Assembly: GCA_028285365.1 (NCBI GenBank)
Contig: JANQPS010001277.1
Span: forward strand, 1 to 43,632
Direction: 5' to 3'
Length of the DNA stretch: 43,632 nt
Source of the DNA: Thermoanaerobaculia bacterium
Lineage (GTDB): Bacteria > Acidobacteriota > Thermoanaerobaculia > Multivoradales > Multivoraceae
The position numbers were made by a program, and so were the translations under genes. The notes under the pieces were generated by a model. That model searched no databases, had not been told where the DNA came from, and was given only the letters and a program-made list of their open reading frames with translations. Positions 1 through 43,632 of the stretch are shown here, one piece after another (within the stretch, counting starts at the first letter, position 1; each line of letters starts with the position of its first letter).

Positions 1-1
1 C

Positions 2-3000
2 ATGCTCAGTTCTCTTTCTCGTGTCTTTCCCGAAGGAGCCGTCGTCGCCGTGCTGGCTGGACTGTCCATCCTTCTCACGCCTCTCTCTCACGCAGCAGAG
101 CCTGCGAGCGACCTCTCGACTACCGCTGGTGGCCAGAGCGTCATCTTCAGCAGCAGCTTCGAGACCGGCAACACCAATGCCTGGGCACTCGTCATTGGCG
201 ATCCCAGACCGATGCTCGACCCCATCGGAAACCTGGCCGTGGATCTCGGCACCATTCTCTCCATCACATTGACGGCCAGTGACCCCACGGACGACCCGCT
301 CAGCTTCTCCGTCTCCCCGCTGCCCCTCCCGACCGGAGCCACGCTCGACAGCGCGAGTGGCGCCTTCACCTTCCAGCCCGGAGCGGCCCAGGTCGGACAG
401 CACGTCCTGACCTTCACCGTCTCCGACGGTCAGTTCACCGACTCGGAGACCGTCATCCTGACCGTCAACGGCCCCCCAAAAGGCGGCCAGACCGGACTCA
501 CCGGTCGCGTGCTCGACGCCAACGATGCCGCCGTCGGCACCATGACACCCATCGTCGGGGTCACCGTCTCGCTGCTCGGCACCGGTTTCTCCACCACGAC
601 CGACGCCAGCGGCAACTTCACCCTCGTGGGCACTCCCTCAGGCGACCGAGTGCTCGACCTCGACACCGCGACCGCGGCACCCGCACCTGACGGCTCCCCT
701 TATGCCGGTTTTCGCGAGAACTACTTCCTGATCGACGGCGTCACCAACGTCGTCGAACGGCCGCTCTTCTTGCCACGCCTCGACATGGGCAGCGAAACCC
801 AGGTCGACCCGGAGCAGACCACCATCGTCGACAACCCGGAGCTGGGAGCCACGCTCACCCTCGTACCCCACTCGGCCAAGAACCCCGACGGATCGGACTT
901 CGACGGCGTCATCACCATCTCCGAGGTGCCACGCGAGTTTGCGCCGGCGGAGCTTCCCTCCGAGCTCGACCCGGGTCTCTTGATCACCATCCAACCGGTC
1001 GGAGTCACCTTCGATCCGCCTGCACCACTGACGTTTCCAGACGTCGACGGTTTGCCGCCGGGAGCCCTCGTCGACCTGTGGTCTCTCGATCCCGATCGCG
1101 GAGTCTTCGTGGTCGTTGGCACCGGCGAAGCCCAGGGCGACGGAACCATCCAGACCATCGGTGGTGGCGTCCGAGCCGCCGACTGGCACACCGTCCTTCC
1201 ACAACCACCCAGAGTCAAATCCAGTGACGACGAGGACCCCGAGTGCGACGGGTGCTGTGACCCTGCCTCCTGCTCCTCCGGGTCCTCGGTGGTGCTCCGC
1301 ACCGGAGAGCTCACGGAAGAGGTGACGCTGCCTGCCTATCGGTCACAGGGCCAGGAGCGCGCGGCGAGCCTGCGCTACAGCTCGCTGCGCGCCCACCCGA
1401 CCAAGCTCATGCCGCTCGACGTGACGGTGCCCGCTGCCGGACCGGTGCCTCCACTGATGTCGTACCGCGTGCGCGTCGGAGGAGTCGAACAGGATGAGCC
1501 CGTGTTCGTCGACACCAGTGTGCTCGATCAGGGTGGTGCCTCGGGCCCGATCGTGATCGGTGATCCGGAGTATCGAATCTCGGCCTTCTACGACGCGTCG
1601 GACCTTCCGACCGGCGTCTATCCGATCTCGGTGAGGACCACCAGCCACTTCCCCAACTCGAACGTCTCGACCGATCCCGAAGACGAGATCGTCCTGGTCA
1701 ACGACCGGGGTAGTGCTTTCGGGGCCGGTTGGGGAATGCAGGGCTTGCAGCGCATCTACGAGCAGGACGACGGCACCCTCCTGCTCGTCGACGGCGACGG
1801 CATCGCTCGACGCTTCTCGGTGAGCTTCGCTCCCGATCTGACAGGTTGGATGGAAGAGCTCAACTACCCGGACGGCAGCTTTCGGGCGGCGGAGTGGGTG
1901 GTGGCTCCCGACGGCCTCTCGGTGACCCAGATCGAGTTCAACGCCTTTGGTCTCTCGACCTTCATCTCACCCTTCGACTTCTATGGCGAAGCCCTTTTTC
2001 GTATCCGAGTGAACACCGACTTCGACGACGACATCATCGGCCTCGTCCTGGGCTATCAGCGTCCGGTGCTCAGCGCCGGCGATCCAGAGAACGACATGGG
2101 CTTCATCCTGTTCGACTGGAAGCAGACCTCGCAGGACCTCTTCTGCGGAACTCGACCTGAAGGCACTCGTCTTCTCCAGATCCTCGGTGACATTCCTTCC
2201 GGCGACGCCACCTGCGTCTTCACCGCTCACCCGCCACCACCAGGTCAAGCTCGCGTCCTGGGAACCGACTTCGGAGACGGCCGCGGCTGGCAGGACGAGA
2301 CCGAGCACGAAATCCGAGTCGTCTACGAACGCAACCGCATCCAGATCGACGTCGACGGTGAGCCGGTCTACGACGTCTCCGGCATCTTCCCCGAAGGCAG
2401 GATCGGCTTCTACAACCACTCCCAGCTAGACGTCACCTACTCGGTCTCCTACCCCACCAACATCACTGTACTAGAGGGCCCACCCGGAGACGTGACGACA
2501 ATCACACGCAACCCGGACGCAACCTTCACGCGTGCCTTTCCTGACGGCACGACGATCGACTTCGATGCCGCTGGCCTCATGACGACGCTCACCGACCGCA
2601 ACGGCAACGCGACCAACTATGGCTATGACATCAGCGGCAGGCTGACGACGATCACCGATCCGATAGGGCTCGAGACCACACTGAACTACGCCGGCGGAAC
2701 GCTCGACACCATCACCGACCCGGCCGGTCGTGTTACCGAGTTCATCCACGACGGCAACGGAAACCTGGTCGACATCTCCTACCCCGACGGCACCACCCGC
2801 TCCTTCGACTACGACCACGAGCACCGACTGATCTCGCAAGTCGACCAGCGCGGACTGGAGACCAACTACGAGTTCGACTTCTTGGGCCGCCTCGAACGTT
2901 CCCTCCTGCCCGACGGCGCCGAGCGCTCGACGAGGAACGTGCAGGGAGTCGGAGTCGTCGACACGAGTGGAGGACTCGGCAGCGAGGGCAACCCGGCACC

Positions 3001-5470
3001 GGTGATTTTTCCCGAGTCGGCGATCTCGACGTTTACGGACGGCGAGGGACGAACGGTCTCGATGGCCGGCGACCGGTTCGGTCAGGCCGCCGAGACCACG
3101 GACTCCGCGGGCTTGGTGACGATCCGAGAGTTCGCTCCCGAAGGGCCACGCACCCGCGAAGAGCTACCCAGTGGGCACGTCCGAACGGCGACCTACGACG
3201 AGCTCGGCAATCGACTCTCAGTAACCGACGAGGAAATCGCCGGCACGTTTACCTTTACCTACGAGCAGAGCCTTCAACAGCTCGAGACGTTTACCGATCC
3301 GTTCGGGAACACAACGACAATGACCCACGACCCGAGCGGCAACCCCACGTCGATCACCACGCAGGAAAGCCGCCTCGACACCTTCACCTACACCCCCGAA
3401 GGTCAGCTGGACACCTGGGTCGACCGCCTCGGCACGACCACCGACATCACCTACGACACCGAAGGCCTGATCGAGCAGGTCGATCGCGGCACCGGACCAA
3501 CACTGCGAACGACGAACTTCACGCGGACAGTCGAAGGTTACCTCGACACCTTCGCCGACCCGGAAGGCCGGATCTACGACCTCGACTACGACGCCTTCGG
3601 ACGACCGCTCAGTCTCACGCACCCAGACGGAGAAGCCGTCACAGCCACACGGGATCAGGAGGGGCGTCTGGACTCCATCACCCCTCCCGGGAAGCCCACG
3701 CACTTCATGAGCTACAGCAACAGTGGCCGCCTTGCCGGCTACCACCCGCCTCCGATCGGCGGCACTGTGGACACGACCTATACCTTCGATCTCGCCCAGC
3801 AGCTGACACAGATCGATCGCCCGGACGGCCGCAGCGTGGAGTTCACCTATGACACGGCAGGACGGCTCTCGTCGACCGAGATCGAGCGCGGCACCACGAC
3901 GTACACCTACGGACCATCGAGCGGCCTGATCACGTCGATCGAGGCTCCAGGCAGCGAAACCCTGGCGTTCGCATACCAGGGAGAGCGAGCCGTCGGCCAG
4001 ACGTGGTCCGGCAGTGTCGCCGCCAGCTACGAGCGTACTTTCGACGCGGCCGGCAGGATCGCCACCGAGTCCGTCAACGGCTCCAACTCAATCACTTTTG
4101 CCTACGACGGTGACAGTCTCCTCACCACCTCCGGACCGCTCACGATCACACGCGACACCTCCTCTGGTTTGATCACCGCTTCGTCGTTGGGCCAGGTAAC
4201 AGACACCTGGACCTACAACGAGTTTGGCGAGCTGGTCGGCTATCAGGCTTCGCATAGTGGTACGCCGTTCTTCGAGTACACGCTGACACTCGACATGCTG
4301 GGGCGCATCATCGCGGAGAGCGAGACGATCGGCGGTGTCAGCACCGACTACGACTACGACTACGACCTCCGTGGACGCCTCGAGCAGGTCGACCAGAACT
4401 CGGCGCTGAGCGCGGCCTATACCTACGACGACAACAGCAACCGACTCACTCGCAGTGATGGTGCGCAAACCGAGACCGGCACCTACGACGATCAAGATCG
4501 CGCCACGACCTACAACGGCGCCACCTACGCCTACCGTCAGAGCGGCGAGCTCCTGAGCAAGACCGACAGTGGCGGCACGACGACCTACGACTACGACGAG
4601 AACGGCAACCTGCTGTCCGTCGCGCGACCTGACGGCGTCGTCGTGTCTTACGTGATCGACGGCCTGGATCGCCGAATCGGCAAGGCGATCGACGGGACAC
4701 TGGTCCAGGGGTTCGTCTACAGGGACGTTCTACATCCGGTAGCCGAGCTCGACGGCTCCGGGGCAGTTGTTTCTCGCTTCATCTATGGGACGCGAGCGCA
4801 CGTACCGGACGTCATGCAGCGAGGCGGAGTGACCTATCGCTTGGTGAGCGACCAGATCGGCAGCGTGCGACTCGTCGTCGACACGACCAGCGGCGCCGTC
4901 GCCCAGCGCCTCGACTATGACGAGTTCGGCAGGGTGTTGTCAGACACGAACCCAGGATTCCAGCCGTTCGGCTTCGCTGGCGGCCTATACGACTCCGATA
5001 CAGGACTCGTTCACTTCGATGCCCGAGACTACGACCCCAACGTAGGACGCTGGACCGCAAAAGACCCGATCGGGTTCGCCGGCGGCTCGCCGAACCTTTA
5101 CGAATACGTGTCCTCTGATCCGTTGAGGCAGTTCGACCCGACTGGGCTCCAACCTTCAGAACACCACCAAGCCCTCCAGAGAATCATCGACAACTTCCAT
5201 GAGGAGCTGACCAAGAACGGCCTGGGCCCCGCACCACCGGCGGCGGGAGCACCGATCGGGGGCTTCGGGGGTTCCATGTTGACCGGCAACATGACCGACG
5301 AGCAAATCACAGAGTTGATTCAACTCCACGAAGAGTTCGTGCGTGAGATGCAGAGCAAGGCGAAGTTCGACAGCATGGAGCAAGTACTCGACGAAGCCCT
5401 CGAGATCATTCCGAAACCCGGAGAGCAGACGGACTTCGGGCGACCTGTGGGAGGTAAAATCTGTATCTAG
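2..5470 (+). CDS. Secreted RHS/YD-repeat protein with adhesin-like N-terminal domains and a short divergent C-terminal tail
   Basis: 1822-aa ORF from ATG 2 with a signal-peptide-like N-terminus (AVLAGLSILLTPLSHAAEP). Ig/cadherin-like segment (SITLTASDPTDDPLSFSV...LTFTVSDG). CarboxypepD_reg-like segment (GRVLDANDAAV...DASGNFTL). Thrombospondin-C/LamG-like segment (DFDDDIIGLVLGYQ..GFILFDWKQ..GRIGFYNHSQ). Many YD repeats (YDxxGRL / DxxGN). RHS core end motif DPIGFAGGSPNLYEYVSSDPLRQFDPTGL ends at nt 5149, followed by a 106-aa tail. Confidence 0.9.
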   Translation: MLSSLSRVFPEGAVVAVLAGLSILLTPLSHAAEPASDLSTTAGGQSVIFSSSFETGNTNAWALVIGDPRPMLDPIGNLAVDLGTILSITLTASDPTDDPLSFSVSPLPLPTGATLDSASGAFTFQPGAAQVGQHVLTFTVSDGQFTDSETVILTVNGPPKGGQTGLTGRVLDANDAAVGTMTPIVGVTVSLLGTGFSTTTDASGNFTLVGTPSGDRVLDLDTATAAPAPDGSPYAGFRENYFLIDGVTNVVERPLFLPRLDMGSETQVDPEQTTIVDNPELGATLTLVPHSAKNPDGSDFDGVITISEVPREFAPAELPSELDPGLLITIQPVGVTFDPPAPLTFPDVDGLPPGALVDLWSLDPDRGVFVVVGTGEAQGDGTIQTIGGGVRAADWHTVLPQPPRVKSSDDEDPECDGCCDPASCSSGSSVVLRTGELTEEVTLPAYRSQGQERAASLRYSSLRAHPTKLMPLDVTVPAAGPVPPLMSYRVRVGGVEQDEPVFVDTSVLDQGGASGPIVIGDPEYRISAFYDASDLPTGVYPISVRTTSHFPNSNVSTDPEDEIVLVNDRGSAFGAGWGMQGLQRIYEQDDGTLLLVDGDGIARRFSVSFAPDLTGWMEELNYPDGSFRAAEWVVAPDGLSVTQIEFNAFGLSTFISPFDFYGEALFRIRVNTDFDDDIIGLVLGYQRPVLSAGDPENDMGFILFDWKQTSQDLFCGTRPEGTRLLQILGDIPSGDATCVFTAHPPPPGQARVLGTDFGDGRGWQDETEHEIRVVYERNRIQIDVDGEPVYDVSGIFPEGRIGFYNHSQLDVTYSVSYPTNITVLEGPPGDVTTITRNPDATFTRAFPDGTTIDFDAAGLMTTLTDRNGNATNYGYDISGRLTTITDPIGLETTLNYAGGTLDTITDPAGRVTEFIHDGNGNLVDISYPDGTTRSFDYDHEHRLISQVDQRGLETNYEFDFLGRLERSLLPDGAERSTRNVQGVGVVDTSGGLGSEGNPAPVIFPESAISTFTDGEGRTVSMAGDRFGQAAETTDSAGLVTIREFAPEGPRTREELPSGHVRTATYDELGNRLSVTDEEIAGTFTFTYEQSLQQLETFTDPFGNTTTMTHDPSGNPTSITTQESRLDTFTYTPEGQLDTWVDRLGTTTDITYDTEGLIEQVDRGTGPTLRTTNFTRTVEGYLDTFADPEGRIYDLDYDAFGRPLSLTHPDGEAVTATRDQEGRLDSITPPGKPTHFMSYSNSGRLAGYHPPPIGGTVDTTYTFDLAQQLTQIDRPDGRSVEFTYDTAGRLSSTEIERGTTTYTYGPSSGLITSIEAPGSETLAFAYQGERAVGQTWSGSVAASYERTFDAAGRIATESVNGSNSITFAYDGDSLLTTSGPLTITRDTSSGLITASSLGQVTDTWTYNEFGELVGYQASHSGTPFFEYTLTLDMLGRIIAESETIGGVSTDYDYDYDLRGRLEQVDQNSALSAAYTYDDNSNRLTRSDGAQTETGTYDDQDRATTYNGATYAYRQSGELLSKTDSGGTTTYDYDENGNLLSVARPDGVVVSYVIDGLDRRIGKAIDGTLVQGFVYRDVLHPVAELDGSGAVVSRFIYGTRAHVPDVMQRGGVTYRLVSDQIGSVRLVVDTTSGAVAQRLDYDEFGRVLSDTNPGFQPFGFAGGLYDSDTGLVHFDARDYDPNVGRWTAKDPIGFAGGSPNLYEYVSSDPLRQFDPTGLQPSEHHQALQRIIDNFHEELTKNGLGPAPPAAGAPIGGFGGSMLTGNMTDEQITELIQLHEEFVREMQSKAKFDSMEQVLDEALEIIPKPGEQTDFGRPVGGKICI

Positions 5471-5744
5471 ACCAGCCCTCCCAATGTCTCTCTACAGTCC
5501 CGCCCGCGATGCACTTCGCCTGCCGTCGTTCCGCCTCCTCCAACAATGGCACCGCATTGCCTGCGTCGGCGAGCCCTTCGGCAGACTCAGGACAGGCCTT
5601 GGCACGCGAAGACCTCCCGAGAAGTCTTTGTAGCGGGATTTCGGAAACGCTGGTCTAGTCGTTTGGAGCTCGCGTGCCCGAGTTCCCCCAGCAGCTGGTT
5701 CAGGGCCGCAGATCGCCGATACTGGTCCACACGAGCAGCCCAGG

Positions 5745-8231
5745 ATGACGACTTCATTCGAACCCATCGATCCGACGACCTGGACCCGCGTCAAAGAGAT
5801 TTGCGCGGACGCCATGGAGCTCGAGGGCGCCGAGCGGGAGGCGTTCGTCGAGGAACGTTGCACCGACGACCCCAGGATCGAGAGCGAAGTCCGTCGCCTC
5901 CTCGCGGCTCACGAGCGCATCGAGCCGGACTTCCTGGAGCCACCGTCGGGTGGCCCGCTCGCACTTGCGCTGCCTTTCGAGGTCGGGCGCCGGATCGGAC
6001 CCTGGAGGCTCGTAGACGAGCTGGGCACAGGCGGCATGGGAGTCGTCTATCTCGCTGAGCGACTGGATGCGGACTTCGAGCAGCGCTCGGCACTCAAGGT
6101 GATGCGTCTGCCCACGGCGGACGCCGCTCTCACGGGGAGCTTCCATCGCGAGCGTCAGGTCCTCGCCGGGCTGGAGCACCCCAACATCGCCCACCTGCTC
6201 GATGGCGGAAACACGGAAGAAGGCCTCCCCTACTTCGCCATGGAGTTCGTGGAGGGGCTGCCCATCGATCGGTTCTGTGACGAACACGAGCTCTCGACAG
6301 ACGACCGCCTGGCCCTCTTTCTCGAAGTCTGCTCGGCAGTGAGTCACGCCCATCGCAATCTGGTCGTGCACCGCGACCTCAAGCCATCGAACATTCTGGT
6401 GACGTCCAACGGGGCACCCAAACTGCTCGACTTCGGGATCGCCAAGCTCCTGGCGGAGGGCCCTGGTGACGCAGCGGTCACGCAGTTTCAGGCCTTGACA
6501 CCCGACTACGCCAGTCCCGAGCAGCTTCGAGGCGAAGCCATCACGACCGCCAGCGATGTGTACTCACTGGGGGCCCTTCTGTACCGCCTGCTCACTGGCC
6601 AGAAGCCCTTCACCTCTAGCACGAAGACGCTCGCAGAGCTGTCAGAAGAGCGCGGCCAGTCCCCACGATCGCCCAGCGCCGTCGCCAGTGAAGCTGCCGC
6701 CCGCGAGCTACGAGGGGATCTCGACAGCATCGTGATGAAGGCCCTTCGCCCGGAGGCCGACCAGCGTTACGGTTCGGTCGAGGCCCTTGCCGAAGACCTG
6801 TCCAGGTACCGCGACGGCCTGGCAGTCGGAGCCCGGCAGGGTACCTTCTTCTACCTGTTCGGGAAGCTCCTGCGACGTCACAAGGTCCAAGTTGCCGCAG
6901 CAGCCCTGGTGGCTCTTTCTCTCGTCGGCGCCACCGTGGCTTCCACCCGCGCCGCGCAGATCGCGCGAGCCGAGCGAGCAACGGCCCAGACCGAGCGCGC
7001 CAAGGCCGAGCGCATCAGCGCTTTCCTCCAGGGGATGATCTCGTCACCCGATGCGAGCTGGCTCTCCGAAGGCGGCTCCGGACGCGACGTCACCGTGGTC
7101 CAGGTCCTCGAGCAGGCCGAGCAGAGCCACGATGCCGCGACCGAGGCTCAGCCCGCCGAGGAGGCACTGATTCGTCGGACGCTGGGGATCACGTATCGCA
7201 GCCTGGGCCTCTACGACGCCTCAGAGCGTCTCCTGCGTGAGGCGGTCCGCCTCGACGAACAGTGGTCCGGAGCTGAGGGTTTCGATCTAGGGCTCAGTCT
7301 CGCGCACCTGGCGGTGACTCTCTTTCGCAACGGGGACTACGAGGGGGCGACCCGGCTCGGTCGACGAGTGGTCGACATCTTCCGCAGCCAGCCCATCAGG
7401 CCCGGAGCTGACAAACCGGGTATCGAGCTGAGCGGCAACGTCCAGAATCTAGGGCTCTTCTTGCTCTTTCAAGGCCAGCTAGAGGAGGCCGAGGTCTACT
7501 TGGACGAGGCCCTGACTCTCAGCCGCGAGCACTTCGGAGACACCCACCCAATCGTGGCGATCACCTTGACCAGCCTGGGCAACGTCCGCATCTGGCAGGG
7601 GGATCTGGACGGTGCGGAGACGTTCTACCGCAGCGCACTCGACACCTTCTCCGCCCTTCCCAACACCTCCTGGGAGCCGGCGTTGACCTGGGCTGACATC
7701 GGCAGACTCGAAGTCCTTCGCGGCAATCACGACAAGGCGGACGAGTACCTCGGCCAGGCCATGGAGATCGTGACTGGAAAACTCGGTGAAGAGCATCCCC
7801 AGGCCGCCCTCATCCAAATCGTCGTCGCCCGTCTGAGGCATCGCCAGGGTCGCCTGCCGGAGGCGGAACAAGAGGCACGCTCGGCGTTCGAGATCCTAGA
7901 GCACTCGCTGGGGAAGAACCATCCGCACACCGCAACTGCTCAGACGACGCTCGGCTCCATCCTGACGACCGCAGGCAGACCCGCAGAAGCCGAGGACCTG
8001 CTGCGTCGCGCCTTGGAGAAGCACCGCAACGCCCAGGTCGAGCACCGAACAGCCCAGGCGGCCGTTGTGCTCGGCGAGTGCCTCGCTGCCTTAGGACAAC
8101 GAGCAGAAGCCGCTCAGCTGATCGCGGAAGGAGTGGCCGGGTTGGAGGCCACTCTCGGCGCTGAGCATGTCCTGACCCGCGAAGCCAAGGCGCAGCTTCG
8201 GCTCGTCCCGGAAGCCGCCGGCCTCGACTAG
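5745..8231 (+). CDS. Ser/Thr protein kinase with one TM helix and a C-terminal TPR array
   Basis: 828 aa. Hanks motifs: GTGGMGVVYLA, ALKVM (catalytic Lys), HRDLKPSNILV, DFGIAKL, ASPEQ. TM segment VAAAALVALSLVGATVA. The C-terminal half has repeated TPR-like helices (e.g. EEAEVYLDEALTL, DGAETFYRSALDT). Confidence 0.92.
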   Translation: MTTSFEPIDPTTWTRVKEICADAMELEGAEREAFVEERCTDDPRIESEVRRLLAAHERIEPDFLEPPSGGPLALALPFEVGRRIGPWRLVDELGTGGMGVVYLAERLDADFEQRSALKVMRLPTADAALTGSFHRERQVLAGLEHPNIAHLLDGGNTEEGLPYFAMEFVEGLPIDRFCDEHELSTDDRLALFLEVCSAVSHAHRNLVVHRDLKPSNILVTSNGAPKLLDFGIAKLLAEGPGDAAVTQFQALTPDYASPEQLRGEAITTASDVYSLGALLYRLLTGQKPFTSSTKTLAELSEERGQSPRSPSAVASEAAARELRGDLDSIVMKALRPEADQRYGSVEALAEDLSRYRDGLAVGARQGTFFYLFGKLLRRHKVQVAAAALVALSLVGATVASTRAAQIARAERATAQTERAKAERISAFLQGMISSPDASWLSEGGSGRDVTVVQVLEQAEQSHDAATEAQPAEEALIRRTLGITYRSLGLYDASERLLREAVRLDEQWSGAEGFDLGLSLAHLAVTLFRNGDYEGATRLGRRVVDIFRSQPIRPGADKPGIELSGNVQNLGLFLLFQGQLEEAEVYLDEALTLSREHFGDTHPIVAITLTSLGNVRIWQGDLDGAETFYRSALDTFSALPNTSWEPALTWADIGRLEVLRGNHDKADEYLGQAMEIVTGKLGEEHPQAALIQIVVARLRHRQGRLPEAEQEARSAFEILEHSLGKNHPHTATAQTTLGSILTTAGRPAEAEDLLRRALEKHRNAQVEHRTAQAAVVLGECLAALGQRAEAAQLIAEGVAGLEATLGAEHVLTREAKAQLRLVPEAAGLD

Positions 8232-8300
8232 CTCTGCCAATCCGCAAATCACCCACCGCAGCGAAGCCGTTGGCTCCCCGCGGGGCTATACTCGCGACGT

Positions 8301-8882
8301 ATGAGCAGCCCGCCCGTGGCCCCGCCGGAGGACATCACTCGACTCCTGGCCCAGTGGAGCGACGGAGATGCGGAGTCACTCGATCGCGTGCTGGTCCTGG
8401 TCTACAGTGAGCTGCAGCGCATGGCCGCAGCCGCGATGCGCGGCGAGCGCCGAGACCACACGCTCGAGCCCACCGCACTCGTCCACGAGGCGTTCATGCG
8501 GCTGGCCAAGCTGCGCGAGATCCGCTGGGACGATCGGGCTCACTTCTTCGGCACCGCCGCTCGGGTCATGCGCCGTATCCTCGTCGATCACGCGCGCAGG
8601 CACCGCGCCGCAAAGCGCGGCTCTGGCGCCAAGGAACAGCTCGACGACGCCTTGATGCTGACCAACGATCAAGCGGGAGAGATCGAGCGCCTGGACGATG
8701 CCCTCAAGGACCTCGAACGACTCGATCCGCGTCAGAGCCGAGTCGTCGAGCTACGCTACTTCGGGGGGTTCAGCGTCTCCGAGACAGCGGAAGCGCTGGA
8801 CGTCTCGCCGATCACCGTCAAGCGAGACTGGGCCGTCGCAAGGGCCTGGCTCCAGGACTACATGCACCCCAGTGACGATTGA
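8301..8882 (+). CDS. ECF-type RNA polymerase sigma factor, TIGR02999 / ECF43-like (Ser/Thr-kinase-associated group)
   Basis: 193 aa. Family-typical N-terminus ITRLLAQWSDGDAESLDRVLVLVYSELQRMAAAAMRGERRDHTLEPTALVHEAFMRL. Region 4 HTH (VVELRYFGGFSVSETAEALDVSPITVKRDWAVARAWL). Lies 69 nt downstream of the kinase gene. Confidence 0.9.
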   Translation: MSSPPVAPPEDITRLLAQWSDGDAESLDRVLVLVYSELQRMAAAAMRGERRDHTLEPTALVHEAFMRLAKLREIRWDDRAHFFGTAARVMRRILVDHARRHRAAKRGSGAKEQLDDALMLTNDQAGEIERLDDALKDLERLDPRQSRVVELRYFGGFSVSETAEALDVSPITVKRDWAVARAWLQDYMHPSDD

Positions 8883-8968
8883 GGTCCTATCCTCGAGCCC
8901 GGGGGTGCCCCACACGTACAACGGGCAGGTGCGTCGCTCGACGCTGGGAGCTCGCGGAGAGGGGCACC

Positions 8969-9058
8969 GTAACTTGAAGCCAGTAACTTGAAGCCAGTAA
9001 CTTGAAGCCAGTGACTTGAAGCCAGTGACTTGAAGCCAGTGACTTGAAGCCAGTGACT
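8969..9058. repeat. 14-bp tandem repeat, 6.4 copies (3x GTAACTTGAAGCCA, then 3x GTGACTTGAAGCCA plus a partial unit), with two further degenerate units running into the next CDS start
   Basis: Read directly. Perfect units at 8969-8982, 8983-8996, 8997-9010 (GTAACT type) and 9011-9024, 9025-9038, 9039-9052 (GTGACT type). Degenerate units GTGACTCGACAAGC (9053-9066) and GTGACTAAGGAACA (9067-9080); the latter contains the GTG start of the ankyrin ORF. Confidence 0.97.
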
Positions 9059-9066
9059 CGACAAGC

Positions 9067-9789
9067 GTGACTAAGGAACAACGCCTCGCCTTCCTCGACA
9101 AGCTCGTGAGGGCCCAGAGCTGGTCGTTGAGCGAGGAAGTCATCCGTTGTGTCGGTGAGGCCGACGCACTCGACTCAGAGCAGAAGGTCGAGTGGATCCT
9201 GGTTCTCGCCCACGACATTGCCGGCATTCGTGGCGAGCCGGTTTCCGTTGCGCAGTTGGAGGCGATGCTGAAGCCACCGGAGCCTCCGGCCAAGACCTAT
9301 CCGGAAGACGTCTCCGACGTCATCGAAGCCATCGAGATGGGTCTCGTTTCCGAACTGCGCCGAGCAATCCAGGCTCCAGGCGCGGATCTCGAAGAGATCA
9401 GCGAGTACCACGACCACATGACGCCGCTACTGCTAGCGCTCTATCAGCGAGATACCGCCATGGTGAAGGTGCTGATCGACGCCGGGGCCAACGTGCACTA
9501 CCGCGGCGGCTATCCCGACGCTCCCATTCATCTGGCCTGTCTTGCCGGACCTAGGATTCTGCAGCTCGTGATCGACGCCGGAGCCGACCTCAACTGCAGG
9601 AGCGGTAGCGGCGAGACTCCGCTGACCCTGCTTGCTGCGAGAGACAAGCACCTCGATGCCGTGAACGTGTTGCTCCGCTCGGGGGCCGAACGACGACTTC
9701 CGAACGGAAAGGGCGAAACGCCACTCGCCATCGCCGAGCGGGAGGGCGCGCACGCGCTCGCGACTGCTCTGACGGCATCGAGACCCTAG
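9067..9789 (+). CDS. Ankyrin-repeat protein (cytoplasmic; N-terminal ~110 aa of unknown fold)
   Basis: 240 aa from GTG 9067, the first start after the in-frame stop at 9040. At least three ANK repeats (MTPLLLALYQRDTAMVKVLIDAGANV; APIHLACLAGPRILQLVIDAGADLN; GETPLTLLAARDKHLDAVNVLLRSGA; GETPLAIAEREGAHALATAL). Start codon uncertain; GTG 9106 is also possible. Confidence 0.8.
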   Translation: MTKEQRLAFLDKLVRAQSWSLSEEVIRCVGEADALDSEQKVEWILVLAHDIAGIRGEPVSVAQLEAMLKPPEPPAKTYPEDVSDVIEAIEMGLVSELRRAIQAPGADLEEISEYHDHMTPLLLALYQRDTAMVKVLIDAGANVHYRGGYPDAPIHLACLAGPRILQLVIDAGADLNCRSGSGETPLTLLAARDKHLDAVNVLLRSGAERRLPNGKGETPLAIAEREGAHALATALTASRP

Positions 9790-9816
9790 GGGCGTTCGGT
9801 CCACTGACCCCTAGGG
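9784..9816 (+). terminator. Perfect 9-bp inverted repeat (CCCTAGGGG / CCCCTAGGG, 15-nt loop) overlapping the ankyrin stop codon; candidate intrinsic terminator without a clear U-tract
   Basis: Arms at 9784-9792 and 9808-9816 read directly; followed by CCTTCAG, so no T-run. Confidence 0.35.
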
Positions 9817-9965
9817 CCTTCAGACGAGCGCTGCTCTCGTAGGCCGTGGCCAACCGTCACGCGACCGCAACCCTGACGCATTGTGGGGCATCTGTTCGTC
9901 TGGGTGCAATTCATCGCGCAAACGGCTCTTTGACTTGCGCTCGATCTGCGTGCTAGGAACGCCTG

Positions 9966-10259
9966 ATGGCGATGGTCCTGACCCCCTCGGCGGTACTCCG
10001 AGCCATGATCGCTGGATGTTTGCTGGCAGCTCTAGGCCTGAGCTCCATCGCTGCGCTGGGTCATACGCACGACGAAGACTCGCCCGAAGACTGTGGGGCC
10101 TGCCACCTCGTATCCACTGTCACGATCGGCTCGCAGCCTGCCTCGGTCGCCCACGATCCCGTTCCAGAAGGCGCGGCACCCTCTTACGAGTGTGCCCAGG
10201 TCCGCGACGAATACGCGTACATCGCCTCGATTCGCGGACCACCGTCTCTCTCGAGCTGA
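9966..10259 (+). CDS. Small secreted/anchored His/Cys-motif protein (DUF2946-like pattern); paralog of 31674-31982
   Basis: 97 aa. Hydrophobic N-terminus (AMIAGCLLAALGLSSIAALG), then GHTHDEDSPEDCGACHLV and C-proximal IRGPP. The same motif order occurs in the 102-aa ORF at 31674-31982. Confidence 0.65.
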   Translation: MAMVLTPSAVLRAMIAGCLLAALGLSSIAALGHTHDEDSPEDCGACHLVSTVTIGSQPASVAHDPVPEGAAPSYECAQVRDEYAYIASIRGPPSLSS

Positions 10260-10283
10260 GGACCCGCCGGGCTCTCGACAACC

Positions 10284-10300
10284 GCCCGCTCGAAGCGGGC
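10284..10300 (+). terminator. Short GC hairpin (GCCCGC-TCGAA-GCGGGC) 25 nt after the small ORF; weak terminator or attenuator candidate
   Basis: 6-bp stem read directly; followed by TTGCGCG (poor U-tract). Confidence 0.25.
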
Positions 10301-10506
10301 TTGCGCGCCATTCTCGACGGCGAGAAGCGAGTCCGTGAATCTGGTCCCAATAGGCAGCCACATCGCCGAGCTTTCTAGGCGCGACGTCACGTCTCGACGG
10401 CGAGTCCGCTACGCTGTCATGAGCTGTACGTGACCCTCGTCGCGCTGGATCGTGCATTGAGAGAACCACTCAAACCCCAGATCCTCAACCAAGAGCCCAC
10501 CTTCCC

Positions 10507-12882
10507 ATGATCTGGATTACCGAAGCGCTGCGCGCAACCCTGGACCTGCTATTCGAGGCCGCACCTTACGTTCTCTTCGGCCTCTTGATCGCCGGTCTGA
10601 TCCACGTACTCCTGCCACAAGCCGTCGTGCTGCGCTGGCTCAGTCGTCCTGGTCTGTCTGGTGTGATTCGAGCTGCGGTGATTGGAGTCCCTCTGCCCAT
10701 CTGCAGCTGTGGCGTCGTGCCCATCGCGCTCGAGCTCCGTCGTAAGGGAGCTTCGTCACCGGCAACGCAGTCGTTTCTCATCACGACGCCCGAATCATCG
10801 GTCGACTCGATCGTGCTCACGTGGGGTCTCATGGGCCCGGTGATGGCCGTCGCTCGACCGGTCGCAGCGTTCTTCACGGCAATCGTCGGCGGCGTGCTGT
10901 CGATCGTCGGCGCGCGTTCGGTAAAAGAGCTGACGGAGCTCGAAACCGGTCGAGGTCTGCTCGAAGCCAAAGGTCACGAACATCATCACCATCATCACCA
11001 TCATCACCATCATCATCACGGTCACCATCACCATCATCATGGCCCCGAACACCATGGTCTCGATGAACCCGACGAGCTCGGAGACTCCCAAAGCCTAGAG
11101 GGTGACTCGTCGCCTGAGCCGTCTGAGCTGGAGCGGCGAGAGTCGCAAACCGACTTGCTAGACGACGGCGAATCCGGCAGCTCTGCCAGCTGGAGCATGA
11201 GCTTCAAGAGGGGCTGGCAACGAGTGATGCTGCCGAGCCTGCGTTTCGGCTTCGGCGAAATGCTCGATGACCTCGCCTTCTGGCTCGTCGTCGGAATCGT
11301 GCTGGCGGGAGGCGTGACGGTCCTGCTGCCGAGTGATCTCCTGGGCCTCGGACTCGGAGGCGGCATTCTCCCGGTGATCCTCGCTCTCATCGTCAGCGTG
11401 CCGATCTACATGTGTGCGTCGGCAAGCACGCCCATCGCCGCTGCGCTCATGGCCAAAGGCCTCAGCCCAGGTGCCGCGCTGGTCTTTCTGCTGGCTGGTC
11501 CGGCAACCAACGTCGCGACGATCCTGCTTCTCAACCAGGCTTTCGGCAGGCGGTTCGTCAAGATCTATCTCGCGAGCGTGGTTGCGGGAGCTCTCGCCTC
11601 CGGTCTCACTCTCGACTTCTTGATCAGCGAGCTGCAGATGGACGCGATCATCCCCGGCTCTTCCGAGCCTGGGCTCATCGCCATCGCTTCAGGTGTCGTG
11701 CTGGCCCTGCTGTTGCTGCGCAGCCTCTACCGCGGCGCGTGGAGTCACGGCATCGCCGAGCTACGCTCGTCCTGGGCCCAACTATCGCCCAAGTCAGCTG
11801 TCGGCAGGAGGAGACCATCTCTGGGGGTCATCCTGGCCCTCGTCGTCGTGCTCGGCTACCTCGGCACGGGCATCAGGGTCGTACCCGAGAATTCCATGGG
11901 TTACGGCTTTACCTTCGGTGCGTTGACCAAAGAGGGTGCGCCTCCAGGACTGCACTATCACCCTCCAGCACCGTTCGGCAGCTGGGATCTGCGACGGGTC
12001 GACTACCCTCGCAAGACGGACATCGGGTTCCGTACCGACCTCCGCGTTCTCGCAACGCGCGAAGGCCTCGATCGCACGACGGCGCGAGACTGGCACAGCC
12101 CGCTCGCAGCCATGAACCCGAAGCCGGAACAGGCAACGTTCGTCACGAGTGACAACAACCTCGTCGAACTGGCTTTCAGCGTCCACTACGGACTCTCCAC
12201 GCCGTTCACCTTCCTGTACGAGCTCAGTCACGAGCACGACATCGTCAACCTCTATGCAGAGTCAGTGGCGAGGGAGCTCATCGTCTCGAAGACTCTCGAC
12301 CAGCTCTTGACCTCCCAGCGCTCTCAGCTCGAGGAGAAGATTGCGGCCGAGCTGCAGGTCCACCTCGATCGCAACGAGATCGGAGTCGAGGTGCGCTCCG
12401 TTCACTTTGTCGACGTCCATCCACCGACCGAAGCCGTCGGGGCGTTTCGCGACGTTTCGAGCGCGCTCGAAGAGCGAGCGACCAGAGTCCACCGGGCACA
12501 TCTGCGCGCTGCCAGATCGGTACCGCTCGCACGGGGCGAAGCCACCAAGCTGCTCGCTCAGGCCGAAGCCGAATCCAACGCGCGCAGCCGCGAGGCAGAC
12601 GCTCGCCTCGAGTCGTTCACTCCCATGTCGAAAGCGTTCGCGATGGCGCCTCAGATTCTCGAGAACCTCCTGTCGACAGAGGCTTCGGAGCGCATGCTCT
12701 CCGGAAGACGCAAGATCGTCATCGACAGTTCCAGGGACTTCGGGTCCATCACCTTCTGGGACCCGCAGCTGGTAGCGCCACCAACGGGATCGAGGCGCGG
12801 AACCTTCCTCGACTCGCAGCTCGACTCAGCTCCACCAGCGCGTCGAGACATCACACCACCACCACCCATAGACCACCACTAA
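10507..12882 (+). CDS. Fusion protein: PF03773/SO_0444-like metal permease with a poly-His cytoplasmic loop, joined to a C-terminal HflK-like TM + SPFH/band-7 module
   Basis: 791 aa. Permease half 1 has the GVPLPICSCGVVPIALELRRKG motif. Loop KGHEHHHHHHHHHHHHHGHHHHHHGPEHHG (nt ~10975-11055) plus an acidic stretch. Permease half 2 (PIYMCASASTPIAAALMAKGLSPGAALVFLLAGPATN). New TM helix LGVILALVVVLGYLG (~nt 11821), then an HflK-like core (GLHYHPPAPFGSWDLRRVD...TSDNNLVELAFSVHY...VEVRSVHFVDVHPPTEAVGAFRDV) and a coiled-coil tail (ARGEATKLLAQAEAESNARSREADARL). Confidence 0.85.
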   Translation: MIWITEALRATLDLLFEAAPYVLFGLLIAGLIHVLLPQAVVLRWLSRPGLSGVIRAAVIGVPLPICSCGVVPIALELRRKGASSPATQSFLITTPESSVDSIVLTWGLMGPVMAVARPVAAFFTAIVGGVLSIVGARSVKELTELETGRGLLEAKGHEHHHHHHHHHHHHHGHHHHHHGPEHHGLDEPDELGDSQSLEGDSSPEPSELERRESQTDLLDDGESGSSASWSMSFKRGWQRVMLPSLRFGFGEMLDDLAFWLVVGIVLAGGVTVLLPSDLLGLGLGGGILPVILALIVSVPIYMCASASTPIAAALMAKGLSPGAALVFLLAGPATNVATILLLNQAFGRRFVKIYLASVVAGALASGLTLDFLISELQMDAIIPGSSEPGLIAIASGVVLALLLLRSLYRGAWSHGIAELRSSWAQLSPKSAVGRRRPSLGVILALVVVLGYLGTGIRVVPENSMGYGFTFGALTKEGAPPGLHYHPPAPFGSWDLRRVDYPRKTDIGFRTDLRVLATREGLDRTTARDWHSPLAAMNPKPEQATFVTSDNNLVELAFSVHYGLSTPFTFLYELSHEHDIVNLYAESVARELIVSKTLDQLLTSQRSQLEEKIAAELQVHLDRNEIGVEVRSVHFVDVHPPTEAVGAFRDVSSALEERATRVHRAHLRAARSVPLARGEATKLLAQAEAESNARSREADARLESFTPMSKAFAMAPQILENLLSTEASERMLSGRRKIVIDSSRDFGSITFWDPQLVAPPTGSRRGTFLDSQLDSAPPARRDITPPPPIDHH

Positions 12883-12916
12883 AAGATCGCAACGACCTCG
12901 CCATGAGAATCTCACC

Positions 12917-13801
12917 ATGAAGTCACTCACTCGTCGTATCGCCTACGGCGTCGCAGTCGCCGTGATCCTCCTGGTCCTACCGACCTGCTTCTTCACCGTC
13001 CAAGAGACGGAGATAGGACTGGTCACCCGGTTCGGGCGCCCGGTGCAGGAGGAAGCCAAGCCGGGTCTACACGTCAAGCTTCCCTGGCCGATCGAAAAGG
13101 TTCTGTCGGTGGACCAACGCCTCCTGGTCTTCGACAACGAGCCGACCGAGATGCTGACGCGAGACAAGCGCAACGTCGTCGTCGACTCGTTTCTGCTCTG
13201 GCGGATCTCGGATCCGCTGAGGTACGTTCAGACGGTCGGACACCGGTTGGAAGCGGAAGCTCGACTGCTGGATCTCGCAACCTCCGAACTTGGCGCCGCA
13301 ATCGGGTCGGTGCCGATGGAGAGTCTCATCAACCCGGATCCCGCCAAGGTCGAGCTGCGCCAGGTCGGGTCGGCGGCGGCGGCAGCCATTCGCACGACGG
13401 CCGTAGAGTCCTACGGCATCGATGTCGTGGATCTGAGGATCAACGGGTTCAACATGCCGCGCCAGAATCGCGCCAGCGTCATTGAACGCATGAGAGCGGA
13501 GCGCGAGCGGATCGCCGCTGGATTTCGCAGCGAAGGCGAAGAGCAAGCACTCGAAATCGAAGCCGAAGCGACCAAGGCGAAAGAAATCCTCCTCGCCGAA
13601 GCACGAGCCCAAGCAGAGATCATCCGAGGGACGGGTGAAGCCGAGGCCCTGCAGACCCTCGCAGAGGCGTATCGGCAGAACCCCGCTTTCTACCGGCTTC
13701 TGCGGTCACTCGAGAGTCTGGAGGAGATCGTCGACGATGACACGACGGTCTTCCTCGACGCCAACTCCGAGCTGTTGGAGGCGCTCCGTGCCCTCAACTG
13801 A
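12917..13801 (+). CDS. HflC-like SPFH/band-7 protein
   Basis: 294 aa. N-terminal TM (VAVAVILLVLPTCFF). FTVQETEIGLVTRFGRPV..PGLHVKLPWPIEKVLSVDQR; DVVDLRINGFNMPRQN; coiled-coil RAERERIAAGFRSEGEEQALEIEAEA. Confidence 0.85.
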   Translation: MKSLTRRIAYGVAVAVILLVLPTCFFTVQETEIGLVTRFGRPVQEEAKPGLHVKLPWPIEKVLSVDQRLLVFDNEPTEMLTRDKRNVVVDSFLLWRISDPLRYVQTVGHRLEAEARLLDLATSELGAAIGSVPMESLINPDPAKVELRQVGSAAAAAIRTTAVESYGIDVVDLRINGFNMPRQNRASVIERMRAERERIAAGFRSEGEEQALEIEAEATKAKEILLAEARAQAEIIRGTGEAEALQTLAEAYRQNPAFYRLLRSLESLEEIVDDDTTVFLDANSELLEALRALN

Positions 13802-14741
13802 GCAGACTCCCCGCTCGGTCGTGGCGATCTGGGCGATCCGTGATCGCCTCGAGGCACAGTGGCGCCTGGCGCTCGTTGTCCTCCTGATCGGGATACTGGC
13901 GCTCTGGGCGACCACCGGTATCTTCGTGATCGAAAGCGGAGAAACCGGAGTGCGGCAGCGATTCGGACGACTGGTCTCGGATGCCGATTCCGCGGGTCTC
14001 AACGCGAAGCTGCCGTCACCGCTCGAGAGAGTGACCGTGCTCGACACCAGCGAGGTGCAGACACTGGCACTCGGAGGCCCCATCGACCGTTTTCTGGATC
14101 TGGTCACCGGCGACGAGAACCTGATCCGAGTGCACGTCACACTCCAGTACCGGATCTCGAGTCCAGCGGACTTTCTGTTCGCGACAGAGGACGTGCCGTC
14201 GGTCATCAGCCAGACGGTGCGCGGCGAGCTGATCGAAGCGGTCGCGGCGTTGCCAGTGGACGAAGTCCTGACCTCGGCCAAAGCCATCGTTCAACAGCAG
14301 GTCCGTCACCGCGCACAGAAGACTCTCACGTCGATCGGATCAGGCGTCAGCCTCATCACCGTGAACCTTCAGGACGTCAGGCCACCACGCGAGGTCGCCG
14401 ACGCGTTTCGCCAGGTCGTCGATGCGCGATCGTTCTCTCAGCGCATCGTGAGCCAGGCCAACAAGCGTCGCGACGAGTCGCTCAGCCTGGCAAGAGCCGA
14501 GTCGAATCGTCTGCTCAGGGTTGCCGAAGCCGGCAGCTCGTCTCGGACTGAAGTGGCTGGCGGCGACGCTCGGCGGTTCCTCGACCTGCTCCAGCAATAC
14601 GAGGCCAGTCCCCGCCAGACACGCGAGGATCTGGTCCTCGATGCGCTCTCACGCAGCCTACCGGGGGCTCGTCTCGTCGTTCTCGCTCCGGGCAACGCAC
14701 CCGTCAACCTCAATCTCGAGGCTGATCCGACAACACCGTAG
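13788..14741 (+). CDS. Second HflK-like SPFH/band-7 protein
   Basis: The ORF is open from 13635, but its first ~50 codons overlap the HflC-like gene and are Arg/Ser-rich. Plausible starts are GTG 13788 (14-nt overlap with the upstream stop) or GTG 13821. TM LALVVLLIGILALWATTGIF. SPFH core IESGETGVRQRFGRLV..GLNAKLPSPLERV..GDENLIRVHVTLQYRI..ITVNLQDVRPPREVADAFRQV. Confidence 0.8.
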   Translation: MPSTEQTPRSVVAIWAIRDRLEAQWRLALVVLLIGILALWATTGIFVIESGETGVRQRFGRLVSDADSAGLNAKLPSPLERVTVLDTSEVQTLALGGPIDRFLDLVTGDENLIRVHVTLQYRISSPADFLFATEDVPSVISQTVRGELIEAVAALPVDEVLTSAKAIVQQQVRHRAQKTLTSIGSGVSLITVNLQDVRPPREVADAFRQVVDARSFSQRIVSQANKRRDESLSLARAESNRLLRVAEAGSSSRTEVAGGDARRFLDLLQQYEASPRQTREDLVLDALSRSLPGARLVVLAPGNAPVNLNLEADPTTP

Positions 14742-14792
14742 CGCCCATCAATAGCGAGCGTACGGTGCCTCACGCCTGTTGCGGAACGAAGC

Positions 14793-15665
14793 TCAGGCGT
14801 CACCCTCGGCGGCTTCGACTTCGATGGTGCGCGTCACGCTGTTGAAAGGCCCTTCGACCACATTGCCGGCAGAGTCGATGAGCTCCAGCTGAATGGTGAC
14901 GGTGCCGGACGGCAAGCCTTCGATGACGTAGGGCTGCCACTTGCTGAAGACGAACTCGTTGCCCTCGATGGTTGCCCGCACGCGGTTGCCGGTCTGCGAG
15001 AGCTCCGTGTTGACGAGAAAGAAGTCGAGCATGATCCGCTCTGCGCCATCACCCGAATAGGAGCCTTTGGGGCGGTTGTAGAAGAGGTGCTGACCCGCCT
15101 TGTCGAAGCTCGAGCTCGCTCCGTCGACGAGCAGCTCCTCGAGGACAAAAACACCTGGCGTCTTGACGCTCTCGTGGTACGAGCGACCCAGGAAAGCCAG
15201 CAGCACGTGGGCACCAGCCTCGAGCTCGGAGGTGGCTTCCGGCGTGTAGTGAGCGCTGTAGGGGCCATTGTCGATGATGAGGTGAATGTGCTGACCGTCA
15301 CCCGAGTTGGCGATGCCTTTGGTCGCCGCGTCGGTCGTCTGCTCACCCATTCCGAATCCACCGACCTCGAACTGCAAGTTGGTGGAGCCGGCAGGGATCG
15401 ACAAATCGGCGGGGCTCGACAGCGCGATCGTCGCTTCGGGAAACTCGGGAGACTCACCGAGCGGAGTGATGGTCAGGCCACCGGCCTCCCAAACTGTCTG
15501 CTCTTCGGCTGGCGCCGGCTCGGACGCTGCAGGCGTATCTGCGGTCTCCGGCTCGCCGGCTGACCCGCCGCAAGCAACGAGAGTGGTGAGGAGCACAAGC
15601 CCCACGAACGTCATCAGTCGGATGGAAACGAGTGTGGTGGTACTGAGCAGACGCTGGGTAGGCAT
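14793..15665 (-). CDS. Secreted lipoprotein of unknown function with a G-x-H-I-H-L-I-I-D motif (DUF4399-like?)
   Basis: Trimmed to ATG 15665 (MPTQRLLSTTTLVSIRLMTFVGLVLLTTLVAC; lipobox LVAC). Low-complexity linker (PETADTPAASEPAPAEE), then two beta-rich halves. GDGQHIHLIIDNGPY resembles the GHHHLxID signature I associate with DUF4399 (from memory, unverified). Confidence 0.6.
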   Translation of the reverse strand: MPTQRLLSTTTLVSIRLMTFVGLVLLTTLVACGGSAGEPETADTPAASEPAPAEEQTVWEAGGLTITPLGESPEFPEATIALSSPADLSIPAGSTNLQFEVGGFGMGEQTTDAATKGIANSGDGQHIHLIIDNGPYSAHYTPEATSELEAGAHVLLAFLGRSYHESVKTPGVFVLEELLVDGASSSFDKAGQHLFYNRPKGSYSGDGAERIMLDFFLVNTELSQTGNRVRATIEGNEFVFSKWQPYVIEGLPSGTVTIQLELIDSAGNVVEGPFNSVTRTIEVEAAEGDA

Positions 15666-15940
15666 GATCGATTCTCCGTGGCGGATTGGGGGTATGGGCG
15701 TCACGGGCATGACGGCAACCGGGGACGAACTCGCCGCTCTCTCGCCGTCGTGATCTCCGTCGTCGCGTGGATGGTCGCTAGTTGGCGCGGGGCAGTCTAT
15801 CGGACCCCCGGAACGCGAGAAACGCTCACGTCGTCAGGGGATGCAAGGTCAGGTCTTGGGGATTCGGGGACCGAGAGTCCCGGACGATCGCGGCGGCGTC
15901 CGGAGCTACACCGAGACCCGTGCCCAATACTGTGCCCAAA

Positions 15941-16005
15941 CTTTTCTGTGTCTAGACTTTTCTGTGCCTAGACATTTCTGTGCCTAGACCTGTTCTGGGC
16001 CTAGA
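15941..16005. repeat. 16-bp tandem repeat x4 (CTTTTCTGTGYCTAGA), containing palindromic GTCTAGAC / GCCTAGAC cores
   Basis: Units 15941-15956 CTTTTCTGTGTCTAGA, 15957-15972 CTTTTCTGTGCCTAGA, 15973-15988 CATTTCTGTGCCTAGA, and degenerate 15989-16005 CCTGTTCTGGGCCTAGA. The last unit contains the stop codon (16001-16003) of the minus-strand His-rich protein gene. Confidence 0.95.
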
Positions 16006-16666
16006 ACTGGAGGGTGCCGGAACTGCCCTTGAGCCTGATCTCATCCTGACGTTCGGCGGACAGGACGATGACGTCGACTTGTTCGATCCCGGTCAGCAAG
16101 CTCGACCAGTTGAAGGTTGCCGTGGTTCCGGAAATCGAGCGACCACACTTGACCGACCACTGCACGTGGACATCGCTGTGACCATGGCCTTCGTCGTGGT
16201 CATGGCCAGACTTCTCACTCTCGTCGTGGTGGCCATGATCGTCGTCATGATCGTCATGGTGATCGTCGCCATGGTCATCGTGATGGTCGTCATGACTCTC
16301 CGTGTCGCGCGCTCCCAGGCTCTCGAAACGGCAATCGAGAGACGAGTCGAAGACCAGGGCATTGCCAAGCCCGGTCTCCAGACGACGCATGCCTTCGGCC
16401 TGCTGCTTGCGCTCCGCTTCGTTTTTCGGCTCGTGCTCGAATCCATAGACCGACTCGCCAGGAACCAGGAGCTCGACCACCAGCTCTTGCTCGGTCTCCA
16501 TCGCGATGTTGAGCTCGGCCTTGCCGTGCTCGTGCGCCGCATGCTGGGCCAACGCTGGCGTCATTGCCGCGAGCCCGAAGAGCAGGCCAGCCAGGATTCC
16601 TCTCGCCACAGACCGGAACTCCGAAGTCAGGCCTCCGTTGCACCTCACGTCTCGAGTCTCTCTCAT
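16001..16666 (-). CDS. His-rich periplasmic metal-binding protein, ZrgA / PA4063-like (DUF2796-type)
   Basis: 221 aa. Signal peptide (ILAGLLFGLAAMTPALAQH). Conserved-looking HAAHEHGKAELNIA start. Central run ESHDDHHDDHGDDHHDDHDDDHGHHDESEKSGHDHDEGHGHSDVH (nt 16166-16300). Sits in a cluster with a MacB-like ABC pair and DUF3299 genes, as in the Zur-regulated zrg/PA4063-66 operons. Confidence 0.7.
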   Translation of the reverse strand: MRETRDVRCNGGLTSEFRSVARGILAGLLFGLAAMTPALAQHAAHEHGKAELNIAMETEQELVVELLVPGESVYGFEHEPKNEAERKQQAEGMRRLETGLGNALVFDSSLDCRFESLGARDTESHDDHHDDHGDDHHDDHDDDHGHHDESEKSGHDHDEGHGHSDVHVQWSVKCGRSISGTTATFNWSSLLTGIEQVDVIVLSAERQDEIRLKGSSGTLQF

Positions 16667-16776
16667 GCTTACACTCCCAAGGTTTCGGTACCAGAATTGT
16701 CCAGCGAGCGCCCAGGAGTGTTGCTGCCAGCTACAGCTGTTCGGGGGTGCGTCGAGCTACGACGCGCGACCCCGGT

Positions 16777-17829
16777 TCACCAGCGGTAGATCTCGGCCGA
16801 ATCACCCGCGAGCTCGAACCCCACCGCCCCGTAGGGGCTTTCCGTTACACCAACAGACAGTTTCCCGGTGACCCACAATGGATCCCAGCCCCACGGGTCG
16901 ATGGGCTTGGCGCCCTTCTTCAGGCGCACGTGAACCATCTGGTTGGGCGGGGGCGTCGGTTCGTGAATGCAGGCGCCTAGCCAAGGCGCAAGCAGAAACT
17001 CCATCCCGTCTTCGTCGAGGGGAACGACGTAGCCGGGGATCTTGACCGTCTCGTCGACCACCTCGGTCAACTCGGGGCCCGTCTTACCTGTCGCCACGTC
17101 GAGCTGGGCGAGGATGTCCCAACCCACCTTCTTCACCCCGTCCTCGGACTCCTCGATCGCCGGCGCCATGGCCATGGCTGATGACGGCAACGAGCGTGGT
17201 CCGACGTAGAAGTAGAGAACCGCAGTCAGGCATGAGACAACGAGGAGCGAGTCCGCGATTCGACGCACCGTAGCTCGGGGCGGAGCGGGCTCAGCTAGCT
17301 GGCAGGTATCCATCGATACTCTCCTCCAGTGTCCAGTGATCATGAGAAGACCACCTACGACCGGAATGACTTCACTCGTCGCGTAGAGGCTCTCGAGAAT
17401 GCGACCCGTGACCAGTAGGAACAACCCACCGACAAGGATCAATTCCGACCACTCTACCCTCGAATCGGTCGCCGTGGCATGAGAGCCGCCACGTCGAACG
17501 CTGAGCACGACCAGGAGTGCGGAGCCAGAGATAGCCAACCAACGCCAGCGCGGATCGAACCAGGAGGTGCCACCCGACAATGCCATCAGTGCCGGAAGAG
17601 CGAGCAGCACGGCACAGTGTAGTGTGCACACCGCCGCCGCGAGGACGCCCAGCCGGTCAATCCATCGGGGTCCCAGAACCGGCGAGATCGTGTGAAAATC
17701 GAACTGCTGCCGTTCCGCCCCCAAGGGAGTTCGTCGAGAAGGTCCAGCATCTGCTTCGACCAGACGAGCTACCGCCGATCCGTCCGACTGGCTATCCAAG
17801 TCGTGGCCGGCAAAAAGGACCCTTGACAT
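16777..17829 (-). CDS. Fusion: MerC-like 4-TM domain + extra TM + periplasmic DUF3299 domain
   Basis: 350 aa. MerC-like first helix IDRLGVLAAAVCTLHCAVLLALPALMAL and later ITGHWRR. C-terminal DUF3299 signature VKIPGYVVPLDEDGMEFLLAPWLGACIHEPTPPPNQMVHV...SPYGAVGFEL. Confidence 0.75.
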   Translation of the reverse strand: MSRVLFAGHDLDSQSDGSAVARLVEADAGPSRRTPLGAERQQFDFHTISPVLGPRWIDRLGVLAAAVCTLHCAVLLALPALMALSGGTSWFDPRWRWLAISGSALLVVLSVRRGGSHATATDSRVEWSELILVGGLFLLVTGRILESLYATSEVIPVVGGLLMITGHWRRVSMDTCQLAEPAPPRATVRRIADSLLVVSCLTAVLYFYVGPRSLPSSAMAMAPAIEESEDGVKKVGWDILAQLDVATGKTGPELTEVVDETVKIPGYVVPLDEDGMEFLLAPWLGACIHEPTPPPNQMVHVRLKKGAKPIDPWGWDPLWVTGKLSVGVTESPYGAVGFELAGDSAEIYRW

Positions 17830-17833
17830 GCCC

Positions 17834-17870
17834 TTAATGATAATGAATTCTCAATTACAAGTCAATTACT
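17834..17870. promoter_or_regulatory. AT-rich Fur/Zur-box-like operator in an 87-bp divergent promoter region
   Basis: TTAATGATAATGAATTCTCAATTACAAGTCAATTACT is the only strongly AT-rich island I saw in the window. TAATGATAAT (17835-17844) matches positions 3-12 of the classical Fur box GATAATGATAATCATTATC (about 12/19 overall). Direct repeat TCAATTAC at 17851-17858 and 17862-17869. Located between divergent genes 16777-17829 (-) and 17917-18630 (+). Confidence 0.5.
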
Positions 17871-17916
17871 TCCAAGTCGAGAATCACCGTGACAAACGCT
17901 GCAACGAGAGCCTTCC

Positions 17917-18630
17917 ATGACGGCCGATAACGGAGACACAGCGGTCATCGAGGTCCGCGACCTCAAGTTCCACTACGGCCGCAAAGCAGGTGCGTCGTTG
18001 GTCCTCGACATCGAAGAGTTCCTCCTGAAGAAGGGCGAACGCATGTTCGTCTACGGTCCCAGCGGTTGCGGCAAGACCACGCTGCTCGGCGTGGTGGCTG
18101 GCGTACTCGAGCCGGTCGACGGCATCGTCCGAATCCTGGGTCAGGACCTCACCGAGCTGTCGGCCGCTCGCAGAGACACCTTCCGCGCCGACCACATCGG
18201 CTACATCTTCCAGATGTTCAACCTACTGCCCTACCTGAGCGTGCTCGACAACATCCTGCTGCCGGTTGCCATGAGCAAGGCCCGACGATCTCGCGTCGGT
18301 TCGCAAGCAAAAGCTGCCGCAACCACTCTGGCCGAGCACCTCGGTCTAGAGTCCCGTCTCGATGCCCTCGGCGGTGAGCTCAGCGTGGGTCAACAACAGC
18401 GAGTGGCCGCCGCTCGGGCTCTCATCGGTGGCCCCGAGCTGATCATTGCCGACGAGCCCACGTCGGCACTCGACACCGACCGGAGAACAGCATTCCTGGA
18501 GCTCCTCTTCGAAGAGTGCAACGCGGCAGGAGCGAGCCTCTTGTTCGTGAGCCATGACCGCACGCTCGAGTCGATGTTCGATCGTGTGCTGGAGCTCCCT
18601 GACATCAACCGAGTGAAGACCTTGGCATGA
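17917..18630 (+). CDS. ABC transporter ATP-binding protein, MacB/LolD-like (ZrgB / PA4064-like)
   Basis: 237 aa. Walker A GPSGCGKTT, Q-loop IFQMFNLLP, signature LSVGQQQRVAAARAL, Walker B LIIADEPTSALD, H-loop VSHD. Confidence 0.92.
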   Translation: MTADNGDTAVIEVRDLKFHYGRKAGASLVLDIEEFLLKKGERMFVYGPSGCGKTTLLGVVAGVLEPVDGIVRILGQDLTELSAARRDTFRADHIGYIFQMFNLLPYLSVLDNILLPVAMSKARRSRVGSQAKAAATTLAEHLGLESRLDALGGELSVGQQQRVAAARALIGGPELIIADEPTSALDTDRRTAFLELLFEECNAAGASLLFVSHDRTLESMFDRVLELPDINRVKTLA

Positions 18631-19910
18631 TCATCAGGCTCTCTCTTTCGTCTCTCAACAGCCGCCGGCTCGCGACAGCACTGACAGTGCTCTCGCTGGC
18701 GCTCTCCGTGGCTCTACTTCTCGGCGTCGAGCAGGTCCGCACCGGAGTCCGCGAGAGCTTCTCGAACACGATCAGCGGAACCGACCTCATCGTCGGCACT
18801 CGAGTGGGCCAACTGCAGCTGATCCTGTTCACCGTCTTTGGCATCGGCTCGACGCCCGCCAATATCTCGTACGACACTCTCGAGAAGTATCGCGAGCACC
18901 CGGCCGTCGAGTGGGCGGTACCGTTTTCGCTCGGTGACAGCCACCGAGGTTTCCGAGTCGTCGGCACGACGGAGGAGTACTTCGAGAAGTACCGCTACCG
19001 CCGGGATCGCGGCATCAGGCTTGCCGAAGGCACGGTCCCGAAACGCATACTCGATGCCACGGTCGGTCATCAAGTGGCGCGCGAGCTCGACTATCAGGTT
19101 GGTCAGAAGATCATCATCACCCACGGCATCTCCGGAGCGCCGGGGATCTCTGACCACGACGATTCGCCCTTTACGATCGTCGGCATCCTCGACCGGACTG
19201 CGACCCCCATCGACCGGACGGTGTACATCACCCTGGAGGGTATGGAGGCCATCCACGAGGACGGCCCCCCCACTCTGTCCACCGGCCCGCCGCCTACTGC
19301 AACGGCAGTGCAGGAACCGGCAAACCCGTCGGTCGAGGACAGGGCGGGTCCACCTGCCGAGTCCATCACCGCCTTTTTTGTCGGCGTCAAGTCTCGAATC
19401 GACACCCTCCGTCTGCAACGAGAGATCAACACCGACGAAAGCGAGCCTCTACAGGCGATCATTCCGGGGGTTGCGCTCGCGGAGCTCTGGCGTGGCATCG
19501 ACATGGCGGACACCGCCCTCAAAGCAGTCGTTGCTCTCGTCGTCCTCGTGGGCCTGCTGGGGATGCTGATCTCTCTGCTTTCGACGCTGAACGAGCGTCG
19601 GCGCGAAATGGCAATCCTTCGCGCACTCGGCGCACGACCGAAGATCATCGCCATTCTGCTGGTGATCGAGGCCGGATTGCTGAGTGTCGCCGGAGTCCTT
19701 CTGGGACTCCTCCTGAACTACGGACTGCTGGCCGGCGCGCAGCCGATCGTCGAGAGAGCGTTCGGACTGGCCCTACCAATCCGAGCGCCCAACCAGTTCG
19801 AGCTGATGGCGCTGCTCTTCGTCATCGTCGCCGGCGTCCTGGCCGGCCTGGTGCCCGCCTTTCGCGCCTACCGCAATGCGCTGTCCGACGGTCTGGCCAT
19901 GAAGGTCTGA
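18627..19910 (+). CDS. FtsX/MacB-type ABC permease with a periplasmic domain (ZrgC / PA4065-like)
   Basis: 427 aa. 4-nt ATGA overlap with the ATPase gene. N-terminal TM (LATALTVLSLALSVALLLGV), large periplasmic insert, and a C-terminal FtsX 3-TM bundle (RREMAILRALGARPKIIAILLVIEAGLL). Confidence 0.88.
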   Translation: MIIRLSLSSLNSRRLATALTVLSLALSVALLLGVEQVRTGVRESFSNTISGTDLIVGTRVGQLQLILFTVFGIGSTPANISYDTLEKYREHPAVEWAVPFSLGDSHRGFRVVGTTEEYFEKYRYRRDRGIRLAEGTVPKRILDATVGHQVARELDYQVGQKIIITHGISGAPGISDHDDSPFTIVGILDRTATPIDRTVYITLEGMEAIHEDGPPTLSTGPPPTATAVQEPANPSVEDRAGPPAESITAFFVGVKSRIDTLRLQREINTDESEPLQAIIPGVALAELWRGIDMADTALKAVVALVVLVGLLGMLISLLSTLNERRREMAILRALGARPKIIAILLVIEAGLLSVAGVLLGLLLNYGLLAGAQPIVERAFGLALPIRAPNQFELMALLFVIVAGVLAGLVPAFRAYRNALSDGLAMKV

Positions 19911-19931
19911 CCGCATGTCCGCGGTCGGCGC

Positions 19932-20465
19932 CTACCAGTCTTCGTCTTCAGCCAGTCCGTCGGCGAACTTGACGCTCGCCTGGGCCTTCATCGAAAACCC
20001 GACCGCGCCCCAAGGACTGTCGTTGTCGGTAACGCTCAGAACCCCGACCGCCCATATGGGCCCTTGCGTCCACAGGTCGAACTCGACTTCGACCCCTTCC
20101 TCCATCTCTACCAGGATCATCTGGTTCGGCGCGGGAGGCGGCAGGTGGACACAAGCTCCGAAGTTGGGAACGAGTAAGAACGTAGACACCTTGCTCAGCG
20201 AGTCCTCGAACGGCACGATGAAACCTGCAATCCTCACGACAGGGCCCAGCAGAGTGTCCAGAGTCGGCGACACCGCACCGGTGGAGAGATTGAGATCCGC
20301 CAGATCGCGCCAGTCGGCCCGCGGCAGATTGCCGGGCCACTCGGATCCGCCCGAGCAAGACATCATGAGCGCAGCGATGCACAAGACGAGCGCTGCGCAG
20401 CGTCGTCGCGGCCTGAGGCCGCAAAACGCTCGCGAAGAGCTGTCTTTAGATCTGAGGAACGTCAT
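19932..20465 (-). CDS. DUF3299 lipoprotein (ZrgD / PA4066-like)
   Basis: Trimmed from the 364-aa ORF to ATG 20465 (MTFLRSK...CAALVLCIAALMMSCSGG; lipobox MMSC), giving 177 aa. DUF3299 signature VRIAGFIVPFED..FLLVPNFGACVHLPPPAPNQMILV..SPWGAVGFSM. The longer ORF would overlap the Fur-family gene on the other strand. Confidence 0.85.
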   Translation of the reverse strand: MTFLRSKDSSSRAFCGLRPRRRCAALVLCIAALMMSCSGGSEWPGNLPRADWRDLADLNLSTGAVSPTLDTLLGPVVRIAGFIVPFEDSLSKVSTFLLVPNFGACVHLPPPAPNQMILVEMEEGVEVEFDLWTQGPIWAVGVLSVTDNDSPWGAVGFSMKAQASVKFADGLAEDEDW

Positions 20466-20693
20466 CTCACAGGCACCACACATGGTCAGGCATGTAGGAA
20501 TCTGTCCGGACCACGAACAGAAACCACTCGAACTCAGCTCCACTGTTGAGGATACACCCAATCGTTTCGGTGCGAGAGCTCGAGAGTGCGACGCACCAAC
20601 GCGTCCTTCGAGGGTAACCATCAACGGGCGTGACAACCTTCCCGAAGAGTGAGCAACCGAACCCGAGCCGCAGAAAGACAAGGCTAGAAATCG

Positions 20694-21107
20694 ATGGCGA
20701 TCCGAAAAACAAGGCAGCGCGCTGCGATCCGCGAAGCTCTCGAGCGAGCGCACCGGCCCATGAGTCCACAGGAGCTTCTCGAGGCTGCCCGGAACGACGC
20801 GCCGTCGCTGAGTATTGCCACCGTCTACAGAGCGCTGCGTGACCTCGAAGACTCCGGATTCCTGCGTTCGGTTTCCATTCCGCACCAGTCGCCACTCTAC
20901 GAGCGGGCGGGAACCGGACATCACCACCACTTCTGCTGCCAGCACTGCGATCGGGTCTTTGACATCCACGCTTGTCCGGCAGGCCTCGAAGACCTGGCTC
21001 CGGCGGGCTTCGTCGTAGAGAGTCACGACATCGTGCTCTACGGATGTTGTGCCACGTGCAGGCTCGACGAGACGGCCGAAGACTCAGCGGAGCCTTCTCC
21101 GTCGTAG
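20694..21107 (+). CDS. Fur-family metalloregulator (Zur-like candidate) #1
   Basis: 137 aa. Winged-helix N-domain (RKTRQRAAIREALERAHRPMSPQELL..SIATVYRALRDLEDSGFL), metal sites GHHHHFCCQHCDRVF and CCATC. Confidence 0.88.
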   Translation: MAIRKTRQRAAIREALERAHRPMSPQELLEAARNDAPSLSIATVYRALRDLEDSGFLRSVSIPHQSPLYERAGTGHHHHFCCQHCDRVFDIHACPAGLEDLAPAGFVVESHDIVLYGCCATCRLDETAEDSAEPSPS

Positions 21108-21344
21108 TGTCCTGCGGGGGAAGTTCGTTGACACAAGAGGGTGCCGAGTCGCCCGCCGATCGAGGCGCCTTGACGCAGGCATATCGGGAAGGTGCCAAGG
21201 AGAGGTAACGCTGAGCAGCGGGATGAATCGACGCTCGAACATGAACGCATTTCCCGCGCAGGACACTCGGACCAAGTCCCTCGTTCGCCAGCCGCAGCCT
21301 CACCACGTGGCTCCAAGCGCGAAGTCCACTGGCAGTCGAGCAGC

Positions 21345-23960
21345 TCAATTCGGCTCCTCGATAACCGACGATCTTCCGCCCGCAGTCTCGAACTCGATCC
21401 TGACCTGGAGCTGCGCTACGGAGTCACGGTAGTACTGCTGGGCCTCGTCGCGACGACCGAGATGGTGGAGGATCGCACCCTTGTGGTAGCTCAGACCGGC
21501 CGACACGAAGCCACGCGCGGTGGCGTCGAGCCGGCTGAGATAGGGATCCTTCTCCGGCGGCGTTGCCGCGAAGAGCTGATCGAAGAAATCGATCAGCTCG
21601 AGACCGGTGAACCACTCTGCTCGGCCGGCGCGAGCGTTGCGATGACTGATCGGAGCCTGGTACTCGATCACCGGCCTGTCGTCAGTGTGGATCTGCCCGT
21701 TTGGCACGAGCTCCCGGCTCTCGCCCAGGTTGCCAGCGTAGAACGGCAGAGTCACGGCCAGGAAGACGGCCGGATCGAGGCGGGAGTCTCCTCTCAGGTG
21801 GCGACCGTTGCGCCCGATCACGGCCGGATCCAACGGTGCGAGGTCCGCTGAACCGACCAGAGCGAGAATCGGCGTGTTGGCGTAGAAGTCACCGCGCCAC
21901 ACGTGGACCTGGGGAAAGACCTCGAGGAAGCTGCGGACGATCGTCCAGAACTCGGTGTCCGTCACCTGGTACAGGGGAATCCACTGAACGTAGACGCCGC
22001 CCGGCGCCAGCCGGGACAGCGCCGTCTCGTAGTGGTCACGACTGTAGAGGTTGCCGACGCCGGCCCGCCAGGGAATGAACAGGTCGGCAAGGATCGCATC
22101 GTACCTGTCATCGCGTCCGCGAAGCTCGTTGCGACCGTCTCGCGCCAGAACACGAGCACGAGGGTCGGTGAAGAGCCCGGAAGCCTCCTGGTTGAAGAAC
22201 TCCGCGGCGGCGGTCACGACCTCCGGCACGAGCTCCGTAACCGTTACTTCCCGGCTCGGTAGCCGCAGAGCAGCGCCGGCGGTGATCCCGGTTCCCATGC
22301 CGAGGAAGAAGACCCTCTCGGGCGAGGGGTGTGGCATGAGCGGAATCAGCGTCTGGTTCTGCTCGTGCTCGATGACGGCGGAGCTGCCCAGCGCATAGAA
22401 GTTGTTGATCTTGATGCGCCGCGACCCCTCTCGCTCGATGACCGCGACATAACCATCCGGACCCTCCCACGACGCGAGGAGGCGTTCAGTGTCGTCATTC
22501 AGACGAACGCCCGGCAGCGCCGACGGGTTCGCCACGGTGATGGCCGCGACGAGCCCTGCGACCGGCAGGAGCACCGTGAGTCGGGAGGTCCCGATGGCCA
22601 CCCAGGCGGCCAGCACGAAGTAGAGGATGGCCACGACGAGCAGACTGGTCCAGAGACCGAAGGCGCCCAGCAACACGAAACCCGCCACGAGCGCGCCGAC
22701 GATCGATCCGGCGGTATTGAGTGCCGAGAGTCGCCCCACGACCCGGCCTGGCTCTCCGCTGCGCTCGGTGACGCGGAGAAGATAGGGAAAGACAGTGCCG
22801 ATGGCCACGCCGGGAAGAAAGAGCACCAGGACAGCGGCGCCGAAGACCGAGGCGAGGTATTGCGTCCACTGTTCGCCGGCGCCCAGATAACGCATGCCGT
22901 CGGTCAGCTCGTAGAACAGAAACGGGCTGGCCAGAGTACCCAGCCCTGCCACCGCGATCAGGCACGCAAGCGCGGTCCACGGTCCGACACGGGCTTGCGC
23001 CACCCGCCGGGCGACAAAGGCACCAGTCGAGAGTGCTGCGAGGAATGTCACCAGGATGATCGAGAAGGTGTAGACCGAGTTCTGCAGTACCTGTTGGAAC
23101 ATCCGCGTCCACAGAACCTCCAACCCCAGGGCCAAGGCGCCGGAGGCCACTGCACAGACGACGAGCTTTGGCTGCACCAGCGAGACGACATCTTCCTGAC
23201 TCGCGCTCGTCTCTTTCTCGGACGAGGTCCTCTGCGCCTGCGACGCACAGGCTCCTCTCTCGGGGATCCGGCGCATCCCGATCGTCCAGGCGACGACGCC
23301 GATGAGCAACGACGCGACGACCGCGACCATGTAGGTGGAACGAAAGCCGATCTGCGACGGGAGCCAGAAGCCCGCGGCGAGCGCACCTGCAGCGGCACCC
23401 AGCGTGTTGACCCCGTAGAGCAGGGTCCCTGTGCGACCCAGCGAGTTCGCGACCACCGCGTACTGAGACATCAGCGGTAGGGTCCCGCCCATGAGGATTG
23501 CGGGCGGCAAGAGCACGCCCGAGGCAAGAACGAGCTTCGCAGCGAGCAGGACCGCGGGCCGCTCACCCATGGCTTCGTAGAGGGGTGAGTAGGCGGCCGC
23601 GTAGAGCGCCATCAGGCTGAAGTAGAGCACCCCCGAGACCCCGACGCCGATCTCCAGCAGGCCGTACTCGACGAGCGGCCGCTGGAGGCGCGGTGCGCGC
23701 CGGCTCCAAACGGCGCCGCCGATCGCGAGGCCGGCGAAGAAGACTGCAAGCGTTCCAGAAGTCGCCTGAGCAGAACTCCCGAAGAGAAGATTCAGCTCTC
23801 GCATCCAGAGGACCTGATACACCAGGCTGGCAAAGCCGGAAACGAAGAGCAGACTGAGCAACACGCGCAGGGGCGCCCGCGTCGGGACAGCGGTCTCGCG
23901 GCTCGGGTGCGATGCCTTGGCCGTGGCCGCCGACATCATGCTGAGGCCACCTCGTAGCAT
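21345..23960 (-). CDS. Fused MFS-like polytopic membrane domain + spermidine-synthase-like (aminopropyl/methyl-transferase fold) domain + C-terminal TPR-like tail
   Basis: 871 aa. About 500 aa of hydrophobic helices. Rossmann motif VFFLGMGTGITAGAAL with acidic DRYDAILADLF. Tail GAILHHLGRRDEAQQYYRDSV. Start ambiguous (ATG 23960, 23939 or 23936). Confidence 0.8.
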   Translation of the reverse strand: MLRGGLSMMSAATAKASHPSRETAVPTRAPLRVLLSLLFVSGFASLVYQVLWMRELNLLFGSSAQATSGTLAVFFAGLAIGGAVWSRRAPRLQRPLVEYGLLEIGVGVSGVLYFSLMALYAAAYSPLYEAMGERPAVLLAAKLVLASGVLLPPAILMGGTLPLMSQYAVVANSLGRTGTLLYGVNTLGAAAGALAAGFWLPSQIGFRSTYMVAVVASLLIGVVAWTIGMRRIPERGACASQAQRTSSEKETSASQEDVVSLVQPKLVVCAVASGALALGLEVLWTRMFQQVLQNSVYTFSIILVTFLAALSTGAFVARRVAQARVGPWTALACLIAVAGLGTLASPFLFYELTDGMRYLGAGEQWTQYLASVFGAAVLVLFLPGVAIGTVFPYLLRVTERSGEPGRVVGRLSALNTAGSIVGALVAGFVLLGAFGLWTSLLVVAILYFVLAAWVAIGTSRLTVLLPVAGLVAAITVANPSALPGVRLNDDTERLLASWEGPDGYVAVIEREGSRRIKINNFYALGSSAVIEHEQNQTLIPLMPHPSPERVFFLGMGTGITAGAALRLPSREVTVTELVPEVVTAAAEFFNQEASGLFTDPRARVLARDGRNELRGRDDRYDAILADLFIPWRAGVGNLYSRDHYETALSRLAPGGVYVQWIPLYQVTDTEFWTIVRSFLEVFPQVHVWRGDFYANTPILALVGSADLAPLDPAVIGRNGRHLRGDSRLDPAVFLAVTLPFYAGNLGESRELVPNGQIHTDDRPVIEYQAPISHRNARAGRAEWFTGLELIDFFDQLFAATPPEKDPYLSRLDATARGFVSAGLSYHKGAILHHLGRRDEAQQYYRDSVAQLQVRIEFETAGGRSSVIEEPN

Positions 23961-24053
23961 CCGGCCTGGCTCCGCACACGCGGTCTTCGCCGACGTTCGT
24001 GGGCTGGCCGTCTCCCACGGCCTATGACGAGCCGGCCCTGTGTCACCTGAACC

Positions 24054-24284
24054 TCAATCAGGAGGGCTCGCAAGCGAGGCGATATTGGCCAGCAGCCACG
24101 CGCTCGCAGCACACAGCTGCAACCAATCTCCAGTGGAGCTGATCCCGTAGAACAGCATGCTCGTCATCCAGCACAAGCTGGCGACCGTCTGGCCGAGCCA
24201 CTCCAGGCGCAGCGCGCGCGCGATCCAGCTTCCCTTCGGGGTCACCGAGGCCGCGCCGTCGCTTCCGTCGATCAGCATGCGCAT
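24054..24284 (-). CDS. Small (~76 aa) two-helix membrane protein, unknown function
   Basis: ATG 24284 or 24278 overlaps the stop (24272-24274) of the upstream flavoprotein gene, suggesting translational coupling. Hydrophobic segments LGQTVASLCWMTSMLFYGI and WLQLCAASAWLLANIASL. No recognisable family. Confidence 0.4.
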   Translation of the reverse strand: MRMLIDGSDGAASVTPKGSWIARALRLEWLGQTVASLCWMTSMLFYGISSTGDWLQLCAASAWLLANIASLASPPD

Positions 24285-25399
24285 TCCTCTCCGCAGCACG
24301 AGAGGTCGTCCAGGTACATGCCCCACAGGCGATACCTCTCGAGCCCTTCCGCCGGCAGTCCCAGCGACGTCGCGATCGCCTTGGCGACCACTGCAAAGCG
24401 CTGTCGGTACTTGAAGATGAAACAGAAGATGAGGCTGTCGTGTCGGACAGCCGCACCGCAGAGGAAGATCCCCGGGGTGATCGTCGACTCGTCGTGCTCG
24501 TTGAGCAGCGGAAAGCCGTCGTCGCGCGCCTCGAAGAGATTGGCAATGAGCGGGTGACTTCCCTTGAAACCTCCAGCGAGCAGTGGGGGCACAGGTGTCT
24601 CAAAAGCGCGGCCGTCCAAGGTGACGACCTCGTACCCGGACTGCGAGCGACTGACCGCCGCGATGGGTGTGTCCGGGAACAGCCTCACGTGCTTGGCGAA
24701 CGCCTTCTCACGAGTGCGTTCGACCGAGTAGGTCGAGAGCGCCACGCTCGGATCGGAGCTTTCAGACTCCCAGGGATGATCTCGGTCGAAGAGTCGGACG
24801 CGTTTGCCGCGCTTGGCGAGGTGATAGGCCACGTCGATCCCGCTCTCGTAGCCGCCGATCACGATGAAGTCGTCACCATCCAGCTGGGCGTAGCTGGGAA
24901 TCGTGGCCGTGTGCTGACACAGCTTGCTGCCCACGAACCCATCGAGATTCGGGTACTGGAAATCGCCTCCCGCCCAGATGACGTGCCGGGCTCGCACCGT
25001 GCCGACAAGCGTTTCGATCGCAAACTCGTCGCCTTCACGGGCGATACGAGTCACGTCCATGTTCTCGCGAATCGGCACCTCGAAGTGCTCTGCGATCGCC
25101 TTGAGGAAAACCGCGTACTCGAGGCCCGTCGGATGCTCGACCTCCAGAGTGAACGCTGGTGAGGTTCCTATGGCGACAGAGTTCAGGTCGAGCATGCCAA
25201 CCGAGTTCGTAGGGAACGAGGGCGTGATGAAGCGCGTCTCGGCGGGCCACAGGGCGAAAGACGTGCCGACCGTGTGACGCTCGAGCACCACCATGTTCTC
25301 GATGCCCGCGTGGCCCAGAGCGATTGCAACGCCCACGCCCGCCGCACCGGCACCCACCACGACCACGTCGTAGAGGTGGTTCTGAGTCGACGTGCTCAT
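24272..25399 (-). CDS. FAD/NAD(P)-dependent oxidoreductase (Pyr_redox_3 / CzcO-TrkA-like flavoprotein) with a Cys-rich C-terminal tail
   Basis: 375 aa. [19 protein letters not shown] (FAD GxGxxG). Second dinucleotide fold [27 protein letters not shown]-terminus ...[18 protein letters not shown] overlap with the upstream COG0523 gene at 25396-25399. Confidence 0.82.
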
Positions 25400-26640
25400 G
25401 CTGACTCCTCAGCCATCTGGAGCTCTGGAAAGGGATTCGGGAACTGAGTCCATTCCTGGCTATTGCTGGACGCGATCTCCGGGTCGAGCAGGCAAGCGTC
25501 GAGACGAGCGCGCACCGCAACCTCGTCCATCTGCTGGCCGATGAAGACCAGTGCCTGGTGACGATCGCCGTAACGCGCATGCCAATCTGGCTGCTGGTCG
25601 GGTCGCTGATCCTCGGGAAAGTCCCAGTGCTCGCGCGGCATGGCCGCCAACCACATTCCGGCGGCGTTCACGTTACTGACACCGCCTGCCTGCTCCCACT
25701 CGTAGGCGATCCGATGATCCGCTGCCACCCAGAAGAAGCCCTTCGATCTCAGTACTCCTCGCCAGTTTTCATCGTCGTGCAGGAAGGACCACAGCTTCTC
25801 GGCGTCGAACGGTGCGACCGCTCGATAGGTAAAGCTCGAGATTCCGTACTCTTCGGTCTCGGGAATGTGTTCTCCCTGGAGCTCCCGGATCCAGCCGGCG
25901 GAGTTCTCGGCCCTGTCGTAGTCGAACGAGCCAGTGTCGAGCACCGAGTCGAGGGGCACCTTGCCACGAGTCGTTCGCAGAATCCTGGCACCCGGGTTGA
26001 GCGCCCGCAGGATGGCTTCGACCTCCGACGCATGCTCGCTGCTGACGAGGTCCAGCTTGTTGAGCACGATGACGTCCGCAAACTCGACCTGGTCGATCAG
26101 CAGGTCAGTGACCGTGCGCTCATCGTCTTCGCCGAGCGACTCGCCGCGATCCTGAAGTGCGTCTGAGGCGTTGTAGTCCTTCAGGAAACTCGCGGCGTCC
26201 ACGACGGTGACCATAGTGTCCAGGCGGGAGACGTCGCCCAGGCTGACACCCTGCTCATCCTCGAAGGTGAAGGTCTGAGCGACGGGGATCGGTTCCGAGA
26301 TCCCCGTCGACTCGATGAGCAGATAGTCGAAGCGCGCCTCCTGGGCCAGTCGAGAGACCTCGGCGAGCAGGTCTTCGCGCAGCGTGCAGCAAATGCAGCC
26401 GTTGGTCATCTCGACGAGAGTCTCTTCCGTCCGCGAGAGTTGGGCACCGCCACGCTCGACGAGCGCGGCATCGATGTTGACCTCGCTCATGTCGTTGACG
26501 ATCACCGCCACCCGGCGTCCCTCGCGGTTGTTGAGAACCTCGTTGAGCAGGGTCGTCTTTCCAGCGCCGAGGAATCCCGACAGCACAGTGACGGGGAGAC
26601 GTGATTGGATGGAACTGGCTTCGCTTTGGTTGAGGGTCAT
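25396..26640 (-). CDS. COG0523-family GTPase metallochaperone (ZigA/YeiR/ZNG1-like) #1
   Basis: Trimmed to ATG 26640 ([33 protein letters not shown]), giving 414 aa. Walker A GAGKTT, GCICCTL (CxCC), IESTGISEP, CobW C-terminal domain ([13 protein letters not shown]). The 99-codon upstream extension of the ORF is Arg/Pro/Ser-rich and was rejected. Confidence 0.88.
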
Positions 26641-26869
26641 GAGGCTCTCGACCGGTTCATTCGTGATGTTGACAGCAGCTCGGAAGCGAGGCAGAAGCCG
26701 TGGCCACCAAGTTAGTGGCCGAGGTCTCGGTGTTTTGTGACCGGAGAGCCCGCAGAGGGTAAGGATCTGGTCCGGTGGGTTGCCGCTCGAGGCGTCGAAG
26801 TACCGCGTGAAGAACCCGCAGCCACGCCTCGCAGAAGGGGGGCCAACCGAACCGGAAGAGGTACACAAT

Positions 26870-26910
26870 CCTCTCGGAACAATCTCTCGAAAACGATCTC
26901 TCGGAAACCC
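26870..26910. repeat. Three imperfect 13-14-bp direct repeats (YCTCTCGRAAA core) inside a ~650-bp non-coding gap
   Basis: CCTCTCGGAACAA (26870-26882), TCTCTCGAAAACGA (26883-26896), TCTCTCGGAAACCC (26897-26910), read directly. Confidence 0.7.
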
Positions 26911-27296
26911 ACCTGCTAGGGCAGCTTGCTCTTGCAAGCAGTTTGCGGGACACTACACGCAAACAACGAGAGGGTGCAAGTCGGTTGGTCGAGGGACTGC
27001 TGATCGACTCTTCGGCGCCCGAGATCCGGCAGTAGCCTCTGCGAGGACAGCCATGGAGGGCTGCTCAACGAGCATTCACTCCAGGACGATTCGCAGCTCT
27101 CAGGCTTTCTTAGGGAGTTTCCTGGTCAAACTCACAGCGCGGTACTCGAGCAGTCGGTCAGCCGTGCAAGGGCATCGTTTTCTCTAGTTCCAACTCCAGA
27201 GCATCTTCGCTAGTGCAAGCAATTCGCGAAACCGTGCGCAAGTCGCTGGCAGGTGCAGGCCGTTCGTCTAGAATCCATAATTGACCGATCGAGAGC

Positions 27297-27737
27297 GTGA
27301 GATCCGCCATGAGCTTGACTAGGGACAAGGCAAGACGACTGCTTCACGACCATGCTCTTCGTGTCACCGCGCCTCGGATGGCGGTGCTCCGGGTCCTTGG
27401 CAAAGCTCGAGGTCCGCTCTCGCACAGCGAGGTGCTCGAGCAACTCGGCCAAACGGATTGGGATCAGGCGACGATCTACCGCAACCTGGTGAAGCTCAGC
27501 GATGCCGGAGTCGCCCAGGTCGTCAGCCGCGCAAAAGGCATAGCTCGCTACGCGCTCGTACAGGGCGACAGCCATCAGCACCCGCACTTCTTCTGCGAGG
27601 CTTGTGGTCTTCTCGCCTGCCTGCCAGAAGAGCTCACGCCGCCGATGTCGCTGGACGGACCCTGGGCAACGTCGATCCAGAACTCGACGGTTCAGCTGAG
27701 CGGCGAATGTCCAGACTGCATCCACCGCGACGGTTGA
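27297..27737 (+). CDS. Fur-family metalloregulator #2
   Basis: 146 aa from GTG 27297; ATG 27309 is the more conservative start. LRVTAPRMAVLRVLGKARGPLSHSEVL..DQATIYRNLVKLSDAGV. Metal sites HQHPHFFCEACG and ECPDC. Confidence 0.85.
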   Translation: MRSAMSLTRDKARRLLHDHALRVTAPRMAVLRVLGKARGPLSHSEVLEQLGQTDWDQATIYRNLVKLSDAGVAQVVSRAKGIARYALVQGDSHQHPHFFCEACGLLACLPEELTPPMSLDGPWATSIQNSTVQLSGECPDCIHRDG

Positions 27738-27797
27738 GGCTCGTCGATAGCCAGGGATGCCACTGATGACTGCGCAAATGGGCTCTGAGCGGGTGCT

Positions 27798-28757
27798 ATG
27801 AGATTCGTCTGCGCCTTGCTGTTGGTTGGGGTTCTGGGTGCGATACCAGGCGCTGCGTCGGCACAGGTCACGCTGACGGACTGGATGGGGCGCACGGCCG
27901 ACTTCGAGGAGCGTTCGGTCAACTCCGGTGGCGTCAAGGTCGTGTACTACACGGCTGGCGAGGGTCCGCTGGTGATCTTCGTGCACAGCATCTTCGGACC
28001 TTGGTTCGACTTCCGGCACCAGCTGGTTGCCATGTCGGAGCGCTATCGCGTGGTCTCGATGTCAACGCGCGGAACTGACAAAAGCGACAAGCCCGAGGGT
28101 GTCGAGCACTACGCGACGGCGCGGATCTCCGACGACATCAACGCGATCATCGACCAGCTGGGCGTCGAGCGGGCAACGCTCGTCGGGCAGGACAGCGGCG
28201 GCCTGCACGCCTGGCACTTCGCAATGACCCATCCGGAGAAGACAGAGCGGCTCATCTCGCTGGGCTCGATTCACCCGGCGGGACTCATCCGCGAGCTCAT
28301 CGACAACCCGGCCCAGCAACAGGCGAGCGCTTTTCAACGCGGCATGCAAGAGAATCCGGAGGCGGCCGCACAGCTTAAGGGGTTCTTGCAGAGCGGTCGG
28401 CCGACGCCAGGCGACACCCCCGAGGTGGCCGAGATGCGCAAAGAGGCCTACGCTCGATTGGACGTGCAGTCGATCGTGGGCTTCTACAAGGCCAACTGGC
28501 CCTACTCCCCTGTCACCGAGGACACGGTCGGGTTCGGCTTCAAGCTGGGTGACTTCCCGCCGGTGCAGGCACCAACTCTGTTGATCTACGGCAAGAACAG
28601 TGGTCCGTTCAAGAACCCCACCCTGAACGACATGTGGGAGTGGGTCGAAGGCGAGCTGACGATCCACGTGCTACCAGGCGTCGGGCACGGCCCGCACACC
28701 GAGGCGCCTGAGATCGTCACACCCCGAATCCTCGACTGGCTCGACGCGGGCCAGTAG
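27798..28757 (+). CDS. Secreted alpha/beta hydrolase, epoxide-hydrolase/dehalogenase-like (Asp nucleophile)
   Basis: 319 aa. Signal peptide MRFVCALLLVGVLGAIPGAASAQ. Oxyanion region VIFVHSIFGPWFDFRHQ. Nucleophile elbow LVGQDSGGLHAW. C-terminal catalytic His context PGVGHGPHTEAPE. Confidence 0.8.
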   Translation: MRFVCALLLVGVLGAIPGAASAQVTLTDWMGRTADFEERSVNSGGVKVVYYTAGEGPLVIFVHSIFGPWFDFRHQLVAMSERYRVVSMSTRGTDKSDKPEGVEHYATARISDDINAIIDQLGVERATLVGQDSGGLHAWHFAMTHPEKTERLISLGSIHPAGLIRELIDNPAQQQASAFQRGMQENPEAAAQLKGFLQSGRPTPGDTPEVAEMRKEAYARLDVQSIVGFYKANWPYSPVTEDTVGFGFKLGDFPPVQAPTLLIYGKNSGPFKNPTLNDMWEWVEGELTIHVLPGVGHGPHTEAPEIVTPRILDWLDAGQ

Positions 28758-28812
28758 CGCGCTTGACGGCTGGCCTTCGACGGGCGCAACCAGCCTGTCG
28801 ACCTGCCGAATT

Positions 28813-28869
28813 GCGGCGGGATCGGCTCGCCGAGTCGACACTCGTCACGAGCCTTTCCAATCCCGCCGC
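28813..28869. terminator. Nested stem-loop between convergent genes (candidate bidirectional terminator)
   Basis: Outer arms GCGGCGGGAT (28813-28822) / ATCCCGCCGC (28860-28869). Inner arms GGCTCG/CGAGCC and CGAGT-CGAC-ACTCG. No U-tract. Confidence 0.35.
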
Positions 28870-28906
28870 CGACTCTCAGCCAGGGCCGGCCTGACGCGGC
28901 GTTCGC

Positions 28907-31393
28907 TTAGAAGCCCAACCGCGCGATCAAGCTGATGTTGCGTCCAGGCAACGGCACGTCGTCTTTGACGAACGATGTATGCCGCCGAGCATCTTCGTCC
29001 GTGAGGTTGGTGCCTCGCAGGATCAGGTCGAGGAACCCGCTGTCGAAGAAGAACCGATAGCTAACGTTGGCGTTGACCATCGTGTAGCTGTCGGTTGGTG
29101 TTTCGTTCTCGGCGATGCGGTCCTGGTCGTCCACGAAGCGTGCCTCGGCCCCGGCGCGCAGGCGATCACTGCGGTAGTGAATGCCGATACCGAAGCGCTG
29201 AGGCGGGATGCGCGGAAGGTCGCCGCCGTCATCGAACTCGGCTCGCACCATGTCCCACAGGAGATCCAGACTCCAGTTCGAATGGGCGGTCTCCGCTAGA
29301 AGGATCGAAGCTTCAGCCTCGGCCCCCAAGAACTCAGCGTCGGCTGCGGCGTACTGAACCACCTCGAGGCCGTCTTCCTCTTCCCCGAGAAAGCGCTGGA
29401 AGATGAAGTCGGAGAAGTCGTTGTAGAAGAGGCTGAACGAGCCGGTCAGTCGCCCCTCGACCTTGCGCAAAGTCAGGTCCAGGCCCGTAGACGTCTCCTC
29501 GTCCAGTCCGGGGTCGCCGATCTCGAAGGCGTTGACGGCGAAGTGCGGACCGTCCGAGTACAGCTCTTCACTGGTCGGGAGCTTCACGGAACGCGCCAGC
29601 GAAGCCCCGATCGAGTAGTTGTCGGACGCTCGCCAGACCAGCCCGACCGAGGCCGACAGGCCATCGAAGTCACGGTCAGGAAGGCTGTGGCTTTCTACGC
29701 TCACGTCCTGGGTCTCGTAGCGAGCCCCGAACTGGTAGCGAACCTGACCACGTTCGATCTCCTGGAACGTAAAGAGACCGATGCTCTCGGTCTCCGCCGG
29801 AGGAACAAAAGCTTCGTCGCCGACGACGACAAAGTCGCGATTGCGGAGCTGGACTCCGAAGGAGCCCGAGTGTGCACCTCGTTGCTTCTGCACGAACTCG
29901 AGTCGCGCCTCATAGGCATCGTTGAAGAAGGCCGTGCCCTCTTCAGAGCCTTCGCCCTCGATGTGCTCGTAGTCGATGATGCCGAGACGAAAGTTGGCTC
30001 TTGCGAAAGCACCAAAGGGTTGCGTGACGGCACCTTGCAGGTCGTACCGACGATGCTTCATGTCGATGCGGATGTCTTCCTCACCGTGCTCGTCGCCGTG
30101 CTCGTCGTGCTCATCATCATGATCGTCATCATGCTCGTCGTCGTGCTCGTCGTCGTGCTCGTCATCGTCGTGCTCGTCGTCATGGTCATCGTCGTGCTCG
30201 TCGTCGTCATGCTCGTCGTCGTGCTCTTCGTCATGGTGACCTTCTTCCTCGTGACCGTGACCACCGGGCAGTCCGTACTCGGTGTCGAACCCGCGCACCG
30301 ACACGCCCAGGAATCCCTTGTCACCGAAGAAGTAGGTCGCTCCGAAACCACCGCTCATGGTCTCGATGTCGCTGTTGGGGAGGATCCCCTCCTCGTCTTC
30401 GTGTTCATCGTGGTCGTCGTCGTGGTCGTCGTCGTGCTCGTCACCATGGTCGTCGTCGTGCTCGTCGTCATGGTCGTCGTCGTGCTCGTCGAGACTCGCG
30501 CGCCCCGGGATCTCGTAGTCATCGGTCTCACGAGACTGGAGGAAGACGTTCCAAGCCCATCGGTCTCCACCACCATCGAGCTTGACCGATCCGGCGCGCT
30601 CGTCGGAAACAGAGCCCGCGCGGACATCGACGGTTCCAGAGAAGCTGTCCGTTGGAGGCGACTCCGCAATCCGCTGGTCGATCACGTTGACGACGCCGCC
30701 GATCGCGTTGCTGCCGTAGAGCAGAGTGGCGGGGCCTCTCAGCACCTCGATACGTTCGGCCGTGAGGGGGTCGGAGGCGACGGCGTGATCGGGACTCGAA
30801 GACGAGGCGTCGAGAACGTCGATTCCGTTCTCCATGATCTTGATTCGATCGGCACCAAGACCTCGAATGAGCGGCCTGCTGGCGCCAGGGGCAAAGTACG
30901 TCGAAGTGATTCCTGCCTCACTGCTCAGCGACTCGCCGAGCGAGGGCTCTGCGCGCAGGGCCAGCTCGTCCGCGTCTACGACGTTAACGACCGTGGGGAG
31001 ATCGAGCTCGCCCACAGCCTGCGATCTGGCCGTCACCACCACCCGCTCCGAGTGAGTGCGGCTCAAGATGACGATCTCGACCTCGGTCGTCTCACCCGCC
31101 ACTACGGCAACACGCTCGACGATGTCCGCGTGGCGAACGCTCGTGACGTCCAGGAGAGCCTCACCCGCCGCAACTGACTCGAGCGTGAACCGGCCCTCAC
31201 CGTCAGTTTGCGCGCGCACGCCTGCGCCCACCAGAGTGACGGTCGCGTCGGTGACCGGCTCCCCGTCGCTCGTCTTGATCTGACCTCGGATCTCTCCCGT
31301 TTCTTGAGCGATGAGGATTGAACTGAGAAGGAAGCAGCAGAGTGCGCTGGCGAATACGACGAACAGTGTTGATTTCGAAGAAGATGAAGACAT
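28907..31393 (-). CDS. TonB-dependent outer-membrane receptor with an N-terminal CarboxypepD_reg domain and two very large His/Asp/Glu-rich loops (ZnuD-like candidate)
   Basis: Trimmed to ATG 31393 (MSSSSSKSTLFVVFASALCCFLLSSILIAQE). CarboxypepD_reg (GEIRGQIKTSDGEPVTDATVTLVG...GRFTL). Plug (RPLIRGLGADRIKIMENGIDV..IEVLRGPATLLYGSNAIGGVVNV). Barrel ends ...ISLIARLGF. Insert 1 HDDDHDDEHDDDHGDEHDDDHDDDHDEHEDEEG (~nt 30391-30492). Insert 2 GHGHEEEGHHDEEHDDEHDDDEHDDDHDDEHDDDEHDDEHDDEHDDDHDDEHDEHGDEHGEED (~nt 30075-30265). Confidence 0.9.
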   Translation of the reverse strand: MSSSSSKSTLFVVFASALCCFLLSSILIAQETGEIRGQIKTSDGEPVTDATVTLVGAGVRAQTDGEGRFTLESVAAGEALLDVTSVRHADIVERVAVVAGETTEVEIVILSRTHSERVVVTARSQAVGELDLPTVVNVVDADELALRAEPSLGESLSSEAGITSTYFAPGASRPLIRGLGADRIKIMENGIDVLDASSSSPDHAVASDPLTAERIEVLRGPATLLYGSNAIGGVVNVIDQRIAESPPTDSFSGTVDVRAGSVSDERAGSVKLDGGGDRWAWNVFLQSRETDDYEIPGRASLDEHDDDHDDEHDDDHGDEHDDDHDDDHDEHEDEEGILPNSDIETMSGGFGATYFFGDKGFLGVSVRGFDTEYGLPGGHGHEEEGHHDEEHDDEHDDDEHDDDHDDEHDDDEHDDEHDDEHDDDHDDEHDEHGDEHGEEDIRIDMKHRRYDLQGAVTQPFGAFARANFRLGIIDYEHIEGEGSEEGTAFFNDAYEARLEFVQKQRGAHSGSFGVQLRNRDFVVVGDEAFVPPAETESIGLFTFQEIERGQVRYQFGARYETQDVSVESHSLPDRDFDGLSASVGLVWRASDNYSIGASLARSVKLPTSEELYSDGPHFAVNAFEIGDPGLDEETSTGLDLTLRKVEGRLTGSFSLFYNDFSDFIFQRFLGEEEDGLEVVQYAAADAEFLGAEAEASILLAETAHSNWSLDLLWDMVRAEFDDGGDLPRIPPQRFGIGIHYRSDRLRAGAEARFVDDQDRIAENETPTDSYTMVNANVSYRFFFDSGFLDLILRGTNLTDEDARRHTSFVKDDVPLPGRNISLIARLGF

Positions 31394-31426
31394 GAATCTG
31401 ACCTCTAGAGCCGACGTTTGATTGGC

Positions 31427-31457
31427 GCTCGGCCTCGCGGCAAACGGCGAGCCGAGT
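31427..31457 (-). other. Stable GC hairpin in the 280-nt spacer between the small His/Cys ORF and the TonB-receptor start (attenuator or processing-site candidate)
   Basis: CTCGG(C)CTCGC (31428-31438) pairs with GCGAGCCGAG (31447-31456): 10 bp with a 1-nt bulge and an 8-nt loop. Lies 34-64 nt upstream of ATG 31393. Confidence 0.3.
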
Positions 31458-31673
31458 CGTGCTATCCCGAGGCGTGGCACTCACAGGGAAACGGCGACCA
31501 GTTCGACCAACGAGTCGACTCCTGGTCCCATCAGCAACCCGGGACAGAGAGATACCGCGGCCCAGACCGCTCCATCGTGCGGCCAGGCCCGGCGGGGCGT
31601 TGGCAGCCAGCTACGGCTCAGGATCAGCTGAACCCGTATCGCTACGAGCTCGGATCAGCCTGCCGTCGTGGCC

Positions 31674-31982
31674 TCAGCAACTGATGCGAGAGTCGCCCGG
31701 TGGGCCGCGGATCGGGTCGGCGGAGACCCAGGAAAGCAGGGCCGGCTCAGCGGGACGCGCAACCAACGCCAAAACCGCGCTCGCCGGCGTCCGGGGCTGA
31801 GGTCCCGATCCCGGTGCGTCGACCGCGACGACGTGGCACACCTGACACTGGTGCTCGTCTTCCGGGCAACCGTGCTCATGCTCGTGCCCGACTTCCGCCA
31901 ACGGGCTGAGGAGCAGCAAACCGACAAGCGCCCAGCCAGTCGCGAAAGCCAACGCAGTCCTGCTGTGGTCGGAACGCAGCAT
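31674..31982 (-). CDS. Small secreted/anchored His/Cys-motif protein (DUF2946-like pattern); paralog of 9966-10259
   Basis: 102 aa. Hydrophobic N-terminus (LAFATGWALVGLLLLSPLAEVG), GHEHEHGCPEDEHQCQVCHVV, and C-proximal IRGPP. Directly upstream of the TonB-dependent receptor on the same strand. Confidence 0.65.
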   Translation of the reverse strand: MLRSDHSRTALAFATGWALVGLLLLSPLAEVGHEHEHGCPEDEHQCQVCHVVAVDAPGSGPQPRTPASAVLALVARPAEPALLSWVSADPIRGPPGDSRISC

Positions 31983-32182
31983 CGCGGCGAATACATATCA
32001 CGACCCTCTCACCCTGAGAAGGCGCCCCGCGAGGACGACGCGCTTGAGCTAACGCTCGCCTGCGTTCGTCACGTGTTCCGCTGGAGCCCGTCAGCGGCGA
32101 CGCGAACCACCCTTCCGGCTCTTTGACGGCAACCGCTTCTGGAGGGCTCCCGCCGAGCGCCCAACGAATGCGGACACAAGTC

Positions 32183-33514
32183 TCACTCGATCACCACAGT
32201 CGCGGTTGCCGAGACTCCAACACCGGGAAGAGTAGCCATCACGGTGGCAGTGCCCTGATCTCCCGCGTTTGTGAGTAGCGTGGTGGACGCGATGCCACCT
32301 GCTCCGGTCGAGACACTGGTGGACTCGAGACTGCCACGGTCCGTGCTGAAACGGATCTCGGTACCCGACGCCACGGGTGAGCCGTCTGAGCGGCTGACGG
32401 TGGCCCCGAGCGAGCTGGACTGTCCGGCGGTAACGCGAGTCGGATTGGCGCTCAGGGTGATCGAAACTTCGGTGCCGATCGTCACGAGCACCTGGGCCGA
32501 CCGCGCCGCGCTGTCGGTGGAGGCGGTCACCGTGGCGACACCAGCACGACCATCGGCTCTGAAGGTCGTAGTCCCTACGCCGAGATCGTCGGTGACGGGG
32601 GTTGCGTCGTCGAAGCGCCCCAGGTCCGTGGTCAAGGAGATACGGATGCCGTTACCTGCAAGCGCACCATCGGTGCGGCGCGCGCTGACCTCGATCGTCG
32701 ACGACCCGTCAACCGAGATCGAGTTCGGAGTGGCGGCGAGGCTCAGGCTGAGTCCATCGTCGATCTCGATCTGGGCTTCACCTGTATCGCCGGTGCTCTC
32801 GATTCGAACGGTGACGATCGCTGTGCCGGTCTCGCCCGGGTTGGCGGAGAAGTCCGTGCTGGCGGCGCCCGCGTCGTCGGTGGTGAGGTTGGCGTCTGCC
32901 AGTCGGCCCAAGGTCGTGCTCAGGAGAAGGCGATCGCGCTGCCTCACCGATCCGTCAGCGTTGGTCACCTGGATCAAGATGACCGAACTGCCTGAGGACG
33001 AGATCGTGGCTGGCTGTGCGCGAACCTGAACCGAGGGTGACGTTCCGCCGACCTGCACGGAGATCTCAGCAGCGAGTCCATCACTCATGCGAGCTGTAAC
33101 GACCGCGGTGCCGGCGGTTCCGTCGCCGCGCAAGGTCGTCGCGGCTCGACCGTCAGCATCCGTAGTCACAGAGCCCGTGTCCAGCGTCCCGAGAGTGGTA
33201 CTCACACTGATCGTCGCGCCCTGAACTGCCGATCCGTCGGTGCGTCCGACGAGTATCTGGATTCGACTCTGCCCAAACACGCCGATCGCGGCTGGCACGG
33301 CTTCGACAGAGATCAGAGTCGTCGCTGTCGGCTGAGTGGGTGTGCCTCCGCTTCCGCTGCCACCACCGCAGCCGACGAGTGACGTCAGAACGAGGCTGAG
33401 AAGAACGAAGAGCTCGGCGACTCCTCGAGCCTCCGAGAGAAGGCCTCGTTCGAGAACGCGTGCCAAACAGAACGTCCCCAGTCCGCGCGACGCAGCTCGG
33501 TTCGTCAGGTCCAC
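32183..33514 (-). CDS. Lipoprotein with four tandem bacterial Ig-like (Big_1/invasin-like) domains
   Basis: 443 aa. Lipobox LTSLVGCGGGSGSG. Four ~90-aa repeats with the pattern (V/L)(S/T)T(T/D)LG.(L/F)..........D..G.A.T.....G..GTA.VTA. Confidence 0.75.
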   Translation of the reverse strand: MDLTNRAASRGLGTFCLARVLERGLLSEARGVAELFVLLSLVLTSLVGCGGGSGSGGTPTQPTATTLISVEAVPAAIGVFGQSRIQILVGRTDGSAVQGATISVSTTLGTLDTGSVTTDADGRAATTLRGDGTAGTAVVTARMSDGLAAEISVQVGGTSPSVQVRAQPATISSSGSSVILIQVTNADGSVRQRDRLLLSTTLGRLADANLTTDDAGAASTDFSANPGETGTAIVTVRIESTGDTGEAQIEIDDGLSLSLAATPNSISVDGSSTIEVSARRTDGALAGNGIRISLTTDLGRFDDATPVTDDLGVGTTTFRADGRAGVATVTASTDSAARSAQVLVTIGTEVSITLSANPTRVTAGQSSSLGATVSRSDGSPVASGTEIRFSTDRGSLESTSVSTGAGGIASTTLLTNAGDQGTATVMATLPGVGVSATATVVIE

Positions 33515-33800
33515 TCTCCTCCGGCACCCCGGTTCAGGACTTGGCTCGCAAGATCACGACTCCATCGCACTCTAGGAGCTGAACCCAGTCCAGGCGCTCG
33601 ATGTGTGACCAGATGCGCAGAAACGGAGACGAACGCGCACCGGCTGACCTGGGAAGCATGAGACCTAGCGCCTGCGCGGGCATCAGGTTCCCAGTCAGGC
33701 TACCTTCGGTTCCACTAGTCGTCTCGCGTGACCAGTAGCCAACGACATCGAACGTCATATACCGAGCCGACAACCGACCGAGCTAGGGCGCACCATCCGT

Positions 33801-34895
33801 TTAGTCGCGCGCGCTCATCTCTAGAAGCGCCCGCTCCACCTCGTCGAGATCAGGGATCTCGTCACCGTCCAGAATGACCTCGATCCGCGAGTCCCGGCGA
33901 TAGGCCGACGGGCGCCCGTCTCGCATTTCTTTAGTGAGGTTGAAGCTCCACCAGCCGTCCTCGGTTCTCAAGACGGCCTTGGTTCGTCGCGCGTTGGGTA
34001 GGCGGGTCAGGTCCGCGAGGAGACGGACGGCCTTCTCGGACTCGAGCACGAGCTCTTTCGAGCACACCCAACCGATCGTCGAAGTCGACGGGGAGATGTG
34101 ACACCGCCTGATGATCACATTCGACGCATCGGGAGCCGGCTCTTGCGTGTCGGTTTCATCGCCTCCGGCATCTGCAGTGCCCGCGTCATGGACGTGAGGG
34201 TGGTGATGGTCTGTGCCGTGCCCGTAGCTTTCGGAGCGTCGGATGGGGGCGTCATCGACGACGGCGTCGAGCATCTCCAGCGTGATGCGTCCTTGCTCGA
34301 CACAGCCGACGTAGCTCTTCGCGGGAAAGATCGCGTTGGCCCACTCGAGGAAGTCTTCGATCTCCTCCTCGCTCGCGAGATCGACGCGATTGGCCAGCAG
34401 AATGTCGGCCGACTCGATCTGGTCTTCGACCTCCTCGCGAACCCGGTCCTGGGCGACCGTCGTGGCGTCGAGCAGGCAAATCGTCGACCGAACGTCGATG
34501 CGTTCCCGTATGTGCTTGCTGCCGAGCGTGTCGAGAATTCCCGAAAGCGCCGCCAGCCCGCTCGGTTCGATCAAGATACGGTCAGGCTGCTGATCGAGCA
34601 GAACTGCTAGGGAAATCTCGAAGAGGAGACCGGCGCTGCAGCAGATGCAGCCGCCGGCAACCTCGCGGACATCGATGCCGTCCGAGGATGCCGAGTCGGC
34701 AAGCAACGCAGCGTCCAGACCGACGAGTCCGTACTCGTTGACCAACACCGCCCAGCGCTCACCTCTTGGCCGGTTCTCTAGAAGGTGCGCGATGGCGGTC
34801 GTCTTGCCGACTCCCAGAGAACCGACAACGAGGTTGACCGGCACCTTCTTGCCGTCGCTGCTGTGGTGATCGACGCAATCAGCGCTGGTGGTCAT
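33801..34895 (-). CDS. COG0523/CobW-family GTPase metallochaperone #2 with a His-rich linker
   Basis: 364 aa. Walker A GSLGVGKTTAI, GGCICCSA (CxCC), IEPSGLA, His-rich ESYGHGTDHHHPHVHDAG, CobW_C-like tail. Confidence 0.85.
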   Translation of the reverse strand: MTTSADCVDHHSSDGKKVPVNLVVGSLGVGKTTAIAHLLENRPRGERWAVLVNEYGLVGLDAALLADSASSDGIDVREVAGGCICCSAGLLFEISLAVLLDQQPDRILIEPSGLAALSGILDTLGSKHIRERIDVRSTICLLDATTVAQDRVREEVEDQIESADILLANRVDLASEEEIEDFLEWANAIFPAKSYVGCVEQGRITLEMLDAVVDDAPIRRSESYGHGTDHHHPHVHDAGTADAGGDETDTQEPAPDASNVIIRRCHISPSTSTIGWVCSKELVLESEKAVRLLADLTRLPNARRTKAVLRTEDGWWSFNLTKEMRDGRPSAYRRDSRIEVILDGDEIPDLDEVERALLEMSARD

Positions 34896-34948
34896 GGGTC
34901 GGAACTCGTCGGAGGCCTGCGTCTTGCTGCTTGCTTCTTCCCGGAACG

Positions 34949-37456
34949 CTACTGCTGGCGAAGCGCCACGATGGGAGGCACCCCACTCGCCCGACGCGCG
35001 GGCAGATAAGACGCGAGCGCAGCAATTGTGCTCAGTACGACGACTGAGCCGAGCAAGAGCAACGGATTCCAGGACGCAAGGCCCGGCACGACGCGCTCGA
35101 GTGCCTGCGTGATCACGACCGCGCCTACGAGGCCGATGGCAATTCCGAGCGCGACCAGCCTCATGGAGGAGCCCATGGTCGCGCCCAGCACCGCGCGCCG
35201 GGACGCGCCGAGCGCGATCCGGATCCCGAGCTCCCGCGACCGCTCGGCGAGCGCAAAGGAGAGAACCCCGTAGATTCCGACCCCGGCGAGCGTCAGGGCA
35301 ATGGCTCCGAAGGCCACGAGGAGTACACCTGACAGTCGCTCCTGCCAGATTCGATCGGCCACCCGCTGTTCCATCGGCACGATATCGAAGATCGATTGCT
35401 CCGGATCTACGCGTTGGATGGCGCTGGCGACAGCCTCCTTGTAAGCCATGATCTCGGTCTCGCTAGTCGCGTTCGGCACACGGATCAGGTAGTAGCCGTC
35501 TCCCGCGAAGAGCTGCTCACTCGAGATGTAGACGTCCAGACCACCGGCGCTATGCACGGACTGATGGTGGACGTCAGCCGCCACACCCACGACCGTGATC
35601 CAGGGATTCTCGGACTCCTCCTCTCCCGAAAGAGTCACGCTATTGACGCGATCCCCGAGCTGGAACCGCTTGCCGAGCGCACTTTGCCTTGGCCAGAAGC
35701 GCTCCGCCAATCGGCGGCTGACGACGGCCTTGGGCGGCTGGCGCGCGTCGTCGAACACTGTGAAAGCCTCCCCCTGTAGTAGAGGCACCCGGAAGACCTC
35801 GAAGTAGTTGGGGCTCGTGATCTGGAGATTCACGAACGGGTTGCGCTCGATCTCCTCCGCCGATTGACCAAAAACACGAATCGACTCGGTAGGAGCCTGG
35901 TGGGCCGCAAGCGGTGGATTTGTGTTCATGGCCGCGGCCTCGACGCCCGGCAGACGTCCGAGCTCCTCGACCGCCCTTCGATGGAAGGGTGCGGTCTGTT
36001 CGCGAGTTCCGTAGTTCGTCCACGGAGGATCGGCGCGGAAGGTCAGCACGTTCGAAGGCTCGAATCCGAGGTCGGTGGCGCGCAGCTGCCACAACTTCTG
36101 CAGCGTGACGCCGGCCGCTACCAGGAGCATGAGGGCAAGTGCCGTCTCAGCCACGACCAGTGCTCCTCGCGTTCGCCCGGAACCGATACCGGACGAACCC
36201 TTGGCACCGTCCTGAAGCCAGCGAATCAAGCTCTCGCTTGTCGACTGGAGCGCGGGAGCGAGCCCCGAGCCGAGCCCTGCGAGAAGCGCCACCAGGAACG
36301 TGAAGACAAAGACGTTTCGATCGAGCTCGACCGTCATCCAGAGAGGCAGCTCCAGACGCACGACGGAGACGAGAAAGCGCAGCGACCCCCACGCCATCAA
36401 GAGACCGAGAGCGGCACCTAGAAAGCTCAAGCACAGACTCTCGAAAAGGTGCTGGGCCACGACCCGCGAGCGGGACGCACCGAGGGCGAGCTGAAGTGCG
36501 GTCTCACGGCTTCTGCCGGTCGCGCGGGTCAACAGGAGATTCACGACGTTCGTACATGCAATCAGCAGAACGAGTGCGACCGCACCCAGCAGGAAGAGAA
36601 GGTAGGCCCGCGATCCACCCACAAACGTGTCTCGAAGAGGTTTGAGCGCAAAATCCACTCCCCGGTTCGACTCGGGGAATGACTGCGCCATGCGCTCTGC
36701 GATTGCAGCAATCTGCTCCTGTGCCTGCTCGGGGGTAGCGCCGTCCGCCAGTCGCGCCACGACCATCCCCCGGCGCTGGTCGAGCCCCTGCTCGGCCCCC
36801 CAGAGGGTTATGGCCCGAAACAGCCCCACTTCTGCAGGGAAGTGGAAGCCACGAGGCGTCACTCCATTGATCCGATAGACCGCGGCATCGAGCGTGATCG
36901 TCTTGCCGACGATGTCGGGATCCGCTCCGAGTCGTGTCCAGAGCGCATGGCTCAGGATCACGTCGTAGTCGATGCCCTTCTCGACCCCTGCCTGCCACGG
37001 CTCGCCGTAGAGCAGATCGACCCCCAGAACCGAGAACAGACTCTCCGTGTTGATGGTGCTGAGCACCGCTTCGGGCTCGCCGGCGCCCGTCATGTTGTAC
37101 TGGCTGGGATAGTAGACAGCGACATCCTCGAACAGATCCGCCTCGCGCTCGAGTGCTGCGACCTCGCGCGCGGTCAAGCGACCGGGCTCCTCGCCCACCA
37201 AAGCCTGCACGTTCACGAGTCGATCCGGTCGCTCGAACGGCATCGGGCGCAGCAGCAGCGCGTTCACGAAGCTGAAGACGGCCGAGTTGGCACCGATCCC
37301 GAGAGCGAGCGTTATCACGACGACGGCAGTGAAGCCGGGATGTCGCGTCAACGAACGAAGGGTTCCCTTGAGCATGAGCCGAGACGTACCGTTGCCAATC
37401 ATGCGTTCCTCCTGCATCGGCTCGCACCGCGGTGCAGGCCGTGAACTCGATCGCAA
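34949..37456 (-). CDS. ADOP-family duplicated MacB/FtsX-like permease (orphan, no cognate MacB ATPase adjacent) #1
   Basis: 835 aa; the true start may be ATG 37402 (MIGNG..). LRSLTRHPGFTAVVVITLALGIGANSAVFS opening, two MacB periplasmic-domain + FtsX 4-TM modules (ETALQLALGASRSRVV.. and ELGIRIALGASRRAVL..). Confidence 0.88.
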   Translation of the reverse strand: MRSSSRPAPRCEPMQEERMIGNGTSRLMLKGTLRSLTRHPGFTAVVVITLALGIGANSAVFSFVNALLLRPMPFERPDRLVNVQALVGEEPGRLTAREVAALEREADLFEDVAVYYPSQYNMTGAGEPEAVLSTINTESLFSVLGVDLLYGEPWQAGVEKGIDYDVILSHALWTRLGADPDIVGKTITLDAAVYRINGVTPRGFHFPAEVGLFRAITLWGAEQGLDQRRGMVVARLADGATPEQAQEQIAAIAERMAQSFPESNRGVDFALKPLRDTFVGGSRAYLLFLLGAVALVLLIACTNVVNLLLTRATGRSRETALQLALGASRSRVVAQHLFESLCLSFLGAALGLLMAWGSLRFLVSVVRLELPLWMTVELDRNVFVFTFLVALLAGLGSGLAPALQSTSESLIRWLQDGAKGSSGIGSGRTRGALVVAETALALMLLVAAGVTLQKLWQLRATDLGFEPSNVLTFRADPPWTNYGTREQTAPFHRRAVEELGRLPGVEAAAMNTNPPLAAHQAPTESIRVFGQSAEEIERNPFVNLQITSPNYFEVFRVPLLQGEAFTVFDDARQPPKAVVSRRLAERFWPRQSALGKRFQLGDRVNSVTLSGEEESENPWITVVGVAADVHHQSVHSAGGLDVYISSEQLFAGDGYYLIRVPNATSETEIMAYKEAVASAIQRVDPEQSIFDIVPMEQRVADRIWQERLSGVLLVAFGAIALTLAGVGIYGVLSFALAERSRELGIRIALGASRRAVLGATMGSSMRLVALGIAIGLVGAVVITQALERVVPGLASWNPLLLLGSVVVLSTIAALASYLPARRASGVPPIVALRQQ

Positions 37457-37487
37457 AGGCGACCTCGCTCTGGGTAGCGGTGACTTC

Positions 37488-38510
37488 TCATCGTCCGGTC
37501 TGACGCTCGAGCTCGTGCGTCAGATCCTCGAGTGTCGAATGGGCCGACTCGGTATTCGAACAGCGAAGGCGCCACGACGGCCCCTCGTCGACCTCGATCG
37601 TGGCAAACGCATCGGTGACTCCATCTCCGTCTCGGTGGACCTGAAAACCGAGTCGCTCGAGCGCATGTTGCGTCCAGATCGCAGCAACGCCGCTGCCGAC
37701 GACGCTGACCCGCTCACCCTCCGGAAGGTGTAGCTCGAAACGCCCCGACGCAGGGTCGTAGTCGAGGCCTTCGTGCCGGAAGACTTCGGCTAGGGTGCCG
37801 GTCAGGACGAGATCCTCGGGACAACCTTGATGCACCTGCCCCTGACGATCGATCATCCACAGCCGGTCTGCCGTGCGCAGAGCCAGGTCTAGGTCATGGG
37901 TCGTCAGCAGAAGTGCCTTGCCGCTCGCGTGCGCCAAACTCTTCAGGAGCTGCATGATCTCGACACGTCGCGCCAAATCGAGAAACGCCGTGACCTCGTC
38001 GAGAACCAGCACTGACGGCTCCTGGGCAAGCGCTCGAGCGACCAGAACTCGCTGTTTCTCACCATCACTGAGCTCGGACACCTTGCGGCCGGCAAAGTCG
38101 CGAGTATCCGTCTCGCTCAAGGCCTTCACCACGGCAGCTTCGTCGTCGTCCGCGAGCCGGCCCGACCAGCGAGTGTGAGGCGCCCGTCCCAGCGAAACGA
38201 GGTCCCACACGGTCAGCCCCCAGGTGTCGACCCGCTCGGTCAGCACCACCCCGAGCAATCGGGCTCGTTCACGGGCAGAGATCTCGGCGAGGTCTTTGCC
38301 ACCCAGAAGCACACGACCCGCGAGCGGCTCCTGCAGCCCGCACACCGTGCGCAGCAGCGTCGACTTCCCGGCACCGTTGGGGCCAAGCAAGACCGTGAAC
38401 TGACCTTCGCCCACGCTGAGAGTCAGGTCCGAGGCAATCTGCTTCTCTTGTCGTCGAGGCAGTCGATAGCCGATCGTCAAGCCATCGATCTCGATGGCGG
38501 CCGCGCTCAT
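37488..38510 (-). CDS. ABC ATP-binding protein of the FecE/BtuD (type II importer) class with a ~85-aa C-terminal extension
   Basis: 340 aa. GPNGAGKSTLL, LSDGEKQRVLVARAL, LVLDEVTAFLD, TTHD. The extra C-terminal domain starts after ~aa 255 (GRFELHLPEGERVSVVGSG...). Confidence 0.88.
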   Translation of the reverse strand: MSAAAIEIDGLTIGYRLPRRQEKQIASDLTLSVGEGQFTVLLGPNGAGKSTLLRTVCGLQEPLAGRVLLGGKDLAEISARERARLLGVVLTERVDTWGLTVWDLVSLGRAPHTRWSGRLADDDEAAVVKALSETDTRDFAGRKVSELSDGEKQRVLVARALAQEPSVLVLDEVTAFLDLARRVEIMQLLKSLAHASGKALLLTTHDLDLALRTADRLWMIDRQGQVHQGCPEDLVLTGTLAEVFRHEGLDYDPASGRFELHLPEGERVSVVGSGVAAIWTQHALERLGFQVHRDGDGVTDAFATIEVDEGPSWRLRCSNTESAHSTLEDLTHELERQTGR

Positions 38511-39634
38511 GACGAGGACTCCCGAGAGCCGTAGCCCCGAAGGAGAAGCAGAACCACGGTCGGACCACCCACTAGACCGAGCATCGCGTTGAGGTGGAGA
38601 AAGTGCCGACTCCAGGGTAGATGAACGATGAGATCTGCCAGCGCAGCCAGAGCGGCACCAAGCAACGCACTTGCCGGCAAGAGAACCCGATGATCGGCAC
38701 TGCGGAAGAAGATGCGCGCGAGGTGGGGGGCCAAGATGCCGAGAAAAGCCACCGGGCCGCAGAATGCCGTGACCGCGCCAGCCAGCACAGCAGCAACAGC
38801 GACAATGACCCGCCGAGTGCGCTCGACGGCCAGTCCCAGGGTGCGCGCGTAGTTCTCGCCCAACAGGAGGACGTTGAGTGACTTGGTGAGCATCACGCTA
38901 CAGGCGAAGGCCAACGCCACGATCGACACCAGCACGCCCCACTGTGAGAACCCGACGTGCACGAACGTGCCATCACTCCACTGAGTGAATGCCCGCGACT
39001 GGGCCTCTGAGGTGAAATGCATGACCACGCTGACGAGACCGTTCGCCGCTTGCCCCAACATCAGTCCGCTCAGCAGAAGCGTGACGGCACCGACCCGCGG
39101 TGCCAAGGCCAGAAGCACCGAGGTCATCGCGAGGGCGCCCAATCCGGCCGCAATGGCCAAGCCCAGATTCGACAGGAGTCCCAGGCTGGCGAGCACCGTT
39201 CCACCAAAAGACCCGGAGACCACGACGAACAGAGCAACACCGAGACGAGCGCTGTACACCAAGCCAAAAAACCAGGGGTCGGCGAGCGGGTTGCGGAACG
39301 TCGTCTGGAGCAGCAGCCCGCAGACCCCGAGCGAGGCTCCCGCAGTCAAGGCAGTCAGGGCTCGCGGAAGACGAAAATCGAGCACGATGCGGTGCCATCG
39401 ATCGACAGCCCCGTCGAGCCCCACCAGAATCGAGAAGACATCGCGCAACGGGATCAAGACGACACCCACGGCGAGCTCCAGCAGAAAAACGAGCGCAACC
39501 GAGCCCACCATGAGCCCCCAAGGTAGGGCTCCGACTCCGCCCGGCTTCAGGGACTCCGGCGCCAGGGTCGTTGGGGACGGACTCCTCTCGCTCAGAACAC
39601 TCTCACTCACGATTCGGCACTCACGATTTGGCAC
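38507..39634 (-). CDS. FecCD/BtuC-family ABC permease
   Basis: 375 aa from GTG 39634; alternative starts are GTG 39610 or ATG 39511. 4-nt overlap with the ATPase gene. FecCD-like GPVAFLGILAPHLARIF and multiple TM helices. The first ~10 codons are encoded by the 14-bp repeat array. Confidence 0.85.
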   Translation of the reverse strand: MPNRECRIVSESVLSERSPSPTTLAPESLKPGGVGALPWGLMVGSVALVFLLELAVGVVLIPLRDVFSILVGLDGAVDRWHRIVLDFRLPRALTALTAGASLGVCGLLLQTTFRNPLADPWFFGLVYSARLGVALFVVVSGSFGGTVLASLGLLSNLGLAIAAGLGALAMTSVLLALAPRVGAVTLLLSGLMLGQAANGLVSVVMHFTSEAQSRAFTQWSDGTFVHVGFSQWGVLVSIVALAFACSVMLTKSLNVLLLGENYARTLGLAVERTRRVIVAVAAVLAGAVTAFCGPVAFLGILAPHLARIFFRSADHRVLLPASALLGAALAALADLIVHLPWSRHFLHLNAMLGLVGGPTVVLLLLRGYGSRESSS

Positions 39635-39689
39635 TCACGATTTGGCACTCATGTTTCGGCACTCTGCTTTTGGCGCTCAGGGATCGGGC
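39605..39689. repeat. 14-bp tandem repeat array (~6 units; minus-strand consensus GCCAAATCGTGAGT) filling the junction between the binding-protein and permease genes
   Basis: Plus-strand units ACTCACGATTCGGC (39605-39618), ACTCACGATTTGGC (39619-39632, 39633-39646), ACTCATGTTTCGGC (39647-39660), ACTCTGCTTTTGGC (39661-39674), GCTCAGGGATCGGGC (39675-39689). Contains the upstream gene's stop (39677-39679) and the candidate GTG starts 39634 and 39610. Confidence 0.93.
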
Positions 39690-40987
39690 ACTCGAGAGTC
39701 TGCTCCTTCTCGCGACTCTCTCTTCGCGAGGCTCTCCAACTGGTGGTAGAAGCGCAGCTCCCGGTCGCCGTGTGATTCTGGGTGGAGAATGGCCATCAGG
39801 TCCAGGAGCTCGAGGTGGGGCTCGACCAGCGCGTAGTCCCACCACGGATTGACTCCATCGGGATAGCCAGCGTTGCCAACGAACACTCTTTGCGAACTCA
39901 CCGCTGGTATGAATCCGTAGCGTGGGTTGTCGATCGTCTGTTCTTCGAGCCTGGTGCCGAACGAGAACGTGAAATCGGGGCCGATCAGCCAGACGTCGGC
40001 CTTGCGAGCGCCCTCGAGGGCGGCTTCGAAAGGCACCGTGACACTGCCTTCGCCGCTCGGGTTGTCCGACCACAGATACTCGCCGCCCGCATCCGCGATC
40101 ATCTGAGCTCCGAGGTTGCGACCGCCGTGAAGGCTCCAGCCGTCCTTCTCGGGACCTCCTACCAACACCTTGGGTCTGGTCTCGACGTCGGCAATCAAGG
40201 CACGGGCCTCTTCGTAGGCCTGCTCGATCTCTTCGAATACCTGCTCCGCCGCACGTTCCTTGTTGAAGAAGAGTGCGAAGAGCTTCAGCCACTCGGCTCG
40301 GGCGAGCGCGGTCGGCTCGAGGTGCTCGGCCATGGGAATCCCAGGAATACCGAGACGCCGGTCGGTGGACGACCTGCTCAAACCCGCAGGGAAGTACCAC
40401 CCGAAATGCGCCTCGGTACCTCTCTCGGCAATGGCTTCGAGATTGAAGTTCCTCTTGAGCTTGCCCGTCTCGAAGAGCTCGAGGATGGCAGGAACACTCG
40501 CGTGGGTGTGGTTCCCGAAACCAACGAGGCGATCGACCACTCCCAACATCTCGGCTGCGCGGCCGTAGCGAAAGGTACCCAAGCTGAAACGCGTTACGGG
40601 AACCTGCACGACCAGCGCGTCCCGCCGCACTTCGGGAACGGGCGTGCCCCGCTGCACGAGAACAAACTCGAACTCTTCGCCCATGCCCTCCGTTTCGACC
40701 CGTGCCAGCTTGTAGTGACCGTGATACTCGATCTCGATCTGAGACGAGTGTCGAATGGTGACCTTGTCCGGAAAGTAGTCGACGTCCGGGTCGTAGTCGG
40801 CAACTGCAGCGTCTTCGAGATTGCTCGTCGGCACACCTATGGCCGTCGGCAACTGGTCAGCCGGCTCGGCAACCTGACGCTCGCAGCCGAGTGCGCAAAA
40901 CCCAGCCACGAGCACCAGCAGCGAGACGATACCTGGGCGCCACTGCACCGAGGCCCGACCACCGATCAATGAAGCCAGCTCATTCAT
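39677..40987 (-). CDS. Periplasmic substrate-binding lipoprotein, FecB/BtuF-type (PF01497-like), enlarged
   Basis: 436 aa. Lipobox VAGFCALGCERQ. VQVPVTRFSLGTFRYGRAAEMLGVVDRLVGFG and ADVWLIGPDF segments are typical of class III siderophore/metallophore binding proteins. Operon partner of the FecCD permease and FecE-like ATPase. Confidence 0.75.
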   Translation of the reverse strand: MNELASLIGGRASVQWRPGIVSLLVLVAGFCALGCERQVAEPADQLPTAIGVPTSNLEDAAVADYDPDVDYFPDKVTIRHSSQIEIEYHGHYKLARVETEGMGEEFEFVLVQRGTPVPEVRRDALVVQVPVTRFSLGTFRYGRAAEMLGVVDRLVGFGNHTHASVPAILELFETGKLKRNFNLEAIAERGTEAHFGWYFPAGLSRSSTDRRLGIPGIPMAEHLEPTALARAEWLKLFALFFNKERAAEQVFEEIEQAYEEARALIADVETRPKVLVGGPEKDGWSLHGGRNLGAQMIADAGGEYLWSDNPSGEGSVTVPFEAALEGARKADVWLIGPDFTFSFGTRLEEQTIDNPRYGFIPAVSSQRVFVGNAGYPDGVNPWWDYALVEPHLELLDLMAILHPESHGDRELRFYHQLESLAKRESREGADSRVPDP

Positions 40988-41030
40988 GAGTCACGATCCC
41001 TATCGACAAGTTGCAGTTCCTCGATCGAGC

Positions 41031-43502
41031 TCAGCGCAACGACAGCGCAGGTTTCGAGCGCGCAGCACGTCGCGACGGATACCAGCCCGCGACCAGGCTG
41101 CTCAAAGCGAGTGTCGTAGCCACCAGCGCGAACGTCAGACCGTCGCGCGCCGCACCGGGAGCGAGGACGCTCTGGGTGACCGGCGTGAGCAGCAGCGCAC
41201 CCCCCAACCCGAGACTGATCCCGACGGCGAGCAGCCTCGCCACCTCGCTCTGCACCAGTCGAACGATGTCCCAAGGCCGCGCTCCGAGCGCTACGCGCAC
41301 GCCGAAGGCTCGCTGGCGCTGCTGCACCGAGGTTGCGGTGACGCCGTAGACGCCCAACATGGCGAGGAGCCAGGCCGAGCCGCCAAAAACTCCGCAGATC
41401 AGCGTCCACAGGCGCTCCTGCCAACGAGCGTTGCCGAGCATCATGGTGAGCTCCCGAACCCAGTAGACGGCCACGTCCGAGTCCACAGCGCCAACCGTTC
41501 GGCTCACCAGGTCGGCCATGGTCGCGGCCTCGGTCGAGCGGGTACGCACCAGATAGTGCATCGAGCCGGCCACGGCCTGTGTGAACGGCCGGTAGAGCAC
41601 CAGGGGCGCTTCGCGGCCGGCACCGTGATAGCGCACGTCGTCGACGACCCCGACGACCGTATGCCAGGGGCCGGTCTCCGAAGCGGGGCCGATGCGGACA
41701 CGTTGACCGATCGGATTGCGCTCGGGCCAGTAGTGGCGCGCCATGCTGCGACTCACCACGGCGACTCGCGGTCGTTGCAGCGTTTCGTCTTCACGGAATG
41801 CCCGTCCCTCCAGGAGTGGGACTCCAGCTACATCGAACGCGTCTCCGCTGACCCGGACGAGCAACACCGACGGGCTGTTGCGCTGGCTCTCGAGCGTCTC
41901 TCCCTCGAGTGTCACCACGACGCCACTGTCCGGCATGTTCTCGCCGTCGAACGGGAGGACATTCATGCCACCCGCGGCCTCTACCTCCGGCAAGGAGCGC
42001 AGTCGTTCAAGGGTCTCGAGATAGAGGTCGGCATAGGCAGGCAGATGCTCTCCAGCGCGAAACTTGTCGCCCGGCGGCGAAACGTAGGCGGCGAGCAGCC
42101 GGGTCGGTTGCACCCCTATCGGCGTCGTCTGGAGCTGCAGCAGGCTGCGCAGTAGCCCCAGCCCGAACGTCAGCAGAACGAAGGCGAGAGCCACTTGCCC
42201 GGTGACTACCCATCGACGAGCCTTGTCCGTATGCGACATAGCCGAGCGACCTTCGGCGCGCAGCGCGTCACCGACGCCAACTCGTGAGGCGGCCCACGCC
42301 GGCAACAGGCCGAAGAGGAGACCGGTGACGACACCGAGAAGAACAGCGATGCCAGCCACCTGCCAGTCGACCGCAAAGACCATCCAGACGGGTCGGGTCA
42401 CCGGCACTGCCGCGTCGATGGCTCGCACGGCTTGCGCCGCAACCACGACACCGAGCGTCGCACCACCGAGCCCGAGCAGCACACCCTCAAGCAACCACTG
42501 GCGCACCAGGTCGCGTCTCGAGGCGCCCAGCGCGAGGCGCGTCGCGAGCTCAGCCCGACGAGCACCGGCGCGTACGAGCATCAGCCCCGCCACGGTCGCG
42601 CACGCCATCGCAAGGAGCAGCGCCACAGCAGCTGCCGCCTGCGTCAAGTACGGTTTGAGCGGACCTGCCTGGCTCTCGCGCAGATCAGACAGTGAGAAGC
42701 TCACGTCACGATTGGTCGTCGGATACGTTTGCGCCAGCTCACGCCCGACCCGACTCAGCTCGTCGGCTGCCTCGTCCATCGACACGCCCGCCGCGAGCCG
42801 TCCGAGCACGTTGTAGTACGCGCGGGCGCCGCGCGGTTGCTCGCCCATCGTCGTTCCGTAGCGGGCGAGCCAGCTCTCGAGCGGCGCCCACGCGTCGGCA
42901 TTGGCCGCAAATCTGTAGCCGAAGCGGAAACCAGGAGGCATGACGCCAATGACCTCGTATTGGGTCGTGTCGAGCAGGATGCGACGACCGACAACGTCAG
43001 CCTCCCCTCCAAAGCGCCGCTGCCAGAGGTCGTAGCTGATGACCACGGTGTGCAAGTCCGCGCCTGGCTTTTCCTCGAGATGGACAAACGAGCGTCCCCG
43101 CACTGGCTGCACGCCGAGCATCGACAGCAACGACGCGGAAGCGAAGTTCACTTCGATCGGTAGCGCAGGCTCGGTACCACCTCCTGGCAGGTTGTAGGGC
43201 AACGTGACGAAAGACGCGAGATCGGAGAAGCTCCGCGTGCGCTCGCGCAGATCGAGGTAGTCGCCGATCGACGGCGCAACCGACGTCGTACCGCGCGCCG
43301 GGTCGCGCGCGGTGATCAGGACCAGCCTGTCCGCCTCGCGGTAACCGTCGTCGCGGATCAAGACGCCGGCTGCGACGCTGGCCACGATCGTGGCGCCAGC
43401 GACACCCAGCGCCACGGCGAGCGAGGCCGAGATTGCGTAGGTTGGTTCGCGTCGCAGCGCACGGAGGACAGAAACGAGGTCGAGTCTCCAGATCTTGATC
43501 AC
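41031..43502 (-). CDS. ADOP-family duplicated MacB/FtsX-like permease #2
   Basis: 823 aa from GTG 43502. LRALRREPTYAISASLAVALGVAGATIV opening. Duplicated FtsX modules (ELATRLALGASRRDLV.. and AFGVRVALGARPWDIV..). Confidence 0.88.
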   Translation of the reverse strand: MIKIWRLDLVSVLRALRREPTYAISASLAVALGVAGATIVASVAAGVLIRDDGYREADRLVLITARDPARGTTSVAPSIGDYLDLRERTRSFSDLASFVTLPYNLPGGGTEPALPIEVNFASASLLSMLGVQPVRGRSFVHLEEKPGADLHTVVISYDLWQRRFGGEADVVGRRILLDTTQYEVIGVMPPGFRFGYRFAANADAWAPLESWLARYGTTMGEQPRGARAYYNVLGRLAAGVSMDEAADELSRVGRELAQTYPTTNRDVSFSLSDLRESQAGPLKPYLTQAAAAVALLLAMACATVAGLMLVRAGARRAELATRLALGASRRDLVRQWLLEGVLLGLGGATLGVVVAAQAVRAIDAAVPVTRPVWMVFAVDWQVAGIAVLLGVVTGLLFGLLPAWAASRVGVGDALRAEGRSAMSHTDKARRWVVTGQVALAFVLLTFGLGLLRSLLQLQTTPIGVQPTRLLAAYVSPPGDKFRAGEHLPAYADLYLETLERLRSLPEVEAAGGMNVLPFDGENMPDSGVVVTLEGETLESQRNSPSVLLVRVSGDAFDVAGVPLLEGRAFREDETLQRPRVAVVSRSMARHYWPERNPIGQRVRIGPASETGPWHTVVGVVDDVRYHGAGREAPLVLYRPFTQAVAGSMHYLVRTRSTEAATMADLVSRTVGAVDSDVAVYWVRELTMMLGNARWQERLWTLICGVFGGSAWLLAMLGVYGVTATSVQQRQRAFGVRVALGARPWDIVRLVQSEVARLLAVGISLGLGGALLLTPVTQSVLAPGAARDGLTFALVATTLALSSLVAGWYPSRRAARSKPALSLR

Positions 43503-43632
43503 TTGGACCTCCCCGATTCATGGGCAACGACTCGCTCCAGGAAACTGCTCAGCTTCGCGTTGAAGAGCTCCGGCTTCTCCCAGTGCTCGGCATGCGAGTC
43601 CAGAGTCAGGATCTCGGCGGCTGGCGCATTGT
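43499..43632 (-). CDS. 3' end of an alpha/beta-hydrolase-fold gene (5' part outside the window)
   Basis: Not in the ORF track; translated by hand from the minus strand as ...NAPAAEILTLDSHAEHWEKPELFNAKLSSFLERVVAHESGRSK*. This resembles the catalytic-His C-terminus of alpha/beta hydrolases (H-x4-EKPE-x-F). The stop overlaps the next gene's GTG (GTGA, 43499-43502). Confidence 0.5.
   Translation of the reverse strand, partial: NAPAAEILTLDSHAEHWEKPELFNAKLSSFLERVVAHESGRSK

Follow-up and report, generated by a model that had tools for sequence, protein, structure and literature searches.

In Vibrio and Pseudomonas, zinc starvation strongly induces the Zrg/PA4063-66 systems. How they work is disputed, one study favouring export (PMC11481552). 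Their DUF3299 component has a solved structure and a function that has so far been unexplained. The window analysed here, a stretch of 43,632 nucleotides of contig JANQPS010001277.1 from a Thermoanaerobaculia bacterium, holds a gene in which DUF3299 is joined to a MerC-like membrane domain. Such a fusion points to a possible route for metal across the inner membrane in Zrg-type systems, and the question is how far the locus and its relatives bear this out. An earlier note on this DNA had proposed that DUF3299 is a periplasmic metal-capture domain feeding a MerC-like pore.

The three motifs quoted for the protein (IDRLGVLAAAVCTLHCAVLLALPAL, GHWRR and FLLAPWLGACIHEPTPPPNQMVHV) were all found in the fusion reading frame (Table 1). 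Its N-terminal part had been read as MerC-type, and Pfam bore this out: PF03203 matched residues 58–169 with 38.9 bits (E 1.5e-9; cut-off 27.6) over profile positions 1–105 of 108. This MerC-like subfamily is not covered by NCBIfam, of which no model matched the MerC-like part at E ≤ 1. The C-terminal part was correctly named as DUF3299; PF11736 matched residues 255–344 with 90.8 bits (cut-off 22), and PDB 4HSP (PA4066) was recovered both by sequence (phmmer, E 6e-15) and by fold, as the top Foldseek match (E 9e-8, TM-score 0.63 on the target) ahead of OB folds. Five helices were located by using AlphaFold2 and hydropathy (residues 56–84, 93–116, 123–148, 154–176 and 186–209). Arg/Lys-rich loops fall on one side (RR at 112–113; five Arg in the 170–190 loop); Arg-rich segments of the MerC part lie before TM1, in the TM2–TM3 loop and after TM4, and both ends of the bundle are predicted to be cytoplasmic. 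By the positive-inside rule and the number of helices, an N-in, C-out topology with a periplasmic DUF3299 domain is predicted, as the earlier note had supposed. Stand-alone DUF3299 relatives carry signal anchors or lipoprotein signals, which agrees with this location, and TM5 of the fusion corresponds to the signal anchor of such proteins. The predicted architecture, from profiles, topology and fold, is a cytoplasmic N terminus, a MerC-like bundle, a TM5 that recrosses the membrane, a disordered linker of about 15 residues (210–225) and a confidently modelled periplasmic OB-fold DUF3299 domain. Structure prediction was run on alignment A4, in which only short mis-placed tails are present; the trimmed alignment A5 was dropped, as MAFFT had set TM4 of the MerC rows against the DUF3299 region. 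Inter-domain geometry in the full-length model is unreliable (pTM 0.56, linker disordered).

Table 1. Features of the fusion locus and its neighbours (window positions).
Feature	Position	Strand	Basis or remark
zrgA-like gene, His/Asp-rich periplasmic zinc-binding protein	16001–16666	−	PF10986, 121 bits; 110 nt downstream of fusion
MerC-like/TM5/DUF3299 fusion CDS, 350 aa	16777–17829	−	stop TGA 16777–16779; open for 350 codons; both Pfam matches in one frame
DUF3299 OB-like domain, residues 226–350, predicted periplasmic	16780–17154	−	PF11736; 4HSP; pLDDT mostly >90
DUF3299 loop G-A-C287-I-H289-x-P-x-P-P-P-N296-Q297	16939–16977	−	between model strands 277–281 and 299–303
Fifth transmembrane helix, residues 186–209	17203–17274	−	hydropathy and charge distribution; AlphaFold2; aligns with L163 N-terminal anchor
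Internal ATG of M173 (17311–17313) and GGAGGAG (17321–17327)	17311–17327	−	upstream GACACTGGAGGAGAGTATCG-ATG; possible second start, 178-aa anchored DUF3299
MerC-like four-helix domain, residues 58–169	17323–17658	−	PF03203; AlphaFold2 helices
TM1 motif C68-T-L-H71-C72 (CxxHC)	17614–17628	−	codons read directly; conserved in MerC-like rows
N-terminal ~55 residues, predicted cytoplasmic, disordered	17665–17829	−	pLDDT <50 at residues 1–50; unconserved in three-fusion alignment
Promoter-like TTGACT-17-TATCAT	17837–17865	−	promoter scan, 10/12 matches; stops 7 nt before ATG 17829
Palindrome TGATAATGAATTCTCA, candidate Fur/Zur-family operator	17838–17853		overlaps promoter-like site; 87-bp divergent intergenic region
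ABC ATPase of Zrg/MacB-type pair, divergent from fusion	17917–18630	+	PF00005; best NCBIfam similarities LolD, DevA, FtsE types
MacB/FtsX-type permease, 4 TM and periplasmic core domain	18627–19910	+	PF12704 MacB_PCD, PF02687 FtsX
Second, free DUF3299 paralogue, probable lipoprotein	19932–20465	−	PF11736, 95.7 bits; start ATG 20465 inferred; signal peptide with Cys
Fur-family regulator, candidate Zur	20694–21107	+	PF01475, 73.7 bits

Homologues were taken from an exhaustive representative search; word-index searches were uninformative, the whole protein giving no match and the DUF3299 region one. The eight-sequence MerC alignment A2 was too divergent for a pattern scan, and the Acidobacteriota-only alignment A3 was used instead. 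Across three phyla, C68, H71 and C72 were each present in 39/39 MerC-like rows, H167 in 38 and D58 and E153 in 37 each. In DUF3299, residues A286, C287, H289, P291, P293, P294, N296 and Q297 were each kept in all 43 rows. The window MerC domain departs from the family consensus twice (E96 to R, H122 to D), and the Cys-rich cytoplasmic tail of stand-alone MerC-like forms is missing from it.

The same fusion occurs elsewhere. In-frame counterparts with 31–40% identity were found in three other lineages (L001, protein P0002; L164; L002, protein P0098), so that the fusion, as the earlier note had supposed, is genuine and no product of a missed stop. A zrgA gene follows directly in all four fusion loci. 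In two of the other three lineages it is 8 nt and 73 nt away, and in the third it overlaps the fusion by ATGA; in the window, fusion and zrgA are probably co-transcribed. Judged from its in-frame presence in three further lineages with zrgA next every time, the fusion is under selection. It is real but rare. Among the matches listed from a metagenome scan of at least 80 DUF3299 loci there was no further fusion, and one more merC–DUF3299 pair of the Gemmatimonas type. In a tree of DUF3299, L001, L163 and L164 fall into one clade with the window (SH-aLRT 98), and L002 groups with Gemmatimonadaceae, which suggests that its fusion was a second, independent event. Unfused merC followed by DUF3299 (68-nt gap, own Shine–Dalgarno (SD) sequence and anchor) is found in Gemmatimonas L030/L032 and in metagenome locus L264. 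This two-gene state persists in Gemmatimonas, and the comparative layout points to an origin in which a merC-like gene was joined to the signal anchor of the DUF3299 gene next to it.

Logan assembly L003 matches the window DNA at 100% over 8376 bp; the sequence is carried only by DNA runs of coral metagenome, and L003 perhaps comes from the same sample, so it does not count as independent. A missed stop or frameshift was ruled out because the DNA is identical in this second assembly and the fusion is conserved in other lineages. The public gene call for this DNA (P0001, 178 aa) begins at M173 of the same sequence, which is a matter of start-site choice. The strong SD sequence GGAGGAG stands 9 nt ahead of ATG M173, and ATG 17829 has no usable one. 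These signals would fit a locus in which the fusion is unexpressed, the M173-start anchored DUF3299 is the functional product and the MerC stretch is a decaying or untranslated remnant; exactly such an architecture is encoded by the closest relative found, L163 (where DUF3299 is anchored and unfused and MerC is missing from the site), and the two altered consensus residues would fit as well. We nevertheless consider a remnant very improbable. The MerC frame is unbroken over 172 codons and scores above the Pfam cut-off, the CxxHC trio, D58, E153 and H167 are all kept, and the promoter-like site (overlapped by the palindrome) ends at a distance from ATG 17829 that fits a leaderless mRNA. In the fusions L164 and L002, moreover, no Met or SD sequence was found ahead of TM5, which leaves only the fused product for these two.

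ZrgA, ABC ATPase, FtsX/MacB-type permease and DUF3299 were all identified by Pfam within 16001–20465, and by this gene content the cluster is of the Zrg/PA4063-66 metal-starvation type. Against the NCBIfam model ZrgA_Zn_trans the zrgA-like gene scored 114.9 bits, which is under that model's cut-off. The free DUF3299 paralogue is 38% identical to the fused domain, and its L163 orthologue bears an LLCAGC signal. The description of DUF3299 as the fourth gene of the zrg operon needs correction: in V. parahaemolyticus DUF3299 is zrgE and zrgD is DUF2607 (PMC9817125), and in P. aeruginosa DUF3299 is PA4066. The palindrome TGATAATGAATTCTCA occurs once in the window, and related boxes precede the fusion in L001 and merC in L032; from this box, we infer Fur-family control of the fusion cluster. 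The regulator encoded nearby is probably Zur, its subtype (Zur, Fur, PerR or Irr) not being assignable by NCBIfam.

Stand-alone MerC-like genes were found in comparable company. A Zrg-type permease adjoins merC in 19 of the 22 MerC-anchored Acidobacteriota loci, and complete loci have the order DUF3299–ZrgA–ABC–permease–MerC. MerC–ABC–permease was present in 16–17 of 23 Sphingobacteriaceae loci, 14 of these with a Fur-family gene; in the one locus examined there (L106), a weak DUF3299-like gene is followed by Fur, with COG0523 divergent. Pedobacter has stand-alone MerC-like genes in Fur/COG0523-linked operons. The recurrence of CxxHC MerC-like genes in Zrg-type operons is a new comparative result. 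No paper describing such a linkage was found, and a literature search on MerC together with Zur, zinc, COG0523 or "MerC domain-containing protein" gave nothing relevant. A functional link between MerC and DUF3299, which had been read from the fusion, gains from this: merC shares operons with DUF3299, ZrgA and the MacB-type pair in Acidobacteriota and lies directly upstream of DUF3299 in Gemmatimonas. As a general role of DUF3299 the link does not hold; among 76 sampled Zrg-type loci DUF3299 was present in 67 and MerC in 21, the other 55 being without MerC, and MerC is absent at the L163 site. Since most of these loci have DUF3299 and no MerC, feeding MerC cannot be its general job.

For the fusion itself, the reading that we prefer, and to which we would give an even chance, is that an OB-fold domain acts as metal donor in the periplasm while tethered to a metal permease of MerC-like type in the inner membrane. 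As to the metal, the direction of transport and the part of the ABC motor in the fusion system, we infer the following. A divalent metal, most likely Zn(II), would cross the membrane through the MerC-like domain. It would enter at the periplasmic carboxylate E153, pass mid-membrane through the C68/H71/C72 site with H167 and leave toward D58 and the cytoplasm. The tethered DUF3299, with its invariant Cys287/His289 loop, would be the periplasmic donor, loaded by His-rich ZrgA, by the MacB-type ABC motor through its periplasmic domain, or by both. This route is modelled on the thiol relay by which Hg(II) goes from MerP to MerT/MerC: MerP in the periplasm passes Hg on to cysteines in the membrane, and MerC takes up Hg(II) (PMC5715351 and refs 14–16 therein). 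The zinc context of the window (two COG0523 genes, ZrgA, an ArsP_1 permease with a poly-His loop and a TonB-dependent receptor) would support uptake, as would the MacB fold of the permease, of which import across the membrane is not expected (PMC11481552, PMC9820375). Several points weigh on the other side, among them the two altered consensus residues and the missing Cys-rich tail of the window MerC domain, the lack of MerC in most of the sampled Zrg-type loci and its absence at the L163 site. The ArsP_1 permease is another candidate import route, and the strong internal ribosome-binding site at M173 could give a product without MerC. No evident zinc binding was reported for PA4066, and PA4064/65 were argued to export pyochelin-cobalt and not to import zinc (PMC11481552); V. 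cholerae zrgE knockouts had no phenotype (PMC9820375).

In a rival reading the MerC-like bundle would be a docking or anchoring module, and no conduit, that holds DUF3299 beside the MacB-type ZrgBC motor. The system would then be periplasmic or outward (metal stripping and handover, or metallophore export as proposed for PA4064/65), and metal would enter the cytoplasm via ArsP_1, ZnuBC or ZIP. DUF3299 is near-universal in Zrg-type loci and MerC is not, a plain signal anchor suffices in L163, and ArsP_1 permeases adjoin the fusion loci; the MacB fold acts by periplasmic mechanotransmission, and PA4064/65 mutants build up pyochelin and cobalt (PMC11481552). A mere anchor, however, needs no in-helix Cys, His, Cys, Glu and His that are invariant across three phyla, and MerC in its canonical form itself takes up metal (PMC5715351). 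In 31 of 33 Chitinophagaceae-type loci, furthermore, the MerC-like gene has a Fur-family neighbour and no ABC pair, so that the MerC-like protein can, on this genomic evidence, work without ZrgBC. On balance a docking role appears unlikely.

Less likely again, in our estimate, is a substrate other than zinc. A softer metal, namely Cu(I), Cd(II), Co(II), Ni(II) or Hg(II), would be handled at the CxxHC site and at the single Cys that DUF3299 has in the periplasm, and the regulator would then not be Zur, for which the undecided NCBIfam subtype leaves room. Thiophilic metals are favoured by Cys-rich sites, MerC carries Hg(II), the merC-like gene of Chitinophagaceae locus L144 is divergent from a gene of the copper-associated SCO1/SenC-like fold, and P. 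aeruginosa data tie PA4063-66 to cobalt (PMC11481552). The genes around the fusion nevertheless include ZrgA, two COG0523 genes and genes for His-rich proteins; in Pedobacter a COG0523 gene lies divergent from merC, and the Vibrio Zrg systems are Zur- and zinc-regulated (PMC9817125). No mer genes, MerR and MerA included, were found among the window neighbours, nor CopA- or CusF-type genes in the cluster.

The donor–permease reading of the fusion can be widened, with more doubt. CxxHC MerC-like proteins may be unrecognised, widespread, Fur/Zur-controlled inner-membrane zinc importers and the missing translocation step of Zrg/PA4063-66 systems. DUF3299 would then be an OB-fold metallochaperone, and the MacB-type pair, itself no conduit, would use ATP to load DUF3299 and MerC in the periplasm with metal taken from ZrgA (or an outer-membrane receptor). 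We put this forward tentatively, as somewhat more likely to be wrong than right. If true, the window fusion would be a Rosetta stone for a MerC–DUF3299–ABC complex, the MerC family would extend from mercury detoxification to nutrient-metal uptake, and proteins of Bacteroidota, Acidobacteriota and Gemmatimonadota annotated as "MerC domain-containing protein" would be read differently. The fusion and the recurrence of MerC-like genes in at least three phyla lead to a concrete model that comprises a donor domain, a channel whose ligand residues can be named and a helper that uses ATP.

With Vibrio ZrgABCDE and P. aeruginosa PA4063-PA4066 the window has in common a His-rich ZrgA (PF10986), a split MacB-type ATPase and FtsX permease, DUF3299 and Fur-family control. 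It differs from both in that DUF3299 is covalently joined to a MerC-like domain, with a second, free DUF3299 lipoprotein, and in that the genes, which have a Fur-family gene of their own, are split among divergent and convergent units; it also lacks the DUF2607 (ZrgD) of Vibrio. No MerC-like component is described for the Vibrio or Pseudomonas systems in PMC9817125, PMC11481552 or PMC9820375. Tn21-type MerC shares PF03203, four transmembrane helices, first-helix cysteines and a proposed periplasmic metal-donating partner with the window protein. The first helix of canonical mer-operon MerC carries, we take it, a plain Cys pair, whereas that of the window is CxxHC with an invariant His. The neighbours are also different from those of mer-operon MerC, being ZrgA, the MacB-type pair, DUF3299, a Fur-family gene and COG0523, a context of starvation and not of detoxification; and the partner in the periplasm has an OB fold (DUF3299), whereas MerP of the mer relay is ferredoxin-like. 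A small OB-type β-barrel that brings metal to a membrane transporter is also known in CusF, the periplasmic Cu(I)/Ag(I) chaperone of CusCFBA, but CusF serves efflux and has Met, His and Trp ligands, whereas the DUF3299 loop of the window has Cys and His. We know of no sequence relationship between the two, and CusF was absent from the top 50 Foldseek matches of the DUF3299 domain. The closest structural counterpart is PA4066 (PDB 4HSP), with which the window domain shares the GACIH-PPPP-NQ loop; PA4066 is soluble and periplasmic, whereas a transmembrane helix ties the window domain to a MerC-like bundle.

On its sequence matches, the fusion gene qualifies formally for two Pfam families, MerC and DUF3299. 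Nearly the entire MerC profile (PF03203) was matched by residues 58-169 with 38.9 bits (cut-off 27.6), and DUF3299 (PF11736) was matched by residues 255-344 with 90.8 bits (cut-off 22). The C-terminal part also matched PDB entry 4HSP, a structural-genomics structure of P. aeruginosa PA4066, by sequence (E 6e-15); the same entry was the top structural match of the AlphaFold2 model, followed by OB-fold domains. The model (79-row alignment, mean pLDDT 75.5) contained five long helices (56-84, 93-116, 123-148, 154-176 and 186-209), a disordered linker (210-225) and a beta-rich domain, most of it at pLDDT above 90. Basic residues were clustered ahead of helix 1, in the helix 2-3 loop and in the helix 4-5 loop (five Arg), so an N-in, C-out orientation with a periplasmic DUF3299 domain is predicted; the signal anchors or lipoprotein signals of stand-alone DUF3299 proteins agree with this location. 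A five-helix protein is thereby strongly predicted, its MerC-like bundle joined to an OB-fold DUF3299 domain in the periplasm. The MerC-type and DUF3299 parts recognised in the earlier note were borne out by these matches, and the extra transmembrane helix (186-209) and periplasmic location it had proposed are favoured as predictions.

The public gene call on the same DNA (P0001) has 178 aa and starts at Met173. The contig behind it is 100% identical to the window across 8376 bp, perhaps comes from the same coral-metagenome sample and is thus not independent; the two calls therefore differ in the choice of start site, not by a stop or frameshift. A missed stop or frameshift as the source of the fusion is ruled out by this identity and by in-frame fusions in relatives. 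When 1.84 billion representatives were searched exhaustively with HMMER, the top 150 included two full-length fusion clusters, P0002 (321 aa, 40% identity; locus L001) and P0098 (359 aa; locus L002), and a permease-anchored genome scan added locus L164, so that the same fusion, sought elsewhere, was found. On profile, topology and integrity of the gene, the reading of the earlier note stands. zrgA directly follows the fusion in every fusion locus: the spacing is 110 nt for the window, 8 nt for L001 and 73 nt for L002, and the two genes of L164 share an ATGA overlap.

The GGAGGAG ahead of Met173 is located in W-R-R codons at the end of the MerC domain. With this start, a second product is possible, a 178-aa anchored DUF3299 protein like that of L163, the closest relative found; the motif may be a relic of a two-gene state or a means of making such a MerC-less product. 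That the product is mainly M173-initiated, as in the public call, is very unlikely; the internal GGAGGAG is not present in the other three fusions, and neither Met nor Shine-Dalgarno lies ahead of helix 5 in L164 and L002, so the fused protein is the sole possible product there.

Coordinates of the fusion gene, its internal start and features compared in the window and related loci
Locus	Feature	Position	Strand	Remarks
Window	MerC-like/DUF3299 fusion ORF	16777-17829	minus	350 residues (ORF list)
Window	Internal start ATG (M173) with strong Shine-Dalgarno GGAGGAG	17311-17327	minus	good spacing
Window	Codon of position 96	17542-17544	minus	Arg
Window	Fur-family gene	20694-21107		Pfam; subtype left unassigned by NCBIfam
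Window	Second COG0523-type GTPase gene	33801-34895	minus	
Window	835-aa permease	34949-37456	minus	two MacB_PCD/FtsX modules; beside second COG0523 gene
Window	ArsP_1 (PF03773)	10507-12882	plus	'predicted permease'
L001	ArsP_1 (PF03773) genes	1264-2958; 11777-13330		
L032	ArsP_1 (PF03773) gene	1463-3286		
L032	DUF3299 frame open backwards	3461-4561	plus	
L106 (Pedobacter steynii)	Operon	5671-10320		MerC-like, ABC ATPase, MacB/FtsX permease, 147-aa protein, Fur-family
L144 (Chitinophagales)	merC-like region	5718-7883		Fur-family and SCO1/SenC-like genes divergent from merC-like, then DUF4440/SnoaL-like; no ABC pair
L163	DUF3299 gene	3617-4204	minus	195 aa, plain anchor, without MerC
L163	ABC gene	4234-4959	plus	divergent, 29 bp from DUF3299 gene

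Among 39 MerC-like rows from three phyla, C68, H71 and C72, one helical turn apart around the middle of helix 1, were each conserved in 39/39. H167 (helix 4) was found in 38 rows, and D58 (cytoplasmic end of helix 1) and E153 (periplasmic start of helix 4) in 37 each. At position 96, where helix 2 begins on the periplasmic side, Glu is conserved in 37/39 rows and replaced by Arg in the window; across the three aligned fusions, Arg is shared with P0002 and Glu is kept in the Gemmatimonadota-like P0098. The cytoplasmic consensus H122 is Asp in the window protein, which has a loop to helix 5 instead of the Cys-rich cytoplasmic tail (CC, CxxC, HxH) of stand-alone forms. E277 and the DUF3299 loop G-A-C287-I-H289-x-P-x-P-P-P-N-Q, placed between two strands in the AlphaFold2 model, are essentially invariant.

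merC-like genes were compared at 78 loci (22 Acidobacteriota, 23 Sphingobacteriaceae (Pedobacter), 33 Chitinophagaceae-type). A Zrg-type permease adjoins merC in 19/22 Acidobacteriota loci, the complete ones having the order DUF3299-ZrgA-ABC ATPase-MacB-type permease-MerC. MerC-ABC-permease was found in 16-17 of the 23 Sphingobacteriaceae loci and a Fur-family gene in 14. In the P. steynii operon (L106), which resembles a ZrgA-less Zrg-type zinc-starvation operon with merC at its head, the MerC-like protein scored 85 bits against PF03203, the 147-aa protein ahead of Fur matched DUF3299 weakly (E 0.015), and there is a divergent COG0523 GTPase gene. About 16 Sphingobacteriaceae genomes share the L106 gene order. 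At Chitinophagaceae-type loci a Fur-family gene adjoins merC in 31/33, without the ABC pair, which suggests an autonomous membrane function. The SCO1/SenC layout, read in L144 alone (the other ~30 loci were scored for Fur and the ABC pair), could hint at copper instead of zinc.

At 76 permease-anchored loci DUF3299 was present in 67, ZrgA in 45, a separate MerC-like gene in 20 and the fusion in one. MerC-like proteins are a recurrent yet optional Zrg-type partner, and the MerC-like moiety of the fusion belongs to a subfamily whose stand-alone members go with the same Zrg-type machinery. DUF3299 is duplicated repeatedly in Zrg-type loci. Three or four paralogues surround the ABC pair in L045/L104/L173 (one Bryobacteraceae contig) and in L165, L166 and L175 (Acidobacteriota); the window has two. 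The literature search returned nothing linking MerC to Zur, Zrg or COG0523, and NCBIfam has no model for the CxxHC MerC-like subfamily; in the literature searched, neither the covalent MerC-DUF3299 architecture nor the recurrence of CxxHC MerC-like genes in operons that are Zrg-type or linked to Fur/COG0523 had a precedent.

By gene content the window cluster is of the Zrg/PA4063-66 kind. Membership of the fusion in this Zrg-type cluster with its Fur-family link is strongly predicted, and markers of zinc starvation abound in the window (two COG0523 genes, ZrgA, an ArsP_1 permease with poly-His, a TonB-dependent receptor). A metal other than zinc is judged unlikely. The second COG0523 gene and neighbouring permease (33801-37456) possibly form a further MacB-type system with a metal link on this island. 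ArsP_1 genes, some with poly-His loops, accompany MerC/DUF3299/ZrgA genes in the window, L001 and Gemmatimonas L032, and are candidates for an alternative inner-membrane metal route.

The 87 bp divergent intergenic region upstream of the fusion contains an AT-rich island, with a promoter-like TTGACT-17-TATCAT that ends 7 nt upstream of the ATG at 17829 and would fit a leaderless mRNA. It is overlapped by the palindrome TGATAATGAATTCTCA, the sole match within the window, with weak statistics because the search pattern was derived from that very site. A related box precedes the fusion in L001 (TGATAATGAAATATCATTA), and another stands immediately before the merC ATG in L032 (ATTATCATTAA, 11-mer identical to that of the window).

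In two Gemmatimonas MAGs (L030, L032) and metagenome contig L264, the merC-like gene stops 68 nt ahead of a separate DUF3299 gene with its own Shine-Dalgarno and a signal anchor that is the counterpart of helix 5 in the window protein. The DUF3299 frame of L032 is open backwards through the entire merC, itself in another frame, probably as a high-GC artefact; one 1-nt indel there would be enough to make a merC-DUF3299 fusion. When 170 DUF3299 domains were placed in a tree, the window grouped with L163 (SH-aLRT 99), and both joined fusions L001 and L164 (SH-aLRT 98); L002 lay amid Gemmatimonadaceae on a long, unsupported branch. L163, from an Acidobacteriota MAG (permease 81%, DUF3299 82% identity), has the window's layout of zrgA/DUF3299/ABC/permease/DUF3299. 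The simplest history looks like a single fusion in the window's Acidobacteriota clade, after which L163 lost its MerC moiety; two independent gains are also compatible. The Gemmatimonadota-like lineage probably had an independent fusion event. Neither the 80 top-scoring DUF3299 loci from 185,579 species genomes nor the best 80 metagenome DUF3299 loci included a fusion and, judged on these, the fusion is rare.

In the proposed mechanism, a divalent metal (most likely zinc) would cross the membrane through the MerC-like bundle, starting at E153 and reaching the cytoplasm by way of the C68/H71/C72 and H167 site; the tethered DUF3299 would be the bundle's periplasmic metal donor, with ZrgA and the MacB-type motor acting upstream. 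We infer this uptake mechanism with about even confidence. ZrgA of V. cholerae and P. aeruginosa binds zinc in vitro (PMC9820375, PMC8561739). Against the mechanism, PA4066 reportedly has no evident zinc binding and PA4064/65 have been argued to be a pyochelin-cobalt exporter (PMC11481552), zrgE mutants of V. cholerae had no phenotype (PMC9820375), and the majority of the 76 permease-anchored loci are without MerC. A docking role with no transport is unlikely. Through the fusion, two questions can be tested directly: the function of DUF3299, and the way in which a MacB-fold system might contribute to metal uptake. The fusion is not a MerC of the mer-operon type, since it lies outside a mer context and matches no NCBIfam model; the donor role of DUF3299 would parallel the accepted relay from MerP to MerT/MerC for Hg(II) (PMC5715351 and references therein).
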